Assembly: GCA_049518415.1 (NCBI GenBank)
Contig: JBEKRX010000031.1
Span: forward strand, 2,359-66,358
DNA: 64,000 nucleotides
Source: Verrucomicrobiota bacterium
Lineage (GTDB): Bacteria; Verrucomicrobiota; Verrucomicrobiia; Limisphaerales; UBA8199
Reading direction: 5' to 3'
The position numbers and the translations under genes are program-made. Each line of letters opens with the position of its first letter. The stretch's first letter is position 1. The notes beneath the pieces were generated by a model that worked only from the letters and a program-made list of their open reading frames with translations, did not search any database and was not told the DNA's origin. This document shows, piece by piece, positions 1-64,000 of the stretch.

Positions 1-1182
1 GCCGGAGGCGCGCACGGCGTTGGGCAGCAATTCGTTGATGCAGACCCAGACGACAGCGCCCTGCGAGTAAGCGTGCGAACCCACGATGCCCATCATGGCC
101 GCAAGGACAATCCAGCCGTGGGCGTGGGTCTGAAACACCCAGGCCGCCAGCCCATGAGAAATCATGAAGGTGATGGAACCGGCCAGCAGCAGGGCCTTGC
201 GGCCCACGCGATCGATGAGCGCCATCGCCACCAGCGTCATGACCAAATTAGTCGCCCCGACCACCACCGACAACATCAGGGCGCTGTTCTTGCCCGAGCC
301 GGTCATGCGGAAAATGTCGGCCGTGTAGTAAGTCACGGCGTTGATGCCATCGAGTTGGTTGAAGGCGGCGATCATGCAGGCGAGCAGCAGCGGCTTGAGG
401 TACTTGCGCTGGAAGAGCCGTTGATGAGGGCCGGCCATCTCCTCCCGCAGCGAGACCTCGATTTCCCCCAACTCGGCTGCCGGCTGGGAATGGCCTAATC
501 GGACCAGCACGGCCTTGGCTTCAATAGACCGCCCCTTCTTAACGAGCCAGCGCGGGCTTTCCGGAATCACGGCCCCCGCCAGCAGAAAGAGCACCGAGGG
601 AAGCATCATGACGCCGAACATCCACCGCCAGATAGCGGGATTGTCAGCGCCCACCAACTGGGCCACGAGGTAGTTGGAAAAATAGGACAGCAGAACACCG
701 ATGACGATATTCAACTGGCTGACCGCAACCAGCACCCCGCGCCGATGTGCGGGGGCGATCTCGGTGATATAAACCGGACAGACGACCGACGCCGCCCCAA
801 CCGCCACGCCCCCCAGCCAGCGGAAGACCAGCAAGGCGTACCAGTCCCACGCGCCGGCACAGCCGACCGAGGACACCAGAAACAACCCCGCCAGCAACGC
901 CAGCATGCGGCGGCGCCCCCACCAGTCCGCCGGGCGCCCCGCCAGGAGCGCGCCGGCCATCGTGCCAAACAGCGCGCTGGACACAGTGAATCCGAGCGTG
1001 TTGTCGTTGAGCTGGAAGGCCGTCCGCAACGACGCCGTGGTGCCGGAAATGACCGCGGTGTCGAATCCGAACAGGAATGAGCCCAACGAAGCCAGGAGGG
1101 CGCTCGTGAGCAACCTGCCGCTGCCAGTCCCGGTTTGGGGATTTGGGAGTTCGTTCTCGCGGTGGAGCGTGCTGGTCGCCAT
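1..1182 (-). CDS. MFS sugar-porter family transporter; 3' end cut by window edge
   Basis: Not in the ORF track because there is no stop in the window. Reverse-complement reading from ATG at 1182-1180 gives MATSTLHRENELPNPQ... open to base 1 (394 codons). Sugar-porter hallmarks: DWWGRRR (loop 2-3), PESPRWL, FNQLDGINAVTYY, IDRVGRK. Confidence 0.8.
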   Translation of the reverse strand, partial: MATSTLHRENELPNPQTGTGSGRLLTSALLASLGSFLFGFDTAVISGTTASLRTAFQLNDNTLGFTVSSALFGTMAGALLAGRPADWWGRRRMLALLAGLFLVSSVGCAGAWDWYALLVFRWLGGVAVGAASVVCPVYITEIAPAHRRGVLVAVSQLNIVIGVLLSYFSNYLVAQLVGADNPAIWRWMFGVMMLPSVLFLLAGAVIPESPRWLVKKGRSIEAKAVLVRLGHSQPAAELGEIEVSLREEMAGPHQRLFQRKYLKPLLLACMIAAFNQLDGINAVTYYTADIFRMTGSGKNSALMLSVVVGATNLVMTLVAMALIDRVGRKALLLAGSITFMISHGLAAWVFQTHAHGWIVLAAMMGIVGSHAYSQGAVVWVCINELLPNAVRASG

Positions 1183-1379
1183 GCCTGGAGCGACCTTAGC
1201 TGACCCCGGCCAGCAAAGGCAAGCTGGATGTGCGGGGGTTGCGGGGGGAGTTTTGACGGTGTAGGAAGCGCACTACAATAATCGGGCAAAAAGCGCCAAG
1301 AATTCTTCAAACCGGCTTTTATCTCGTCCACCCGAATTGCCGGCCAGGTTGACAACAAACTTGAAAACCCGCGACACGC

Positions 1380-3764
1380 TCAACGGCGAGGCGCTGCCGG
1401 ACCGGCTCGCGCGGCAAGGTATCCCCACACATACGCGTGGCCGGCCATCGGTTTGTGGATCGTATATTCGCAGACCATGGGGTCCCAGAAGACATCCCAG
1501 AACGCTTCGAGAGCTGGCCATTGTTTGTACGGCGGACAGAAGACCCCGCCCGCAAACTGCCCGATGAACGGGTCCTGCAGGTCTTTGATGGTGTTGTCCA
1601 TCGGCCCTCCCACCGTGAAGCCGGGTGGAGGCAGTTGGTGCGTGATGCGATGGTCGATCTGGAGCGGGTGTTTCGGGGAGTTCTGTCCCAGCCCGGTCGT
1701 GTAACATACGTTCACCGGATTCGCTCCCGCGCCCGTCTGAGCGGCCAGCACCAGCCCATGCAAATACTTCGGTGCGGCCGAAAGGGCGTGCGCCCGCGCC
1801 ACAGATACGCAGCTCTCGGGGCTGCTCAAAGCTCCGTAGATCACTGGCGCGTAAGGATGCTTGGCCCAGCGGAAGCCGGTCCGCTGGATGCTGGCAAGCC
1901 GCGCGTCTGCCTCTTTCAGCAACACGTCCCGGCAGTTCCGTTTTACTTTTTCATCAACCCCGGGCCGATCCGCGCGCGCATAAACCCAGGCGCAATCGCC
2001 CTGGTCCAGGCTGTCCCAAGTATATTCCACCGCGCCGGGAGAGTTTTTGTAGGGAGTGGTCGCGAGAAAGAGCTGGTTCCATTTCAAGTCGCCGGTCAGG
2101 CAGAACAGCTCGGCCGAGGCGAAGTTCCGAACGTCACGCACGGCCGGGTGCTTGGCCATCAAATATTCCCGCTCTTCGCGCTCGCGGTCGCGCTCGGCCC
2201 AGTTCATAGCGCGCAAAGCGCTTTCACGGTAAGCCGCCGACCGTTCCGGCAAGCGCGCCGCCAGCCATCGCGCGGCGCGGGCCGCCACGCCGGCGTACAT
2301 GTAACTCGCCAAAACGTCCGGCGCGTAGGCCATCACCGTCAGGGATTCCTGGAAGCTGGCCTCGCCCCGGCGGGGGTGTTCGGAGGACTCGATGCCGCCC
2401 CGGACGCCGCCCTCAGGCAACTGCAGTCGCCTGAAAAAATCGATACCCCAGAGCGCTTCATTCACGATGTCCGGCAGGCCGTTGCCGGACTCCGGGAGAT
2501 TCAGAGAGAGCGAACCAAAATAGTCGGGGAACAGCTCGGCCAACTCGAGGAGCAGCAGGCTGGCTTTGAGATGCTGCACCCGCCGATCCCAATCTCCGGC
2601 GTCCATGTAGCCGCCCCAGGCATTGGTGACGAGGTCGTCCGTCCTGCCCTTGACGAGGTTCCCGAAGTTCGAATCGTTCTTGTTGAGGCCATTGCCGGTG
2701 TCCATCAGCGGGGCCCTTGAGGCATACACCTTGAGCCCGTCGTCCGGATGAAACGGGCGCTGGCGTTTATAGGCAGTATAGGGCTCGCCAAGCGTAATGC
2801 CGCTCCGCTGATGATAAAACCCTCGGGCCCCGATCAAGAACGCCCGTCGCCAGACATCGTCCGCGACTTCAAAAGGGTATGAACAACCGATGGCTTTGAC
2901 GCACACACGGTACTTTCCGGGTCGATCCAAACCGGTGAAGTCCATCTGATAGACATCCGTGCCATTGTAATTCTTGTTGTATGCGTCCTCGGTTTTATCC
3001 GCGGCGGCCTTCGACAGCACGGTGGTCCCGGTGAACACCGCGCGGCCGGTGGAGTCGTCGATGATTTCGAAGGGCAAGCCGGCCGGGTAGTGCAGGCCGC
3101 CGCCGTTGCCCATCCAACAGGACAAAAAAGCGAGTTTCGCGGGATCATCGGGGCGGAAGCCGACCTGAGTCACATGGACGGCTTCGCTCCGAAGGCGAGC
3201 TGTATCCAGGACGAACTTCTGGGCCGGCAGGTCCGGACTGCTGAAGATCACGGCATAATCCGCGCGCGCCTCCAGCGGCACGGGTAATTTGAGATACACG
3301 ACATTCTCGGTGGGCGCCTCGAATTGGTAAGGGCCGACCATCCCCAGATCGGAGGGTTTGCTTTTGCGGTGGACGGACTTGGGCATCTGCGGCGACTGAT
3401 AATGCGGATCATGCTCCGATTTTATGCTGTAGCTCGCCGGATCATCCGCCCAGCCAGTGTCGAGTTTCTGCCCGACGACCTCATCCATAGTGCAGAGCAT
3501 GTCGCCGGTTTTCCCGACCAGGGTGCCGATGGTTTTCCCATCTCGTCTTACGAACCGGTGGATATCGGCATCAGCTACCGCATCTCCCTTTTGTTTGACA
3601 TAGGGAATCTGCCGTCCATATTCGACGTGGCGCGCGGATAGGGTGATGCCGATCACATCCGGAGCAACCAGACCCACATGATCGACTCGCACGCGCTCAG
3701 TCGCTGAATTGTCGGCAAGGGCGGCGCTGCCAGCAGCGACCGCAAGAAAAACAGCAAGACGCAT
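1380..3764 (-). CDS. Glycoside hydrolase family 9-like secreted protein
   Basis: ORF 1380..3803 starts at a TTG. The ATG at 3764 gives the signal peptide MRLAVFLAVAAGSAALA. GGYMDAGDWDRR matches the GH9 catalytic-core motif (GGWYDAGD type). There is an N-terminal Ig-like region. Confidence 0.75.
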   Translation of the reverse strand: MRLAVFLAVAAGSAALADNSATERVRVDHVGLVAPDVIGITLSARHVEYGRQIPYVKQKGDAVADADIHRFVRRDGKTIGTLVGKTGDMLCTMDEVVGQKLDTGWADDPASYSIKSEHDPHYQSPQMPKSVHRKSKPSDLGMVGPYQFEAPTENVVYLKLPVPLEARADYAVIFSSPDLPAQKFVLDTARLRSEAVHVTQVGFRPDDPAKLAFLSCWMGNGGGLHYPAGLPFEIIDDSTGRAVFTGTTVLSKAAADKTEDAYNKNYNGTDVYQMDFTGLDRPGKYRVCVKAIGCSYPFEVADDVWRRAFLIGARGFYHQRSGITLGEPYTAYKRQRPFHPDDGLKVYASRAPLMDTGNGLNKNDSNFGNLVKGRTDDLVTNAWGGYMDAGDWDRRVQHLKASLLLLELAELFPDYFGSLSLNLPESGNGLPDIVNEALWGIDFFRRLQLPEGGVRGGIESSEHPRRGEASFQESLTVMAYAPDVLASYMYAGVAARAARWLAARLPERSAAYRESALRAMNWAERDREREEREYLMAKHPAVRDVRNFASAELFCLTGDLKWNQLFLATTPYKNSPGAVEYTWDSLDQGDCAWVYARADRPGVDEKVKRNCRDVLLKEADARLASIQRTGFRWAKHPYAPVIYGALSSPESCVSVARAHALSAAPKYLHGLVLAAQTGAGANPVNVCYTTGLGQNSPKHPLQIDHRITHQLPPPGFTVGGPMDNTIKDLQDPFIGQFAGGVFCPPYKQWPALEAFWDVFWDPMVCEYTIHKPMAGHAYVWGYLAARAGPAAPRR

Positions 3765-3823
3765 AAGAATCCGCAGGATGCCACTGGACCTCCTCGACCA
3801 CAAACAGAATTCATTCGGGAGGT

Positions 3824-3863
3824 CCGATTCCGACCCCCATGTGAAATTTCACCTGGGGGGTCG
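3824..3863. repeat. Palindromic element copy 1 (ccgattccgacccccatgtgaaatttcac...); hairpin cgaccccc/gggggtcg around GTGAAATTTCAC
   Basis: 29/30-nt identity with 58980-59009. Lies 60-100 nt upstream of the GH9 start on the minus strand. Confidence 0.75.
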
Positions 3864-4091
3864 TTATGTTGACTTCTCACTTATGTGCCCCAGGCGCAGA
3901 GGTCATCGGCGCCTTTTCAGTTCTTAATAATCCCAGGTGTAATTTGAGGAAGGACGGCCGAGCCTAGGAATGACGGCGGTTTTCAGAACCGCGCTGAGTA
4001 CGGCCCGACTCCAGCAGGCCCGCCGCGCTAACGAGAGTATCGGCCAGCAACTTCACATAACTACAGGGGGCTAAAGCTGGTGATTAATCCC

Positions 4092-7000
4092 TTACTGCTG
4101 CCGCACCCGATAGTAGGCGCCGCTTACCGGCGGGTTCGACTCCAGGTATTCCACGATTCCATGAGGCGGGATGGTGGTCTCAACCAGCGTATTCCAATGC
4201 GCCAGGTCAGCAGACCGCTGCAACTCACACAACCGCGCCGGGGCGCCGCAATACCGAAGGCGATAACCGGTCGTGAGGGGAACGATGCTCAACTGGTTGG
4301 TTGCCGGGAGCGTGCCGCTGTAAACGAGAACCTCCACACGCCCCTCCGCCGACAGCCCGCCACTGGCCGCCACGGTGTACGTGAACCAGTCACTGCCAAG
4401 GAAATCCGGAGCCGGCCGATAGTTCACCTGGCCGGCGCTCCAGGTGACCGTGGCCCCGAAGTGGCTGGAAGCGCTGACCGCCGTCAAAACCAAAGGCTGC
4501 CCTCCCGGGTCAATGTCATTCGCCAGCAGCGTCGAGTCAGGCACAGACGCCTGCTGACCCTGCAGCACGAGCAGTCCGTCGGCTCCCGGAACGGGCGGCC
4601 CATTCGTAAGCGAAAGCGTCGCGGAAGCGCTCATGACCCAACCAACGGCGTTCGTGATGAGCACCTGGTAAGCACCCACATCCGCGGCGTTCGCATTAGT
4701 GACGACGAGCATGGGCGCCGTCGCATCCTGGATTGGCGCATCATTCAAACGCCACTGGTAGCTCAGCGGGGATGTCCCTCCGGCATCGACGGAGAACACC
4801 GCGGTTCCCCCGGCCTGGATTTTCTGGCTCGCGGGCTGCCCCAGGATCGCCGGCGCCAGAAGCGTCCGCGTCCCGGCAAATGACAGGTCGAAGCTCACAT
4901 CCGGGCTGTCCCTGGACGCCTGGTGGACTTCAACCGCGAGCACATTGGTTCCGTCTCGCATCAGCGATGAGTCCACAGCTTTCTGAAAGTACGTCGTCTC
5001 TTCGGCGCCGGCGACGGCGTTCAGGGCGAGCTGCAAATAGTCGATCGGCCTGTCGGGCATGTTGCTCCGGAATACCTCTTTGCCGTTCAGATACACGATG
5101 GCGCCATCGTCCCGAAGAAGGCTCAGGCTTAAACCTTGCAGACTGGCGGCCTGCGCAACGGTGAAGGCCTGCCGGAAATAATACGTAACCCATTTCTTGC
5201 TCGCATCCGGGCCATAGCTGATTTCGGTTGCCTCCGGCCGACCCTTGGCCGCGTCACCATAGCCCAACTCGGCCTTGCCGCTCTTCCAGGTGCTATCGTC
5301 GAAACCAGGCGCGACCCAGTTCGTTCCCTGGTTTGACCCGTCGTCCAGGTACTTCCAGGTCGACCCTGTGGGCACCAGGGTTGTCGGCGCATTGCTGCCC
5401 GTAGTGAAGCCGGCCCTAACCACAGCGGAGGTGCTGGCGCTGCCCAATGTGTCCACGGCTACCGCCGTCAACGCGTAGGTCGCAGCTACGGCAGAGGACA
5501 AGGTCATCGCGTACGGCGGCGCAAACAGTTGGGCGAAAAGCAGGTCGCCCGCATAAAACTCCACCCGGTCAATACCACCGTCCGCAGACGTGGCATTGGC
5601 CGTTACCGGGAGACCCGACCCGGCCAGGACAACCGTCCCGTCCGCCGGTTGCGTCAAGCTCACCATCGGCGGAGGCGACACCACCGCAATCCCCACCGCG
5701 GCGGATTCTGTCGCTCCCAGGCAGTCGTCCACGGCAACCGCCGTGAGGCTGTGGCTGCGCGGCGCCGGGTTCGTCCAGACGAACGTGTACGGCTCGGCCA
5801 AGACCTCCCCCAGTTTCTGTCCATCGGCGCGAAACTCCACCCGCAGAATAGTGCCATCGCTGTCCGCGGCAGTTGCCGCGATCAAAACATTCGTCGGGAT
5901 CTGGTAGGTCGTGCCGGGGATGGGCGAGGTAAGTTGGACTGTGGGCAGCAGGTTGGGCTGGTTAGGGGCGCCAGCGGTTGGCGTGGAGGCAAACCAATTC
6001 GTAGGCTCATTCGCATAGGCTGAAAGGGTGCGCCGCTGGAGGGAAGAGCCCGCCCCGTCGGCGCTCTCCGGCCAGGGGGCATGGTCAAGGTAATGCACCT
6101 TCTCGACCATCACATAGGGGACGCCGTTGGTTCCCCACGGGTCGGGTTTCTTGAGCTCGATCGTTTCGTCCGCATTGCCCAAGCTCCCCTGCCACGGCCC
6201 GTAAATGGGCGTGCCCGGTGGGACGCCATAAAGCGCGCAGAAGCTGTTGAGGGCGGGGGTGTTCGTGACTGGATCAAAGCCGACCACCAGCAGTCTGCTG
6301 CCGGCAGACATCACGACATTCGTCGGGAAATCAAAGTCGACGGCGTTCCTTAGCCGCCACGTGTTGGTGGGTTCAGCGGGATTGAATAGCGGCGTGCTGA
6401 CCGAAGCCACGTTGGCCAGTTCGATATAGCTTGCGGGAGTATTGGATGGTGTGGTCGGCGCCGGATGATACATGATCTCCGAGAGCACGATTGGGCCGAC
6501 GAGCGGTCCGGCATTGGCCCGGCCCAGCGTCACCGCAACCTGGGCCGGGTAATCGATCTCCCCCGCGCTGTTGGTGTAGCGGCCCAGGCTCACGCCATTG
6601 GCCGTGGCGCCGAAATCGAACCCCTGAACATACCCGGTCAGAGTTGAGGCAGCATCCGCGCTGAACAGCCAGACGTCGTCTCCTTCCGAATTCAGCGCGA
6701 AGCTCGGGAAAACTCCCGGCGTCGAGTTGAATTGTGCCTCGGTAAAATAGATGAAGCTCTGCGGAGGGATAATGGTCGGGTAAGGAATCCGGAACTTCCT
6801 TGCGACGTTGAAGTCGTCGGTCAGGTACCAATTGCCGACGTTGACATTCGTCGCTGCCGGATTGTAGAGCTCGATGGCATCCACCTGGGGCGGGTCGGTA
6901 TGGGCGAGGACCTCGTTGATGACGATGGCCGGGAAGTCAGGCGGGAGAGGATCGCTTTGGCCCGGCTTGCCACCCAGGGCGCCGTTGGGCCGCCAGCTCG

Positions 7001-10000
7001 TTTTTTCGCCCCACAGGGACCAGAGGATGGTATCGTCCACAATCACGAGTGAATAACCATGCCCATCCGTGATCGGGTACCAGCGGTTGTCATAGCTGAA
7101 ATCGAGGATTTTCTCGCCATAAGGGTCCTCGAGCCGGAGGCGTTCGCCGGCGTTGTCCAGTTTCCCCGTGAACTGGCCCGCGACCGGCAAGCCGCTTCCA
7201 TAGCGCAAGGCGAACGCATTCGTGTCGCGAACCAATAGCACACGCGCGCCCGCGGCCAGGTTCGTAATCGCCCCCGCCGCGAAGTCGAACTGCACGCCTT
7301 CGGTGAACCGCACGCCGCGCAAGTCCAGGGGGACGGGGCCGATGTTCCTCAGCTCCAGGAATTCAAACAGTTGCGCGTCGATGTTGGTGTATCCGGGCAG
7401 GGGATCGGGGTTGTAAAAGATTTCCGTAATCCTCAGGAACCGCTGGGCCAGGCTCGGGCTGCCGACATAGCTGTTGCTGTTCACCAGCCGCCCGGTCGGA
7501 TCCGTCAAGACCAGGCTTTCGCCCCACGCGGACAGGTTGCCGTCGTACGGGCCCACCACGAGCCGCTGCTCACCGCCCTTCGGGCTTGCCTGCCGGCTGC
7601 GGAAAGCGTTCACGTCCGGCGAAACAAATATCGCCGACCGCGCCGGGATCACCGTGCCCGGTTTAAACTGAAAGCGCACACCGCCGTCGAGGCGCCAATT
7701 GGAAATGTCCACCGCGTAGCTATTCGGGTTCGTAAGCGAGAGCCATTCCTGCAACGGGTTGCCACTGCTCGGGCGGTACTCGAGACCGTCGATTTGCACC
7801 ACGGCATTCGTCGGCTGGGCCGCGGGGATCTCGCCGCCGTTGGTTACGGACATCGTGCGGAAAAGGAACGTTCGGCGTCCGGGCAGGAACTCGTTCCAAA
7901 TGCGGTTCACAGCCTGCGTGATGGTCTCGCGGGTGCCCCACGTCCCCCATCTGGCCAGGTCGAGCGCGGCGTCGGGGGCGATCTGGTCCCGTAAAGCGAG
8001 GGTCTTCAGGCGGTAGAAATCATTGGTGACCGGCGTGCCGGGCGGCTGGAACAACTCATCCATCAACGTGCGCAAGCGGCGCAGAAACATCTGGCGCGTC
8101 GCGGGTGTGTCGTAGATGGGTGTGAACACGGTGTTGCCGTAGCCAACCGTGATGCCCTGGTTGGTGTAAATGGTTTCGTCGAAATACTCGTAGCACGGTG
8201 TCCCGCAGGTCCAGACCCTGCCAAAACTAAGGTCCACGTCCCAGGGCATCCCCTGCCATTCGCCGGTGCCGTCGCTGTCCCGGTACAGGTAGTAGTTCTT
8301 GAAACAGCAGTCGACGTCCGCGGTGATGATTTTGGCCGCGAGGAAGTCGATGACCTCGGGCACATTGAGATTGTCGAACATGAACGCCTGCCTGGCCGTG
8401 GCGTTCGGCTGGCCCATGCCCGTGATGAGCGCCTGGAGATCGGCAGTCCCCTCGTTTTTCCTGGTTTTCTTCTCCGCACCCGCGACGCTCTCGGCGGAGT
8501 TATACATCTTGTAGAGCGCGCCCTGCGGGTCGAGCCCCAGGCGTTGCAGAAAATCGTCATTGCCGCTTTCCACCACGTTGGCCACGCTGAAAAAGGAGCG
8601 GTTCTGTTGCACGCGCACCGGGAAGGCAAAATGGCTCGGCGCTCCACCATCGCGATACGTTTCATGCGCCAGCACATTGCGCATCTCCGTCTTGTCGGCC
8701 CAGGTGGTCAGCAGGTTCAGATCCCCTACCCGCGGCGCATCGTCCGACCAGCGGAACTTGTAGCCCGGGTTAAAAACGAGATCGTAGCTCTGCTTCGGAA
8801 AGCTGCGCGTCGACTCCCCATGGAGATTAACCCCGATGTTATCGTAGAACTCGCCGTTGAAGAAAAGCGAGCATCGCGCGGTAACGTCGGAGTTCGCGGC
8901 GCTGGGGTTCTGGATGAACCAGTGCAGCACCGGCAGGCGGGAGTTGGTCAGCACGGGATCGAAGACGACCGTTCCGAAGTATTGCGGGCTCCGCGAGGGG
9001 TTTGGAAAGGCCGGGGCCCGTGTCTCCTGGCTGTTCATGTCCGCCGCCACGATGCAATAGCGGACCATCTGCCCGGGGTGTGACGCGCTGGCGGGGATCC
9101 GGGCGCCATACACGGAGTCGCCCGCAGCGCCGTCTCCGTGGTTGCCATCGTCATACATCGGCGTCGTCGACTCGGCCACGTACATGGTGCGATACTTGAG
9201 GGTCACGGATTTGACCGGGCGCAGGCTCGGGGTGACGCGCGCCTGCACCACCAGGTCGTCGTTGTCCCCCGGCACCAACGGGGTGTGGGCGACATCGCTG
9301 ATAATCGGGCCGATGGTCAGCGAACCGGCCCCGTTTGGGGCGCCTGGAGTCGGCACCGTGAAATAAGCGTGCTGCCCTGGGTCCATCCCTGGTTTTGTGC
9401 CAATCAGCTCCGGCAGGACCAGGAAATCCCGGTCCGAGGGACTGGCGTTCAGTCCGTGGATCGCGAGCACATTGGTGCCCGCCACCAGCAAGTCGCGGTT
9501 CCCCGAAAGGTCGATTTCTTCCGCGACGCTGGTCTCCGGCGGGGAGCGTGAAGCTGTGGCCGTGGAATTCCAAACCGCGCCCTCGGAGGGGGGCTGGTCG
9601 ATAGCCGCGGAGAACGTGCAGCCGTCGCACGAATCATCGAGGCTGCCGTCCGTTCCTTTCGGATCGAGCGCAAAATCAAGGTAGTCGCCCGCCTGGATAT
9701 TCATGAGCACGAGATTGGTTTGGAGCCCCGCGGCATCGTTGTAGGCGAGCGTCCAACTGAAGCGCTCGACACCGTTCTGCAAGACGCGCAACGTGGCGCC
9801 GCTCCCGCAGGCGACGTTCTCCTTTGCGAAAGCGATTCGGCAGGTCACCTGGCCCGAGGTCTTGCTGATCCAGCGCCGGATAGGCCAGTGCACGCCACCG
9901 CTGTTAGTGCCGTTCGGCCGCCATCCGCCCAGAGAAATCATGGTCCAGGGCGGGTCGCCCGGCCGGAGCACCCACGCCCCGCCATTCCAGGTCCACTGCG

Positions 10001-11648
10001 TCCCCGCACTGGAAAAATCCGCGGAGGCATCATAGACCCCATCCGCATCGGCGCTTTGGTCATAATACCCGTAATACCAATTGTTGAACCCCTGCTGGCC
10101 GGTGCTGGACCAGTCGGCCACGCTATCGGCTTGGAGCCCGCCGGGCGACGCTACCGGAGCATTACGCGTCGCCACGGGCACCCCGTTGAGATACGCGACG
10201 AACCCGTCATTGTACCATATCCGGAGCTTCAGTTGATCCAGGTCTGCAGGGTCGGCGGCCACAAACGGCAAGCGCAGGTAAACGGTCGCGTTGGAGCCGC
10301 ACATTAGCCCCCCCACCTGGCTGCCCATCAGGCTGGTCATGTAATTCAGGCTCGAAACGGTTAACAGGTTCGCCGACCCGTCACCGCCATCGTCGGTTTC
10401 GCCGCCGGCGCCAATGGGAGTTAAAGCCAGGTCAACCACGTCGCCCTGGCGCACCTCCCCCAGCATCACATCCCGACTCACGCCCGTCGTGTCGTCCCCG
10501 CCGATAGCGGCCGAATCCTTGAGCACGCCGTTCAGATAGAGCTGGCCGGTGACGCCCGATCCGGTCGGGTTGGTCTTATACATTCGCCACCGGGCCTGCA
10601 TGATCGCCGTGGTGGTGCTGCGCCAACGCCGGATGACCCAGTGTTCGGCGCCGTTGTTGGTGCCGTTGGGGCAGGCATCTGTCTGGCCGACCGTGTCCCA
10701 GGGAACGGTAGCCGACGGCCAGCGATACTGGCTGCCCGTCCAATAGTTGCTCGCTCCGTAAGCGGCATCACTGCGCGGGAACAACACAAAATCGTTCGTC
10801 TGGTAGCCCGGGGAACCGTCGGCCGATTGGTTGTAATATCCGTAATACCAGCCGCGACTGCCCTGCACTCCTTCCGCGCTCCAATCCGCCACCGAGTCCG
10901 CGACCGGCACCAGGATTAACGAGTTATTCAGGTCGAAACCCACGCCGGTTGTCACGTCCGTCCAGCCCGCGTCATCGAAAGCTGGTAAAACCCAGTTCGT
11001 TCCCAGGGCGGCGTTGGGTGGCACCAGGAGTTTTCCCGCCGCACCGCGCCCCAGCAAGGTCACGGTCTGCGACGTGATGGGCAGGCCATAGCTCAGGTCG
11101 TCCGCTTGCGGCGGGAAACTCGGCGCGTAGGCCGTTGCTATCGTAATCCCATCCGGTTTAACCAGGGCGAGATACTCGCCGTCCTTGGAGAGCTTAAAAT
11201 TGGTGTGCAGGGGGTTGCCCGGAACCCGGCGGTCCTTTTTCGAGGCAAAAACCACGAGAAATTGCCCGGCCGCCAGGTTGGTTGACGGGAACTGCCACTT
11301 GTTCAACTGGTCGCTTTTATCGGTCAGATACCAGCCGCCCAGGTCCACCGGCGCGGCGCTGACGTTGCAAACCTCAATCCAATCTTCGAAGTTGCCATCC
11401 TCATCCCTGAGGGTCCTGATGTTCGAGGCTTGGAACTCGGACAGAACGACTTGTGCGCCCGGCCGGGCGGGAGCGCATAAGCTCAGGAACAGGCTTAACC
11501 AAAGAACGGATTGTCTTGCCGAACCGCGCACAGAAAGCAGTCTAGCAAGATTCGCGCCCCATGACAAGAAAAATCTCGGCGCATAACCCTTGGGGCGCAA
11601 TCGCGAGCTGACGGTGTTTCCTGAGCGAATCAAGAGGCGAAGATTCAC
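4092..11648 (-). CDS. Giant secreted CotH-kinase-family / lamin-tail-domain (LTD) protein with Ig-like and cadherin-like domains
   Basis: 2518-aa ORF. At least four LTD-like segments (e.g. VVLSEFQASN...WIEVCNVSAAPVDLGGWYLTD; IVINEVLAHTDPPQVDAIELYNP...GNWYLTD). CotH core (NIGVNLHGESTRSFPKQSYDLVF...TWADKTEMRNVLAHE). Two Ig-like repeats, an I-set-like Ig (SYQWRLNDAP) and a cadherin-like segment (LANDIDPGGQPL). Confidence 0.85.
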   Translation of the reverse strand: MNLRLLIRSGNTVSSRLRPKGYAPRFFLSWGANLARLLSVRGSARQSVLWLSLFLSLCAPARPGAQVVLSEFQASNIRTLRDEDGNFEDWIEVCNVSAAPVDLGGWYLTDKSDQLNKWQFPSTNLAAGQFLVVFASKKDRRVPGNPLHTNFKLSKDGEYLALVKPDGITIATAYAPSFPPQADDLSYGLPITSQTVTLLGRGAAGKLLVPPNAALGTNWVLPAFDDAGWTDVTTGVGFDLNNSLILVPVADSVADWSAEGVQGSRGWYYGYYNQSADGSPGYQTNDFVLFPRSDAAYGASNYWTGSQYRWPSATVPWDTVGQTDACPNGTNNGAEHWVIRRWRSTTTAIMQARWRMYKTNPTGSGVTGQLYLNGVLKDSAAIGGDDTTGVSRDVMLGEVRQGDVVDLALTPIGAGGETDDGGDGSANLLTVSSLNYMTSLMGSQVGGLMCGSNATVYLRLPFVAADPADLDQLKLRIWYNDGFVAYLNGVPVATRNAPVASPGGLQADSVADWSSTGQQGFNNWYYGYYDQSADADGVYDASADFSSAGTQWTWNGGAWVLRPGDPPWTMISLGGWRPNGTNSGGVHWPIRRWISKTSGQVTCRIAFAKENVACGSGATLRVLQNGVERFSWTLAYNDAAGLQTNLVLMNIQAGDYLDFALDPKGTDGSLDDSCDGCTFSAAIDQPPSEGAVWNSTATASRSPPETSVAEEIDLSGNRDLLVAGTNVLAIHGLNASPSDRDFLVLPELIGTKPGMDPGQHAYFTVPTPGAPNGAGSLTIGPIISDVAHTPLVPGDNDDLVVQARVTPSLRPVKSVTLKYRTMYVAESTTPMYDDGNHGDGAAGDSVYGARIPASASHPGQMVRYCIVAADMNSQETRAPAFPNPSRSPQYFGTVVFDPVLTNSRLPVLHWFIQNPSAANSDVTARCSLFFNGEFYDNIGVNLHGESTRSFPKQSYDLVFNPGYKFRWSDDAPRVGDLNLLTTWADKTEMRNVLAHETYRDGGAPSHFAFPVRVQQNRSFFSVANVVESGNDDFLQRLGLDPQGALYKMYNSAESVAGAEKKTRKNEGTADLQALITGMGQPNATARQAFMFDNLNVPEVIDFLAAKIITADVDCCFKNYYLYRDSDGTGEWQGMPWDVDLSFGRVWTCGTPCYEYFDETIYTNQGITVGYGNTVFTPIYDTPATRQMFLRRLRTLMDELFQPPGTPVTNDFYRLKTLALRDQIAPDAALDLARWGTWGTRETITQAVNRIWNEFLPGRRTFLFRTMSVTNGGEIPAAQPTNAVVQIDGLEYRPSSGNPLQEWLSLTNPNSYAVDISNWRLDGGVRFQFKPGTVIPARSAIFVSPDVNAFRSRQASPKGGEQRLVVGPYDGNLSAWGESLVLTDPTGRLVNSNSYVGSPSLAQRFLRITEIFYNPDPLPGYTNIDAQLFEFLELRNIGPVPLDLRGVRFTEGVQFDFAAGAITNLAAGARVLLVRDTNAFALRYGSGLPVAGQFTGKLDNAGERLRLEDPYGEKILDFSYDNRWYPITDGHGYSLVIVDDTILWSLWGEKTSWRPNGALGGKPGQSDPLPPDFPAIVINEVLAHTDPPQVDAIELYNPAATNVNVGNWYLTDDFNVARKFRIPYPTIIPPQSFIYFTEAQFNSTPGVFPSFALNSEGDDVWLFSADAASTLTGYVQGFDFGATANGVSLGRYTNSAGEIDYPAQVAVTLGRANAGPLVGPIVLSEIMYHPAPTTPSNTPASYIELANVASVSTPLFNPAEPTNTWRLRNAVDFDFPTNVVMSAGSRLLVVGFDPVTNTPALNSFCALYGVPPGTPIYGPWQGSLGNADETIELKKPDPWGTNGVPYVMVEKVHYLDHAPWPESADGAGSSLQRRTLSAYANEPTNWFASTPTAGAPNQPNLLPTVQLTSPIPGTTYQIPTNVLIAATAADSDGTILRVEFRADGQKLGEVLAEPYTFVWTNPAPRSHSLTAVAVDDCLGATESAAVGIAVVSPPPMVSLTQPADGTVVLAGSGLPVTANATSADGGIDRVEFYAGDLLFAQLFAPPYAMTLSSAVAATYALTAVAVDTLGSASTSAVVRAGFTTGSNAPTTLVPTGSTWKYLDDGSNQGTNWVAPGFDDSTWKSGKAELGYGDAAKGRPEATEISYGPDASKKWVTYYFRQAFTVAQAASLQGLSLSLLRDDGAIVYLNGKEVFRSNMPDRPIDYLQLALNAVAGAEETTYFQKAVDSSLMRDGTNVLAVEVHQASRDSPDVSFDLSFAGTRTLLAPAILGQPASQKIQAGGTAVFSVDAGGTSPLSYQWRLNDAPIQDATAPMLVVTNANAADVGAYQVLITNAVGWVMSASATLSLTNGPPVPGADGLLVLQGQQASVPDSTLLANDIDPGGQPLVLTAVSASSHFGATVTWSAGQVNYRPAPDFLGSDWFTYTVAASGGLSAEGRVEVLVYSGTLPATNQLSIVPLTTGYRLRYCGAPARLCELQRSADLAHWNTLVETTIPPHGIVEYLESNPPVSGAYYRVRQQ

Positions 11649-11671
11649 TTTTCGGTCGTTGCGAGCGAGTG

Positions 11672-11708
11672 AGCACCAAGAAAGAGGACCGGGCTGTCGC
11701 CCGGTCCT
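11672..11708 (-). terminator. Rho-independent terminator candidate downstream of the PA14 gene
   Basis: The minus strand reads aggaccggg-cgacag-cccggtcct followed by ctttctt. It lies 30 nt after the stop at 11738. Confidence 0.5.
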
Positions 11709-11737
11709 TGGCTAAGGTTCAATTAACGAGGCCAGCG

Positions 11738-14700
11738 TTACTGCTTGACCCGATAGAATGTCGTCGCGCCCGGAGCCGGGGTGACAACAAACGGACTGAT
11801 CGCGCCCAGGACCGGAGTGTAAGTCCCCCGCACCGTCGGGGAGGATACGAGGGTCCCGGTCGCCCAGGTGATCCTCACCTTGCCGGCCACGTCAAGCGCA
11901 ATCTTCAGTTGCGGATCAAAAACCGCCGAATAATCGCCGTAATCGCGGATCTGCGCCAGGAACGTCCCCTGGTCGGCCGGATCGGTAATGTTCGCGTTCT
12001 CCGGCGCGAAGTCCGGGCCGACGTACACGGTAGCTGGCATGGGCCTCTTGCTCGCATCGTCAACCCCCCACGTCGTGGAACCGAGGGCGACCCAGTTCAC
12101 GCCGTCGTCGCTCCGATACGTGGTGAAGGTCTGCCCGACGCGCTGGAGGCGGCACCAGGCATCCGGATACGCCGGTATGGCGTTGGCCCCGGTCATATTA
12201 GCTCCGGTGGTTATGCCGCCGGTGTCCAACCGCCGGTTGAGTTCCCATTCCTGCGGGCCAAGCAACCCCGGCCCGAGAACGGCTCCAACTGGGGTGACGA
12301 GGCACTTCTGGTAACGAGCGGCGGTGGTCGCCTGCGTGGCCCGGTCCACTCCGAAGCTCGTCGCGTCTTTAGCGATCAGGCCCGCGCGGGCCCATTGACT
12401 GGAGCCGTCCTGGTAAGCCACCCGGAGCTTCTTGTCGAAGTCACCCGTGACCTGCTCGTAAACGAACGCGGCTTCGTCGTAGTTGTTCCACGCAGCGATG
12501 CCGTCGCTGTAAATGTCGAAGCCGTTGGGAGCCACCGGCACCACGGCGTTCCACCCGCCGAGTTCGTTGGCGCCCACCACGCCCCATTTCATCTTCGTAT
12601 CCACGGTGAACGGCACCGTCACGGAGGTGATCTTATTGCCGTACAGATCGGCCACGTTCCTGACCGTAAGAGTACCGCTGCCCGTAAGCCCGGTGACTTT
12701 CAGCAAGGCCGTCTGCTTCCGCACCATGGCCAGGGGATTTTGGGAGTTGGCGGTGAACCTGTTGGTTTGCCAACTGAACCCCGTAATCGTGCCGGGCGGC
12801 GAAACCGAGTAGTTCGAGAGCAGTTGTCCCGAGACCTCGTCCACCGTCTCGTCGAACCCGACGCCGACGTCCACGACGCCGGCAGTTTCATCCAGCATGG
12901 CACCCACCGAGACCACGGGCGGAAAGGTGTCCACCATGACCGTGAGCGTGGCCACGGAACTGGCTGATGAATAGGGCGGCACGGAGGCGATCAAGCGGAA
13001 CTGCGTGCCATCGTCCGCCAACCCCAGGATCGACGTCTGGTAGGACGCGCCCGTGGCGCCGGCAATGTCGGTCCAGGTCGAGCTGCCCTTGGGCGCCGAC
13101 TGCCACTGATAAAACACTTGCGTGCCGTAAGCCGAGCTGCCGGTTGCGGCGGCCGTGAACTTCGCCGTCTGCCCCTGCACGACGCTCACATTCTGCGGCT
13201 GCGAGGTGAACGTGACGCTCGCGCCGCTCGGATCGAAGTAGTAGCCGATGACGCTGCCAGCCAGCCTCGGCGCATCACCATTGTTCGGATCGGGTTCACC
13301 TGCCAACTTGTAGGTCGCCCCGGAGTAGTCAGAGCCGCACCAACTGGGATCATGATGGACGAGCAACATATAATACCGGTGGCCGTTTGTCAGCGTGATG
13401 GTGTTGCCCGACGGCCAGTCGGTGTTGGCAAACGTGTCGGAGCGCAACGGCGTCAGGTCGGTGCTGTTTGGATCGGGGGGAGGGGGCTGCCCCAACATCC
13501 AATCGCGCGGGTTGGTCCAACCACCTGGTTCCGCCGTGATCAGATGCTTGTTCGCCGGATTTTCGTCCGTGCTCAGATACAGCCAAAAACGGTCGGCGCC
13601 GCAAGTAAAGAACACGTAATCGCCGCTCGTCGGCGGGATGAAGTAGCCTTCGATCGTATCGAAATAATTCCTCGCCGGGTCGTCGGAGAGAACGCGATAA
13701 ATGCCGTCCGCCGGATACTCCCATCTGAGCTCGATGTCCCTGCGATCCGGGTTGTTCGGGAACCGGGGATCGTTAAACAGGCCGTTGGGAGTGCCGCCGG
13801 TGCCGTTATCGACGTTGCTGTACTTCTGGTGGAGGGCGGCTCCGGTCAGGAACATCAGGGACCGCACCTCGATCTGGGTGTTCGGGGCGATCGTGTTCGG
13901 CGGGGTGGCCGTGTCCTGCACGCCGTTGATGGTCAAAATATAGACCTTGTTCTCCGCCAGCTTGCTGGTCGTCAGTTTCACCGTCAGGAGGTCCAGGCGG
14001 GCAACGGAGGAGACGGTGATGCCCTGGTCCATCTGGTAACGGGAGGCCAGCAGGGCCGTGTCGGTCACCGGTTCGGAGAACGTTACCACCACATGGGTCC
14101 ACGTCATATCCGTCGAGGCCTTGACCACCGTGGGCGGCACGATGTCCACGGAAACGGTCAGCGTGGCGACGGAACTGGTTGCCGAGACGGGCGGCACGGT
14201 GGCGATGACCCGGAACTGCTTGCCATCATCCCCCGCGACCAGGAACGGGGTCGTGTAGGTCGCGGCGGTAGCCCCGGGAATGTCGGTCCAGGTGGAGCTG
14301 CCCTTGGGGGCGGATTGCCACTGGTAATACACGTTCGTGGTGTAGGCCGAAGTGCCGGAAGCGAGCGCTGAGAAATTGGTCTTGGTGCCAGCGAGGACGC
14401 TCGCACTTTGCGGCTGCAGGCTGAAGGTGACGCTCCCCACGGTGGGATCCAGGTACGAACCCACCACGCTGCCGGTCAGCGTCGGCGCAGAGCCATTAGC
14501 GGGGTCAGCGTCGGTGTCTAACTTGTAGGTCGCGGCGAACCAGTCCCCACCGGCCCAACTCGGATCAAAGTGCGCCAACAACAGGTAATACCGGTTGCCA
14601 TTTGTCAGGGTGATGGTGTTGCCATCCGGCCATTGGGTGCCGCTATACCGGTCAGAGCGAGTCAGGTCCAGAATGTTGTCGTAACTCGTCAGCCAACTGC

Positions 14701-16318
14701 GCGGTTCGCTCCAGCCAGACGCCGCCGCGATTAGGCACTTGTTCGCCGGGCTTTCGTCGGTGCTCAGGTACAGCCAGCCATAGTCGGCAAAAGCGATGAC
14801 AAATACGTAGTTGGCGGTCGTCGGCGGGATGAAATAGCCGTCCAGGGTGTCGAAGTAATATCTGTTTGCCACCCCAGAGGGATCGGCAGCCTCATCACGG
14901 CCAATGGCGTCGGCCGGATACTCATACCGCGTCATGAGGTCCCTGCGATCCGGGTTGTTTGGAAACCGGGGATCGTTAAACAGGTTGGCGATAGTGTTGC
15001 CCGCGTTGTTGTCAAAGCCTTTATACTTCTGGTGGAGCACGACGCCGGGCGCGAAGACAAAGGACTTGAACTGAACCTGGGTATTGGCGGCAATCGTGTT
15101 GGCGGGGGTGGCCGTGTCTTGCACTCCGTTGATGGTCAGGGTGTAGAGCTTGCCGCTCGCCATCGTGCTGGTGTTCAGCTTCACCGTCAGGAGGTCCACG
15201 CGGTCAACCGAGGAGACGCCCACCCCCTGGTCAATCCCGTAATGGGAGGCCAGCAGCGCGCCGTCGGACACGGGTTCGGAGAACGTCACCAGGACGTCGG
15301 TGAACGAGGCATCCGCCACCGCTTTCACCACCGTGGGCGGCGCGGTGTCGGCCGTCACCGTGAGCCTGACTTCACTGCTGTACAAGGGAATGCCCGGGAC
15401 GGCGACGTAACACTTCACCATCATGCCGTCTTGGGCCTTCTTCGGCCACGCAATCGAGTAGTTCGTGCCATTGGCGCCTGGAATCTCCACGCCGTTCGTA
15501 AACCATTGATAGAACGTGTCGAGCTGGGCCTTGTCGCCCAACGGAACTGGCCCACCCAGGGTGGGTGTGAGGGTGGTACTGCTGGTGTATTTGCCGTAAG
15601 GCGTCACCGCCGTCGCCGCTATCGAAAAGGTGACGACCGGCACGTTCTCGGGTACGGAAGTGGCCACGGGCTGCTGCGTGATCGCCAGGGAGGCACCCGC
15701 CGGGTCCGCCATCGAACTCAGCATCGTGCTGACCAGCGGCACCAGCGAGGCCGCCGGCGTCGTGCCGCTGGCGGCTTGCATTGCGACCTCGACGTAATCA
15801 CCCTCCGCCCCTTCCTTCATGAGGATCTTGACGGCATATTTCTGGCCGACTACCAGGTGCCACGGCGCTAACGTCGTCTGAGGGTAGCCTACCTCCAAGA
15901 AGCCCTTGCAGCAGCCAGTTTCCTCCGCCACAAGTTGCAGGTTCGCCGCAGTCGCGTCGGTGCTAAGCCACAATTGCGAGGCGTCATCACTTGCGAGGTA
16001 GAAATTATAATCGTCCGTCACGGTCGGGGTAATCCAGCCCGTCATCCGGGCGCCGTATTGTTCGTGCGAGTCATCCGGGAAAACGCCCCGGCTGTTGAAC
16101 CCAGCCGCGTAGCTCGTCATGTCCGGGATGTTCGCGACATAGTTGGGGTCGAAGTCCAGGAGGGCCACGTCGGTCCCGGTGAGGGTCGCGTCGCGCAGCG
16201 GCGGGAACCAACATTCGTATTTGAGGAAACCCCGGGTTTCCACGGAGGCTGCCTGGCATGGAATACTGGTCAGGCCAACCAGTCCCAGCGCGCAGAGTAG
16301 GGTTGTTGTTGTTTTCAT
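11738..16318 (-). CDS. Large secreted PA14 / Ig-like / LamG-like repeat protein
   Basis: ORF 11738..16351. The internal ATG at 16318 gives the signal peptide MKTTTTLLCALGLVGLTSIPCQA. Three PA14-like segments (YGARMTGWITP...YNFYLASDDASQLWLS; FDTLDGYFIPP...WLYLSTDE; FDTIEGYFIPP...WLYLSTDE). Ig-like segments (YYQWQSAPKGSSTWTDI). A concanavalin/LamG-like C-terminal part. Confidence 0.8.
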   Translation of the reverse strand: MKTTTTLLCALGLVGLTSIPCQAASVETRGFLKYECWFPPLRDATLTGTDVALLDFDPNYVANIPDMTSYAAGFNSRGVFPDDSHEQYGARMTGWITPTVTDDYNFYLASDDASQLWLSTDATAANLQLVAEETGCCKGFLEVGYPQTTLAPWHLVVGQKYAVKILMKEGAEGDYVEVAMQAASGTTPAASLVPLVSTMLSSMADPAGASLAITQQPVATSVPENVPVVTFSIAATAVTPYGKYTSSTTLTPTLGGPVPLGDKAQLDTFYQWFTNGVEIPGANGTNYSIAWPKKAQDGMMVKCYVAVPGIPLYSSEVRLTVTADTAPPTVVKAVADASFTDVLVTFSEPVSDGALLASHYGIDQGVGVSSVDRVDLLTVKLNTSTMASGKLYTLTINGVQDTATPANTIAANTQVQFKSFVFAPGVVLHQKYKGFDNNAGNTIANLFNDPRFPNNPDRRDLMTRYEYPADAIGRDEAADPSGVANRYYFDTLDGYFIPPTTANYVFVIAFADYGWLYLSTDESPANKCLIAAASGWSEPRSWLTSYDNILDLTRSDRYSGTQWPDGNTITLTNGNRYYLLLAHFDPSWAGGDWFAATYKLDTDADPANGSAPTLTGSVVGSYLDPTVGSVTFSLQPQSASVLAGTKTNFSALASGTSAYTTNVYYQWQSAPKGSSTWTDIPGATAATYTTPFLVAGDDGKQFRVIATVPPVSATSSVATLTVSVDIVPPTVVKASTDMTWTHVVVTFSEPVTDTALLASRYQMDQGITVSSVARLDLLTVKLTTSKLAENKVYILTINGVQDTATPPNTIAPNTQIEVRSLMFLTGAALHQKYSNVDNGTGGTPNGLFNDPRFPNNPDRRDIELRWEYPADGIYRVLSDDPARNYFDTIEGYFIPPTSGDYVFFTCGADRFWLYLSTDENPANKHLITAEPGGWTNPRDWMLGQPPPPDPNSTDLTPLRSDTFANTDWPSGNTITLTNGHRYYMLLVHHDPSWCGSDYSGATYKLAGEPDPNNGDAPRLAGSVIGYYFDPSGASVTFTSQPQNVSVVQGQTAKFTAAATGSSAYGTQVFYQWQSAPKGSSTWTDIAGATGASYQTSILGLADDGTQFRLIASVPPYSSASSVATLTVMVDTFPPVVSVGAMLDETAGVVDVGVGFDETVDEVSGQLLSNYSVSPPGTITGFSWQTNRFTANSQNPLAMVRKQTALLKVTGLTGSGTLTVRNVADLYGNKITSVTVPFTVDTKMKWGVVGANELGGWNAVVPVAPNGFDIYSDGIAAWNNYDEAAFVYEQVTGDFDKKLRVAYQDGSSQWARAGLIAKDATSFGVDRATQATTAARYQKCLVTPVGAVLGPGLLGPQEWELNRRLDTGGITTGANMTGANAIPAYPDAWCRLQRVGQTFTTYRSDDGVNWVALGSTTWGVDDASKRPMPATVYVGPDFAPENANITDPADQGTFLAQIRDYGDYSAVFDPQLKIALDVAGKVRITWATGTLVSSPTVRGTYTPVLGAISPFVVTPAPGATTFYRVKQ

Positions 16319-16355
16319 TTGAACTGTTTTTGCGTTTTTGTGAAGGAACAATCCG

Positions 16356-16384
16356 CTTATATCCTTCTAATCCGCAAAAGGCAA
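16356..16384 (-). promoter_or_regulatory. Sigma70-like promoter candidate for the PA14 gene (TTGCCT-N17-TATAAG)
   Basis: Read on the minus strand inside an AT-rich patch. It would place the TSS ~30 nt before ATG 16318, which argues against the ATG at 16351. Confidence 0.35.
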
Positions 16385-16596
16385 TAAAAAAATTGACTAA
16401 AAAATTGAGCAATGTCGGCAGACGGAGCGCATCCGGGCACTGCCCTCAAATCCGGGATGCGCCCGTCGGACTCGGGCGTGCCTGAGCGGACTGGACGTCC
16501 GACGGGGCGGGCGCTAACTTCCCCGGGCTGCACAAAAAGAACCAAAAGCGAAAATCGGCGGCGGCAGCGCGAGAGCCGGCGCCGGCCCCGGACCGC

Positions 16597-18600
16597 GTGG
16601 TGGGGGCGACCCCGCGGAGGCGACGATGGTGGTTGCGCTCGCTGGCGGTGGTCGGAATTCCGTTGGTACTCCTGCTGTCAGCCGAAGGGGTCCTCCGGCT
16701 GGCCGGTTGGGGGTATTGCCCGCACTTCTTCCAGAACCGCCAGATCGAGGGCCGCGCGGTTTGGACCGACAACCAGGACTTTGGCCGGCGTGTCTTTCCG
16801 CCCGGGCTGGTTCGTTATCCGCGCCCCTTCACGATGCCGGCGGCCAAACCTCCGCACGCACTTCGCGTCTTTGTGCTGGGCGAGTCGGCGGCGATGGGTG
16901 ACCCGGACTTCAAGTTCGGCCTGCCGCGGATGGTGGAAGTGCTCTTGCGGGAACGTTTTCCCAACCGGCAAATCGAGGTGATCAACACCGCGATGGTGGC
17001 GATCAACTCCCATGTCATCCTGGCGATTGCCCGGGACTGCGCCCAACAGCAGGGCGACCTGTGGATCGTTTACATGGGCAACAACGAAATCATCGGGCCT
17101 TTCGGCGCCGCTTCGGTCTTCGGCGCGCAGGCGCCCGCCCTCCCTGTGGTGCGGGCCGGGTTGTGGGTGAAGGGGACGCGGCTGGGGCAGTTGCTGGACG
17201 GAGCGCTGCATTTCGTGCGCCAGGGGAACCAACCTTTGCCGGAGTGGACTGGGATGGCAATGATGGCAGACCAGAAGATTCGTCATGATGCGCCGGCGAC
17301 CGCCAGGGTCTATCGGCATTTTGAGCGGAACCTGGCCGACCTGCTGGCGAGTGGCGCCCGCGCCGGCGTGCCGATGGTTCTCTGCACGGTCGCTACCAAC
17401 CTGAAGGATTGTGCGCCGTTCGCATCCCTCCACCGGCCGGGCCTGGCGGCCACTGAGCTCGCCGAGTGGCAGGCCGCCTATGCTGCGGGAGTTGCCTGCC
17501 AAGACCAGGGCAAACTGGCCGAAGCCAAGGCGGCTTACGAACGGGCTGCCTGGATTGACGGCGAGTTTGCCGACCTGGCTTTTCGCCGGGCCGAATGCTG
17601 TCGCCTGCTGGGGCAGGATGCCGAAGCGGCGACTCTATTTCGCCTGGCCCGCGACAATGACGCGCTGCAGTTCCGTGCCGACGGGCGGATCAACGGGATG
17701 ATCCGGCGGGCCGCCGCCGCCTTCGCCGCCCGGCGGGTGAGCCTGTTGGACGCCGAGGAACTCTTTGCCACGAACAGTCAGCAAGGATTGCTGGGCGCCG
17801 AGTACTTTTATGAGCACGTCCACTTGACGCCGGAGGGAAATTATCTCCTGGCCCGCGCGGTGGCGGAGCAGGCGGCCAGGGCGCTCTCGTTGGAAGCAAC
17901 CGGCCAATGGGTTTCGCAGGCCGAATGCCTGCGGCTGCTGGGATTCACGGATTGGAATCGCTACGAGGCACTTGATGTGATGCGGGAACGTCTTGAGGGG
18001 GCGCCGTTTACGAGCCAGGTTGGTCACGCCCGTGAACTGCAGAGGATCAACGAGCAACTCGCCCGATACCGGCTCACCAGTAAACCGGCGCAGGTGCGGC
18101 GCGACATCCAGCGGGTTTCAGAGCTGGTTAGCCGTCACCCCGAAGACCCGGATCTCCGCTGGAACCTGGCTGCATTGCTGGAAAACGGCGGGGACGCGGC
18201 AGGGGCCGAGGAACAGTGGCGGGCGTTGATCGGTTTGCAGCCCCAGGCCGCGTTGCCTCGCATCGGCCTGGCCAAACTGCTGGAGAGGCTTGGCCGCCGG
18301 GCCGAAGCCTTCACGCTCTACGGCGAAGGCCTCCGCATAAACCCTGAGTATTACCCGGCCCGGTACGCGCTGGGATTGCTGTGCCTGCGGATGGACCGCT
18401 TGCCGGACGGGCTCCACCACTTGAAACTGGCGGTGCGACAGAAGCCACGGTCGCTCGAAGGCCGGCTCGCTTTGGGCCAGGCCCTGGCTCGGGCAAACCG
18501 ACCGGCTGATGCGGAGAAACAGGTCCTCGAAATCTTGCGCCTCGAGCCGAATAACGCACCGGCCCGGGCTCTGCTCAACACCCTGCGCGAGGCGAAGTAG
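16597..18600 (+). CDS. SGNH/GDSL-like hydrolase domain fused to TPR repeats
   Basis: N-terminal TM segment. VFVLGESAAMG (block I-like) and VYMGNNE (block III-like). The C-terminal half is TPR-like (EAKAAYERA, AEEQWRALIGLQP, AEKQVLEILRLEPNN). Confidence 0.55.
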   Translation: MVGATPRRRRWWLRSLAVVGIPLVLLLSAEGVLRLAGWGYCPHFFQNRQIEGRAVWTDNQDFGRRVFPPGLVRYPRPFTMPAAKPPHALRVFVLGESAAMGDPDFKFGLPRMVEVLLRERFPNRQIEVINTAMVAINSHVILAIARDCAQQQGDLWIVYMGNNEIIGPFGAASVFGAQAPALPVVRAGLWVKGTRLGQLLDGALHFVRQGNQPLPEWTGMAMMADQKIRHDAPATARVYRHFERNLADLLASGARAGVPMVLCTVATNLKDCAPFASLHRPGLAATELAEWQAAYAAGVACQDQGKLAEAKAAYERAAWIDGEFADLAFRRAECCRLLGQDAEAATLFRLARDNDALQFRADGRINGMIRRAAAAFAARRVSLLDAEELFATNSQQGLLGAEYFYEHVHLTPEGNYLLARAVAEQAARALSLEATGQWVSQAECLRLLGFTDWNRYEALDVMRERLEGAPFTSQVGHARELQRINEQLARYRLTSKPAQVRRDIQRVSELVSRHPEDPDLRWNLAALLENGGDAAGAEEQWRALIGLQPQAALPRIGLAKLLERLGRRAEAFTLYGEGLRINPEYYPARYALGLLCLRMDRLPDGLHHLKLAVRQKPRSLEGRLALGQALARANRPADAEKQVLEILRLEPNNAPARALLNTLREAK

Positions 18601-18733
18601 CCGTCCCGGCGAACCCCCATGAATCCCAGCCATACGTTGGTAAAAGATCGGCCTCAGACCGCAAGGTCTCAGCGCGGCAAGCCGCCGCCGAACTCACGCC
18701 GCAGTGTCCGTCGGCGCCAGTGAGCCCCCCGGG

Positions 18734-19594
18734 TTAGGGTTTTGGCGGTGCACCGCCTGATTGCTGGACTTCGATCGCTGCGAGCGCCGACTTTGCCGGT
18801 CCAAAGTCCGGTTGCAGACGCAGGACGGTTTCAAACTCGCTCCGCGCCTCGCTTACACGTCCCTCTTGCAGGCAGCTCGTCCCGAGGTTGAAGTGAGCCT
18901 GCCAGTAGTCCGGCTTGAGTTTAACGGCCTGTCGAAAGTGCACCAAGGCGTCGTTCGCCCGCCCGACCTTCTGCAGCGCAGTGCCGAGGTTGTTGTGGGC
19001 CGAGGCGTAATCCGACATGATTTTTACCGCTTGCTCGAAGTGCTGTATGGCTTCCTCGTTCCGCTCGAGGCGCATCAGCAGATTGCCCAAATTATTGTGG
19101 GCCTCAGCATAGTCTGGAAAAATGCGCAAGGCCTCCCCGTATTGCTGGATCGCTTCCTCAAATCTCCCCAGCCGCGTCAGCGCCAACCCCAGGTCATAAT
19201 GAACGTCCTCGTCCTCCGGGTTCAACCGCATCGCTTCGGTCAGAACCCGGGCGGCCTCGGCCGGATTGCCCTCAGCGAGCAGCTCGTTGCCGCGGTTCAC
19301 TTGAATGATGAACTCCCGGTGGTTGTTAGCGGCGTGGGTGGCATGCTGGGCGGTTGGCGGGTTGGTGGGCATACCGGTCCGGGCGACCGGAGGCGCCGGT
19401 GGTTCCCTGGGCGTTTTGCCTGAATGCCTCCAGGAGCTCACAGCGAACCAACCCGCCAGTGCGATGGCGCCCAAACCCGCGAGGAGCGCCAGTCTCCAGC
19501 GGGACCGACGGCTGGCGCTCGGCGCCGCGGAGCGCAGGGAGTTTCCGCCCCGTTGATGGGGTGGACGATGGCGCTGGTTGTGCTTCGCCCTCAT
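18734..19594 (-). CDS. Membrane-anchored TPR repeat protein
   Basis: TM anchor WRLALLAGLGAIALAGWFAV followed by ~5 canonical 34-aa TPRs (YDLGLALTRLGRFEEAIQQYGEALRIFPDYAEAHNNLGNLL...). Confidence 0.75.
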   Translation of the reverse strand: MRAKHNQRHRPPHQRGGNSLRSAAPSASRRSRWRLALLAGLGAIALAGWFAVSSWRHSGKTPREPPAPPVARTGMPTNPPTAQHATHAANNHREFIIQVNRGNELLAEGNPAEAARVLTEAMRLNPEDEDVHYDLGLALTRLGRFEEAIQQYGEALRIFPDYAEAHNNLGNLLMRLERNEEAIQHFEQAVKIMSDYASAHNNLGTALQKVGRANDALVHFRQAVKLKPDYWQAHFNLGTSCLQEGRVSEARSEFETVLRLQPDFGPAKSALAAIEVQQSGGAPPKP

Positions 19595-20305
19595 GCGTGT
19601 CGAAAGGATTGTAAACTCCGCACCGTGGTGGGCAACAACAACCGGGTCAAAAGTCGGTAGTCTGCCTCCAACCGTTTTCTCATGGGCGCTTAGGTCAAGC
19701 GCCTGCCAACCGGCCCGGGCTGGCTGGCGCGGGGCTTGGGATAGACCGCTTCCAGTCCCCTTTCCCGCAGCCGCCGCCGCACGAAATCCGGCGCCCGTTC
19801 AGCCTTTCCGCGCCGGCGCGCGCAGCGGTCTGGCCCACTTCTCTCGTCACTCGCCAAACACCGTCAGTACGCCCCGCCCCCGCAAGGGAGGCAACGCGGG
19901 GCGAAAGTCAACGAAGGAGCCGTCACGAAATGACCGGTAAAATATGACGCCGGGATTTTGGCTGCTGGCAAGCCGGGAGCGAGGAGCTTCTGCGGACGCG
20001 TCGGTCATGCTGCGGTCGGTGAGCTGGATGGCCATTCGGTGCCTATGGATGTCCTGAATCTGGCTGGACTTTGCAGCGAGGATTGCTTATTCTCGACGCA
20101 GAGCATTGGACTGCATCGGAGCGGTGGCGTGGTCGGTCAGTGATTGGCGGTATGCCAGATCGTAAGACGGCGCGTCTTACGCTACAGATTTGTGCTTTCC
20201 GTCTCCCGGCAGCTCTGCGGAAACTATGTCGGAAGAAGTGCCTTGGCCGTAGCCGTCGCTGGGCAATTTGATCGAGCGCAACCAAAAGCGTAACGCTGCT
20301 GCTGT

Positions 20306-20686
20306 GTGAATGCCCCAACCCCACTCCGCGTGAAAACGGTCCTCTTGGTCGATGACGGAGATGAATCTCGCCTCCTCACCAGGTGGTTTTTGACTTACTT
20401 CGGGTACGTCGTGGATTCCGTGCGCAGCGCCGAGGAAGCCCTCGGTGTCTTCGACCCGAAAATTCATGACGCCGTTGTGACCGACAATTCCATGCAGGGG
20501 ATGACCGGGGTGGAGATGGCGCACATTATCAAGCTCAGGTCTCCTGCCACACCCGTGATCATGCACACCGGATTGGTGCCCGAAGATCGCTCCTGCCTGG
20601 ATTTCGTGGTGCAGAAACCGGCTCACCTGCTGGAAATTAAAGAGGCTCTCGATAAATTCCTGGGTGGAATGCCGCCCCCGAAGTGA
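20306..20686 (+). CDS. Stand-alone response-regulator receiver (CheY-like)
   Basis: VLLVDDGDES (acidic pocket), VVTDNSMQGMTG (phospho-Asp context), VVQKP (conserved Lys). No output domain. Confidence 0.85.
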   Translation: MNAPTPLRVKTVLLVDDGDESRLLTRWFLTYFGYVVDSVRSAEEALGVFDPKIHDAVVTDNSMQGMTGVEMAHIIKLRSPATPVIMHTGLVPEDRSCLDFVVQKPAHLLEIKEALDKFLGGMPPPK

Positions 20687-20927
20687 TGCCCGGGTATTTC
20701 CACCGCGCGCTCTTCACGCTCTGAATCAACAACTCGCGCCGACCTGGAGCGAACGATTATTTGATTATTTCGCCTTGTCCGAAAAGTGATTGGCCTTGTC
20801 TTATTTATGTATAGACTTCATAACCGATTTCCGCTTTAATACCGTTTGCTAATAATGCCGGTCAAGGTCCCGAGTGAGAGAAGGCCACAGATGGGAGGCA
20901 GTCCGGCTAGGGTGCCGGCCCCGGAAG

Positions 20928-20966
20928 GGTGTCGATATTCTTAACGGTGTCGATATTCTTAACGGT
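20928..20966. repeat. Perfect tandem duplication, 18-nt unit ggtgtcgatattcttaac x2 (+ggt)
   Basis: Read directly from the sequence. Intergenic. Confidence 0.95.
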
Positions 20967-21201
20967 CGCATGGCGGGAGTGCCCGACGGCCGATAACAGT
21001 TTCATAAACACCGTAGAATCAAGGCCTTACGCAAGCGCCGCTGGTTGGGACTGGCAGTAGAGCGCTTCTGGGTGTCGGTCAAGCTTACACAATCGCCGAA
21101 AAAGCCAAGGGCTGATCGAACGGAGAATACGAAAATCCGAGACCCTAAGTGGTTGAGAATAAACATGATACAACTAAGCACCCCGTCCCGCTGTCATATT
21201 G

Positions 21202-21243
21202 GCATGGGAATGGCTAATTTCTGCATGGGAATGGCTAATTTCT
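21202..21243. repeat. Perfect tandem duplication, 21-nt unit gcatgggaatggctaatttct x2
   Basis: Read directly from the sequence. Intergenic, AT-rich surroundings. Confidence 0.95.
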
Positions 21244-21812
21244 GAATAGTTAATTCCTGATTTGGTTAGATTACAAGACAGGCTCTGTGGCAGAGTCTGT
21301 GGGTCACAATCGCCCTCCAGGACTGGCGCCTCCCCAATGGGATAGAATGGTGCACAGCCCCGCTGGCGGCGGATAACGGTGAGCTTTTCGCTTTCGACCA
21401 TGGATTGCCAGGCATCTTCGAGAGTGGGACCGAGTGGTCACCGCTGTCGGCGTGCATTTGTCAGGCCGTTCTGGGCCGAACACAGGGCGTTTTCCGCGCT
21501 CTGGAGTCAGCGTTCACTCACAGATTCTGCTATGGAGGCGGAAAGTCGATGTTGTGGGACGGGCAGAAAAGCGAGCCTGGCAGGGGCGCCTGCCGGAGGG
21601 GGCTGGGTGTGGTTTTGGCTATTGGGGCCACCTACCCCTTCCGCCCCTCGTGGAACCTGCTGCCCATTTCGCATCAGGATCTTCCACGACCCGGTTGGTT
21701 GGCATTGGGACGGGGCCTGTTCTCGGCGGTTGAAGCAGCCGCAGGAGGAACTCGCGCTGGAGAGATTCGGGGCTGTTCCAGCCCAAAAGTGACGTCCCAA
21801 TGGAGGTGCTGA

Positions 21813-22910
21813 ATGCTTGCTCACGATCATCTTGCCCTGCAGCTTCTTCGCCTCAAGCCGCCTGAAGAGTGGCTGAATCGAGGCCACAGCTTCTCTTTCC
21901 TGTTTCCGCAGGGGGGCGTCGGAACGTTCGTCTCCGCGGCGATCAATCATCCCCTTGCACCCGGCGATGTCCTTGTTCTCACGGAGGCCCAGGGTGGCAA
22001 GGTCTGCGCCGCGGACGCTGGGGAACTGGTCTTTTGGTGCTTTTCCCTCTGTTTGGAGCATCTGTACCCGCTGTTTGGGAGCAATGAGCTGGCCCTGTTG
22101 CAGCACGTCACCGAATGTTTCAGGACCCCCAGGCTGTATCCCGCTCCCAGCCCCCTTGCCCAGGAATGCCATCGACTGCTGGCGGCTGCCCCGGCCCAAC
22201 ACCACCTGGACCACCGCGGCCAATTGCTGCGGGTCGTGACCGCCATTTTAACCGTGGAATTCAAAGACGCCCGCCGCCAGCGGGGCGGGTTTGTCGGCAC
22301 CGAGGAACACATGATCCACGTGTTCGAGGAGCTTTTAGTGGCTGACATCATGGGTCTTACGGTGGGGGAATTGGCGGACAAATTCCATTGCAGCCCGCGC
22401 CATTTGAACCGCCTCTTTCATCAGCACTTTGGCTTCTCCGTGGCCGCCCTGAGAATGGAGATGCGGTTGATCAAAGCCATTTCCCTGCTGCGAAATCGCG
22501 ACGCCAAGGTCATCCACGTGGCTGAACAATGCGGTTTCAACCACCTGGGTCTTTTCAATTCCTGCTTCAGGCGCCGGTTCGGCACCAGCCCGGGCCAGTG
22601 GCGCGACGGCAATATGCCCGCCCACGCTCACCCCGCAGGACTGATCGAGGGCGACCACCTTTGTCAAATGCGAGCCAACGGTTTGTGCCCCTGGACCGGC
22701 AAGCCCGGCAGCGCAGGACCCACCAGCCCAAAACCCGCCCGCTTGAGCCCCTCCGGGCTCCGGAAGGCGGGCTCCCCCTTCGGTCCGCTGGCGCCCCAAC
22801 CCCGGGACGCATCGGTGAAGGGCGTCATCCGCGCAAAGCTGGAGGCCGCCGTCCGCGCAAAGCTGGAGGCCGCCTCCCGTCCCACATCGGAGAAAGGCCG
22901 TGGTTTATGA
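21813..22910 (+). CDS. AraC-family transcriptional regulator
   Basis: C-terminal dual HTH: HCSPRHLNRLFHQHFGFSVAALRMEMRLIKAISLLRN...IHVAEQCGFNHLGLFNSCFRRRFGTSPGQWR. Cupin-like N-terminal half. A ~95-aa low-complexity tail may be read-through. Confidence 0.8.
   Translation: MLAHDHLALQLLRLKPPEEWLNRGHSFSFLFPQGGVGTFVSAAINHPLAPGDVLVLTEAQGGKVCAADAGELVFWCFSLCLEHLYPLFGSNELALLQHVTECFRTPRLYPAPSPLAQECHRLLAAAPAQHHLDHRGQLLRVVTAILTVEFKDARRQRGGFVGTEEHMIHVFEELLVADIMGLTVGELADKFHCSPRHLNRLFHQHFGFSVAALRMEMRLIKAISLLRNRDAKVIHVAEQCGFNHLGLFNSCFRRRFGTSPGQWRDGNMPAHAHPAGLIEGDHLCQMRANGLCPWTGKPGSAGPTSPKPARLSPSGLRKAGSPFGPLAPQPRDASVKGVIRAKLEAAVRAKLEAASRPTSEKGRGL
22828..22875. repeat. 24-nt tandem duplication (tccgcgcaaagctggaggccgcc x2) giving RAKLEAA-RAKLEAA
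   Basis: 23/24 identical units in the AraC tail, just upstream of the priming transferase start. Confidence 0.9.
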
Positions 22911-22947
22911 ACCGCGCGCGAACACTGCGAATCCAGGAGCACCGCCG

Positions 22948-24348
22948 ATGATTTCCGACCGTCGCCGAGGCATCCAGCACCTGGTCCTGCTCTCCCAGTG
23001 CATCCTGGTGACACTGGCCTTCTGGACCTGGTTCTTCCTCTGCTACCACCTTCCCATCGACCGTGCGGCCATCGGCCGTTACCTCATTTACAATGAATTT
23101 GTTCTCCTGGGCCTGCTCATCGGCTCCGGGCCCTTCCGGGTGGACGCCGGCCTGCACACCCCGAGCTTTGAAGAGATCAACCGCCGCTCCTTCCGGCAGC
23201 TCGGCACCACCCTCTTTTATCTGCTGCTCTACCTGGTCGCCGCCCACGATGCGAATATTTCCCGCCTGTTCTTCTTCACCTTCATTCCGCTGCTTTACCT
23301 GGTTCTCTACGCGACCAACCGCTTCCTGCCGTCCCCCCTCGGCCGCCTGATCTTCCGCCGGGCGCTGCATCAGAAAGTCCTGCTGATGGGGCCGAGACGC
23401 AAAGCGGTCCAGTTGAAACGCTGGCTCGAAGAAAATCAGCACCTGGGTTTGGAGGTGTTGGGGTTGCTGACCGAAGACGCGGACGACGACACCAGCGCTT
23501 CCCTGCCGACGCTCGGGCGGCCCGAGGAGCTCGAGAAGACATTGGCCGCCCCGGGGATCATGAAGGTCATCATGGCCGAGTTTCCCCGCACCAATGGCTT
23601 GGTGCAGCATTACACCAACCTCTGCGAGGGGCGCGGCATCCGGTTGCTCGTCGTGGCGGACCTCGACGAGATCTTCGGCCATCCCCTGGCGGTCTTCGAA
23701 GACCAGGGCAAGTTTTTCATCGGCTTGCGCGAGGAGCCGTTGGAGAACCCAATCAACCGATTTTTCAAACGTTGCGTGGACATCGCGGTGAGTCTGCCCG
23801 TGGTTCTGTTCATTCTGCCGCCGCTGCTTTTGTTTGCGTGGATTTGCCAGCGCCTCCAGTCGCCCGGGCCGCTCTTTTTCGTCCAGCCGCGCGAGGGTTT
23901 CCACAACGAGCCCTTCCCGATTCTCAAATTGCGAACCATGCACGTCGGGGACCCGGCGAATGACACGCTGCCAGACTCGAAGGACGACCCCAGGCTATTC
24001 CGGATCGGCAGCTTCCTGAGGAAATCCAGCCTGGATGAAATGCCCCAATTCTGGAACGTGCTGCGCGGCCACATGAGCGTCGTGGGACCACGACCCCACA
24101 TCATGGCGGATAATCAACGCTTCCTGCGTTTCTACGACAAAGCCTACGTGCGCAGTTTCGTGAAGCCGGGAATTACCGGGCTTGCCCAAGTCAGGGGCTT
24201 TCGCGGCAGGGTTGAAACTTCTGACGAGGGGGCGCACCGCATGGAGTCCGACCTTGAATACCTGGAGAACTGGTCTTTGTGGCTCGATTTCTGGCTGATC
24301 TTCCGCACGGCACTCCAGATGTTCTGCCCACCGAAAGGAGCGGTATGA
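22948..24348 (+). CDS. Polyprenyl-phosphate hexose-1-phosphate transferase (WbaP/EpsB-type priming sugar transferase)
   Basis: Bacterial sugar-transferase core: KRCVDIAVSLPVVLFILPPLL...SPGPLFFVQPREGF...FPILKLRTM...DPRLFRIGSFLRKSSLDEMPQFWNVLRGHMSVVGPRP. The ORF opens at GTG 22900. ATG 22948 (MISDRRRG) was chosen and the start is uncertain. Confidence 0.85.
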   Translation: MISDRRRGIQHLVLLSQCILVTLAFWTWFFLCYHLPIDRAAIGRYLIYNEFVLLGLLIGSGPFRVDAGLHTPSFEEINRRSFRQLGTTLFYLLLYLVAAHDANISRLFFFTFIPLLYLVLYATNRFLPSPLGRLIFRRALHQKVLLMGPRRKAVQLKRWLEENQHLGLEVLGLLTEDADDDTSASLPTLGRPEELEKTLAAPGIMKVIMAEFPRTNGLVQHYTNLCEGRGIRLLVVADLDEIFGHPLAVFEDQGKFFIGLREEPLENPINRFFKRCVDIAVSLPVVLFILPPLLLFAWICQRLQSPGPLFFVQPREGFHNEPFPILKLRTMHVGDPANDTLPDSKDDPRLFRIGSFLRKSSLDEMPQFWNVLRGHMSVVGPRPHIMADNQRFLRFYDKAYVRSFVKPGITGLAQVRGFRGRVETSDEGAHRMESDLEYLENWSLWLDFWLIFRTALQMFCPPKGAV

Positions 24349-25682
24349 AGAGCGGAGGTCGGAAGACAGAGGTCAGAGGTCAGAGGGCGGAAGGCCGAGG
24401 CCGGAAGTCCGAGGTCAGAGGTCAGTGCCTCCGACCTCCGACCTCCGACCTCCGACCTCTGTGCTTTATCTGCGCCGCGCTGGCCGCCGCTGGCGGCAGC
24501 GCTTCGGCCCAGGACGCCCTCCGCCTTTCCCTGAGCTGCCAGTCTGCCGCCTCCCAGCCCCGCCTGGAACTCGAAAACCAACCCTACACCGTCCGTTGGG
24601 GCGATTTGAAGGTCCTCGCCTCCGCTTCGCTGGACGGCGAGTGGAATGACAATGTGAACCTGGCTCACGCCGATCCCCAGCAGGACTTCATCATTCGGCC
24701 GCTGGCCAACTTCGGTGTCTTCTGGCCGGTCACCGAGCTCAATGCCTTGACCTTCTCGCTCGGCGCCGGTTACGAAAAGTTTGTCAGCCACGACCAATAT
24801 GATCGGCCCCTGATCACGCCCGGATCTGCGCTGACCTGGGACATTTTCACCAAGAACCTCCGCATCAATCTCCATGACCAGTTCTCGTACGAGCAGGACC
24901 CGACGGCCTGGGGCGCCATCAGCCGCACCGCCAGGGCCGGCGGATTGGACAATACCCTGGGGGCGATGGCCGTGTGGGACCTGCACGATGTGGTCCTTTC
25001 CTTCGGCTACGACCATTTCAACTTCGTCTCCTCCTCCTCGACCTACGACTACCTGAGCCGCGCTTCCGATTTCCTCCTGCTCCGGGCCGTCTTTAAGGTC
25101 CACCCGGCGGCGACCGCCGGCCTCGAGCTGAGCGGCGGCCCGACCGCTTACGACCAGAAGCTCCTGAGCGACAACGTGACCGCTAGCGCGGGCGGGTTTG
25201 CCGAGTGGCAGGCCACCGAGGTTATCAAACTGCTGGCGAGACTTGGCTTCTATCAATACAGCTTCTCCAACGAAGGCGCGGCTGCCGGGAGCGGCGATCA
25301 ATCCGGCTATTATGCCTCCTTGAACCTGTCCTATCGGCCGAGTCCTAAAATCAGCTACTCGGTGGAGGGCGGTCACGAGGCCTTCATGGGCAACTCCTCC
25401 GCCCTGACCGACCAGTACTACGGCACTGCTTCTGTCAATTGGCGCCTCATTGAGCATATCTCGCTCTCCACCTCGGTTCGGTATGAAACCGCCACACAAC
25501 CCATTGGACCCTTTAGGGACAATTATGACCGCGTGTCCGCCAACCTCAGGTTGTCCTGCCCCATAAAGCAGAAGCTGACCGCCAGCCTGAACTACCGGTA
25601 TTGGCTCAAGACCTCGGGTCTGAGCCAGTTCCTCGATTATGAGCAAAACTGCCTCACCTTGCACCCTGCATACCAGTTTTGA
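24345..25682 (+). CDS. Putative outer-membrane beta-barrel protein of the EPS export module
   Basis: ATGA overlap with the upstream stop. Signal-like LCFICAALAAAGGSASAQD. Alternating beta-strand-like composition and a terminal aromatic residue (...LHPAYQF). The position between the priming GT and the Wza-like gene matches PEP-CTERM-associated OM proteins. The family call is inference. Confidence 0.5.
   Translation: MKSGGRKTEVRGQRAEGRGRKSEVRGQCLRPPTSDLRPLCFICAALAAAGGSASAQDALRLSLSCQSAASQPRLELENQPYTVRWGDLKVLASASLDGEWNDNVNLAHADPQQDFIIRPLANFGVFWPVTELNALTFSLGAGYEKFVSHDQYDRPLITPGSALTWDIFTKNLRINLHDQFSYEQDPTAWGAISRTARAGGLDNTLGAMAVWDLHDVVLSFGYDHFNFVSSSSTYDYLSRASDFLLLRAVFKVHPAATAGLELSGGPTAYDQKLLSDNVTASAGGFAEWQATEVIKLLARLGFYQYSFSNEGAAAGSGDQSGYYASLNLSYRPSPKISYSVEGGHEAFMGNSSALTDQYYGTASVNWRLIEHISLSTSVRYETATQPIGPFRDNYDRVSANLRLSCPIKQKLTASLNYRYWLKTSGLSQFLDYEQNCLTLHPAYQF
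24354..24455. repeat. Heptamer-array inverted repeat (cagaggt x n ... ccgacct x n)
   Basis: The arms gaggtcagaggtcag / ctccgacctccgacctc are imperfectly complementary. It lies in the first ~110 nt of the OM-barrel ORF. Confidence 0.8.
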
Positions 25683-25686
25683 TTCC

Positions 25687-26640
25687 ATGAACGCTCCCCA
25701 AAAACCACGGACCGCGAGGAGTAACCCGCAGAACACGCAGAACACGCGGAATTCAGAACCCTCCCATCTGCCTTTCCGCGTATTCAGCGTATTCCGCGGT
25801 TGCTTCTTCGGCTGCCCCCTGCCTTTCCGCGTATTCAGCGTGTTCTGCGGGTACTTCTTCGGTTGCGCCCTGGTGCTCGCCGCCTTCGGTTCCGCGGCCG
25901 CCGACCCTCGCTTTGCCGACCCCAAGACCTGGTTGCAGGGTCTAAGCAATCAGTGGAACGCCACCTCGCCGGCCCCAACCAATGTCCCTCCGACCAACGC
26001 TGCTCCCCTGACCTCCGACCTCCGACCTCCAACCTCCGCCCCCCCGGCCTCCGGATCTAACACCAACGCCTTCTCCACCATGGACACCCTGGACGACAAG
26101 CACAAGCTGGCCCTGGGCGACCGCCTCAGCTTTCGCATTGTCGAGGACCAGGAAGACCCGAGGGAAACCCTCGCCCCCAAACCGCCTGTCCCCGTCACTG
26201 ATTCAGGCGATGTCGAGGTCCCCTACATCGGGCGGTTTCCGGCCGTCGGCAAGACCTGCAAACAGTTGGCCCGTGAAATCAGAACCGAGCTCGAGAAGAA
26301 ATACTATTACCAGGCCACGGTCATCATCGCCCTCGACCTGGTGACCAGGAGCGGCGGCCGGGTCTATCTCGTGGGCCAAGTGCGGGCCTCCGGGCCCGTT
26401 GAGATTCCGGGCGACGAGGTCTTCACGCTCAGCAAGGCCATCCTGCGCGCCGGCGGCTTCACCGAGTATGCGAACCAGCGCCATGTCAAAGTCACGCGCA
26501 ATGGGCGCGACGCCGCGAACAAAACGCAGACATTCATCGTAAACATGAACGAAGTCTTCGAGAAAGGCAAAACCGAAAGCGACATGAAACTCGAACCCGG
26601 CGACCTGATCTTCGTCCCCCGCCGGCTGGTCATCTTTTAG
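25687..26640 (+). CDS. Polysaccharide export protein (Wza / Poly_export + SLBB type)
   Basis: LALGDRLSFRIVEDQ...VTDSGDVEVPYIGRFPAVGKTCKQLAREIRTELEK.YY...VYLVGQVRASGPVEIPGDEVFTLSKAILRAGGFTEYA...LEPGDLIFVP. The start is uncertain because the first ~60 codons are repeat element copy A. Confidence 0.8.
   Translation: MNAPQKPRTARSNPQNTQNTRNSEPSHLPFRVFSVFRGCFFGCPLPFRVFSVFCGYFFGCALVLAAFGSAAADPRFADPKTWLQGLSNQWNATSPAPTNVPPTNAAPLTSDLRPPTSAPPASGSNTNAFSTMDTLDDKHKLALGDRLSFRIVEDQEDPRETLAPKPPVPVTDSGDVEVPYIGRFPAVGKTCKQLAREIRTELEKKYYYQATVIIALDLVTRSGGRVYLVGQVRASGPVEIPGDEVFTLSKAILRAGGFTEYANQRHVKVTRNGRDAANKTQTFIVNMNEVFEKGKTESDMKLEPGDLIFVPRRLVIF
25724..25867 (-). repeat. 9-mer palindromic element, copy A (inverted relative to B-D, with a partial internal duplication)
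   Basis: ccgcagaacacgcagaacacgcggaattcagaa...ctgcctttccgcgtattcagcgtattccgcggttgcttcttcggctgc, followed by a second ctgcctttccgcgtattcagcgtgttctgcgg. Confidence 0.85.
26008..26040. repeat. Heptamer array cctccga x4 inside the Wza-like ORF (PLTSDLRPPTSAPP)
   Basis: Read directly from the sequence. Same unit as in 24425-24455. Confidence 0.8.
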
Positions 26641-26806
26641 CGTTGACGGTAAGCCGGGTTCCGGCCGCCTTGAACCATTGGCCTGAACCCTGGCTCCTGT
26701 GAGCCTGGCTAAAATAGCGACTACTCGGCGAGTAGATTCGCGCCAAACGAAAAGAGGCCCGCGAATTGACCGGCACGAAGTGTCGGCTGCCCTCTGACGT
26801 CACTCT

Positions 26807-27616
26807 ATGGTCAAGGCGCATTTTGAGACAACCTATGAGGCCCGGGGGGTTCTTGACTCGAGCCTCGAAGCCGTGAAACAACTCATAACTGACTTCGCTG
26901 CGCGGCGCATCCTGGAAGTCGGAGGTGGTGCTCACCCTTCACTCGGCCCGGATTACATTGCCGCACGAGGCCTCGAGTACACCGTGAACGACGCGCGCGA
27001 AGAGGAATTAATGAAGGCCGATTCGACCTATCACAAGCTCCGCATGGAACTTGGCACTGAGGAACCGACGGCACTTTTCAAAGGGCGCTTTGATCTCATT
27101 TTCAGCCGGATCGTTCACGAGCATGTGTACAACATTCAGCGTTTTCACCAGACCATCCATTACATGCTGGCCGGGGGCGGCGCTGCAGTCCATTGCTTTC
27201 CGACATTGTACGCGCTTCCGTTTGTGATGAACAGACTCTTGCCCGAGTGCTCATGCGGCGGGCTTCTCAACTTCTTTGTTCCTGGCTTCACCGAAACACA
27301 TCGCCACTTTAGGGCCTATTACAGGTGGTGTCGTGGTCCCTCGCGCAGGATGATACGGCGGTTCGAGCGAGTTGGATTTGAGGTGGTCGAGTTTCGGGGG
27401 TACTTCGGTCATAGTTACTACCAAACGCGTATGCCCTTGCTCCATAAACTCGAGCGAGCAAAGGCGCGCTGGCTCGCCAAACATCCCATTCCCCTCTTAA
27501 CGAGCTTCTCTTGGGTTGTTTTGCGGAAGCGCAACGTTGATCCTGGAAGACGCATTAGCGACCTGCCCCCGCTCGGCGGAGTCGGCTCGAATCACGCCCC
27601 CGTGGATGTAATCTGA
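26807..27616 (+). CDS. Class I SAM-dependent methyltransferase (probable)
   Basis: ILEVGGGAHPSL (motif I-like), DLIFSRIVHEHV and AGGGAAVHCFP. The assignment is moderate. Confidence 0.55.
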   Translation: MVKAHFETTYEARGVLDSSLEAVKQLITDFAARRILEVGGGAHPSLGPDYIAARGLEYTVNDAREEELMKADSTYHKLRMELGTEEPTALFKGRFDLIFSRIVHEHVYNIQRFHQTIHYMLAGGGAAVHCFPTLYALPFVMNRLLPECSCGGLLNFFVPGFTETHRHFRAYYRWCRGPSRRMIRRFERVGFEVVEFRGYFGHSYYQTRMPLLHKLERAKARWLAKHPIPLLTSFSWVVLRKRNVDPGRRISDLPPLGGVGSNHAPVDVI

Positions 27617-27620
27617 CCGC

Positions 27621-29807
27621 ATGCAGCCTCCTAATTCTGACAATTCCGTCTCCGATGTCCAGGGCGCCCTCCCGGCTCGCGCTTTGGTGCCGGGCAACGG
27701 CTACGTCGACGTCCCGGCCTATCCTGTCTCCCCGCCGGCCTTGCGCTTCCGCCGATATCTCATCTTGCTCCGCAAGAAATGGTGGATCGTACTGCTGAGC
27801 CTCTCGCTATGCAGTGTTCTGGCCGCCGCCTACATCTTGTGGTGGCCTGAGACCTACGTCTCCTATGCCCACCTTTGGAGCATGGGCAGAACTGGCCTCC
27901 GCCTTCCCGAGGGCGGCACCTACGAGGAAGACGCGCAAACCTCCGGCGGCACCCAGGTCGAATTGCTCCAGAGCGGCAGGATGAATGAACGCGCTTTTAA
28001 CCGGATCGTGAGCACCCTCCACCTCCCCGTTCCCACCAATTCCGAGGGCCTGCCTGAACCTGTCAAGATCCGCGTCTCCCAGCTCCCCAAGAGCGCCGTC
28101 TTCGAGATCAAGGCCACGGGCCCAAACGACTCCTATACTCGCGCCTTCCTCGATGCCACTATTGATGAGTTCCTCGCCTTCAAACGCGAGATTCGCGCCA
28201 CTTCAGCCGGTGACACCTATACCTCCGTCTCGGAGCAGATCACCAAACAGGAAACCGACCTCAAAAGCGGCCACGACACCCTCACCGCCTACATGCGCGA
28301 CAACAACGTCGCCGTCCTCGAGGAGCAGGCCAAGGCCGCCAGCGCCTATCTCACGCAGCTCCTCGCCGAATTCTCCCAGCTCAAATTGGAGCATCAGCTC
28401 CTCGAGGCCACCTCGACCGAGGGCCTGTGGGCCCTGGCCGGCCTCACCAATGCCCTCGCCGGCGCTCCGGACCCCCGGAGGCTGGCCGACCCGGCCATGC
28501 CCTCCGCCAGCCCGCCCCCCGAATTCCTCGGCGCCCAGCAGGAACTCGAGAAGCTCCGCATCATGCGGACCCGGCTCAGCAAACATCTCCGGCCGGAACA
28601 CCCCAAGATTGTCAAACTGGACGAGGAGATCTCCCGGGGCGAAAAACTGGTCGAATTCCTGAGCAAACAGAGCCGCGATCAGCTTGCCAACGCGAGGCAG
28701 ACCGTCAAGTTGAAGCTCGACCGGATCCAGGAGACGATCAAAGAATGGGAAGCTAAGGTCAACAGCGCCAGTGAACGTATTGCGCAGTACCAGCGCCTTA
28801 AACTCAATGTCGACCGCCTTCAGGGCCTTCACGAGCGCCTGCTCGGCCTCCTCCAGACGGTCGATGTCACGCGCAACCTCGACCAGGAGAACATTACCAT
28901 CCTGGATCGCGCCTCGGCGCCGAGGCGGGACAAGTCCTCGGTCCCATTCGTCCTCGCGCTAGCCATTTTCCTGGGCCTGGGCGGTGGCCTCGGGTTGGTC
29001 TTCCTCGTGGAAGTCTTGAATGACCGAGTCATGTCGCTGGAAGACCTGAACGGGCGATTCAATGAGTGGGTCGTTGGCCAGGTCCCCGAAGTCGGCAACG
29101 CGAAGAAGAAAAAAAGACCCGCCTTGCTGGATGCGGACGACCGCCGGCACATCTTCGCCGAATCTTACCGCAATATGCGCTCGGCCCTGTTCTACGCCGC
29201 AGTCCCGGAAGAAAAGCCCAAGGCCCTGCTGATCACCAGCGCCATCCCCCGTGAAGGCAAATCTACCGTGGCCGCCAACCTGGCCCGGGCCATCGCCTTT
29301 GCCGGCTCCCGGGTCCTGCTCGTGGATGGCGACCTGCGCCGCGGACTCCTGCACGAACTCTTCGAGCTGCCCCAGGAGCCGGGCTTCGCCGACCTGCTCA
29401 CCCAGGGCGGGGACCTGGCCCGATTCGTCGTGCCCACCTCCGTGCCCAACCTCTCCCTCCTGCCCCGGGGCAAACCGGTGGGCAACTCGGGCGAACTCTT
29501 CCTCGGGGCCGGGTGCGACCGGGTGCTGGCGCAAATCCGTGAGCAATACGACTGCGCCATCATCGACAGCATCCCCGTGTTTGCCGCCGATGACACCACC
29601 AGCCTGGCGCCGAAGGTGGACGGCGTGCTCCTGGTGGTGCGTGGCTCTTATGCGGGCAGCCGGACGATCCGGCGGGCCATGGAATTGCTCTACGAACGGC
29701 AGGCCAAAATTATGGGGCTGGTTTTCAACCGCGCCAACAGCGCCTCCCGCTCATACGAATACTACAAATACGCCGATTACTACCACTCAGCGGGGAAGGA
29801 CCACTGA
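27621..29807 (+). CDS. Polysaccharide co-polymerase / BY-tyrosine autokinase (Wzc/GumC-EpsG type)
   Basis: N-terminal Wzz-like TM + coiled-coil region and a second TM. P-loop kinase domain ITSAIPREGKSTVAANLARAIAFAGSRVLLVDGDLRRG. Tyr-rich C-terminus YEYYKYADYYH. Confidence 0.85.
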   Translation: MQPPNSDNSVSDVQGALPARALVPGNGYVDVPAYPVSPPALRFRRYLILLRKKWWIVLLSLSLCSVLAAAYILWWPETYVSYAHLWSMGRTGLRLPEGGTYEEDAQTSGGTQVELLQSGRMNERAFNRIVSTLHLPVPTNSEGLPEPVKIRVSQLPKSAVFEIKATGPNDSYTRAFLDATIDEFLAFKREIRATSAGDTYTSVSEQITKQETDLKSGHDTLTAYMRDNNVAVLEEQAKAASAYLTQLLAEFSQLKLEHQLLEATSTEGLWALAGLTNALAGAPDPRRLADPAMPSASPPPEFLGAQQELEKLRIMRTRLSKHLRPEHPKIVKLDEEISRGEKLVEFLSKQSRDQLANARQTVKLKLDRIQETIKEWEAKVNSASERIAQYQRLKLNVDRLQGLHERLLGLLQTVDVTRNLDQENITILDRASAPRRDKSSVPFVLALAIFLGLGGGLGLVFLVEVLNDRVMSLEDLNGRFNEWVVGQVPEVGNAKKKKRPALLDADDRRHIFAESYRNMRSALFYAAVPEEKPKALLITSAIPREGKSTVAANLARAIAFAGSRVLLVDGDLRRGLLHELFELPQEPGFADLLTQGGDLARFVVPTSVPNLSLLPRGKPVGNSGELFLGAGCDRVLAQIREQYDCAIIDSIPVFAADDTTSLAPKVDGVLLVVRGSYAGSRTIRRAMELLYERQAKIMGLVFNRANSASRSYEYYKYADYYHSAGKDH

Positions 29808-29950
29808 CGGCGGACGAAGGACTACGAGACTACTGACCACTGACCACTAACCACGGACTACTGACTACGGTGGTCCGTGGTCAGTGGTCCGTGGTCCCGT
29901 GGTTCCGTGGTCCGTGGTCCGTGGTCCGTGGTCCGTAGTCCCTTGTCCCT
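29798..29950. repeat. Heptamer-array hairpin (tgaccac/ggactac arm against ggtccgt arm) starting in the wzc stop codon
   Basis: 29851-29870 pairs with 29875-29894 (18 Watson-Crick + 2 G-U pairs, loop tggt). The flanking arrays extend the complementarity. Confidence 0.85.
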
Positions 29951-29953
29951 TAT

Positions 29954-30403
29954 ATGCGAGATTATACGAAAATTGAAGCCTGGAAGCTGGCGGACGACCT
30001 GACGGTGGCAGTTTATTCATGCACCCGGTCTTTCCCTAGGGAAGAATTGTACGGGCTGACAAGCCAAATCCGGCGTGCGGCCTATTCTGTTCCGGCAAAT
30101 ATCGCTGAAGGCTCCTCACGAGAGAGCAAGCGCGATTACCTGCACTTTCTCTACATTGCAAGAGGCTCCTTGACCGAAACGCAGTACTTCATCCATCTCG
30201 CGCGCCGCCTGGGCTATCTATCAGAAGCCGACGCCGAGCAGCTCCACGCGCAGACGAAGTCCACTTTTGCATGCCTGCACGGCCTGATTCGAGCCGTTGA
30301 GAAAGAAACCGGGAGATTAAGCACCGTGGTGGCCGCGATCACCAGTGCCGTCGTCCTCTGCCTTTGGTCCCGTGGTCCGTGGTCCGTGGTCAGTAGTCCG
30401 TAG
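29954..30403 (+). CDS. Four-helix-bundle protein (23S rRNA intervening-sequence protein / Avd-like family)
   Basis: EAWKLADDLTVAVYSCTRSFPREELYGLTSQIRRAAYSVPANIAEGSSRESKRDYLHFLYIARGSLTETQYFIHLARRLGYL is a near-consensus match to this family. The last ~20 codons run into repeat R'. Confidence 0.85.
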   Translation: MRDYTKIEAWKLADDLTVAVYSCTRSFPREELYGLTSQIRRAAYSVPANIAEGSSRESKRDYLHFLYIARGSLTETQYFIHLARRLGYLSEADAEQLHAQTKSTFACLHGLIRAVEKETGRLSTVVAAITSAVVLCLWSRGPWSVVSSP

Positions 30404-30410
30404 TCCCTTC
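30365..30410. repeat. Heptamer array R' (ggtccgt units); direct repeat of 29905-29950
   Basis: 30386-30410 is complementary to 29816-29840 (24 pairs with one bulge on each side). Confidence 0.8.
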
Positions 30411-30419
30411 CGCCCCCCC

Positions 30420-31877
30420 ATGCTCGAGCTCGCGCTCACTCTGCAACTGCTCTTTTTCCTGGCGATCGCCTTGGTTTTCTTCGGTTCACGCCAAGCCTCG
30501 ATTTTTCACCCCTGCACGGTTTACCTGGCCTTCCACGGAATTGTCTTTGTCATTAGGCCCCTTTTTGCTCATTACCTTCACTTCGACCATTCCTGGCAAT
30601 ATATGGCCTTCTGGCCCAGGGATGAGGATTGGCTCAAGACGCTTGTTGTTACCTCATTAGCCTTGGGGGTATTTGTCACCGCCTGTCTCTCCGCTTCTCG
30701 GGGCCTGCCCAGCCAAGTGGGGCCTGCTGCAACCCTGCCTACGCCCGAACTCAGAACCGCGTTCCTGCTCACCGGTGCTCTGCTCGCCCCATTGCTCGCT
30801 TATTCTATTTATGCGACCAGACACGGAATTGCCGGTGAGCGTGTCGGCGCCGTTTACATCATGACGGGCACCAGCGGTTATGTGAACGACGCTCAGCACA
30901 TGGCCGTCCCACTGCTGGCGATTTTCGTCTGGGCTTTTGCCTTTAGGTGGTGGACCCTCGTTCCGGTCACATTGTATCTTGCCTACCGCGCCTGGTTTGG
31001 ATGGTCCCGCTGGACGATAATAATCTGCGTGTTCATGCTGTTTTTGGTTTATTGCTGGCACCAGCGCCGCAAGTGGCTGCCCGTTCGCTTGCTTGCCCTC
31101 TTGCTGCCCCTGTTCATCCTTTTCAACTGGCTAGGTGACAACCGGGATGTATTTAAGAGCCTTCTCCAAGGTCAAGAACCAGCTCCCAAAGTCCTGTCCG
31201 GCAACGGCAGCGCCGCGGAAAAGATCCGGACCAAGCTCGACAAACACGACCTCGCCAGTTTCGACTTTCTGACTTACGTATTGGCTGCGGTTCCCGAACG
31301 AACCGGAACCTACAATTACGGTCTTCAGTACCTGCAGTTATTCACCGAACCCATCCCTCGGAAACTATGGAAGGGGAAACCGGCCGGCGCGCCCTTCGGG
31401 CGGCTGAACCTCAATGCCTATGGCAATTTCCTCGGCTTGACGGTCACTCTCCTGGGGGACGGGTGGCTTAGTGGCGGCTGGGTCGGCTTGGTCCTGACCG
31501 TCGGGGCGGCGGGATGGGCCTTGGGACGCGCTCACCGTTGGTTCTCGCGCCACCAGGCCAATGCTTTTATCGCCTTCTCGTACTGCGGGATTTTGGCAGC
31601 GACCATTCAGCTCTATCGCGACGGCGGCATTTCCGTTTTCAAATTCCTCCTTTGGCTCCTCCTGCCCATCCTCATCTGGAGGGCGGTGTATCGGACGATG
31701 AACGCGCAATCCCCGTCCGTGTCTGCAAGCCCTGCAACCGGCGCCTCTTACCCTCTCCCTCTGCGCTACCGCCCTGGGCTCTCCGCCCCCGTCCGCTCCT
31801 ACCGCGGACGCCCGCGGCTCAGTTGGAGAAGAATTCAACGCCGCTGGCCGCCACCCGCCCGATGGCGCCAGGTGTGA
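30420..31877 (+). CDS. Polytopic membrane protein, putative Wzy-type repeat-unit polymerase
   Basis: ~10-12 hydrophobic segments and a large loop region. It sits in a locus that otherwise lacks a polymerase. ATG 30420 (MLELALTLQLLFFLAIALVFF) was chosen over the ORF-track start 30345, which lies in the repeat. The C-terminal ~55 aa look like read-through. Confidence 0.5.
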   Translation: MLELALTLQLLFFLAIALVFFGSRQASIFHPCTVYLAFHGIVFVIRPLFAHYLHFDHSWQYMAFWPRDEDWLKTLVVTSLALGVFVTACLSASRGLPSQVGPAATLPTPELRTAFLLTGALLAPLLAYSIYATRHGIAGERVGAVYIMTGTSGYVNDAQHMAVPLLAIFVWAFAFRWWTLVPVTLYLAYRAWFGWSRWTIIICVFMLFLVYCWHQRRKWLPVRLLALLLPLFILFNWLGDNRDVFKSLLQGQEPAPKVLSGNGSAAEKIRTKLDKHDLASFDFLTYVLAAVPERTGTYNYGLQYLQLFTEPIPRKLWKGKPAGAPFGRLNLNAYGNFLGLTVTLLGDGWLSGGWVGLVLTVGAAGWALGRAHRWFSRHQANAFIAFSYCGILAATIQLYRDGGISVFKFLLWLLLPILIWRAVYRTMNAQSPSVSASPATGASYPLPLRYRPGLSAPVRSYRGRPRLSWRRIQRRWPPPARWRQV

Positions 31878-31911
31878 GGGCGGCAACCCGCCACCCAATT
31901 GCCCGCGTTTA

Positions 31912-32073
31912 ATTCCAATGAGCTTCCAAGATGAGACTAAGGCGCGCAGGATTTTGGGCCTCTGGCGAGGCGCGAGCGAGGCGCATACCCGCAGCGGTCT
32001 GTAACGAGCGAGCAACGAAGCCAGAGGCCCAAAAGACAAACGAATTAGTCTCATCTTGGAAGTGATTTGGAAT
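31912..32073. repeat. ~160-nt compound inverted repeat (long hairpin)
   Basis: cttccaagatgagactaa (31923-31940) is perfectly complementary to ttagtctcatcttggaag (32045-32062). The inner helix attttgggcctctggc (31951-31966) against gccagaggcccaaaag (32020-32035) matches 15/16. The outer helix is attccaa/tttggaat. Confidence 0.85.
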
Positions 32074-32424
32074 AAGCCCTTTGATGTGTCTGTGCCGGCT
32101 GATCAGCATGCTTCTCCTGGCCGTGGCTTGCCACCTTCGGGCAGGATCGCCCTCCTCTGGAGTAATTTCGGCCCGTACCACCATGCGCGAGCCTCCGCCC
32201 TCCGGAAACTGGCCCGCCCCGCCGAGGTTTTTCCCATCCAGATTGGTTCCGAGTCAACGGTCTATGACTGGAGTCGTGCTCCAGGCGCCCTGGCGGCTCG
32301 CACAAAGGCCGGGAGCGGGCCAGCCCGCTGGCAGCTATCGAGCCTTGTAGTTCCGCTCTTGACCGACACTATTGACGAGAGCCACGAGCATAGTGCACCT
32401 CCTTTTCGGCGTCAAAAGTCATGA
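32056..32424 (+). pseudogene. Possible N-terminal glycosyltransferase remnant
   Basis: Only RIALLWSNFGPYHHARASAL...VFPIQIGSES resembles a GT N-terminus. The rest is low-complexity and there is no catalytic region. Confidence 0.2.
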
Positions 32425-33116
32425 ACAACCTACCTGAATCAGTTCAAGCCAGCAGGCACTATATTGGCCAACGAGGCCAGACGTACGCACGGCAGCACAT
32501 GCAGCTTAGCGACGTCAACTGGCTGGGTTACGCCATTGACGCAAATTCCTTCAGACCGTACATGCAACAGGATGACTACCTCTTGGACTTCGGTTGCGGG
32601 AACGGCGGCATGCTCCGCGAGCTCTCGCGCCACGTCAAGGAGGCCGAGGGGCTCGAGGTCAACCCAGCGTCCCGGGCGCTGGCGCTTGCTACGGGGCTGA
32701 GAATCTACTCCTGCCTCTCCGAGTTACCGGGGCTCCCAACATACCACAAGGTCGTCAGCAATCACGTGCTTGAGCACGTAAGGGACGTGTACAGCACTCT
32801 GTTGGCATTGCGCACGAACCTGCGCGAAGGAGGAGTCCTGGTTGCGAAGTTGCCGATAGACGACATCCGGCAGCGGAGACAGCGGCGTTGGGTCAAGGAC
32901 GACCCCGACCACCACCTATGGACCTGGACTCCCCGTCTGTTTGCTAACGTCCTCATTGAGTGCGGCTTCGACGTCTCCGAGTGCCGGATTATCAGCCAGG
33001 CATGGCACCCAAGGCTCTTTCCATTTTACAGGACAGCTTTGAGATCGCCTCTCTTGTGGCTGCTCTCCGTCCTCAGGAACCGGCGGCAGTTGCTCGCTGT
33101 GGGGCGGAAGCCCTGA
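32421..33116 (+). CDS. Class I SAM-dependent methyltransferase
   Basis: LLDFGCGNGGMLRELS (motif I), VVSNHVLEHV, GGVLVAKLP. Confidence 0.8.
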   Translation: MNNLPESVQASRHYIGQRGQTYARQHMQLSDVNWLGYAIDANSFRPYMQQDDYLLDFGCGNGGMLRELSRHVKEAEGLEVNPASRALALATGLRIYSCLSELPGLPTYHKVVSNHVLEHVRDVYSTLLALRTNLREGGVLVAKLPIDDIRQRRQRRWVKDDPDHHLWTWTPRLFANVLIECGFDVSECRIISQAWHPRLFPFYRTALRSPLLWLLSVLRNRRQLLAVGRKP

Positions 33117-33177
33117 CCCGCCCGGTACGCCCCTAGCTGGGGGGTGGCGGAGGTCCTGCTGCCTCTCACGATGGACT

Positions 33178-34317
33178 GTGGTTGCGCCGAGTAAATCCCT
33201 TTACCGGTCCAGCGGACGCCGTCTGCTATTCGTCACCAATTATCCTGCCCCTTTCCAGCAGGATGTGGCTGAGGCGTTCGAGTGCGCTGGGTTGGGCCAG
33301 TACGACGTGATTTGCGCCGAGGGAAAACAAAGGGGCCGGGGCAAGCACTGGATGAATGCGGCAGTGTATAGCCGCAAGCGACCGCGCCACCCGCCAGACG
33401 GCGCCGGTGCCGCTTCCTTAGAAGAGTGGTTCCGTGCTTGCGTTGTCAGCGCCAGGTATTCGGTTATGGTGATCGGGCATCCGAGACAGCCGCTCGCGAG
33501 CATTGCCCAGCGCGAGGCGGTGAGGCAGGGCATCCCGTACGCGTACTGGATGGAGCCGCCGAATCTCCTCAGGCCGCGAGCAGCCCTGGCCCTCTATGGG
33601 AGGTTCTACCTGCGGCCTCGTCTGGCTGGGGCAAGGTTCCTCATGGGTATAGGTGATCGTGCAGTGGCCTGGTTTTCGAGACACTTCGACGGCCCGGTGG
33701 AATTTCTACCATACGGAGAAGACCTTTCTGCATGCATGGATCGCACGGGCTTACCCCCGAAGAGTGAGCTTCTCACGTTTGTCTTCTCCGGGCGACTATT
33801 GCGACGCAACAATGTTGGCCTTGTGTGCGATTGTCTCACTAGGTTGTGGCGCCAGAGGCCCCACAGCTTTCGATTTATCCTCGCGGCCAGTGGGCCTGAG
33901 GAGACGAGCTTTTGGAAGGGAGTGGGCAGCGAGCCCGGGCTGCGGTCCGCGATCGAGATTGACCGGGAGTACCCGAGTTGGGAGGAGAGGCTGCGGCCGT
34001 TCAAAAACGGGCACGTTCTTCTTTACCCCGCCTCCCATTCGGGCTGGGGCCTCGTGATTCCGGAGTCGATGGCGTGCGGCTGTGTGCCCATCACGACGAG
34101 CTGCGTAGAGGCGGCGCGGTACTTCGTAAGAGACGGAGTGAGCGGATTCCTGGCGGCCACCGAGGTAAGCGCTGTGCTGTCCGCCATGAGATCATGTTTG
34201 GAGCATCGAGCGTCGCTCGAGAGTATGGCGGAGTGCGCTAGGGCGGACTCAAAGCGAGGAGACGCTCGGGCGGTTGCGCTGGTCCTCGCAGCCATACTGG
34301 AAAAGAACGGCGTATGA
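33178..34317 (+). CDS. Glycosyltransferase family 1 (GT4-type)
   Basis: GTG start. C-terminal GT1 signature LYPASHSGWGLVIPESMACGCVPITT...GVSGFL. Confidence 0.8.
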   Translation: MVAPSKSLYRSSGRRLLFVTNYPAPFQQDVAEAFECAGLGQYDVICAEGKQRGRGKHWMNAAVYSRKRPRHPPDGAGAASLEEWFRACVVSARYSVMVIGHPRQPLASIAQREAVRQGIPYAYWMEPPNLLRPRAALALYGRFYLRPRLAGARFLMGIGDRAVAWFSRHFDGPVEFLPYGEDLSACMDRTGLPPKSELLTFVFSGRLLRRNNVGLVCDCLTRLWRQRPHSFRFILAASGPEETSFWKGVGSEPGLRSAIEIDREYPSWEERLRPFKNGHVLLYPASHSGWGLVIPESMACGCVPITTSCVEAARYFVRDGVSGFLAATEVSAVLSAMRSCLEHRASLESMAECARADSKRGDARAVALVLAAILEKNGV

Positions 34318-34584
34318 CGCAATAGGCTCGTGGGCCGTGAATTGGGCCGGTTGGTTACCGAAGCCGCGTCCTGTGGCCGGCCCCCGCTGGCCTCGAGGCG
34401 CCGCGGCTGCGCCGGCACACGCTGGTTCAGAGCCGCGCAAAAGGCTGTATATTCGAGCCCTTTGGTTTACGCGGGTCGGCCGAGCTAATGCTGAGCCTGT
34501 CCGCCAACGAACTGGAGGGTGCGGCTTCCAAGCGCATCAGCTGACCCCTCACGGCCCAGGGCACAAAAAGCCAGCCCCGCGTTG

Positions 34585-34827
34585 GGCAATCTGTTCGCGC
34601 GAAAATCCGGGCAAGTGGCGCCAGAGAAGAGTGGCCTCTTGTTTGATCCAGCAAACGAGGCCGACCTGGCCAACTGCCTGGACCGCCTTTCAGGTGATGC
34701 CCAAGCCAGAACGATGACGGGCTGGAATTCTCTCGAGCACATCCGTCGTTGGGACTGCGACAATTTTGCCCGCAACGCCCTCCGGGCTGTGAGCGCGGCT
34801 TTGGCGGGCACCCCTCTCAGCTCTTGA
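34585..34827 (+). pseudogene. Orphan C-terminal fragment of a GT1 glycosyltransferase
   Basis: ...EKSGLLFDPANEADLANCLDRLSGDAQARTMTGWNSLEHIRRWDCDNFARNALRAV is the typical last ~70 aa of a GT1, with no upstream catalytic part. Its TGA overlaps the ATG of the next GT. Confidence 0.5.
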
Positions 34828-36032
34828 TGCGCCGTATGCGTGTCGGCATTGTCCATGCGCTTTCCTGGTTATCCCGGTCGGCGGGCGGACTTTTCGAGAG
34901 TGTTCCGGCTCTTGCTAAGGCCGTGGCTGACCTGCCGGGTTTCAGCGTGTCGGCGGTCGGCGTGGAAGACCCTTACCTGGCCCAGGACCGGGCGCGTTGG
35001 GTCTGCCAGGTGTTCGCTGTGCCGGTGTCGCGGTGGGCTCCCCGCAAGTGGCTCTATGCTCCAAAGATGTTGGCCGAGTTGATGGCGTCGGATGCAGCGA
35101 TAGTTCATTGCCACGGATTGTGGACCCACCACAATCTCGCCACCCTCCAGTGGGGGCGTAAAACCGGTCGGCCTTTTCTGGTTTCCACTCATGGCATGCT
35201 GGACAAGGTTGACCTGCAAAAATCGCGCCTGGTGAAACACATCGCCGCATGGTGCTACGTGAACCGGCTATTGCGCCAGGCGGCCTGCATCCGCGCGATT
35301 TCTGCCTCTGAGGCGGCCTCGATCCGCGCATTTGGCGTCAAGACCCCCATTTGCCTGGTTCCAAACGGCGCGCCTGTGCCTGCTCTGGGCCCGCCTGATC
35401 CGCCCCCCTGGAGCCAAGTTGTCCCCAGGGACGCCAAGGTCCTCCTCTACATCGGCCGAATCCATCCCAAGAAGGGGCTGGCGGCGCTGCTGAAGGCCTG
35501 GTCCCGCGTGCGCCGCCGCGACAATGCTTCCGCGCATCCCTGGCGCCTGGTCATCGCCGGCTGGGACCAGGGCGGGCACGAGGACTCCCTGAAGGCCCGA
35601 GCGGCCGAACTTGGCCTTGCCGGCAGCGTCCATTTCACGGGCCCCCTCTTCAAGGAGGCCAAGCACGCCGCCTTCAGCGCCTGCCACGCCTTGGTCCTCC
35701 CCTCGACGAGCGAGGGCCTCCCGAATGTCGTGCTTGAGGCCTGGGCCTACGGACTCCCCGTCCTGATGACCCCCCAGTGCAATATTCCCGATGGTTTCGC
35801 CCTCCAAGCCGCCATTCGAAGCGAACCGGAGCCGGACGAACTGGAGCGTGCCCTGTCGGCGATGGTGTCCATGACCGACTCCGAACGGCACGCCATGGGC
35901 GCCAACGGGCGCAAGCTCGTAGAGATGAAGTTTTCCTGGCCGCGAATCGCGTTACAGATGCAGGAGGTCTATCAATGGGTGCTCGGCCAGGCGCCGGCGC
36001 CGGCGTGCGTCGCCCCATCCGGCATCCCGTGA
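34827..36032 (+). CDS. Glycosyltransferase family 1 (GT4-type)
   Basis: MRRMRVGIVHA... start. HPKKGL, ELGLAGSVHFTGPLF, LVLPSTSEGLPNVVLEAWAYGLPVLMT. Confidence 0.85.
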   Translation: MRRMRVGIVHALSWLSRSAGGLFESVPALAKAVADLPGFSVSAVGVEDPYLAQDRARWVCQVFAVPVSRWAPRKWLYAPKMLAELMASDAAIVHCHGLWTHHNLATLQWGRKTGRPFLVSTHGMLDKVDLQKSRLVKHIAAWCYVNRLLRQAACIRAISASEAASIRAFGVKTPICLVPNGAPVPALGPPDPPPWSQVVPRDAKVLLYIGRIHPKKGLAALLKAWSRVRRRDNASAHPWRLVIAGWDQGGHEDSLKARAAELGLAGSVHFTGPLFKEAKHAAFSACHALVLPSTSEGLPNVVLEAWAYGLPVLMTPQCNIPDGFALQAAIRSEPEPDELERALSAMVSMTDSERHAMGANGRKLVEMKFSWPRIALQMQEVYQWVLGQAPAPACVAPSGIP

Positions 36033-36649
36033 CCCGCGTACGAAACGATTTGTTCGACGCGCGGCTCGGCTTCACCCGTGGCCGATCAACGCCCGTTGTG
36101 GCCCTCTGGTATTTGATCAAATGCGCCTTTTTCCTCTCCCCGCTCCCCTGGCCGTCTCCCTTAAAGCGCGCGCTTCTCAGGGTCTTTGGAGCCGAAGTCG
36201 GCAAAGGCGTCTATATCAAACCCCGCGTCAACATTCATTTTCCGTGGAAATTGCGGGTCGGCGATTTCACCTGGATTGGGGAGGAGACGTTCATTCTCAA
36301 TCTCGAACCCGTCGTCATCGGGAGCCACTGCTGTATTTCGCAGCGTGTGTTCCTTTGCACCGGCAACCACGACTTCACCAAAACCGACATGCCCTACCGC
36401 AATAAACCTATCGCCATCGAAGACGGCGCCTGGATCGGCGCCCAGGTCTTCGTCGGCCCGGGTGTCACGGTCGGCTCGGAGGGTGTCGTTACCGCCGGCT
36501 CAGTTGTCACCAGGAATGTCCCTGCCCGGATGGTCTGCTCCGGCAACCCCTGCATGCCGGTTAAGGGTCGCTGGCCCAATCAGGTGAACGCTGCCGCCAC
36601 GCACGGATCGGCAGCCGCGGTTGAGAATCGCCCGGTGGCACTCCCATGA
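36029..36649 (+). CDS. Hexapeptide-repeat O-acetyltransferase (WcaF-like)
   Basis: The GTG overlaps the upstream stop (GTGA). Left-handed beta-helix repeats: IGEETFILNLEPVVIGSHCCISQRVFLCTGNH...IEDGAWIGAQVFVGPGVTVGSEGVVTAGSVV. Confidence 0.8.
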   Translation: MTRVRNDLFDARLGFTRGRSTPVVALWYLIKCAFFLSPLPWPSPLKRALLRVFGAEVGKGVYIKPRVNIHFPWKLRVGDFTWIGEETFILNLEPVVIGSHCCISQRVFLCTGNHDFTKTDMPYRNKPIAIEDGAWIGAQVFVGPGVTVGSEGVVTAGSVVTRNVPARMVCSGNPCMPVKGRWPNQVNAAATHGSAAAVENRPVALP

Positions 36650-38034
36650 CCTCGGTTAAACCCGTCCTCGATGCGCTCTGTCCGGCCGTCTTGCGCACAT
36701 ACAAAGCGCGCATTGAAGCCTCGCCGCTGGGTTACCGGCTGGCGCGCGGCGCATTCTGGTCACTCATTGGAACGGTGCTTTCTCGCTCGCTCAGCGTGGT
36801 TTCTTCAATTCTTGTAGCGCGAATGTTGGGCAAGGTAGGCATGGGTGAGTTGGGAATCATTCAGAGCACCGTTGGAATTTTCAGTGCGTTTGCTGGTTTG
36901 GGCATGGGGCTGACCGCTACTAAGTTCGTGGCCGAATACCGGGCTAAGGACCCGCGACGCGCTGGAGCTGTGCTGGGACTTTCGGCATCTGTTTCTTGGG
37001 CGAGTGGTGCAGTGATGTCGCTGGCGATGTTCGTTCTCGCTCCTTGGTTCGCGCAACATACGCTGGCGGCACCTCAATTGGCTGGTATGATCCGGGTTGG
37101 CTCCGTGCTATTACTTATCGGTTCAGTAAATGGTGCGCAAACCGGAGCTTTGGCGGGCTTTGAAGCTTTCAAAACAATTGCGCGATTGAATCTCATCTGT
37201 GGGCTATTGAGCTTTCCCTTGATGGTTGGTGGCACTTGGTGGCTTGGTTTGGTGGGGGCGGTGTGGGGGTTGAATGGTAGCGTTGCAGTGAATTGCTTGT
37301 TCAGCCATTTGGCCCTCCGGCGGGAAGCAGCGGCGGCGGGCGTTCCGTTTTCCGCAACACTTCAACCAAATCAATGGGGGATGTTGTGGCGATTCAGCCT
37401 GCCTAGTGTGCTTTGCAATGTCATTTTTGGCCCGGCCAATTGGGCATGTAGCGCCTTACTGGTGAATCGGCCAAATGGTTACGCGGAGATGGGTGTTTTC
37501 AATGTAGCATTGAGTTGGTTTAACGCGGTTTCATTCCTGCCAGGTGTTCTTGCCCTGGTGATTTTGCCGGTTTTATCATCACAGGCTGCTGAGGCAGGCT
37601 ATGGGAGCCAGAAAAAAATCGTTGCGCTGGCAATAAGGGCCAATGCCATCGCCGTTATCCCAGTCGCGCTATTCATTGCCTGTGTCAGCCCCCTTATCAT
37701 GTCCTTTTACGGGGCTGGATTCCGTGAGGGGTGGCCTACTTTGGTGGTGACAGTTGTGACGGCGGCGATCCTCGCTGTCCAGGTTCCGCTGGCTCAGGCA
37801 ATCACTGCTTCTGGTCGGATGTGGATTATGTTCTTTACCCACGTAAGTTATGGCGTGCTTTATTTTGGCCTTACGTTTGCGATGGTGGAGTGGGGAGCAT
37901 TGGGGTTGTCAACAGCCCGCCTTTTTGCTTACATCGTCAATGCAGTATGGGTGTGGTGGTTCGCCTCAAAGTATATTTGGGCGGATACGCGCGCTGGGAC
38001 TATGAACGCAGCTTCCCCGCCGGAGTCCGCTTGA
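36646..38034 (+). CDS. Wzx-type oligosaccharide flippase (MOP superfamily)
   Basis: ATGA overlap with the upstream gene. ~12-14 TM segments. N-terminal pattern FWSLIGTVLSRSLSVVSSILVARMLGKVGMGELGI typical of polysaccharide-biosynthesis (PST) proteins. Confidence 0.8.
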   Translation: MTSVKPVLDALCPAVLRTYKARIEASPLGYRLARGAFWSLIGTVLSRSLSVVSSILVARMLGKVGMGELGIIQSTVGIFSAFAGLGMGLTATKFVAEYRAKDPRRAGAVLGLSASVSWASGAVMSLAMFVLAPWFAQHTLAAPQLAGMIRVGSVLLLIGSVNGAQTGALAGFEAFKTIARLNLICGLLSFPLMVGGTWWLGLVGAVWGLNGSVAVNCLFSHLALRREAAAAGVPFSATLQPNQWGMLWRFSLPSVLCNVIFGPANWACSALLVNRPNGYAEMGVFNVALSWFNAVSFLPGVLALVILPVLSSQAAEAGYGSQKKIVALAIRANAIAVIPVALFIACVSPLIMSFYGAGFREGWPTLVVTVVTAAILAVQVPLAQAITASGRMWIMFFTHVSYGVLYFGLTFAMVEWGALGLSTARLFAYIVNAVWVWWFASKYIWADTRAGTMNAASPPESA

Positions 38035-38064
38035 AGCGCGAAGATATAAGGCTTTTGTTCCCTT

Positions 38065-38832
38065 GTGCCGACTTTTTCATCTGATCACTTTGTTACGAAA
38101 CGTCACCCGCCCATTACGACCGACGCCGACCCGCTCGCGGGACATTTAGTTCCTCCACCCGGGATTTGGTCAAAATGTGCCCATTATTCAGCCCGTTACG
38201 GGTGGTTCCACGCACTTTGTAGCTATGTCGGTAGAAAGTGGCCTCTAGTTTGGGTATGGGTGGGGCCAATTGTTACCCGGCGGTATCTTAAACAATGGCT
38301 GGGCTCATCCGGCCCGCATATTCTGAATCTCGGTGGCGGCGGAGTGCTTTCGATCCAATGGCTTACGGCGGACGTTACAGCACGCGCTGATGTTTTCATG
38401 GATGCCACCAAGTCGCTGCCGTTGCCCAATGCGGCCTTGGATGCGGTCTATTCGGAAGAAGTCATCGAGCATATTGACCGGCAGGCGGGACGGCGCATGT
38501 TGGCGGAGTGCTTTCGAGTTCTCAAACCCGGCGGAACAATCCGCCTGACGACGCCTAGCTTGGATTACTTTGCCAAGCAAGTGCTCTCCAATCCCGCCGC
38601 AGTCCAGCAAATAAACGACATATTCTACGGTCATGGCCACCAGTTCATTTACTCAGAGGAATGTCTGCGCCAAGTGCTGAGCGAGACGGGGTTCACCAAT
38701 ATCCGGCAGTCCACCTATCGAGATGCGAACTCAAAATATGGTTCCTTCGATTCCCACCCCGCGCGCTTTGCCTTCGCCCCGCCTGAATGGTCTCAGTATT
38801 GGGAGGCGGAAAAACCGTTGAAGCTGTCCTAA
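38065..38832 (+). CDS. Class I SAM-dependent methyltransferase (Methyltransf_11-like)
   Basis: ILNLGGGG, VYSEEVIEHI, VLKPGGTIRLTTP. GTG start, uncertain. Confidence 0.7.
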   Translation: MPTFSSDHFVTKRHPPITTDADPLAGHLVPPPGIWSKCAHYSARYGWFHALCSYVGRKWPLVWVWVGPIVTRRYLKQWLGSSGPHILNLGGGGVLSIQWLTADVTARADVFMDATKSLPLPNAALDAVYSEEVIEHIDRQAGRRMLAECFRVLKPGGTIRLTTPSLDYFAKQVLSNPAAVQQINDIFYGHGHQFIYSEECLRQVLSETGFTNIRQSTYRDANSKYGSFDSHPARFAFAPPEWSQYWEAEKPLKLS

Positions 38833-38859
38833 CTGCCGGGCCGCGTTAAAGGTCATAAT

Positions 38860-40050
38860 ATGATGCAAAGCGAATCAGACAGGGGCATTCGGAGTCTCTT
38901 TGTTGTGGATACTGAGGCTTCGTGGATTCGGTCGTTGCTCCACGCAATGCCGCCGGACGTGAGAATTCATGGCTTTCGGATTCGCAATGCCTTTTCGTTT
39001 CCCGGCGGCTTGCGCGGTCAGTTTCAGAAAGTCGGCCGGAGCGAAGGGGTATCCGAATCATGGCGTGACACATGGGTATCTACTCCCAGTTGGCACAAGG
39101 CCTTTGGCCTTTCCTCGTGGCTGGTGACCAGGCAGATCAGAAAAGCCGTTCGCTGCTTTGGACAACCCGATGCAGTTCTGTTCACCTTGCCATGGTATGC
39201 TAAGGTTGCCGAGGATGCCTCTGGGCCGAGGAAGGCATATTACGCCCATGATACTTTCCGGTTTTACGGCTGGGATAACAACAAACTCATCCCCTTGGAG
39301 AAAAGGCTTCTGGACTGCTGCAATGTTGGTTTCGGCGTCGCAAGGCGAGTGGTCGCCGATTTAGAGGAACTGTCTTCCACGCCAGTGCAGTATCTCCCGA
39401 TGGCCACCGGATGGTTGCCAGAACAAATTGCCACTGAAGGTGAAACTGCTGCGGAAAAAGACCTGGAATCAGTGCCCAAGCCAAGAGTGGGTTGTGTGGG
39501 ACAGATTCATAGCAGCGCTTACGATTGGGACTTGATTGAATATGTCAGAGCGAATCTTCCCAATGCGCATTTCGTATTTATTGGCCCGAGATTCAAAGAA
39601 CGATCAACTTCGGGAGCGAATCGCGTCGAAGCCGTTTTCGCCCGGCCTAATGTTCACTGGCTGGGCCCCAAGCCGCATGCGCATTTACCTGCGTATTTCC
39701 GCCGCTTTGATGTCTGTTTCAACCCGCTTTGCGTCAGCGAGCACAACCACCGGCGTTCCCCTTTACGCCTGTTCGATTACCTAACCACCGACCGTCCTAT
39801 TGTCAGCACCGCGATCGCCGAGGCGTTTAACCATGTGCCTTTTGTCAGCATTGCCAAAGATAAGGAGGAGTTCTGCCGGCTGGTGCGGGAGGCGCTGACG
39901 CTAAAAGTGGCACCGGACTTGGAGCGCCGAAGGAATTACATCTCCGCTAATACTTGGCATGCCAGAGCCGCAGAGTTTTGGCGTTTTGTGAACGGAGCGA
40001 CCTACGTGCGGTCTGTTGATACACTGGGTTGGTTATCCAACGGTAAATGA
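38860..40050 (+). CDS. Glycosyltransferase-like protein (GT1-fold C-terminal half)
   Basis: HFVFIGP...NVHWLGPKPHAHLPAYFRRFDVCFNPL...SPLRLFDYLTTDRPIVST resembles GT-B C-domains. The N-terminal half was not recognised. Confidence 0.5.
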   Translation: MMQSESDRGIRSLFVVDTEASWIRSLLHAMPPDVRIHGFRIRNAFSFPGGLRGQFQKVGRSEGVSESWRDTWVSTPSWHKAFGLSSWLVTRQIRKAVRCFGQPDAVLFTLPWYAKVAEDASGPRKAYYAHDTFRFYGWDNNKLIPLEKRLLDCCNVGFGVARRVVADLEELSSTPVQYLPMATGWLPEQIATEGETAAEKDLESVPKPRVGCVGQIHSSAYDWDLIEYVRANLPNAHFVFIGPRFKERSTSGANRVEAVFARPNVHWLGPKPHAHLPAYFRRFDVCFNPLCVSEHNHRRSPLRLFDYLTTDRPIVSTAIAEAFNHVPFVSIAKDKEEFCRLVREALTLKVAPDLERRRNYISANTWHARAAEFWRFVNGATYVRSVDTLGWLSNGK

Positions 40051-40053
40051 TCT

Positions 40054-40908
40054 ATGGCCAGTTGTTTTCAAAAAGTTAAACTCTTGTCGACGAATCGTCT
40101 CATGCGAGCAGCCTATCCGCGCTGGCTTTTGGCGAGATTAACTACTGGCAAACCACCGACGCTCAAACTGGGCAACAATGTCCGAATCGGTGGGTGGATC
40201 AACTTTTCGGAATATTGCAGCTTTCACAATGCAGTGCCAGAAGCCGAAAGGCTATTTATAAGCCGCTGCCTTGGAGCGAAACCAAACCAAACGGTGGCTT
40301 TTGACATTGGCGCGAACATCGGTGTGTTCACCTGCTTGCTCGGCTCCATGGGCGCGGCTCAGGTCCACGCCTTTGAGCCAATCCCGGAAACCTTTTGTCG
40401 CTTGAAAAACAATGTGGTTGCCAATGGCATGCTCAGTCGCAGTGTGCTGAATTGTCTCGCTGTCGGAAGGCAGCCGCAGTTGATCACGTTCCAAGTTCAA
40501 GATCATTCGCCGGCGACGAACAAGCTGTCAATTACAAATCCTGAAAACGCATCCAACACGGCGGTCAATCTCCAGCATGTCGCCGCCACCAGTCTAGACA
40601 GCTACTGCGAAGCCTTTGGCGTGGAGCAGATTGATTTCTTGAAAGTGGACGTGGAAGGAATGGAGCCGCAGGTACTTGAAGGCGGCGGGCGTATGCTGTC
40701 TCAAAAGCGAGTCACGGGGGTTTTATTGGAGTTTTGCCCTGACAATCTGGCCGCTGTAGGATCGTCCCCTTCTCGTCTCTTCAAGGACATTATGAGCTCG
40801 GGGTACCATCCCCATCGCCTTGACCCTTCTGGAAGTCCCGGCAAGTCAATCAGCCTGGGTGATATGGAGCGAGTGTCTCTGGAGAACGTTATTTTATTGC
40901 CAGGTTGA
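40054..40908 (+). CDS. FkbM-family methyltransferase
   Basis: AFDIGANIGVFTCLL and IDFLKVDVEGMEPQVLEG are the family signatures. Confidence 0.85.
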   Translation: MASCFQKVKLLSTNRLMRAAYPRWLLARLTTGKPPTLKLGNNVRIGGWINFSEYCSFHNAVPEAERLFISRCLGAKPNQTVAFDIGANIGVFTCLLGSMGAAQVHAFEPIPETFCRLKNNVVANGMLSRSVLNCLAVGRQPQLITFQVQDHSPATNKLSITNPENASNTAVNLQHVAATSLDSYCEAFGVEQIDFLKVDVEGMEPQVLEGGGRMLSQKRVTGVLLEFCPDNLAAVGSSPSRLFKDIMSSGYHPHRLDPSGSPGKSISLGDMERVSLENVILLPG

Positions 40909-40996
40909 CAAATTAGCCCGAAGATCATCACCCAGCGCTGCTGCTTTTTGCCATATCGGTTTCCGCGTGTGTGATTAGCAACAAGGCACAAGAGGA

Positions 40997-42238
40997 ATGC
41001 GCGGCAATACTCCAATGTCGAATCTGTCTGTAGCTTGGGTAATTCCCACGCTCGGCGCAGGTGGAATTGGGCCTGCCTGCCGCTACGCGGCTCAAGCGGT
41101 AGCAAAGCACGTTGGATGTGAATGCACGGTGCTGTCTCTGCATGAACAGCCGGACACGTGGACAGACAAAAACTCGGGCGTGCGTTTTGTTTCCATCGGA
41201 ATGCCAGCGGATGCGCCGCAGAGATTTCTGGAATGGCTTGGAAACAATCCTCAGGATGTCGTCATTACCAATGACGTGTCCAGAATCGAGTCCTGCTTTC
41301 CCTTCTTTCCTGAGGGAGTGATTCATATCGTTCAGATCCACGATTCGGCCAGGAAATATCTCGATGTCGCCATCCGCAACCAGCGCGCTATTGATGGGGT
41401 GTTATGCGTGGCGCGAAATGTGGAGACGAGGTTGCGCCCGAGCCTTGAGAAGGCAGATTTTCAAGGTGTGATTGGCACCGTGTATAACGGGGCGGATTTT
41501 CCGGCCCAGCCCAGGCGTTCTACGCATGAGCGTCCGCTCCGGCTCCTGTTTATGGGCAGTTTAGACCCTTTGATCAAAGGGATCTTCGACTTGGTTCCGA
41601 TTTTGCACCGTGTGAATAAAATGGGCGTCCCAGTCAAACTGATCATCGCTGGCGGGCGGAGTCGCACGCTTGAGTCTCGGCTCAAGAAGCGACGGCTGGA
41701 TCATCTGGTGTCCTGGATGGGCAGGGTTGCGCATGAAGACTGTTATCGGTTGGCGGCGGAAAGTGATGTTTTCCTGCAGACGAGCCGGCATGAGTCGTTT
41801 GGCATGGTAACCGTTGAGGCCATGGGCATGGGGAGTGTGCCCCTCGCTTATGATATTCCCTCCGGCAGCCGGGAAATCATTGAACACGGGAAAAGTGGGC
41901 TTCTCTTGCCGCTGGGTAATTTCGATGCCTGGGCTAAATCCATCAGGTCTCTGCATGAGAACCGCCGGCGATTGTGGGAGCTTTCTCAGGAAGCCATGGT
42001 CCGCGCCAGAATACATTTCAACAGTGACAATCTGGCGAAGGGGATGCGTGATTTCCTCAGTGCCGTTCAGGTGAATTCCAGAAATTATCCAGCCCGGAGA
42101 AGTCTTGGAATGCCTGTTCTCAATGCTTCGATTGCCAAAAGCATTTCCTATAGCAGCCTGCCGACATGGTTCCGGCGGTGGGTGCGAAATGCAGTTGGCT
42201 CCTATCCGTATGTTTCGTGGTGGTGGCTTAACCGGTGA
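40997..42238 (+). CDS. Glycosyltransferase family 1 (GT4-type)
   Basis: VIPTLGAGGIG, LLFMGSLDPLIKG, VFLQTSRHESFGMVTVEAMGMGSVPLAYDIPSGSREIIEHGKSGLL. Confidence 0.85.
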   Translation: MRGNTPMSNLSVAWVIPTLGAGGIGPACRYAAQAVAKHVGCECTVLSLHEQPDTWTDKNSGVRFVSIGMPADAPQRFLEWLGNNPQDVVITNDVSRIESCFPFFPEGVIHIVQIHDSARKYLDVAIRNQRAIDGVLCVARNVETRLRPSLEKADFQGVIGTVYNGADFPAQPRRSTHERPLRLLFMGSLDPLIKGIFDLVPILHRVNKMGVPVKLIIAGGRSRTLESRLKKRRLDHLVSWMGRVAHEDCYRLAAESDVFLQTSRHESFGMVTVEAMGMGSVPLAYDIPSGSREIIEHGKSGLLLPLGNFDAWAKSIRSLHENRRRLWELSQEAMVRARIHFNSDNLAKGMRDFLSAVQVNSRNYPARRSLGMPVLNASIAKSISYSSLPTWFRRWVRNAVGSYPYVSWWWLNR

Positions 42239-42526
42239 CTTGTGTTTTTTATGATTGGAAAACAGAACCAGCCCACAGAAAACACATGAACACCATCGAA
42301 AATAGGGGCTTTGTGTCGATGCTATGGCAAGTAGGCTGCCGCGCGCGCCCCCATCCCCCTCCACTGCATTTGGGCCCTGCACCCGACGCATGTGCTTGGG
42401 ACGATTGCCTCGCAAGTACAGGATAGTCCGAATTGTTAAACGTGTGCGGCTCCTGCGTCCCTCGCCGACGTGGCGCGCAGGGATTTCGACCTGACCACGG
42501 CACGATACATGCTACGATGCCGTATC

Positions 42527-44437
42527 ATGAGATCCGCTCTCGTAGCGGTCCGGGGAATTGCCCAGCACCGCGCCTTTTTCACATCTGAGTGTGTTCGGGC
42601 TCTGGCAGGGGTTCTCCTCACTGTGTGGGCTGCGCTATTCGGCCTAACCGTCGCTGCTTTCGGACAAACCACCGTGAGCGTGACCGATTACGGAGCACGC
42701 GGCGATGCTGTCCACACTTTAGCCACAACTGTCCAGAACTCGTCCGTGATCACTCTCTCTCCACCAACCGCGCTCTCCGCGGCGGACGTGGGGAAACTGA
42801 TCCTGCTTTTCGGCGCGGGCGCGCAGACCACGGCAACCAATTACCAGGACCTCATCACCACGATTGCAGGCGTCGCCGACGGGACTAACGTGACCATGGC
42901 CACGCTGGCAGGGGCCTCGGCGACCAATATTGACTGCACCTACGGTACCCAGAACGCGGGGCCCTTTCAGCAATGCCTCGATGCCTGCACGGGGACAAAC
43001 ACGCTAGTCACAATTCCGCCGGGAACCTACCTGTTCATGCCCCCGTGGATGCTGGACCCAACCCGGGTGATGACGAATCCTTACGAGGCTTGGCCCACCG
43101 TGATCATAAGAAAGGGCGGCATCACGTTGTTGGGCGCCGACCCCTCGAATACGACCCTCCTCGGCAACGGCGCCTGGTTGCTCAAAGGGCCGTATGTGCA
43201 GCGCGGTGCCCTGATAATGTGTATTGGCCCCATTACCAACAACTTCCCATTGGTATTCCAGAACCTGACGTTCGATGGCGGAGTCAGCCAGGGACGCCAG
43301 AGCTACTACGGCTATCCGGCCCGAACAAATGACGGGGCAGGTTGGGACAACACTCACCATGCCGTCATCAATGAACCGCCTGCGCCGTTTTACGCTGTTG
43401 AACAATTCCTCAACTGTCGTTTTCTTCACTGGCGCGGCGAAATGGCTTACAACGGCACGAGCTTCGACAGCGGAATTATTCAAGTCACCAATTGCTGGTT
43501 CGTTGATGGCAACGCCGACGGCTACAATATGAGCTGGACCCCGCACGTCATAAGCGGCTGTCTTTTTTCCAATCTTTTCCAGCCCGTCGAGTATTACGTT
43601 GGCACGATGCAAAGGCCATCTTTATTTGTGAACAACACGATAACAGATGTTACTAGCGCATGTAGTCTTGTTGGCGGCTTGACCAACCACTTGTCGCCGG
43701 GCTACACAATCCAGAGCAATATTTTCTCCAGGGCGGGCAAATATGGTGTATTGCTGGGCCCAGCCTGCAACGTCACCATCACAGGGAACCGTTTTATTGG
43801 CGTGGCTCACGGTATAGGCACCGATGGCGCCGCCTATCAGGGCACGGATTACAACCATGACATTACTGTCGCATCAAACTCGTTCGAGGGGACCTACATG
43901 CCGATCAGCATTGGAGGCGACGGCCGGGATAGGCTTGTGAACATGACCGTGAAGGGCAACACCGCATCGGGATGCTATCACTTCGGCTTCGGGTATGGCT
44001 GGTGCTCGAACGTGGTGTTTCTCGCCAATACCTCTGCCTCTACCAGCGGCCAACCCAGCCTCGATAGCGCCCAACTGACCGGCCAGTGGTTTTTGGATGA
44101 TGTCTGCAACCATTTCCAGGGCGGCGGCGCCTCCGACAACGTTGGGCAGACCAATATTGTCAGTTACGCGTATGGCATCCACGAGACGTTATGGACGGCG
44201 ACGACGAACTCGGCGTTCCTTTTGGACGATCAATACCCGCTGAGGATACCGCCTGGGGCCCGCTTGGAGGTCACCCATCTGGGAAGGTTTCCGGTACTGT
44301 TGTACTCATCGAGCACCTCACCTGTGGATCCCCCCAAGCGGTTGCTGACAGGTGATACTGCAAGTTTCTCGTGGCAGAATGGGCGCTGGATTAGTATCCC
44401 GAATCCGGTCGGAAATGTTCGCGTCCGAAAACCTTAG
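42527..44437 (+). CDS. Secreted right-handed parallel beta-helix (pectate-lyase-fold) protein
   Basis: Signal peptide ...LLTVWAALFGLTVAAFGQ, then VSVTDYGARGDAV (pectate_lyase_3-type N-cap). Repeated N/G-rich beta-helix turns (ITGNRFIG, VASNSFEG, VKGNTASG). Confidence 0.65.
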   Translation: MRSALVAVRGIAQHRAFFTSECVRALAGVLLTVWAALFGLTVAAFGQTTVSVTDYGARGDAVHTLATTVQNSSVITLSPPTALSAADVGKLILLFGAGAQTTATNYQDLITTIAGVADGTNVTMATLAGASATNIDCTYGTQNAGPFQQCLDACTGTNTLVTIPPGTYLFMPPWMLDPTRVMTNPYEAWPTVIIRKGGITLLGADPSNTTLLGNGAWLLKGPYVQRGALIMCIGPITNNFPLVFQNLTFDGGVSQGRQSYYGYPARTNDGAGWDNTHHAVINEPPAPFYAVEQFLNCRFLHWRGEMAYNGTSFDSGIIQVTNCWFVDGNADGYNMSWTPHVISGCLFSNLFQPVEYYVGTMQRPSLFVNNTITDVTSACSLVGGLTNHLSPGYTIQSNIFSRAGKYGVLLGPACNVTITGNRFIGVAHGIGTDGAAYQGTDYNHDITVASNSFEGTYMPISIGGDGRDRLVNMTVKGNTASGCYHFGFGYGWCSNVVFLANTSASTSGQPSLDSAQLTGQWFLDDVCNHFQGGGASDNVGQTNIVSYAYGIHETLWTATTNSAFLLDDQYPLRIPPGARLEVTHLGRFPVLLYSSSTSPVDPPKRLLTGDTASFSWQNGRWISIPNPVGNVRVRKP

Positions 44438-44642
44438 CAGGGTTTGCGCTCCGGGGGACCTGCCATCTGGTTCCCTACGAAGTCATCGTCTCCGAGGCGA
44501 TAAACGTACCCATTACAGGCTTCCAGTCTGCTCCGGGATGTGAACACCGCCGCTTCGGGCTTTCTTCGCCAGAGCCGCACTGTGCACGTTGCTCTGCTCG
44601 CCCTAGCGAAACACTGCCCGCGGTCCATTATGTCAGAACGCC

Positions 44643-45986
44643 ATGCGAACCCGCGCCAATGACCGGTCGGGCGCGGGTGCTGCGCCCCAAATGCAAGCCG
44701 CCCGTCCGTTCCGCTGGATCGTGAGCCAGGAGGGTTCCCGCGAAAGTTACAGCGTTCCGCTGTCTTTTCGCCGCCTGAATATGTTGCGGTTGTTCTACGC
44801 CGACATCTGGTGCCGCCTAGGACGAGGGATTCTGAGGCACGGTCCCGCGGGGACGCGAGCCCTGGCAACGCGATTCCACTCGGACATTCCTAGGGATCAA
44901 GTGATCTCATTTAGCTGGGCCGCCATCCTCGACCGTGCCGCGCTTCACTTCCAGCGTCGGCGCTACTCGCCGGCGGAGCTCGGGGACCACTACTGCCGCT
45001 TTGGCCGCTGGTTTGCCCGGCGCGTGCGCGAGCACTTGAAGACACTCGAGCTGGAGCCCCAGCGGGATCTGTTCTTTGGCTTCAACACTAACTGCCTCGA
45101 AACCCTCGAACTGCTCGAGGACCGGCGGGTCTTTGCCGTCGTCGACCAGGTGGACGCCGCGCGCGTCCATGAAGAAATGGTCCTGGCGGAGGCGGAGCTT
45201 TGGCCCGGCTGGGCGCCGGCGCCAGGCCGGATGCCGGAGAGTTACTGGGCGAGATTGAAGGCGGAGTGGGCCGCCGCCGACCTCGTGCTTGTGAATTCGG
45301 AATGGTCGGCGAGCGCGCTGGTCCGGCAGGGTGTGCCCAGGGCAAAAATCATCACTGTTCCGCTGGCGATCGATCTGTCGCAGGATCAAGAACTCGAGCC
45401 GGTTACGCCGTCCGGAACGTTGAGAGTCCTCTGGCTGGGGAGCGTCGTACTTCCCAAGGGGATTCAGTACCTGGTCCAAGCGGCCCGGCTTCTGCAAGGC
45501 CAGGATATTGAATTCCTTGTGGCTGGGCCAATCAGGATTTCGCATCGAGCCGTCCAAACCTTTCCACCGAATATGAAGCTCCTCGGGCGCGTGACCCGGG
45601 ACAAACTAGGCGAGGTGTATCGGCAAGCCCACGTTTTTGTGCTGCCGACGATTTCGGATAACTTCCCCATGACACAGCTCGAGGCGATGGCTCACGGATT
45701 GCCCGTCGTTATCACGCCAAATTGCGGCCGCGCAGTCACCGATGGGGCCGACGGCTTCATCGTCCCAGCCCGTGACGGTCAAGCCCTCGCCGATGCCCTG
45801 GCGCGGCTCCATAATGACCGGCCCTTGCTGCGAGAGATGTCTCGCAGCGCCTTGACCACCGTTCGCAAGTACGATCTGCCCAGCAACGCCATTCTCATTA
45901 ACAACGAAGTCGCTAAACACCACCCGCTTTGGCGCAGCGACGCCACCAATGAAAATCACCATCTGGGGCATCAACTACTCGCCTGA
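44643..45986 (+). CDS. Glycosyltransferase family 1 (GT4-type)
   Basis: LRVLWLGSVVLPKGIQYL, VFVLPTISDNFPMTQLEAMAHGLPVVITPNCG...GADGFIVP. Confidence 0.8.
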   Translation: MRTRANDRSGAGAAPQMQAARPFRWIVSQEGSRESYSVPLSFRRLNMLRLFYADIWCRLGRGILRHGPAGTRALATRFHSDIPRDQVISFSWAAILDRAALHFQRRRYSPAELGDHYCRFGRWFARRVREHLKTLELEPQRDLFFGFNTNCLETLELLEDRRVFAVVDQVDAARVHEEMVLAEAELWPGWAPAPGRMPESYWARLKAEWAAADLVLVNSEWSASALVRQGVPRAKIITVPLAIDLSQDQELEPVTPSGTLRVLWLGSVVLPKGIQYLVQAARLLQGQDIEFLVAGPIRISHRAVQTFPPNMKLLGRVTRDKLGEVYRQAHVFVLPTISDNFPMTQLEAMAHGLPVVITPNCGRAVTDGADGFIVPARDGQALADALARLHNDRPLLREMSRSALTTVRKYDLPSNAILINNEVAKHHPLWRSDATNENHHLGHQLLA

Positions 45987-47259
45987 GCTGACGGGAATTG
46001 CGCCATACAACCGGGCCCTGTGCGACTTCCTGAACTCGCGCGGGCACCGGGTGCGGATGGTCACCTCGTTTCCCTACTATCCAGCTTGGCAAAAGCGGCC
46101 CGAGGATCGGCGCCGGCTTTACCGCACTGACAACGTGTGGGGCGTGCCAGTCCATCGCTGCTATCATTATGTGCCGGGAGGCCCTACCTCGTTAAAGAGA
46201 ATTCTTCATGAAAGCTCTTTTGTGCTTGCCTCGTTCCTGCGGTTGGTGACGCTCCCGCGTCCGGATGTCTATGTGGTGATTTCGCCGCCGTTGCTCCTGG
46301 GAGCAGCCGCCTGGCTGCTGACGCGGATCAAGCGGGCGCCGTTTGTCTTCCATGTCCAGGACCTCCAGCCTGATGCCGCGTGTGGTTTGGGCATGCTCAA
46401 GCGCGGCCTGTTTACCAGGGCGCTTTATGCCCTGGAAGGCTTTGCTTATCGAAAGGCCGCGCGCGTCTCGGGCATTTGCCGGGGAATGCTCGAGGTGTTT
46501 CAGCGCAAAGGTGTGCCGCCGCGGAAAATTGTCTATTTTCCCAATGGAGTGGAGTTCACGAGCAAGGAGCACCTCCCGCCGCCAGGGCGCTTTCGGGCCC
46601 GGCAGGGCTTTGGCCGCGATGAGTTCCTGGCCGTCTATTCGGGGAATCTCGGCGTGAAGCAGGGCTTGGAGATTTTGATCGAAGCCGCGCCTTTGATCCG
46701 CGACCCCAGGATACGAATCGTCATCTGCGGAGACGGCGCCGAACGAGAAAGGCTGGCGGCGGAAATCAGGCTCCGCCAAATCACCAATGTGCGGCTCATT
46801 CCCTTGCAGCCGGAAGAACGCTATCTGGAGATGCTCACGGATGCCGATCTGTGCCTCATCACCCAAAAGCGGGGCGCTGGCGCCTTTTTCCTCCCGAGCA
46901 AAGTGCTCCGCAGCCTGGCCATGTCCCGGCCAGTACTGGCCGTCGCCGACGAATCGAGCGAACTCACGCGGGCCCTCAGGGCAGGGGGCTTTGGCATTAC
47001 TGTCGAACCGGACGACCCGCGCAGCTTGGCCGGGGCGCTGGAGAACCTGGCGGAAGACAGGCAGCGGCTCCGCCGGTTCGGCGATTCCGGCCGTGAGTTT
47101 GTGAAGCAGTTCGAAATGACCCGCGTCCTCGAGCAGTTTCAGAATGAACTTCAGTGGCTCGTCAAGGGCGAGACGCGCGTTCCCACCTTCCCGGCGCCTC
47201 TCTCGGGGGCCCCTGCTCCGGAACGAAGATCGACGGGCGTCCAGGAGGTCGGCGGGTAG
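45949..47259 (+). CDS. WcaI-family glycosyltransferase
   Basis: MKITIWGINYSPELTGIAPYNRALCDFLNSRGHRVRMVTSFPYYPAWQ is the characteristic WcaI N-terminus. C-terminal GT1 domain. Confidence 0.85.
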   Translation: MKITIWGINYSPELTGIAPYNRALCDFLNSRGHRVRMVTSFPYYPAWQKRPEDRRRLYRTDNVWGVPVHRCYHYVPGGPTSLKRILHESSFVLASFLRLVTLPRPDVYVVISPPLLLGAAAWLLTRIKRAPFVFHVQDLQPDAACGLGMLKRGLFTRALYALEGFAYRKAARVSGICRGMLEVFQRKGVPPRKIVYFPNGVEFTSKEHLPPPGRFRARQGFGRDEFLAVYSGNLGVKQGLEILIEAAPLIRDPRIRIVICGDGAERERLAAEIRLRQITNVRLIPLQPEERYLEMLTDADLCLITQKRGAGAFFLPSKVLRSLAMSRPVLAVADESSELTRALRAGGFGITVEPDDPRSLAGALENLAEDRQRLRRFGDSGREFVKQFEMTRVLEQFQNELQWLVKGETRVPTFPAPLSGAPAPERRSTGVQEVGG

Positions 47260-47288
47260 AGCGCCCGGGCCGCCGCCGCCTTGAAACC

Positions 47289-48866
47289 GTGAACTCCACC
47301 GCATCCAACGGGTTTATTCCCCCCGAAACATCCACGACTGCCGGGCGCTGCTCTGGCCTGCGCGGCTCGGTCCTGATCGCCCTGTGCTGGGTTCCGTTGC
47401 TGAACTTGTTGCGAGTGGACTGGAGCGTCAACCCGGAATACGGTTTTGGTTGGTTTGTGCCCCCAATCGCCGTCGTACTGTTCTGGCTGCGCTGGCGCTG
47501 CCGGCCCGAACCGGAACCTGCCCCTGCCTCGACAGCCGCTATCCTGCTCGCTAGCGTGGCGCTGTTGTGCCTTCTCCCCCTCCGCCTGGTTGAAGAAGCA
47601 AACCCGGACTGGCGGCGGGCCTTTTGGTACCATGGCATCCTATTGTCCCTACTCTCCGCCGGCGTCTTTTGGCATCTGGGGGGCCGGCCCTGGGCAAGGC
47701 ATTTTGCCTTCCCTATCTGTTTCCTGCTCACTTCCGTGCCATGGCCCGTGGGGCTGGAGGTTCTTGTCACCCAGCGGATGATGCGTTACGTAGCTGCTGT
47801 TACGGTGGAAGTCGTCGGGTGGTTGGGGATTCCAGCGGTGCGGAGTGGAAACGTCGTCGAGATCAGTACCGGCCTGGTGGGCATCGACGAGGCTTGCAGC
47901 GGGGTGAGATCCCTCCAAACTTCGGTTATGATCGGGTTTCTCCTGGGCGAAATCTATCGACTGAAAGCCAGTCGGCGGGGTTGGCTTCTCCTGGGCAGTG
48001 TCGTGCTCGCATTCTTCATCAACGTCGGCCGAACTTCCACATTGACCTGGAGCGCCTCGCGCCAGGATTTCGGGCGAATGAATGCATTGCATGACGCCGC
48101 CGGCTTGGCGGAGGTTTTCCTGGCCCTGGCCGGCATTTGGACCCTCGCCATCCTGCTTCGACAAAAGACGCCTGTCCAGCACCAGGCCTTGGCCAGCAGC
48201 ACCGCCACCCGCATCCTGGGAACGCCCGTGCTGGTCGCGGTGTTCGGGTGGCTCTTGTCGGTGGAGGCCATCAATGAAACGTGGTACAGGGCGCACGAAG
48301 CCGAGCCGCTCAAAAACATTCAATGGACAATCAATTCGCGCACCAATTGGCCGGGGTGGCGAAAAGTTCCGATCCCCGAACGGTCTCTTGCCATTCTACG
48401 CTGCTCAGATGCTGCAAGCTACTCCTGGCGGGATGCCAGCGGCGGTGAGTGGAGGCTCAACCACCTCCGCTGGCCACCGAGCAGGAACTCGGCCCACCTG
48501 GCGAAGGGGCACCGTCCGGACATTTGTCTGCCCTCAGCCGGGTGGACTGTGGTCGAGCAGCGGGGGAAGATATCCATTCCTGTGCATGGACTGAACTTCG
48601 CCTTGCAACATGGCGTTTACCAGAAAGGCGGCCAGCCGGCGAACGTCTTCTACGGCCTCTGGGAAAACGATTCCGGCCGTGGCGGCCAGGATCTCCCGGA
48701 AAATAACACCGTGGCCAACCGTTTGTCTGCTGTGCTCCACGGTAAGCGGAATCGCGGCCAGCAAGTCCTGGAAATCCTGATTACCGGCGCCTCCTCTCCG
48801 TTGGAAGCACTCACCGCCCTCCAGGAGACGCTGGGCCAACTCATCGAGCGGCATAAGGATCGGTAA
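47289..48866 (+). CDS. Exosortase fused to an EpsI-family domain
   Basis: Polytopic N-terminal half with exosortase catalytic motifs GIDEACSGVRSLQ (Cys), FINVGRTS (Arg), ALHDAAG (His). The C-terminal half carries the EpsI-type HRPDICLPSAGW. GTG 47289 is the first plausible start after the WcaI stop. Confidence 0.8.
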   Translation: MNSTASNGFIPPETSTTAGRCSGLRGSVLIALCWVPLLNLLRVDWSVNPEYGFGWFVPPIAVVLFWLRWRCRPEPEPAPASTAAILLASVALLCLLPLRLVEEANPDWRRAFWYHGILLSLLSAGVFWHLGGRPWARHFAFPICFLLTSVPWPVGLEVLVTQRMMRYVAAVTVEVVGWLGIPAVRSGNVVEISTGLVGIDEACSGVRSLQTSVMIGFLLGEIYRLKASRRGWLLLGSVVLAFFINVGRTSTLTWSASRQDFGRMNALHDAAGLAEVFLALAGIWTLAILLRQKTPVQHQALASSTATRILGTPVLVAVFGWLLSVEAINETWYRAHEAEPLKNIQWTINSRTNWPGWRKVPIPERSLAILRCSDAASYSWRDASGGEWRLNHLRWPPSRNSAHLAKGHRPDICLPSAGWTVVEQRGKISIPVHGLNFALQHGVYQKGGQPANVFYGLWENDSGRGGQDLPENNTVANRLSAVLHGKRNRGQQVLEILITGASSPLEALTALQETLGQLIERHKDR

Positions 48867-49030
48867 AGGGAAGCCTTTGGATCCCCAGCGTGGGCTGCCT
48901 GGGGGAGGGGACCTTTTGCCTGCAGGCGATAGCCTGGACGGTTTCGCAAGGCGATCTCCGTCATCGGCCCAGCGAGCCCGGAAGAGGCGGTGCGCGTGCT
49001 CCGGAAGGAGTTGGAGAAACTGATTGTTTT

Positions 49031-50695
49031 ATGAAAAAGCTCTTCATTGTCATCCTGTCCTTGTGCGTGATCTTCGTGACCGGCTTTGCCGGTTACCGCG
49101 GTTACAAGATCTGGAGACAGAAGCATTTTGTGAAAATGGCGCGGGCCTTCATTGTGAAGGGCGACGCCGCCAATGCGGTGCTCTGCCTGCGCCAGGCGCT
49201 GGCGTCCAACCGCAACAACCTGGAGGCCTGCCGCCTGATGGCTGACTTCGCGGAATTGGCCGGTTCGCCCCAGGCGGTGCTCTGGCGCAGCCGGGTCGTG
49301 GATTTGGAACCGAACTCGCTGACCAACCGGCTGGCCCTGGCAAGGACCGCGCTGGCCGCCGGCGACGCCGACCTCGCCAACAAAACGCTGGACGGTGTGG
49401 ACGAGGCCGGCAAGAAAACGGCCGTGTTTCAGAGGGTGGCCGGCGCGGCGGATCTCGCGGCCAGACGGTTCTCGGAGGCCGAAACACATTTCTCCGAGGC
49501 CGCGCGCCTGGAACCGGCCAACCCCGTCTCGCAGTTGAACCTCGCCACGCTCCGCCTCAGCAAGAGCGATCCGGCGGCGTCAACTGAGGGGCGGGCGGTG
49601 TTGCAGGCGCTCTGCACCAACCTGGCGGTCCGCTGTGATGCCCAGCGCCAACTCACCCGGGACGCCTTGCGGCACACGAACTTGCCCGGCGCATTCGCCT
49701 TTTCCCAGGAGTTGCTCAAGGATACCAACTCGGTCTTCGCCGACCGGATGCTGCACCTGGATATTCTGCGCGCGACGACCAATGCCCAGCAGGAGAGTCT
49801 CCTGTCCGCGTTGCAAAAGGAGTCGGTCAACAACCCGGCCAAGGCCTCCGAGGTGGCCAAGTGGATGTTGAGGACGACCGGCAAGCCGGAGGCGGCGCTG
49901 GCCTGGATGGGCGCCCTCCCGCCTGCGACCCGCACCAACCTGCCCGTGCCAATGATCCAGGCGGACTGTTACATCGCCCAGAAGAATTGGACCGCTCTCC
50001 AAACCAATTTGGCGCAACAGAACTGGTCCGACCTGGATTGCCTGCGGCTGGCCTGCCGCGCCCGCGCCTTCAAGGAACAGAACATGACCGCTACGGCCAA
50101 AACGGAGTGGACCGCGGCGATGAAAGCGACCGGGAACCGCCGCGAGCTCCTGGTCCAACTCCTGAACACGACCGGCTTATGGAACTGGCCGCAGCAGCAG
50201 GAGGATGTGCTTTGGGCCATCGTCAATACCTACCCCAGGGAGAGTTCCGCGGTCCGGGTGTTGTCGAGCCGGCTCTATGCGGCCGGCAGGACCCGCTCGT
50301 TGCTGACGCTTTATGGCGTCGCGCTGCAAAATGACCCGGGCAACCCCGGCCTGATGAACAACCTGGCGATGACTGCCCTCCTGCTGGAGTCGTGGGATAA
50401 AAAGCCGCACGACCTGGCACGCGAAGCCTACGCCAAGGCGTCCACGAACGCGGCCTTCGTCTCCACTTACGCCTATTCCCTGCTGGTGCAGCAGAAGCCG
50501 GCGGAGGCGCTGAAGACGATCGAGCAGCTCAGCCCGCAGCAACTGGAGGATCCCGGCATCGCTGCTTATTATGGCTTGATCCTGAAGGGCGCCGGCAACG
50601 CGCCGAAGGCCAAATCATACCTGGACCTCGCCTCGAAGGCCAGGTTGCTGCCCGAGGAGCAGAAGCTCGTCGAAAAAGCCCGCAGAGGAACCTGA
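49031..50695 (+). CDS. TPR-repeat protein following the exosortase (PrsT-like context)
   Basis: MKKLFIVILSLCVIFVTGFAGY anchor and TPR-like helices throughout. Any PrsT relationship is inferred from position only. Confidence 0.7.
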   Translation: MKKLFIVILSLCVIFVTGFAGYRGYKIWRQKHFVKMARAFIVKGDAANAVLCLRQALASNRNNLEACRLMADFAELAGSPQAVLWRSRVVDLEPNSLTNRLALARTALAAGDADLANKTLDGVDEAGKKTAVFQRVAGAADLAARRFSEAETHFSEAARLEPANPVSQLNLATLRLSKSDPAASTEGRAVLQALCTNLAVRCDAQRQLTRDALRHTNLPGAFAFSQELLKDTNSVFADRMLHLDILRATTNAQQESLLSALQKESVNNPAKASEVAKWMLRTTGKPEAALAWMGALPPATRTNLPVPMIQADCYIAQKNWTALQTNLAQQNWSDLDCLRLACRARAFKEQNMTATAKTEWTAAMKATGNRRELLVQLLNTTGLWNWPQQQEDVLWAIVNTYPRESSAVRVLSSRLYAAGRTRSLLTLYGVALQNDPGNPGLMNNLAMTALLLESWDKKPHDLAREAYAKASTNAAFVSTYAYSLLVQQKPAEALKTIEQLSPQQLEDPGIAAYYGLILKGAGNAPKAKSYLDLASKARLLPEEQKLVEKARRGT

Positions 50696-50726
50696 TCCGT
50701 AGGGCGGGGCAACCATCGAACCGCAA

Positions 50727-50771
50727 AAGAGCCCTGAGGGCCGCCGCGCTCTCAGGGCTCTTGCGTTTATT
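50727..50771 (+). terminator. Terminator-like hairpin after the TPR gene
   Basis: aagagccctgag-N12-ctcagggctctt followed by gcgtttatt (weak U-tract). Confidence 0.4.
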
Positions 50772-50780
50772 CGGCGAGCT

Positions 50781-50873
50781 GCAGCCGAAGAAGGAACCGC
50801 AGAATACGCTGAATACGCGGAAAGGCAGATGGCGGAGTTCTGAATTCTGCATATTCGGCGTATTCTGCGGTTC
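50781..50873 (+). repeat. 9-mer palindromic element, copy B
   Basis: gaaccgcagaatacgctgaatacgcgg ... ctgcatattcggcgtattctgcggttc. The outer 16 bp are perfectly complementary. Confidence 0.9.
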
Positions 50874-50946
50874 ACTCCCCCGCCCCACCCAACCCACAGG
50901 CATCCCTATCTGTGGCATGTGTCCAGTCGGTGGCCTGCGGAATCTC

Positions 50947-50985
50947 TGTCTGAATTGTGATCTAAGATGTCCGATTGCTAGATAG
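50947..50985 (+). promoter_or_regulatory. PEP-CTERM upstream element, orphan copy C1
   Basis: tgtctgaattgtgatctaagatgtccgattgctagatag. No gene follows it. Confidence 0.45.
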
Positions 50986-51126
50986 TTTGTGGTGGCGGGT
51001 TGCCGCGGCCTGCCGTCATCACAGGCCGCGCGCTTCCAGCTTCCAGCAGCACCACCATCCCCTGTGCCCCGCTCGCGAACAAAGGGGAACTGATCCCTGT
51101 AGCCGGGCCAACCATCGAACCGCACA

Positions 51127-51171
51127 AGAGCCCTGAGGGCCGCCGCGCTCTCAGGGCTCTTGCGTTTACTC
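51127..51171 (+). terminator. Terminator-like hairpin (duplicate of 50727-50771)
   Basis: Same stem, followed by gcgtttact. Confidence 0.3.
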
Positions 51172-51179
51172 GGCCGAGC

Positions 51180-51283
51180 CGCAACCGAAGAAGCAACCGC
51201 AGAATACGCTGAATACGCGGAAAGGCAGACGGTCCCGATTCGGAATCGGGAAATTCCGCGTATTCCGCGTGTTCTGCGGTTCG
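51180..51283 (+). repeat. 9-mer palindromic element, copy C
   Basis: ccgcaaccgaagaagcaaccgcagaatacgctgaatacgcggaaaggcaga...ccgcgtattccgcgtgttctgcggttc. Confidence 0.9.
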
Positions 51284-51356
51284 CTCCTCCGCCCCACCCA
51301 ACCCAAAGACATCTCTATCTGTGGCATGTGTGCGGTCGGTGGCCTGCTGAATCTCT

Positions 51357-51397
51357 GTCTGAATTGTGATCTAAGATGTCCGGCGTTTGGATAGACG
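51357..51397 (+). promoter_or_regulatory. PEP-CTERM upstream element C2
   Basis: tgtctgaattgtgatctaagatgtccggcgtttggatagac. 142 nt before ATG 51540. Confidence 0.5.
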
Positions 51398-51539
51398 CGC
51401 ACGCGCGGTTATGGGATAAGTAAATCAGAAATCCTCGGGTTTTGCTCGGGAACGGGGCTGGCTTGGCCCCGCCGAACCGAGAGCGGGCACGAAACAGGCC
51501 GGCGAAATGCCGGCGGCCATTGACAAAACAGTCGAATCT

Positions 51540-52229
51540 ATGAAAAGGGCTTACAAACTGGCGGCAGCGCTTGCTCTCCTGATGAGCGTCGTCTCGGCGC
51601 GGGCGGCTATGTTAGCTAATACGGGAGCCGCTGTTGATGCTGATGGTAGCGACAAAAACTGGACGCTGGCCTCCGTGGTTCCGGGCGACAAGCTGGGCGA
51701 CGATCCATCTGTACCATACGGACTGAGCCTGCCCAATGCCTATGTCGTCAATGACGATGGCAACTTTCCGTTTAACGGCTATTGGCTGCGCAACAGTCTC
51801 GCGTCCAGGTGGATCACTTATGCCGCTCCAATGTACACGGGGGGAGATATAGGCCGCACGTTCGATTACCGACTGGCTTTCACGGCGACGGCGGATGGTG
51901 TCGTCAATTTCCGATGGGCATCAGACAATTCAAGCGAGGTGACACTCGACGGCACCAAAATCGCCAACAATGGCCAACCTAACCCAAATAACTATACGAC
52001 CTTCAACAGTTGGTCATACGGGACATTCAACGTGACGAAAGGCACAGGATACACATTGGACGTCGACGTGTTGAATATCGGCCAGGACTCCGGCAACCCC
52101 ACCGGCATGCGGTTCGAGGTTGTCCCCGAGGCCAGCACGATGTTCGCCGGCGCCGGCGCGCTCGGGCTCGTTCTCCTCGGCCTCGGTGTCCACTCGAAAC
52201 GCTCGGCCGTTCTCCGAATGGGTAAGTAA
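51540..52229 (+). CDS. PEP-CTERM sorting-domain protein 1
   Basis: Signal peptide MKRAYKLAAALALLMSVVSARA. C-terminus VVPEASTMFAGAGALGLVLLGLGVHSKRSAVLRMGK (PEP motif + TM + basic cluster). Confidence 0.85.
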   Translation: MKRAYKLAAALALLMSVVSARAAMLANTGAAVDADGSDKNWTLASVVPGDKLGDDPSVPYGLSLPNAYVVNDDGNFPFNGYWLRNSLASRWITYAAPMYTGGDIGRTFDYRLAFTATADGVVNFRWASDNSSEVTLDGTKIANNGQPNPNNYTTFNSWSYGTFNVTKGTGYTLDVDVLNIGQDSGNPTGMRFEVVPEASTMFAGAGALGLVLLGLGVHSKRSAVLRMGK

Positions 52230-52348
52230 GCCCCTCGCAAAGCAGTTCTTTCCGCTCGACGGGCATGCCCAACGGCCTGCCTGTTTGCTTTTCAGCCTGA
52301 GCCAGGTTCCCGCGTGGCCGGACCCCTTCCCGCCGTTGCTGCGCCTGG

Positions 52349-52443
52349 CCGCAACCGAAGAAGCAACCGCGGAATACGCTGAATACGCGGAAAGGCAGAC
52401 AGCGGAGTTCTGAATTCCGCGTATTCCGCGTGTTCTGCGGTTC
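52349..52443 (+). repeat. 9-mer palindromic element, copy D (between convergent PEP-CTERM genes)
   Basis: ccgcaaccgaagaagcaaccgcggaatacgctgaatacgcggaaaggcagacagcggagttctgaattccgcgtattccgcgtgttctgcggttc. Confidence 0.9.
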
Positions 52444-52471
52444 AGTCCTCCTAACAGGAGCGGGATTGAAA

Positions 52472-52506
52472 GCAAAAATCAGGCAGGCTTTGAGAGCCTG
52501 CCTGAT
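52472..52506 (-). terminator. Rho-independent terminator of PEP-CTERM gene 2
   Basis: The minus strand reads atcaggcaggct-ctcaa-agcctgcctgat followed by ttttt. 35 nt after the stop. Confidence 0.7.
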
Positions 52507-52540
52507 CGATCTGAGAAGCGTGGAGGACCCGGTTACTGAA

Positions 52541-53110
52541 TTATTGTCCGATTCTAATGACCCCTGAGCGCTTGGACCGGAACATGCCCAACAGGACCAA
52601 CCCGAGTGCGCCGATGCCGGCGACCATGGTCGTGGGCTCGGGGACAAGCGTGACGGTTGCCGGCCCAGTATATGTCAACGTGTAACCGACGCCGTTGTCA
52701 TACGCATAGAGACTATAGTTACCGGGGCTGTTGCCCCAGAGATTGATCTCGCGGACGCCTGAGGTCCACAACAGCAGACCATAGGTGGTGAGGTAAGGGT
52801 CCTTGCCGGGGAACAACTGGTTGTCGTATATGAACGCACCAGCTGGGGAGACAGTCGGCGCAGTGCCATTCGGGTTGAAATACAACGAGTAGCTGCCCAC
52901 GACCCCGGCGGTAGTCGAAGCGGTAATGTCGAGGGTGCCGCTGATGGCCGTGTAGCTGCCGTCGTCATTGGGATTGGCCGTCAGTTGGCCGTTGGCAGCG
53001 TTGCCCGACGGATCGGAGTAGGTGAGGTCGAAGACGACCGAGGCCTGAGCCTGAACCGCGAGCCCCAAGGCGCCCGCCAATAATGCTGCTTGTAATGTTT
53101 TTAATCTCAT
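52541..53110 (-). CDS. PEP-CTERM sorting-domain protein 2
   Basis: ATG 53110 gives MRLKTLQAALLAGALGLAVQAQA with the RBS-like gaaaggaagca upstream. C-terminus LVPEPTTMVAGIGALGLVLLGMFRSKRSGVIRIGQ. Confidence 0.85.
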   Translation of the reverse strand: MRLKTLQAALLAGALGLAVQAQASVVFDLTYSDPSGNAANGQLTANPNDDGSYTAISGTLDITASTTAGVVGSYSLYFNPNGTAPTVSPAGAFIYDNQLFPGKDPYLTTYGLLLWTSGVREINLWGNSPGNYSLYAYDNGVGYTLTYTGPATVTLVPEPTTMVAGIGALGLVLLGMFRSKRSGVIRIGQ

Positions 53111-53249
53111 TGCTTCCTTTCTGTTTTTGACCGTCGCGGAAAGCGGCTTCCGGCCAGGCGTGAAAGCCACAAACGTTTCCTGCCCTGCACGCGAGTGGTC
53201 TGGTTATTGTTCATACTGTGGCCCCATTTTGCCACGGCGCGCCATCTGC

Positions 53250-53290
53250 GTCTATCGCATTACCAGACATCTTCGCTCAGTTATCGGACA
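53250..53290 (-). promoter_or_regulatory. PEP-CTERM upstream element C3
   Basis: The sense strand reads tgtccgataactgagcgaagatgtctggtaatgcgatagac. 139 nt before ATG 53110. Confidence 0.5.
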
Positions 53291-53550
53291 CGCAACATTC
53301 CGGCGGCACGGCTGCAGTTCAGTCCCAACTGACGCCTCCCCCGTCCGAAATGTGACAAGTCATGTCCGACTCCTGTCTTATACTGCCCCTGCCCTGTCCG
53401 CCGGTGATAGCCCGCCTGAATGGCCGAAATGTGACTCATGCACCATGTCGTAAATACTCGCGGAATTCGCGCTTGCCTTTGGCTCGTAGTTCCGCTTGTT
53501 CGGCCCACAGGGGACTTCAACCCCGTAGGGTCTGAGTCATGTCCGGCATA

Positions 53551-53582
53551 CAACAAAAAGGCAGGCCAAGCTGGCCTGCCTT
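53551..53582 (-). terminator. Rho-independent terminator of PEP-CTERM gene 3
   Basis: The minus strand reads aaggcaggcca-gct-tggcctgcctt followed by tttgttg. 30 nt after the stop at 53613. Confidence 0.7.
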
Positions 53583-53612
53583 GTGTCGTAATTGACGAGG
53601 TTGGTCTTGGGG

Positions 53613-54329
53613 TTAGTTGCCAATCTTGAGGACGCCAGAGCGGCGGCGCAGTCCGAGCAGAACCAAGCCGAGCGCGCCGATGCCCGCCACCATGGTGGTC
53701 GGCTCGGGAACAATGGCTAACTGGTCCTGGTTGAGGTGATAAGTCACGCCACCAGTTCCTTGCTTATCCGTGGGCGAGGATCCAGGCGGCCCATCGAACA
53801 GGTTCAGAGCCACCACGTTGTATGCACCGCCGGAGTCGCCCACCAATTGTGCATCGGTCATGCCCAACGCTGTTCGTGCTTGCCCCAAGTACGGGTTGGC
53901 CGCGTTGTAATCGACTTCTCCTTCGAGCATCCAGATCGCGGTTTGAAGAACGCCTGCATTCGCCTGGCGATTTACTCCGAAGTAGTTCGCCAGCGTGCCC
54001 GCACGGAACTGGCTGTAAAGCCAAGCGGTGCCAATGGAAATGTTATCCATCGCAATGCCGGTGTTCAGGTCGGTTGTGTCAGCACCCACTCCGCCAGCCA
54101 CAGCGCCGGTGTTTTTGTAGTACTTGTATGTTGCGCCCGGGAGGAACCACTCCTGATCCTCAATACAGAATGTTTGGAAGGTACCGATGGGGCTCACCAC
54201 CCGAAATTCACCCCCCTGGCCGTTTTCATACCCCGACCCATTCACGATGAGCGTTCCGTCATAAGCGGCGAACAGATTGGGGGCGACCATCGCCCCTGCC
54301 AACCCTACTATCAGACATAGCTTTCTCAT
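53613..54329 (-). CDS. PEP-CTERM sorting-domain protein 3
   Basis: Signal peptide MRKLCLIVGLAGAMVAPNLFA. C-terminus IVPEPTTMVAGIGALGLVLLGLRRRSGVLKIGN. Confidence 0.85.
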   Translation of the reverse strand: MRKLCLIVGLAGAMVAPNLFAAYDGTLIVNGSGYENGQGGEFRVVSPIGTFQTFCIEDQEWFLPGATYKYYKNTGAVAGGVGADTTDLNTGIAMDNISIGTAWLYSQFRAGTLANYFGVNRQANAGVLQTAIWMLEGEVDYNAANPYLGQARTALGMTDAQLVGDSGGAYNVVALNLFDGPPGSSPTDKQGTGGVTYHLNQDQLAIVPEPTTMVAGIGALGLVLLGLRRRSGVLKIGN

Positions 54330-54483
54330 TTGCTATCCTTTCTTCTGCTGGCCTTCGCCGAAAGTCATATCTGGTTCGACGTCAGAGCCTGGTAAAACTC
54401 TCTACACAACAAAGGCTGTTCCTGGTTCATTAGGGGTTTTCCCAATGATAACCGGGACTATTTATAGAGCGGTAACGACAATT

Positions 54484-54525
54484 GATCTATCCCATTGCCG
54501 GACATCTTAGCTCACTTATCAGACA
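54484..54525 (-). promoter_or_regulatory. PEP-CTERM upstream element C4
   Basis: The sense strand reads tgtctgataagtgagctaagatgtccggcaatgggatagatc. 154 nt before ATG 54329. Confidence 0.5.
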
Positions 54526-54577
54526 TAGATGCATTGCCTGATTTAATATGAGAGTCGGCCGCGTGACTTCCACTTTA

Positions 54578-54603
54578 CGGACAGCACCGATCACATTTCA
54601 GAC
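54578..54603 (-). promoter_or_regulatory. PEP-CTERM upstream element, partial copy C5
   Basis: The sense strand reads gtctgaaatgtgatcggtgctgtccg (21/26 match to C2). It lacks the GATAGA part. Confidence 0.35.
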
Positions 54604-54818
54604 GACGCCTTGTCCTGGTAGATTCGTGAACCGGGTCAAGGCAGCCGCCCAAGTTCAGGTTGCCGGCCGCCACCAGGGCATTCTGGACGCTCTTCTGGAG
54701 CAGAGGGGCGCAGCGCATTGAGCACCGCCAACCCTGGCGCGTTGCCGCTCTTTTAAGCGTCGAGCGCCCTGAGCTGCGCCGAAAACTCGTGCCGGCCGGA
54801 GGGAGGACGAGGATGGAG

Positions 54819-54862
54819 TGTGGAGGAGGGGAAAAGGTCTGAACTTTGAACGTTGAACGGGA
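54819..54862. repeat. Direct repeat e1 (gtggaggaggggaaaaggtctgaactttgaacgttgaacggg)
   Basis: Pairs with 54960-55012. Ends in a 7-mer array. Confidence 0.75.
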
Positions 54863-54959
54863 GAGACCGGCTGGCGGGCGGGAGGGGTGTCCAATAAGGA
54901 GCCAGGGGATTGCCTAAAATGGGGCCACGGGGCGGGCGGAGGGGCGCGGCGGATCGGGG

Positions 54960-55012
54960 GTGGAGGATGGGAAAATGTCTGACCTTTGACCTCTGACCTC
55001 TGATCACTGAAC
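54960..55012. repeat. Direct repeat e2 (gtggaggatgggaaaatgtctgacctttgacctctgacctctgatcactgaac)
   Basis: Its tgacctc heptamer array is the reverse complement of the unit in 24368-24385. Confidence 0.75.
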
Positions 55013-55133
55013 TCCCAAGTGCTTCTGCGCCAATTGGTTAAGAGTTCCAGCGGCGGCGCGCGGGAATCGGCCGGCGGAGCTTCCCATGGAGGGCTTTTCC
55101 TGAACTGGCAAGGCACCTGCGTAAGGGGGCCTC

Positions 55134-56768
55134 ATGACGCAGGGTGCGGGATTGGCTCAGCGGCTGGCGCATGCGATTCGGATGGCTCTGCTTTGCAGCC
55201 TGACCGTCTGCCCGCGCCTGGCTTTTGGGGATGGCGGCGCCCAGGCCACCGCCGTTGTGCTTTGGGACCCCAGCACCGACCCTACCGTCACCGGCTACAA
55301 TGTGTATTACGGGGCGGCCAGCGGAAATTATACGAACGTCTTGTCCGCGGGCAACACGAGCGAGGCGACCGTTTCCAACCTGGTTCCCGGGGTGACCTAC
55401 TATTTCGCCGTCACGGCCTGCAACGTCCTGGGCATGGAGAGCGACTTTTCGAACGAGGCATCCTATTTAGTCCCGCCGCTGTTGGTGGTGACCGCCGACA
55501 ACCAGAGCCGGGTCTATGGAACCGCCAACGGAGTTCTGACCGGCTCGCTGACCGGCGTGCGGGACAGAGACGACATCACGGCCAGTTTCACGACCACGGC
55601 CGACGCCAGCAGCGGGGTAGGCACGTACCCGATTGTGCCGGTGCTCAATGACCCTGCCGGCAAGCTGACCAACTACACGGTCAGCGTGACCAACGGGGTG
55701 TTGACCGTGATCCCGGCGCCGTTGACTGTGCAGGCGAACAATCAAAGCCGTCTGTATGGGCAGGCCAATCCCGCCTTCACGGCGACCTGCACCGGTTTCG
55801 TCAACGGCGACACGCCGGCGAGCCTCTCTTCCCCGCCGGTGTTGACCACGCCCGCCACCGCGGCGGATTCGCCCGGCAATTATCCCATCCACGTGGGCGG
55901 CGCGGCGTCCCCGAATTATGCCCTCAACTTCGTGGACGGGACATTGACGATCCTGCCCGCCGCCTCGCAGGGTCTCTTGACGGCGTCAACCAACCCGGCG
56001 CTGCCCGGCCAGCCGGTGACCTTCACCCTGGCGCTCAGCGCCGTGGCGCCCGGAGCGGGCACGCCGAGCGGGACAATGCAGGTCAGAATTGACGGCGCGG
56101 CTGCCGGCGGGCCGGTGCCGCTAAGCGGTGGCGCAGCCAGTTACACCGCCTCGAGCCTCGCGCATGGCAGGCACACGGTGGCGGCCGAGTACGCCGGCGA
56201 CGCGAATTTCGGCGGTGTCACAAACGTGCTGTCGCCCGCGCAGGTGATCAATACTCCGCCCGTCGCTGGCCCCATTACTCTCGAACGGGGTCTTACCAAT
56301 GGCGTGAAAATCTCCATCGCGGATTTGCTCACCAATGATTCGGATGCCGATGGTGATCTAATTACCCTTGCCGGCGTGAACACCACCAGCGCCAACGGTG
56401 GCACCGTGGTGACCAATAGCGGTTGGATTTTCTATACGCCCGCTCCGGGCTTCACCAACACAGACACATTCACTTATACGATCAGCGACGGCTGGGGCGC
56501 GCCGGTCACCGGCGTGGTCACCGTGAATATGAGTGTTGATACTGGCCCTTCACGGAACCTGGCCATCAGCAACCTGGGGAATGGCTCGTTTGCGATTAGT
56601 GGCAGCGGCATTCCCGGCCGGACGTACATCATCCAGTACACAACTAACTCGCCACCCACTTTAAACTGGCAGACGCTGGGCACCACGACGGCGGATACCT
56701 TTGGCTCGTTCGTGCTGGTTGATGCGGGCGGATCTTCGCTGCGGTTCTACCGCGCGGTTTACCCCTGA
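55134..56768 (+). CDS. Secreted FN3 / MBG-domain / Ig-like / cadherin-like repeat protein
   Basis: FN3 (TGYNVYYGAASGNYTN...GVTYYFAVTACN). Two MBG-type units (ADNQSRVYGTANGVLTGS...YTVSVTNGVLTV; ANNQSRLYGQANPAFTAT...YALNFVDGTLTI). Ig-like repeat (HTVAAEYAGDANFGG). Cadherin-like segment (LLTNDSDADGDLITL). Confidence 0.8.
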   Translation: MTQGAGLAQRLAHAIRMALLCSLTVCPRLAFGDGGAQATAVVLWDPSTDPTVTGYNVYYGAASGNYTNVLSAGNTSEATVSNLVPGVTYYFAVTACNVLGMESDFSNEASYLVPPLLVVTADNQSRVYGTANGVLTGSLTGVRDRDDITASFTTTADASSGVGTYPIVPVLNDPAGKLTNYTVSVTNGVLTVIPAPLTVQANNQSRLYGQANPAFTATCTGFVNGDTPASLSSPPVLTTPATAADSPGNYPIHVGGAASPNYALNFVDGTLTILPAASQGLLTASTNPALPGQPVTFTLALSAVAPGAGTPSGTMQVRIDGAAAGGPVPLSGGAASYTASSLAHGRHTVAAEYAGDANFGGVTNVLSPAQVINTPPVAGPITLERGLTNGVKISIADLLTNDSDADGDLITLAGVNTTSANGGTVVTNSGWIFYTPAPGFTNTDTFTYTISDGWGAPVTGVVTVNMSVDTGPSRNLAISNLGNGSFAISGSGIPGRTYIIQYTTNSPPTLNWQTLGTTTADTFGSFVLVDAGGSSLRFYRAVYP

Positions 56769-57114
56769 GCAGCGTAAAGGCGGCGGGCTGGCTGCGACAT
56801 CCAGCCAGGTGGCCTGCCCGATGAACCGCGGCTCTCTGGGCATCCGGGAGCTGAACGTGCGGTTGCAGCCCGAACTGAACCCGGCCAAGCCGGCGAGCCC
56901 TCTCTGCTCGCTGCCGCTAATCCTGCCTGATGCCTGCCTATTTGGGCGCTCGTTGCACGCTATCTCAACAGGGGGCTGTTGGGCCAACGGGAACAGACCG
57001 GTTGGCCCCACTGGTTCTGCGGCTCGGAGCCGAGGTGGTCCGTGGGTTAACGGTGGGAGTGGCGGGCGACGACTGACGGAAGGGCAGGCAGGTTAAACAG
57101 GCTGCATAAGCTAC

Positions 57115-57168
57115 GTGAGGTGAATGGGTTGCATGGGTTGCGCGAGTTGAATGAGTTACGTGAGTTGG
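57115..57168. repeat. 9-nt tandem array x6 (gtgaggtga atgggttgc atgggttgc gcgagttga atgagttac gtgagttgg)
   Basis: Read directly from the sequence. Intergenic. Confidence 0.8.
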
Positions 57169-57458
57169 CGGGACACGGCCGGTTGCGGGAAGTTTTCTTT
57201 GGTTTTCAACCGTCAGGGGCGTACGCGGCAGGTTGTACATGGAATCATTGTCCGGCCGGACAGTACGGGACCATGAGACAACGAAGTCAGAAGACGGAAG
57301 ACAAAGGATCGAGGACAGGGGCCGGAACGAAGAGGACTCCTGGTTCCGCTCACCGCGTAGGGGGGGGGCACACTCGGTCGAGTGGTCCCATTGTCCCGTG
57401 GCCGCTGACCAAATCGCACTGGCCGTTTCCCTCGCCAGCCAGTAATCTCGGCCTGCTC

Positions 57459-58181
57459 ATGCCCTTTCCAGTGGCTCATCCGGCGGCGGTCTTGCCGTTG
57501 CGGCGTTATTGCCCGCGGTGCTTAAGCTTTCCCGCGCTTATCGCCGGCAGCCTCAGCCCCGATTTCGGCCACGTCTTTGGCCATCTGCACGTGGACTGGT
57601 TTTCGCATCGCTTTTGGGCCGGCAGCTTCGGGTTCTGCCTCCCGGCGGGGCTTTTGACCGTCGGGGTATTCTATCTCGTCCGCTCCCCACTGCTTGAGAT
57701 TCTGCCTGGCCGCTACAAGGACTTGTTCTGGCCGCTCTGCCGGCGGCCGGCCGGGCCTTGGCTGGCCCTCCCGGTCTCGGTGCTGATCGGCGCCTGGACG
57801 CATAACCTGCTGGATTCCATTTCCCACGAGTATGGTTGGCTGGTGGGCCATATACCGGCGCTTCGACAGCCGGTTTTCTGGCTTGGCGCGAGCGGGGTGC
57901 CGGTGTGCGATTTGCTTTACGCCGGATTTACTTTCTGTGGCGCCGCCTGGCTTGCGGATTGTTACCTGCGCTGGTTGGAGCAGGCTACCGGTTCGCCGGC
58001 GGTGGCCCGGCCGGCAACGAGGTGGAGTTGCGCGGTGCTGTTTGGCGCGGCGACACTAGCCCTTGCCACGGCTGGCCGCGGCGAGTATCGGCTTCTCGGC
58101 CTCATTCCCGTGGGGATCGTCACGGTCGTCGTTGTGCTGGGGTTCCTTGCGGCGACGGTCTGGCTCTTCAGTGCCAAGTAG
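57459..58181 (+). CDS. DUF4184-family membrane protein
   Basis: The internal ATG gives MPFPVAHPAAVLPL..., the characteristic N-terminus of this family, followed by several TM segments. ~240 aa, as is typical. Confidence 0.7.
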   Translation: MPFPVAHPAAVLPLRRYCPRCLSFPALIAGSLSPDFGHVFGHLHVDWFSHRFWAGSFGFCLPAGLLTVGVFYLVRSPLLEILPGRYKDLFWPLCRRPAGPWLALPVSVLIGAWTHNLLDSISHEYGWLVGHIPALRQPVFWLGASGVPVCDLLYAGFTFCGAAWLADCYLRWLEQATGSPAVARPATRWSCAVLFGAATLALATAGRGEYRLLGLIPVGIVTVVVVLGFLAATVWLFSAK

Positions 58182-58270
58182 CGCAGACTTCCAAGTCTGC
58201 CCTACGGACTCCCGGTTCAGGTTGCGTCACCGGACTCATGCCCTAGACGACTAAGCAGGGCTGGGAAGCG

Positions 58271-58879
58271 GTGCTGACCGAGCGCATCAGCCGGGAAATC
58301 GCCCACGTCCCGGCCTTCAACGAGTCCATCAGCACGCTCGATGGCAAGCCGCACGGGCACGTCCTCTACTCGTGGAACTCGGGCTACTGGTGGCTGCGTC
58401 ACGAGATCGGCAAACGTCTCGGCCAGGCTGGCCCCGATCCCGTGGAGGCCGCCATCGACGAGCGCCTCGGGGTGGTGCGGGCCGTAGGCATGCTGCGTTT
58501 GGAGCCCGAGGCGCCGGCAACGGTTGCTGACCAGCCGAACAAAGAGGTCGCCTTTCACCGAAACTGGGCGGCGGCTGAGCCACTGCCGTTCTTTTTTATC
58601 TATGGTGGCCGGCCGTCCGGCGAATGGATCGGCCGGCGGCAACGCACGGTCGAGGAGAAAGCCATTGATGCTACGAAGGTCCAGCGCATTATCACGCTGA
58701 ACGACCCTGACACGGGCCTGCAGGTCCGGGCGGTGCTGGCAATTTACACCGATACCCCCGGAGTGGCTTGGACCCTGTACTTCGCCAACCAGGGGACCAA
58801 CGACACCCCGCTGCTGGAACAGCTCCACGCCGCCGTCCGCGACGCCTGCCGACCAAGGTGTGTCCAAAACTGTGCCTAA
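58271..58879 (+). pseudogene. 5'-fragment of a larger secreted glycosidase-like gene (truncated)
   Basis: LPFFFIYGGRPSGEWIG...ITLNDPDTGLQVRAVLAIYTDTPGVAWTLYFANQGTNDTPLLEQL resembles the N-terminal beta-sandwich of ~700-aa planctomycete/verrucomicrobial proteins. That match is from memory and has not been searched. The ORF stops ~20 aa later. Confidence 0.35.
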
Positions 58880-58979
58880 CTGAGTACTGCCGGAGTACTT
58901 GGCAGACCAGGCCCTGAGTTTTTCTTGAGTACTATCGGGGAAAATGCTATCTAAACCCCGGAATTGAGCGCAAAAAAGC

Positions 58980-59024
58980 CCGATTCCGACCCCTATGTGA
59001 AATTTCACATAAGGGTTGGAATCG
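58980..59024. repeat. Palindromic element copy 2 (44-nt near-perfect palindrome centred on GTGAAATTTCAC)
   Basis: cgattccgacccctatgtgaaa / tttcacataagggttggaatcg, 20/22 complementary. ~190 nt upstream of ATG 59212. Confidence 0.8.
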
Positions 59025-59211
59025 CTCTTTGAGACCCACTATTCAGTGGGTAAAATGGGCTCTTGTTCCTCGGGATCAAGCCTAATCGATTCTAATCCGC
59101 TTTAATCCCTCTTAATCATTTGGGTGCACGTTCTTGCGATGAAAATGCTGGCTCGCCAGAACAGCCCGGTGCAATTAACATCAAAATCAAAACACAAATG
59201 AAACGCCCGCT

Positions 59212-60552
59212 ATGAGAACGAACGCTCGGTCTGCCAACGCACACCTCATCACCACTCGACGCGACTTCCTCAAGACGACCGGCGCGGCTGCAGCCGCGCT
59301 CGCCGCGCCGATGTTGATCCCTGCTTCCGCCCTGGGCCGCGACGGCGCTGTCTCCCCGAGCGAACGGATCGCCATGGGCTTCATCGGGCTAGGCGGGCAG
59401 GGGACCGGGCATCTGCTGGGCGGCGCGTGGACTTATGTGCCGGGCGGCTACGTAGCGCGCAACGATGTGCAGGTGCTCGCGGTCTGCGACGTGCGCCGGG
59501 AGCGCCGCGAAAGCGCGCGGCAACGCTGCAATCAGATGTACGCCCAGAAGTTCGGCCAGGCCGACTACGACGGCGTGCAAGCTTTCAATGATTTTCGCGA
59601 GGTCCTGGCCCGAGCCGATATTGATGCCGTGCTGATCGCCGTGCCGTATCACTGGGCAGCGCCCCTGGCCATCATGGCCATGCGTGCAGGCAAGGACGTT
59701 TACTGCGAGAAACCCGTCGCCATTACCGCTCGCGAGGGGCGCAGTCTGGTGGACACCAGCAAACGCTTTGGCCGCATCTACCAGGCAGGCATGCAGCAGC
59801 GCTCTGAATACGGCGGCAAGTTCCGCCTCGCCTGCGAACTGGTTCGCAACGGACGCATCGGCCAGCTCAAGGAAGTCTATGCCTATCGCTTGCCCGGGGC
59901 GCTGTTCCCGTCGGCCTGGACCTCCGACAGTTCTGTGCCCGTGCCCGCGGGATTCGACTGGGACCTTTGGTTGGGGCCGTTGCCCTGGCGGCCCTACGGC
60001 GGGGAGGCCGGCCACACGCTCACCGGCCTCTTCGTGGGGGACGTCAACTGGAGCCCGCACCACTACGACATCATCCAGTGGACCGTCAACCCCGAGGTCA
60101 CCGCCCCCATCGAAGCGCGTTATGACAACGGGCAGGTCCACTACCGCTACGCCAATGGTGTGGTGGTCCACTCGCAGGAGTACCCCGGCGAGCCCGTCGG
60201 CAGTGATGGCGGCGCCTGTTTCGTCGGCACCGAAGGCCGCCTTGCCGTGGACCGGGCCAACATCGTCTCCTACCCGGCAAGCATCCTCAAAGAGCCCCTG
60301 CGGCCCGAGGACAACCGGGTCTATCACGCCAGCAGCCATTCCGGCAATTTCCTCGACTGCGTCCGGACGCGCCGGCCGACCATCTGCCATCCGGAAACGG
60401 CGGTCTATACCATGAATGCAATTCTCGTGGGCGGCATCGCGCTCGCCCTGCAACGCACAGTCAAGTGGGACCCGGTGAAGGCCGAGTTCCCCGGCGACGA
60501 AGAGGCCAATCGTCTCCTCTCCTACGCCGCCCGGCCGCCGTGGCGAGTCTAA
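59212..60552 (+). CDS. Gfo/Idh/MocA-family oxidoreductase with Tat signal
   Basis: TRRDFLKTTGAAAAALAAP (twin-arginine signal), GFIGLGGQG Rossmann motif, EKP motif (VYCEKPVA). Confidence 0.9.
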   Translation: MRTNARSANAHLITTRRDFLKTTGAAAAALAAPMLIPASALGRDGAVSPSERIAMGFIGLGGQGTGHLLGGAWTYVPGGYVARNDVQVLAVCDVRRERRESARQRCNQMYAQKFGQADYDGVQAFNDFREVLARADIDAVLIAVPYHWAAPLAIMAMRAGKDVYCEKPVAITAREGRSLVDTSKRFGRIYQAGMQQRSEYGGKFRLACELVRNGRIGQLKEVYAYRLPGALFPSAWTSDSSVPVPAGFDWDLWLGPLPWRPYGGEAGHTLTGLFVGDVNWSPHHYDIIQWTVNPEVTAPIEARYDNGQVHYRYANGVVVHSQEYPGEPVGSDGGACFVGTEGRLAVDRANIVSYPASILKEPLRPEDNRVYHASSHSGNFLDCVRTRRPTICHPETAVYTMNAILVGGIALALQRTVKWDPVKAEFPGDEEANRLLSYAARPPWRV

Positions 60553-60595
60553 CGGACCCGAAAACCCCATCTTCCCAGAGCCCCAAAAGAATCCG

Positions 60596-62995
60596 ATGAA
60601 AACGAGTCTCGTGAATCGAATCCTGCTTGTTTGGCTGCTTGCGTTCGCCGCGACCGGCCTCCGCGCCGCAGAGGAACAGGACCTGATTGCCACACTCCAA
60701 TCCGCGGCCGGCGCACCGCAAAAATGGGCTGCGTGCCAGAGGCTGAGGATCATTGGGACACCCAAGGCCGTGCCGGCCCTGGCTGCCCTGCTCACCGATG
60801 AGCGCATGTCTCAGGCGGCGCGCCATACGTTGGAAGCGCTGCCCTGTCCTGAGGCCGGCGGGGCACTCCGCGAGGCGCTCGCCAAGACCTCCGGCCTGCT
60901 GAAGGCCGGCGTCATCGACTCGCTTGGCTGGCGCGGCGAACCAGCCTCTATTCCACTGCTCGCTCCTCTCTTGTCTGATTCCGACACCACCATTGCTGCG
61001 GCTGCCGCAGCCGCGCTGGGCCGAATCGGCGGCCGGGATGCCGTCGCGGCGCTCTCGGCCGCGCGCGACCAGGCGCCGTCGGCCGTGCAGCCCGCCGTGC
61101 AGGAAAGCCTCCTGAAATGTGCCGAGCGTCTCGTGGCGAGCAACGACCACGCGGGCGCGGCGGCGATCTGCCGCGGTTTGTGCGACGCGAAATATCCGGT
61201 GCAAATCCGCACCGCGGCCTGGCGGGGCCTGGCATGGTCGGATTCCGAGCATCGAGCGGAGCTCATGGTGAAGGCGCTCGCCGGCAGGGATCGCCCGATC
61301 CAGGCCGTCGCGCTCAAGCTGCTGCGTGAGTTGAACGATCGGCAGGTGATCCAGGCCTGTCTGAGCCGATGGGCGTCGCTCCCGGCGGATTCGCAACTGG
61401 CCGTGCTCGAGGCCCAGGTGAAGCTTGGCGCCGAGGCGCTGCCGACGGCGCGGACCGCCAGCCAAAGCCCGGACGTTGCCCTTCGCGCGGCGGCGTGGCA
61501 GGCGCTGGGTGAATTGAACGACGCGACGTCCGTTCCCGCGCTGGCCAAGGCCGCCGCTCATGGCGAACCTGCCGAGCGTGAGGCCGCCCGCGAAAGCCTC
61601 GCGCGCCTGCGCGGCCCCGGCGCTCGCGAAGCTCTGCTCGCCTGGATCGAGAGCGCAGCCACGCCGGAGAGAGCCGAGTTGCTCCGCGCCCTGGGCGAAC
61701 GCGGCGACCGCGCCGCAGTGAGCGTGCTCCTGCAAAATGCCGCCGCTGAAACCCAACCGGTGCGCCTGGCTGCGCTGGAGTCCTTGAGCAGACTCGCCCC
61801 GCCTGAGGCCATCGCGCCGCTGCTCGAGATCGTGGCCAGGTCGAAGTCCGACGACCAGCGTGATCCGGTGCTCAAAGCGCTTTACGCCGTTTGCGATGCC
61901 AGCCCAAACAAAGACGAGGCCGCCCGCGGCATCCTCGAAGCGATGGGGCGTTTCCCGGCGGCGGAGCGCCGTCAGATCCTGCCGCTCCTGGCCGAGCTTG
62001 GCACAGCCGACGCCCTCACCGCCGCGCAAGCCGCCAGCCGCGACCAGGACCCGGAACTGGCGAAAGAGGCCGTGCGCGTGCTGGCGCAATGGCCTAATGC
62101 CGCGCCCGCGTCGCACCTGCTCGGGCTCGCCCGCGCCAGCACCGAACCCACGCTCCGGACGCTGGCGCTGCGCGGCGCCATCGAAGTCGCCGGTCAAGAG
62201 CCAGACCCCACGAAGCGCTTCGCGCTCCTTGAGCAAGCTTTGGCGGCCGCCCAGCGGATCGAGGAGAAGAAGCAGGCGCTTGGTCAGCTCGGCCAGGTCC
62301 CCATGCCCGAAGCCCTCGAGCTTGCCCTCAAGGACCTCCGGGACCCTGACCTCAGCAATGAGGCGTGTCTGGCCGCCGTGACCATCGCCGAGAAATTGGC
62401 GCCCTCCAATCCGAAGCTCGTTGATGAAGCTGCCGCCCAGGTGCTCGGACAGGTCAAGGAAGGCGACCTGTTCCGGCGGGCCTGGGCGCTGCGGCTCAAG
62501 CCCGGCAGCGGCGCCTCGTTCATTCACGACTGGCTGGTCTGCGGTCCCTATCGCCAGCCGGGCGTTATAGGGGCAGTGGCAGTTTTCAATATCCCATTCG
62601 GGCCCGAGCAGCCCGGCCAAGACGTCCAATGGAAGACGGCGCCGTCCGCTGACCACGTGGCGCTGGCGGCGCTCTTTCCTGGCCAGGAAAACTGCGCGGC
62701 CTATCTCCGGACGCGCATCATTGCGCCACAAGACTGCCGCGGCGTGCTCCTGATGGGCAGCGACGACGGCGTCAAGGCCTGGCTGAACGGGGAGGTAGTC
62801 CACAGCAACAACGTGGACCGCGGCGAAGTGGCGGACCAGGATGCCGCGCCCATCAAGCTGAAAAAGGGCGCGAACGAGCTCCTGCTCAAAATCACTCAGG
62901 GCGGGGGCGGTTGGTCGGCCTGCGCCCGAATCGTCGGCACGGACGGCAAACCGATTCCCGGCCTGCGGGTCGAACGCCCAACGGGCGGCGCTTAG
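60596..62995 (+). CDS. Secreted HEAT-repeat protein with a C-terminal beta-sandwich domain
   Basis: Signal peptide MKTSLVNRILLVWLLAFAATGLRA. Many HEAT_PBS-like repeats (AVPALAALLTDERMSQAARHTLEAL...). C-terminus WLVCGPY...GSDDGVKAWLNGEVV...NELLLKITQGGGGW. Confidence 0.75.
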   Translation: MKTSLVNRILLVWLLAFAATGLRAAEEQDLIATLQSAAGAPQKWAACQRLRIIGTPKAVPALAALLTDERMSQAARHTLEALPCPEAGGALREALAKTSGLLKAGVIDSLGWRGEPASIPLLAPLLSDSDTTIAAAAAAALGRIGGRDAVAALSAARDQAPSAVQPAVQESLLKCAERLVASNDHAGAAAICRGLCDAKYPVQIRTAAWRGLAWSDSEHRAELMVKALAGRDRPIQAVALKLLRELNDRQVIQACLSRWASLPADSQLAVLEAQVKLGAEALPTARTASQSPDVALRAAAWQALGELNDATSVPALAKAAAHGEPAEREAARESLARLRGPGAREALLAWIESAATPERAELLRALGERGDRAAVSVLLQNAAAETQPVRLAALESLSRLAPPEAIAPLLEIVARSKSDDQRDPVLKALYAVCDASPNKDEAARGILEAMGRFPAAERRQILPLLAELGTADALTAAQAASRDQDPELAKEAVRVLAQWPNAAPASHLLGLARASTEPTLRTLALRGAIEVAGQEPDPTKRFALLEQALAAAQRIEEKKQALGQLGQVPMPEALELALKDLRDPDLSNEACLAAVTIAEKLAPSNPKLVDEAAAQVLGQVKEGDLFRRAWALRLKPGSGASFIHDWLVCGPYRQPGVIGAVAVFNIPFGPEQPGQDVQWKTAPSADHVALAALFPGQENCAAYLRTRIIAPQDCRGVLLMGSDDGVKAWLNGEVVHSNNVDRGEVADQDAAPIKLKKGANELLLKITQGGGGWSACARIVGTDGKPIPGLRVERPTGGA

Positions 62996-63094
62996 GCCGT
63001 CTCCTCCCCCGCGTCTCGAATTCCGACCTGTCGTCCAGCCGGCCTACCGCCGCGAGGCCAGGCTGCCGCGGCACTACGAAAGCGAAGCCTTTAA

Positions 63095-63400
63095 CCAGGC
63101 CCTTACTGCTTTTCCGAGTTCGCCGCCCAGGGGGAAATCGCCTACTTGGAATTCAATGCAGAGCGAATGCAGTATGGCACGTTTCGAAAGCAAGGGTATT
63201 CCATTGGCTCGGCAGTCACTCGGGCCGGCTGCAAGTCGGTGGTCGGGCAGCGCTGCAAACTCTCGGGGATGCACTGGTCAGTCGCCGGCGTGGACAATGT
63301 CCTGGACTTGCGCTGTTTGCTGGCCAGTGGCGGTGTGTGGGACCAGTTCTGGAAAAACCGCCAAGAACAAAAACGGGCGCGCTTGGCTATCGCCGCCTGA
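63095..63400 (+). pseudogene. Orphan C-terminal transposase fragment (ISKra4-like, assigned from memory)
   Basis: ...RMQYGTFRKQGYSIGSAVTRAGCKSVVGQRCKLSGMHWSVAGVDNVLDLRCLLASGGVWDQFW matches the conserved C-terminal block (IGSG...K...R.K.SGM.WS...LR....G.WD.FW). There is no catalytic region upstream. Confidence 0.4.
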
Positions 63401-63473
63401 TCTTAACAATTTGGTCGCTCACCCCTTGGCTTTCCGCTGCCGATTTTTGGGCTTGCCGGGGCGAAGGAAAAGA

Positions 63474-63507
63474 GTGAATTTCACGCACCTTGCGTGAAAT
63501 TCACGCA
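63474..63507. repeat. Inverted repeat gtgaatttcacgca-cct-tgcgtgaaattcac (related GTGAA(A/T)TTCAC core)
   Basis: 14-bp perfect arms. ~75 nt after the transposase relic and ~200 nt before ATG 63698. Confidence 0.75.
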
Positions 63508-63697
63508 AGCTGGGGAGGGAAAGTTCGGAACCTGAACGAATGTCGTGCACATCTTTCACTCGTGGTCCGATGGCATCGCTCATGCTGGGCAATAGTCAGA
63601 ACAGCAATAGTCGGTTAGGAAAGGGTATGAGACAATTGTTCTCCCAAGAGGTCAGTTAACTGCTGGTGGTTAGTTGGGAAAAATCCGGAGCCTCAGA

Positions 63698-64000
63698 ATG
63701 ACGGTCATGAGTAGCGTTGACCAAGGTGTGATGCCAAATGTTCTTGAGCGCGTTGAATTCCGTGGAGCAAGCTGGCAAGGGCCCGTCCTGAGCGCGCTGG
63801 CCGCAGTGCTCGGCCTGCTTTGGGCGGCCGATAGGTCGTGCGCGCAGAACCTGGCGCGGACCAAGGCGCCCAACGCGGATTGGTCTTGCTTGGCGTGCTC
63901 GGGCGACGGGAGGGTGATTGTGGCCGCCGCTTGCGGCTCGGGCTGGTACGAGACCAGCCTGGTTTACGTTTCGACCAACTCGGGGGCCGCGTGGAGTGCC
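63698..64000 (+). CDS. Secreted BNR/sortilin-like repeat protein; 3' end beyond window
   Basis: Not in the ORF track. ATG 63698 opens 101 stop-free codons to the window end. Signal-like VLSALAAVLGLLWAA. SGDGRVIVAAACGSGWYETSLVYVSTNSGAAWSA resembles the S.DG..I......IY.S.DSG.TW repeat. Confidence 0.5.
   Translation, partial: MTVMSSVDQGVMPNVLERVEFRGASWQGPVLSALAAVLGLLWAADRSCAQNLARTKAPNADWSCLACSGDGRVIVAAACGSGWYETSLVYVSTNSGAAWSA

Follow-up and report, generated by a model that had tools for sequence, protein, structure and literature searches.

Results

A conserved element precedes the PEP-CTERM genes

Across ~27 genome assemblies, our analysis supports a dedicated cis-regulatory element with consistent strand orientation that is tied to PEP-CTERM genes. 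We consider it likely that a composite promoter of the housekeeping-sigma type, dependent on an activator and common to the PEP-CTERM genes of a Verrucomicrobiota lineage, has this element as its upstream half.

An earlier note had described a conserved ~40-nt element before three PEP-CTERM genes of the window (the whole 64-kb stretch of DNA that was analysed), and this element is real. Its 28-nt consensus, TGTCYGAWWWSTGAKCKAAGATGTCYGG, matched four times in the 64-kb window at up to three mismatches (50947-50974(+), 51356-51383(+), 53263-53290(-) and 54498-54525(-)) and never in 100 dinucleotide shuffles of the window sequence. This consensus catches C1-C4 only, and a looser 25-nt core, GTCNNNWWWNTGANNNNNNNNGTCY, had exactly seven matches in 64 kb (0.02 expected), C1-C7 (Table 1). 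The copy sequences and orientations quoted before were correct, and the partial copy upstream of gene 3 (C5) was present. The quoted distances to the start codons stood approximately, the recomputed values being slightly different: GATAGAC ends at 51396, 53250 and 54485 in C2, C3 and C4, and the corresponding ATG codons are at 51540, 53110 and 54329. The statement that the element stands before no other gene of the window did not hold, since C7 (core match 20777-20801(+)) precedes the AraC-like gene with which the EPS/exosortase gene row begins. C1 does lie in a duplicated segment: identity between the two parts of a ~280-bp duplication (50707-50974 vs 51106-51383) ends directly after GATGTCCG, so that C1 retains the repeat module without a usable -35/-10 (TAGTTT and CGGCCT are found at those places).

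Table 1. Copies of the element, neighbouring genes and leader elements in the window.
Feature	Position	Strand	Basis or remark
C1, repeat module only	50947..50974	+	409 nt upstream of C2
C2, composite promoter of PEP-CTERM gene 1	51356..51420	+	Consensus match, relatives' geometry; module 51356-51383 (TGTCTGA..TGA..ATGTCCGG), -35-like TAGACG 51392-51397, 17-nt spacer, -10-like GATAAG 51415-51420 preceded by TGG
C3, composite promoter of gene 2	53226..53290	-	Consensus match, relatives' geometry; module 53290-53263, -35-like TAGACG 53254-53249, -10-like CAAAAT 53231-53226
C4, composite promoter of gene 3	54461..54525	-	Consensus match, relatives' geometry; module 54525-54498, -35-like TAGATC 54489-54484, -10-like TATAAA 54466-54461
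C5, distal repeat module GTCTGAAATGTGATCGGTGCTGTCCG	54578..54603	-	78 nt upstream of C4, without -35/-10
C6, distal repeat module GTCCGAAATGTGACAAGTCATGTCCG	53343..53368	+	~53 nt upstream of C3, inverted relative to C3
C7, element variant (GTCCGAAAAGTGATTGGCCTTGTCTTATTTATGTATAGACT, 17 nt, TTTAAT)	20777..20840	+	Between orphan receiver and AraC-like gene
PEP-CTERM-like gene 1 (229 aa; signal peptide; tail VVPEASTMFAGAGALGLVLLGLGVHSKRSAVLRMGK)	51540..52229	+	Tail recognised by inspection
PEP-CTERM gene 2 (189 aa)	52541..53110	-	Tail weakly matches PEP-CTERM family models
PEP-CTERM gene 3 (238 aa)	53613..54329	-	Homologues
Second conserved element GTTTGTGGCTTTCACGCCTGGCCGGAAGCCGCTTTCCGCGACGGTCAAAAAC, predicted 5' leader of gene 2	53118..53172	-	Leader comparison
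Same element, more diverged, predicted 5' leader of gene 3	54348..54389	-	Leader comparison
Single-domain response-regulator receiver	20306..20686	+	Orphan receiver
AraC-like regulator, first gene of the + strand EPS/exosortase row (21813-50695)	21813..22910	+	Candidate binder or regulon member
Exosortase (PF09721)	47154..48866	+	Profile match
PrsT-like TPR protein	48890..50695	+	PrsT match weak: 67.8 bits vs cutoff 312

None of the PEP-CTERM tails of the window scored above threshold in Pfam and NCBIfam, and gene 1 had no HMM match; 355 homologues were found for gene 3, some of them annotated PF07589/PEP-CTERM. A terminator-like hairpin at the end of each PEP-CTERM gene of the window (52507-52477 after gene 2, 53582-53558 after gene 3) suggests that each forms a single-gene unit, and a further hairpin (50727-50762) follows the exosortase and PrsT-like TPR genes. 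The three proteins have little in common beyond their PEP-CTERM-like tails (those of genes 2 and 3 are weakly similar, 33% over 144 aa), so conservation of the element is not explained by recent gene duplication. The remainder of the three leaders had been reported not to align; this holds only in part, since a second conserved element of ~55 nt is common to those of genes 2 and 3. The region also holds a ~100-nt palindromic element at five places, as well as heptamer arrays.

The element has the geometry of a composite promoter

Numbering the element from the G of the first GTC, we found a pair of direct repeats, GTCC(C/G) at positions 1-5 and 22-26, which stand exactly 21 bp apart around a central AAAGTGA (7-13). 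This GTCC-N16-GTCC module is followed by (GG)GATAGAC, with TAGAC(N) at 36-41, then by a non-conserved spacer of 17±1 nt and a TAnAAT-like hexamer at 59-64, which often carries a TG extension. Conservation includes bases that the search pattern left free: A at -1, CCA at 4-6, G at 10, AA at 17-18, GGG at 32-34 and C at 40. The -10-like hexamers peak at positions 58-60, 17±1 nt after TAGAC(N), in 42/66 copies where ~6.6 would be expected (p = 5e-26), a sample of relatives that includes paralogous, non-independent copies. GATAGAC is therefore best read as a -35 (TAGACN), and rare variants at its second base drift towards TTGACA (TTGACG in L026, TGGACC in L053). The hexamers of the window are weak (TAGACG/GATAAG, TAGACG/CAAAAT and TAGATC/TATAAA) and a strict sigma-70 scan of 50650-54700 reported no promoter, so the basis of the -35/-10 assignment is the positional enrichment seen in relatives.

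Neither hexamer is present in module-only copies; this suggests that a putative factor-binding module is separable from the core promoter. In the window these extra copies (C1, C5 and C6) are found 50-410 nt upstream, and in relatives the distance is typically 67-81 or 136-144 nt. The fixed distance to the ATG proposed earlier does not extend to relatives, where the interval from element start to start codon has a median of 134 nt (IQR 114-157, range 63-375); the constant feature is the promoter geometry.

The element is tied to PEP-CTERM genes in related genomes

We scanned 185,579 species genomes (596 Gb) with the exact pattern and obtained 46 loci. About 32 were of the Verrucomicrobiota type (nearly all so labelled) and ~14 were scattered single matches in unrelated taxa, close to the ~17 chance hits given by a uniform-composition estimate. 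The element is conserved across ~27 genome assemblies in which the proteins are just 45-60% identical. When the motif was taken first, 43 of the 50 complete ORFs downstream of full copies in related loci carried PEP-CTERM tails, and none of the ORFs at the chance-level loci outside Verrucomicrobiota did. When the gene was taken first, a copy lay ≤450 nt upstream of 54/92 PEP-CTERM ORFs vs 3/78 long non-PEP ORFs (Fisher p = 1e-15), with gene calls and the PEP-CTERM test made by home-made regex heuristics and most loci selected via the motif itself, an ascertainment bias. Most PEP-CTERM ORFs without the motif resemble downstream members of tandem arrays. In L007 and L008, picked by protein homology and not by motif, copies precede most PEP-CTERM transcription units. 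The earlier proposal of a dedicated promoter/operator for exosortase-substrate genes stands, though its detailed anatomy does not, and the association with PEP-CTERM genes extends over the ~27 assemblies.

Two regulator families are linked to the element

The genes of the local AraC-like regulator and the orphan receiver, both rightly singled out in the earlier note, are linked to the motif in other lineages: receiver orthologues lie directly downstream of motif copies in seven loci (L041, L048, L053, L063, L139, L140 and L142), and a C7-type variant precedes the AraC-like gene in the window and its orthologues in L139 and L142. Among candidates for the element-binding factor we slightly favour an AraC-like regulator, at less than even odds. 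AraC/XylS-family activators bind sites such as araI1-I2 at pBAD and the XylS sites at Pm. Like these, the element has two direct-repeat units 21 bp apart, each with two sub-sites ~10 bp apart (here GTCCC and GKGAW), and its promoter-proximal unit touches or overlaps a weak -35; here too the first gene of the locus is of the AraC family, with its own putative variant of the site. Both recognition helices (RHLNRLF and CGFNHLGLFN) are invariant in 12 aligned orthologues, at identities to the window protein down to ~51%. Against this reading, the AraC-like gene is tens of kb away from most targets, no such gene is found in the 8-kb motif loci, the motif is missing upstream of its orthologues in L137 and L138, and module-only copies lack the fourth sub-site.

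A NarL/LuxR-type response regulator is the second candidate, only slightly less probable. Operators of this family include the 7-2-7 heptamers of NarL, BvgA dimers at ~22-bp periodicity and the GGGAC/GTCCC half-sites of DosR. The element shares GTCCC-type half-sites, at a period of 21 bp, and its proximal unit, TGTCCCA-ACA-TGGGATA, is nearly palindromic in the consensus, whereas the distal unit is not. Of ~32 loci, 10 encode a NarL-type regulator within 8 kb, mostly in divergent orientation to a motif copy. It is, however, missing from the 64-kb window, its predicted recognition helix differs among orthologues, and just 2/4 of the long loci selected through this regulator have the motif. That the factor is something else again is about as probable as the NarL/LuxR-type reading.

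Discussion

The data above show the anatomy of the sequence, its conservation and its association with PEP-CTERM genes; where transcription begins, that the factor activates and does not repress, and which protein it is are inferences. TAGAC(N) would serve as a sub-optimal -35 and the TAnAAT-like hexamer as the -10, with transcription starting near position 71, ~30 nt after GATAGAC. Predicted starts in the window are ~51427(+), ~53219(-) and ~54454(-), which leaves 5' leaders of ~110-125 nt. An activator would bind at the repeat module, which then reaches from about -71 to -44 and abuts the -35: an oligomeric transcription factor sitting on both 21-bp units, on one helix face, may recruit RNA polymerase to the weak -35. 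C1, C5, C6 and their counterparts in relatives are probably auxiliary sites. Module variants before the single-domain receiver gene and the AraC-like gene heading the EPS/exosortase locus suggest that substrates, sorting machinery and regulators would switch together.

Other readings account for parts of these data. The earlier note had taken TGnGATAGA for an extended -10 with a start ~7 nt later; TG does stand two bases ahead of GATAGA in some window copies, and A2, T3 and A4 are common to GATAGA and TATAAT. This is extremely unlikely, because the near-invariant T at the end of a -10 is missing from GATAGA, a consensus -35 is not found 17 nt upstream (GTGAAT, at 18 nt, comes closest), site variants drift towards TTGACA and not TATAAT, and a better -10 occurs downstream at a constant 17 nt. 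In some ECF groups the -35 elements are of the TGTC type and the -10 elements of the CGTC type, and the first repeat region (TGTCCCAAA) and the second (GATGTCC) might accordingly be the -35 and -10 of a promoter for a dedicated alternative (ECF-type) sigma, with a start near GGGATAGAC, which would then itself be the conserved beginning of the transcript. Both blocks are highly conserved with rigid spacing, and module-only copies could be tandem promoters. Yet the blocks are the same heptamer repeated, which is typical of oligomeric DNA-binding proteins, whereas the sequences recognised by sigma regions 2 and 4 differ; from start to start the blocks are 21 nt apart, 1-2 nt less than in usual ECF promoters; and no sigma-factor gene showed a recurrent link to the motif across the loci read. 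As this would also leave unexplained the -10-like hexamer fixed 17±1 nt after TAGAC and the loss of exactly GATAGAC and the -10 from module-only copies, we regard it as quite improbable.

JUMPStart/ops elements (RfaH) precede polysaccharide gene clusters, and ops acts in the transcribed leader. Our element, likewise ~40 nt and conserved directly upstream of polysaccharide- and surface-polymer-associated genes, could be transcribed and act in the leader, either as an RNA element or as a similar site for the recruitment of a specialised NusG paralogue. In 13 of ~32 loci the gene of an UpxY/RfaH-like NusG paralogue stands within 8 kb of motif copies, and in L140 one adjoins the AraC-like gene. 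Several features make this very improbable: the -35/-10 geometry puts the module upstream of the predicted start site, conservation comes in blocks phased by helical turns, C6 is inverted, and the TCCC-N5-GGGA palindrome has its left arm changed (as in the window) without compensation in the right arm. There was no Rfam match at gathering or E≤1 thresholds and no NusG paralogue in the window, and ops-like GGCGGTAG matches were not clearly above chance, with none in these leaders. Lastly, a generic dispersed repeat, or promoter DNA passively co-duplicated without a dedicated regulator, would suit the palindromic element and heptamer arrays of the region, the origin of C1 in a local duplication and the paralogous families formed by PEP-CTERM genes. 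It has hardly any probability in our view, given that conservation covers the blocks but not the flanks, spacers or leaders, most downstream genes show no relationship beyond their tails, orientation and gene distance are consistent, PEP-CTERM genes are enriched as described, and the element persists among such diverged proteins.

The earlier note knew of no cis-element for PEP-CTERM genes, but a Proteobacterial one is described in Haft et al. 2006 (PMC1569441): motif 1, 17 nt long with TTTACA at its end, is combined there with a sigma-54 -24/-12 motif and with PrsR/PrsK/PrsT. Like our composite promoter, it is conserved DNA in a long non-coding region before mostly single-gene PEP-CTERM units; it too is repeated in some cases, restricted to a lineage and associated with a two-component system and with a TPR protein near an exosortase/EPS locus. 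It differs in sequence, the lineage here being Verrucomicrobiota, and in its core promoter, which here looks -35/-10 type and not sigma-54 (no -24/-12 site was found upstream of the window genes). The regulators linked here are of the NarL/LuxR and AraC types, not an NtrC-type enhancer-binding protein, and the TPR protein of the window is only a weak match to PrsT. That further motifs exist outside Proteobacteria was an explicit prediction of Haft et al. 2006 (PMC1569441). We found no description of such a regulon of cell-surface proteins in Verrucomicrobiota; the ~65-bp promoter module before PEP-CTERM genes here and in ~27 related Verrucomicrobiota genomes points to one.

Copies of the element in the window

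The element combines a GTCC-N16-GTCC repeat module with a -35-like GATAGAC and a -10-like hexamer. When the 28-nt consensus of the earlier note was searched with up to three mismatches, it matched C1 to C4 only, and none of 100 shuffled sequences was matched; the element sequences and strands quoted there are correct. A 25-nt core, GTCNNNWWWNTGANNNNNNNNGTCY, occurs exactly seven times in the 64 kb, where 0.02 matches would be expected, so that the copies listed before (C1 to C4 and the partial C5) are borne out, while C6 and C7 had been overlooked (see table). The two GTC triplets are 21 nt apart in all seven copies.

Three of the copies consist of the repeat module only. C1 lies in a ~280-bp duplication (50707-50974 vs 51106-51383) and, because identity stops inside the element, right after GATGTCCG, it is a module without anything downstream. 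Such a module-only partner is present for each of the three window PEP-CTERM genes (C1, C6 and C5), and many promoters in relatives have a second GTCC-N16-GTCC module without -35/-10, typically 67-81 or 136-144 nt upstream of the full copy. These copies imply that the putative factor-binding module (positions 1-26, counted from the G of the first GTC) is separable from the core promoter, and argue for a role as auxiliary sites.

Element copies, predicted promoters, leader element and dispersed repeats (window coordinates unless a related locus, L, is named)
Feature	Location	Strand	-35	-10	Predicted start	Leader	Remark
C1	50947-50974	+					module only; 409 nt upstream of C2
C2	51356-51383	+	TAGACG 51392-51397	GATAAG 51415-51420	~51427	~113 nt	PEP-CTERM gene 1
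C3	53263-53290	-	TAGACG 53254-53249	CAAAAT 53231-53226	~53219	~109 nt	PEP-CTERM gene 2
C4	54498-54525	-	TAGATC 54489-54484	TATAAA 54466-54461	~54454	~125 nt	PEP-CTERM gene 3
C5	54578-54603	-					module only; 78 nt upstream of C4
C6	53343-53368	+					module only; ~53 nt upstream of C3, inverted relative to C3
C7	20777-20801	+					between orphan receiver gene (20306-20686) and AraC-like gene (21813-22910)
~55-nt leader element	53118-53172	-
~55-nt leader element	54348-54389	-
~55-nt leader element, relatives	L007 18077-18132; L051 6879-6934; L015 507-563						examples of 21 places
~100-nt palindromic repeat	50795-50880; 51195-51290; 52365-52445; 25767-25872
GTCC arrays	29870-29941; 30365-30406; 24355-24425
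GTCC arrays, relatives	L021 4007; L039 3457, 4523; L059 952-1067; L137 9790-9830

The PEP-CTERM genes of the window

The three window proteins have a signal peptide and a VPEP/VPEA tail that has both a hydrophobic stretch and a basic cluster. These tails (VPEPTTMVAGIGALGLVLLG..RR/KR) can be recognised in the sequences, and the PEP-CTERM family models (TIGR02595 / PF07589) match them below threshold only; among the matches listed for gene 3, 12 of 120 homologues have PF07589 and a single one bears the name PEP-CTERM protein. Outside the tails the proteins share little (genes 2 and 3 are weakly similar, 33% over 144 aa), and conservation of the element is therefore not explained by recent gene duplication. 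An exosortase (PF09721), 2.7 kb away, and a PrsT-like TPR protein are encoded just upstream, and a terminator-like hairpin stands at the end of each PEP-CTERM gene. The window tails (52130-52229, 52541-52640, 53613-53710) run past the basic cluster into a conserved extension, S(G/A)V(L/I)(K/R)(I/M)G(N/Q/K), whereas those of relatives end in ...LRILRKNRTA; the hydrophobic segment is AGIGALGLVLLG in the window versus AGALLLLPFGAS in relatives. Such differences may reflect a different exosortase subtype.

Association with PEP-CTERM genes in related genomes

The window matches metagenome contigs from peat and soil. Two contigs, L007 and L008, encode gene 3 homologues at ~55% identity and carry the element before several PEP-CTERM genes. 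A pattern built from the copies in these two relatives, GTCNNNWWWNTGANNNNNRATGTCYNNNNNNNNNRTAGA, was scanned against one genome per species and matched 46 loci among 185,579 species genomes; the window's own species is not among the GTDB representatives matched, and own-genome counts cover 64 kb. About 32 of the 46 loci, from ~27 assemblies, are nearly all labelled Verrucomicrobiota (SPRUCE peat MAGs, MFD MAGs, 'subdivision 3', Limisphaerales), and a PEP-CTERM gene almost always lies downstream. Long contigs with the motif include CAWDIX010000002.1 (4.6 Mb), CAWJTA010000001.1 (1.8 Mb) and JBEKRQ010000001.1 (0.8 Mb). The other ~14 are single matches in unrelated taxa, none with a PEP-CTERM gene downstream, and chance alone is estimated to give ~17 (36-bit pattern, 1.2e12 positions).

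Five loci are labelled otherwise, namely L013 (Bifidobacterium), L020 (Acidoferrum), L037 (Pseudomonadales), L045 (Acidobacteria) and L012 (uncultured bacterium); they have the Verrucomicrobiota-type element and PEP-CTERM tails despite these labels and are likely mis-binned or mislabelled. NusG paralogues of the UpxY/RfaH/LoaP type are found near PEP-CTERM clusters in L008 (16854-17378), in L140 (3869-4357, adjoining receiver and AraC genes) and in 11 other loci, those of L020 and L037 being 83-88% identical to that of L008.

An nhmmer profile from 42 element instances, run on the related loci, detected many extra copies, up to 9 per 8 kb. With these, the link to PEP-CTERM genes proposed from the window was seen from both directions. 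Starting from the motif, a PEP-CTERM ORF follows 43 of the 50 non-window full copies that have a complete downstream ORF, and two single-domain receivers are among the exceptions. Starting from the genes, the 450 nt upstream contain a same-strand copy for 54/92 PEP-CTERM ORFs vs 3/78 long non-PEP ORFs (p = 1e-15), in counts that rest on home-made heuristics for gene calls and PEP-CTERM tails, come from loci mostly picked by the motif itself, and include paralogous copies, so that they are not independent. Most PEP-CTERM ORFs without the motif look like later members of tandem arrays.

Anatomy of the element and its predicted core promoter

The consensus reads cATGTCCCAAAaGTGAaT.AAGATGTCCC(aacatgG)GATAGAC, or in another rendering cATGTCCCAAAaGTGA..AAGATGTCCC..GATAGAC, and several of its positions are conserved though unforced by the search pattern. 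The repeats are GTCYGA and GTCCGG in the window lineage versus GTCCCA in most relatives. The GTC spacing of full copies is 21 (forced by the pattern for 42), and copies found by nhmmer only agree with this, a few being at 22. The element can be divided into two 21-bp direct-repeat units, each made of two sub-sites ~10 bp apart (GTCCC plus GKGAW), and GGGAT abuts TAGAC directly.

A TAnAAT-like hexamer, often with TGn before it, stands 17 (±1) nt after TAGAC(N). Such -10-like hexamers peak at positions 58-60 (42 of 66 full copies vs ~6.6 expected, p = 5e-26), with no conservation in the spacer, and rare variants of the upstream hexamer shift towards TTGACA (TTGACG in L026, TGGACC in L053). Because of the downstream hexamer and of these variants, GATAGA is rejected as the possible extended -10 of the earlier note; by sequence comparison, GATAGAC is best read as a sub-optimal -35, which would place the repeat module at about -71 to -44. 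A strict sigma-70 consensus scan of window 50650-54700 found no site and, since the window hexamers are weak, the -35/-10 assignment is comparative (by positional enrichment) rather than direct. This weakness fits activator dependence of the predicted promoters.

C7, the orphan receiver and the EPS/exosortase gene row

C7 is a diverged copy (TAGACT, 17-nt spacer, TTTAAT), and the same variant is found upstream of AraC-like orthologues in L139 and L142, and partly in L140. The AraC-like gene is the first of a row (21813-50695, +) that encodes a sugar transferase, Wza, a tyrosine kinase, methyl-/glycosyltransferases, the exosortase and the TPR protein, and the layout is the same in L137-L142. 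C7 may drive this row, which would put machinery and substrates under one signal. Between the predicted start of C7 and the AraC-like ATG (20846-21812, ~1 kb) there is no convincing ORF and G+C is lower; this gap contains two perfect tandem duplications (20928-20966 and 21202-21244) and, at ~21781-21803, immediately before the ATG, a half-module GCCCAAAAGTGACGTCCCAATGG. The equivalent gap in L139 is only ~300 nt.

Orthologues of the orphan receiver, a single-domain response regulator, immediately follow motif copies in L041, L048, L053, L063, L139, L140 and L142. In the window, 20040-20100 upstream of the receiver holds a possible degenerate copy (GGCCATTCGGTGCCTATGGATGTCCTGAATCTGGCTGGACT, 17 nt, TATTCT) that scores under the nhmmer threshold, unlike the clear copies in other loci.

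A second element in predicted leaders, and dispersed repeats

A second conserved element of ~55 nt, GCGTGAAGGAATGAGTTGTGGCTTGGACGTCGAGCCAGAAGTCGCTTTCCGCGAGGGTCAAAAAC, lies 10-35 nt ahead of the start codon in predicted 5' leaders and contains several GGA motifs. We rejected a small upstream ORF, as its ATG lacks conservation and the frame is interrupted by indels; folded as a structured RNA, the element gives a weak hairpin (RNAalifold, -4.6 kcal/mol, covariation term ~0). A protein with a post-initiation role may bind there.

Two kinds of repeats were also observed. A ~100-nt palindromic dispersed repeat (AACCGCAGAATACGCTGAATACGCGGAAAGGCAGA ... inverted copy) occurs in five places, three of which flank PEP-CTERM genes. 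Intergenic tandem arrays of 7-8 nt with GTCC have the unit (GTGGTCC)n in the window, and (GTCCCGT)n and (GTGTCCCA)n in relatives. Those of L021 and L039 immediately precede motif copies and, in the few cases seen, the unit seems to track the local form of the motif's GTCC repeat, which is GTCCG in the window and GTCCCA in L059. These arrays may be extra binding arrays.

Alternative readings and candidate binding factors

The PEP-CTERM enrichment excludes a passive repeat, as does the conservation of blocks between flanks that are not conserved, and the TCCC-N5-GGGA palindrome was rejected as an RNA/DNA hairpin because the TCCG left arms in the window have no compensating change in the right arms. 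An ECF-type promoter is unlikely, as both of its 'elements' would be the same heptamer and the fixed -10-like hexamer would be left unexplained. A transcribed site of the ops/JUMPStart type is attractive, given that 13 of ~32 loci encode a NusG paralogue of the UpxY/RfaH type, but the promoter geometry puts the module upstream of the predicted start, there is no Rfam match, compensatory changes are absent and the leaders lack the ops core. Rfam 15 gave no match at the gathering threshold across the whole window and, at E<=1, only two spurious miRNA-model matches in the palindromic repeat (51187-51290); the ops core GGCGGTAG matched 20 times vs 13.3 expected, which is not clearly above chance, and never between elements and start codons; a k-mer search of the predicted leaders for an ops-like word returned A-rich words only. 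No NusG paralogue is encoded in the 64-kb window.

For the element as an activator-dependent promoter, an AraC-like protein is a plausible binding factor, if at somewhat less than even chances. Two 21-bp direct-repeat units with paired sub-sites, the proximal one abutting the -35, are the classic AraC/XylS layout; the element shares the ~21-bp spacing and the abutting proximal unit with such activator sites. Both recognition helices are invariant in 12 aligned orthologues, as expected of a factor constrained by many sites, and a C7-type site variant precedes the gene in three lineages, which counts in its favour. Counting against it, no AraC-like homologue was found within the 8-kb motif loci, and the AraC-like genes of L137 and L138 have no element upstream. 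The family is very large (1,135 matches at E<=1e-10; the best 120 of 1,135 are all at least 49% identical), and in the protein the N-terminal domain is unannotated, while a C-x5-NGLCPW motif that lies C-terminal to the DNA-binding domain is conserved.

A NarL/LuxR-type response regulator is a more doubtful candidate. This family has precedents for GTCCC half-sites and a ~21-22-bp period, and in 10 of ~32 motif loci a regulator of this type, accompanied by a large PAS-rich hybrid kinase, is encoded no more than 8 kb away, usually divergent from a motif copy; a NarL-type gene is also present in L139. Its absence from the 64-kb window and the variation of its recognition helix among orthologues both count against it. 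In a reciprocal test on NarL-type homologues in metagenomes (80 loci), the motif was found only in L060 and L063, most close matches being on contigs too short to judge, and two of the four long loci selected via the NarL-type regulator have it. Some other factor altogether is a similarly tentative option.

Discussion

The earlier note knew of no described cis-element for PEP-CTERM genes, but one had been described in Proteobacteria, and only there, by Haft et al. 2006 (PMC1569441), with a sigma-54 site and PrsR/PrsK/PrsT. Its 17-nt motif 1 ends in TTTACA and lies 32-92 nt upstream of the sigma-54 site, and further motifs were said to remain to be found elsewhere (Haft et al. 2006, PMC1569441). 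The present element differs from it in sequence, core-promoter class, linked regulators and lineage, and its consensus, compared by reading with the published logo, does not end in TTTACA. Sigma-54 -24/-12 sites (TGGCAC-N5-TTGCW, at most two mismatches) matched 21 times in the window vs 35 expected and in none of the three upstream regions; neither the scanned proteins nor the gene tables of related loci showed a sigma-54-interaction domain, and the TPR protein scores 67.8 bits against the PrsT model (cutoff 312). In full-text searches on the regulation of PEP-CTERM systems in Verrucomicrobia, and on PEP-CTERM together with NusG, no description of the element was found. Altogether, it appears to be another cis-element dedicated to exosortase substrates, the second of its kind and of independent origin.

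A broader reading, which we put forward as speculative and rather improbable, makes the element the operator of a master regulon shared across a clade of soil and peat Verrucomicrobiota, with a central AraC-like activator, a phosphorelay, autoregulation and leader control. One extremely conserved AraC-like activator would stand at the centre, autoregulate, and be wired to a phosphorelay comprising the PAS-rich hybrid kinase, the NarL-type regulator and the motif-driven single-domain receiver. It would turn on the ~29-kb EPS/exosortase gene row and dozens of scattered PEP-CTERM substrate genes, and, as a separate step, the ~55-nt leader element would allow control after initiation.

PEP-CTERM/exosortase systems are widespread among bacteria of soils, sediments and biofilms and, to our knowledge, their regulation has been outlined for Proteobacteria only (sigma-54/PrsR). 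Verrucomicrobiota are a major, largely uncultured soil and peat phylum, for which the element offers a sequence handle to predict PEP-CTERM regulons from MAGs alone; it marks secreted proteins predicted to be co-expressed with the exosortase/EPS machinery and yields concrete regulator candidates. That a dedicated cis-element seems to have evolved independently in two phyla suggests that tight, switch-like control is a general need of PEP-CTERM/exosortase systems.
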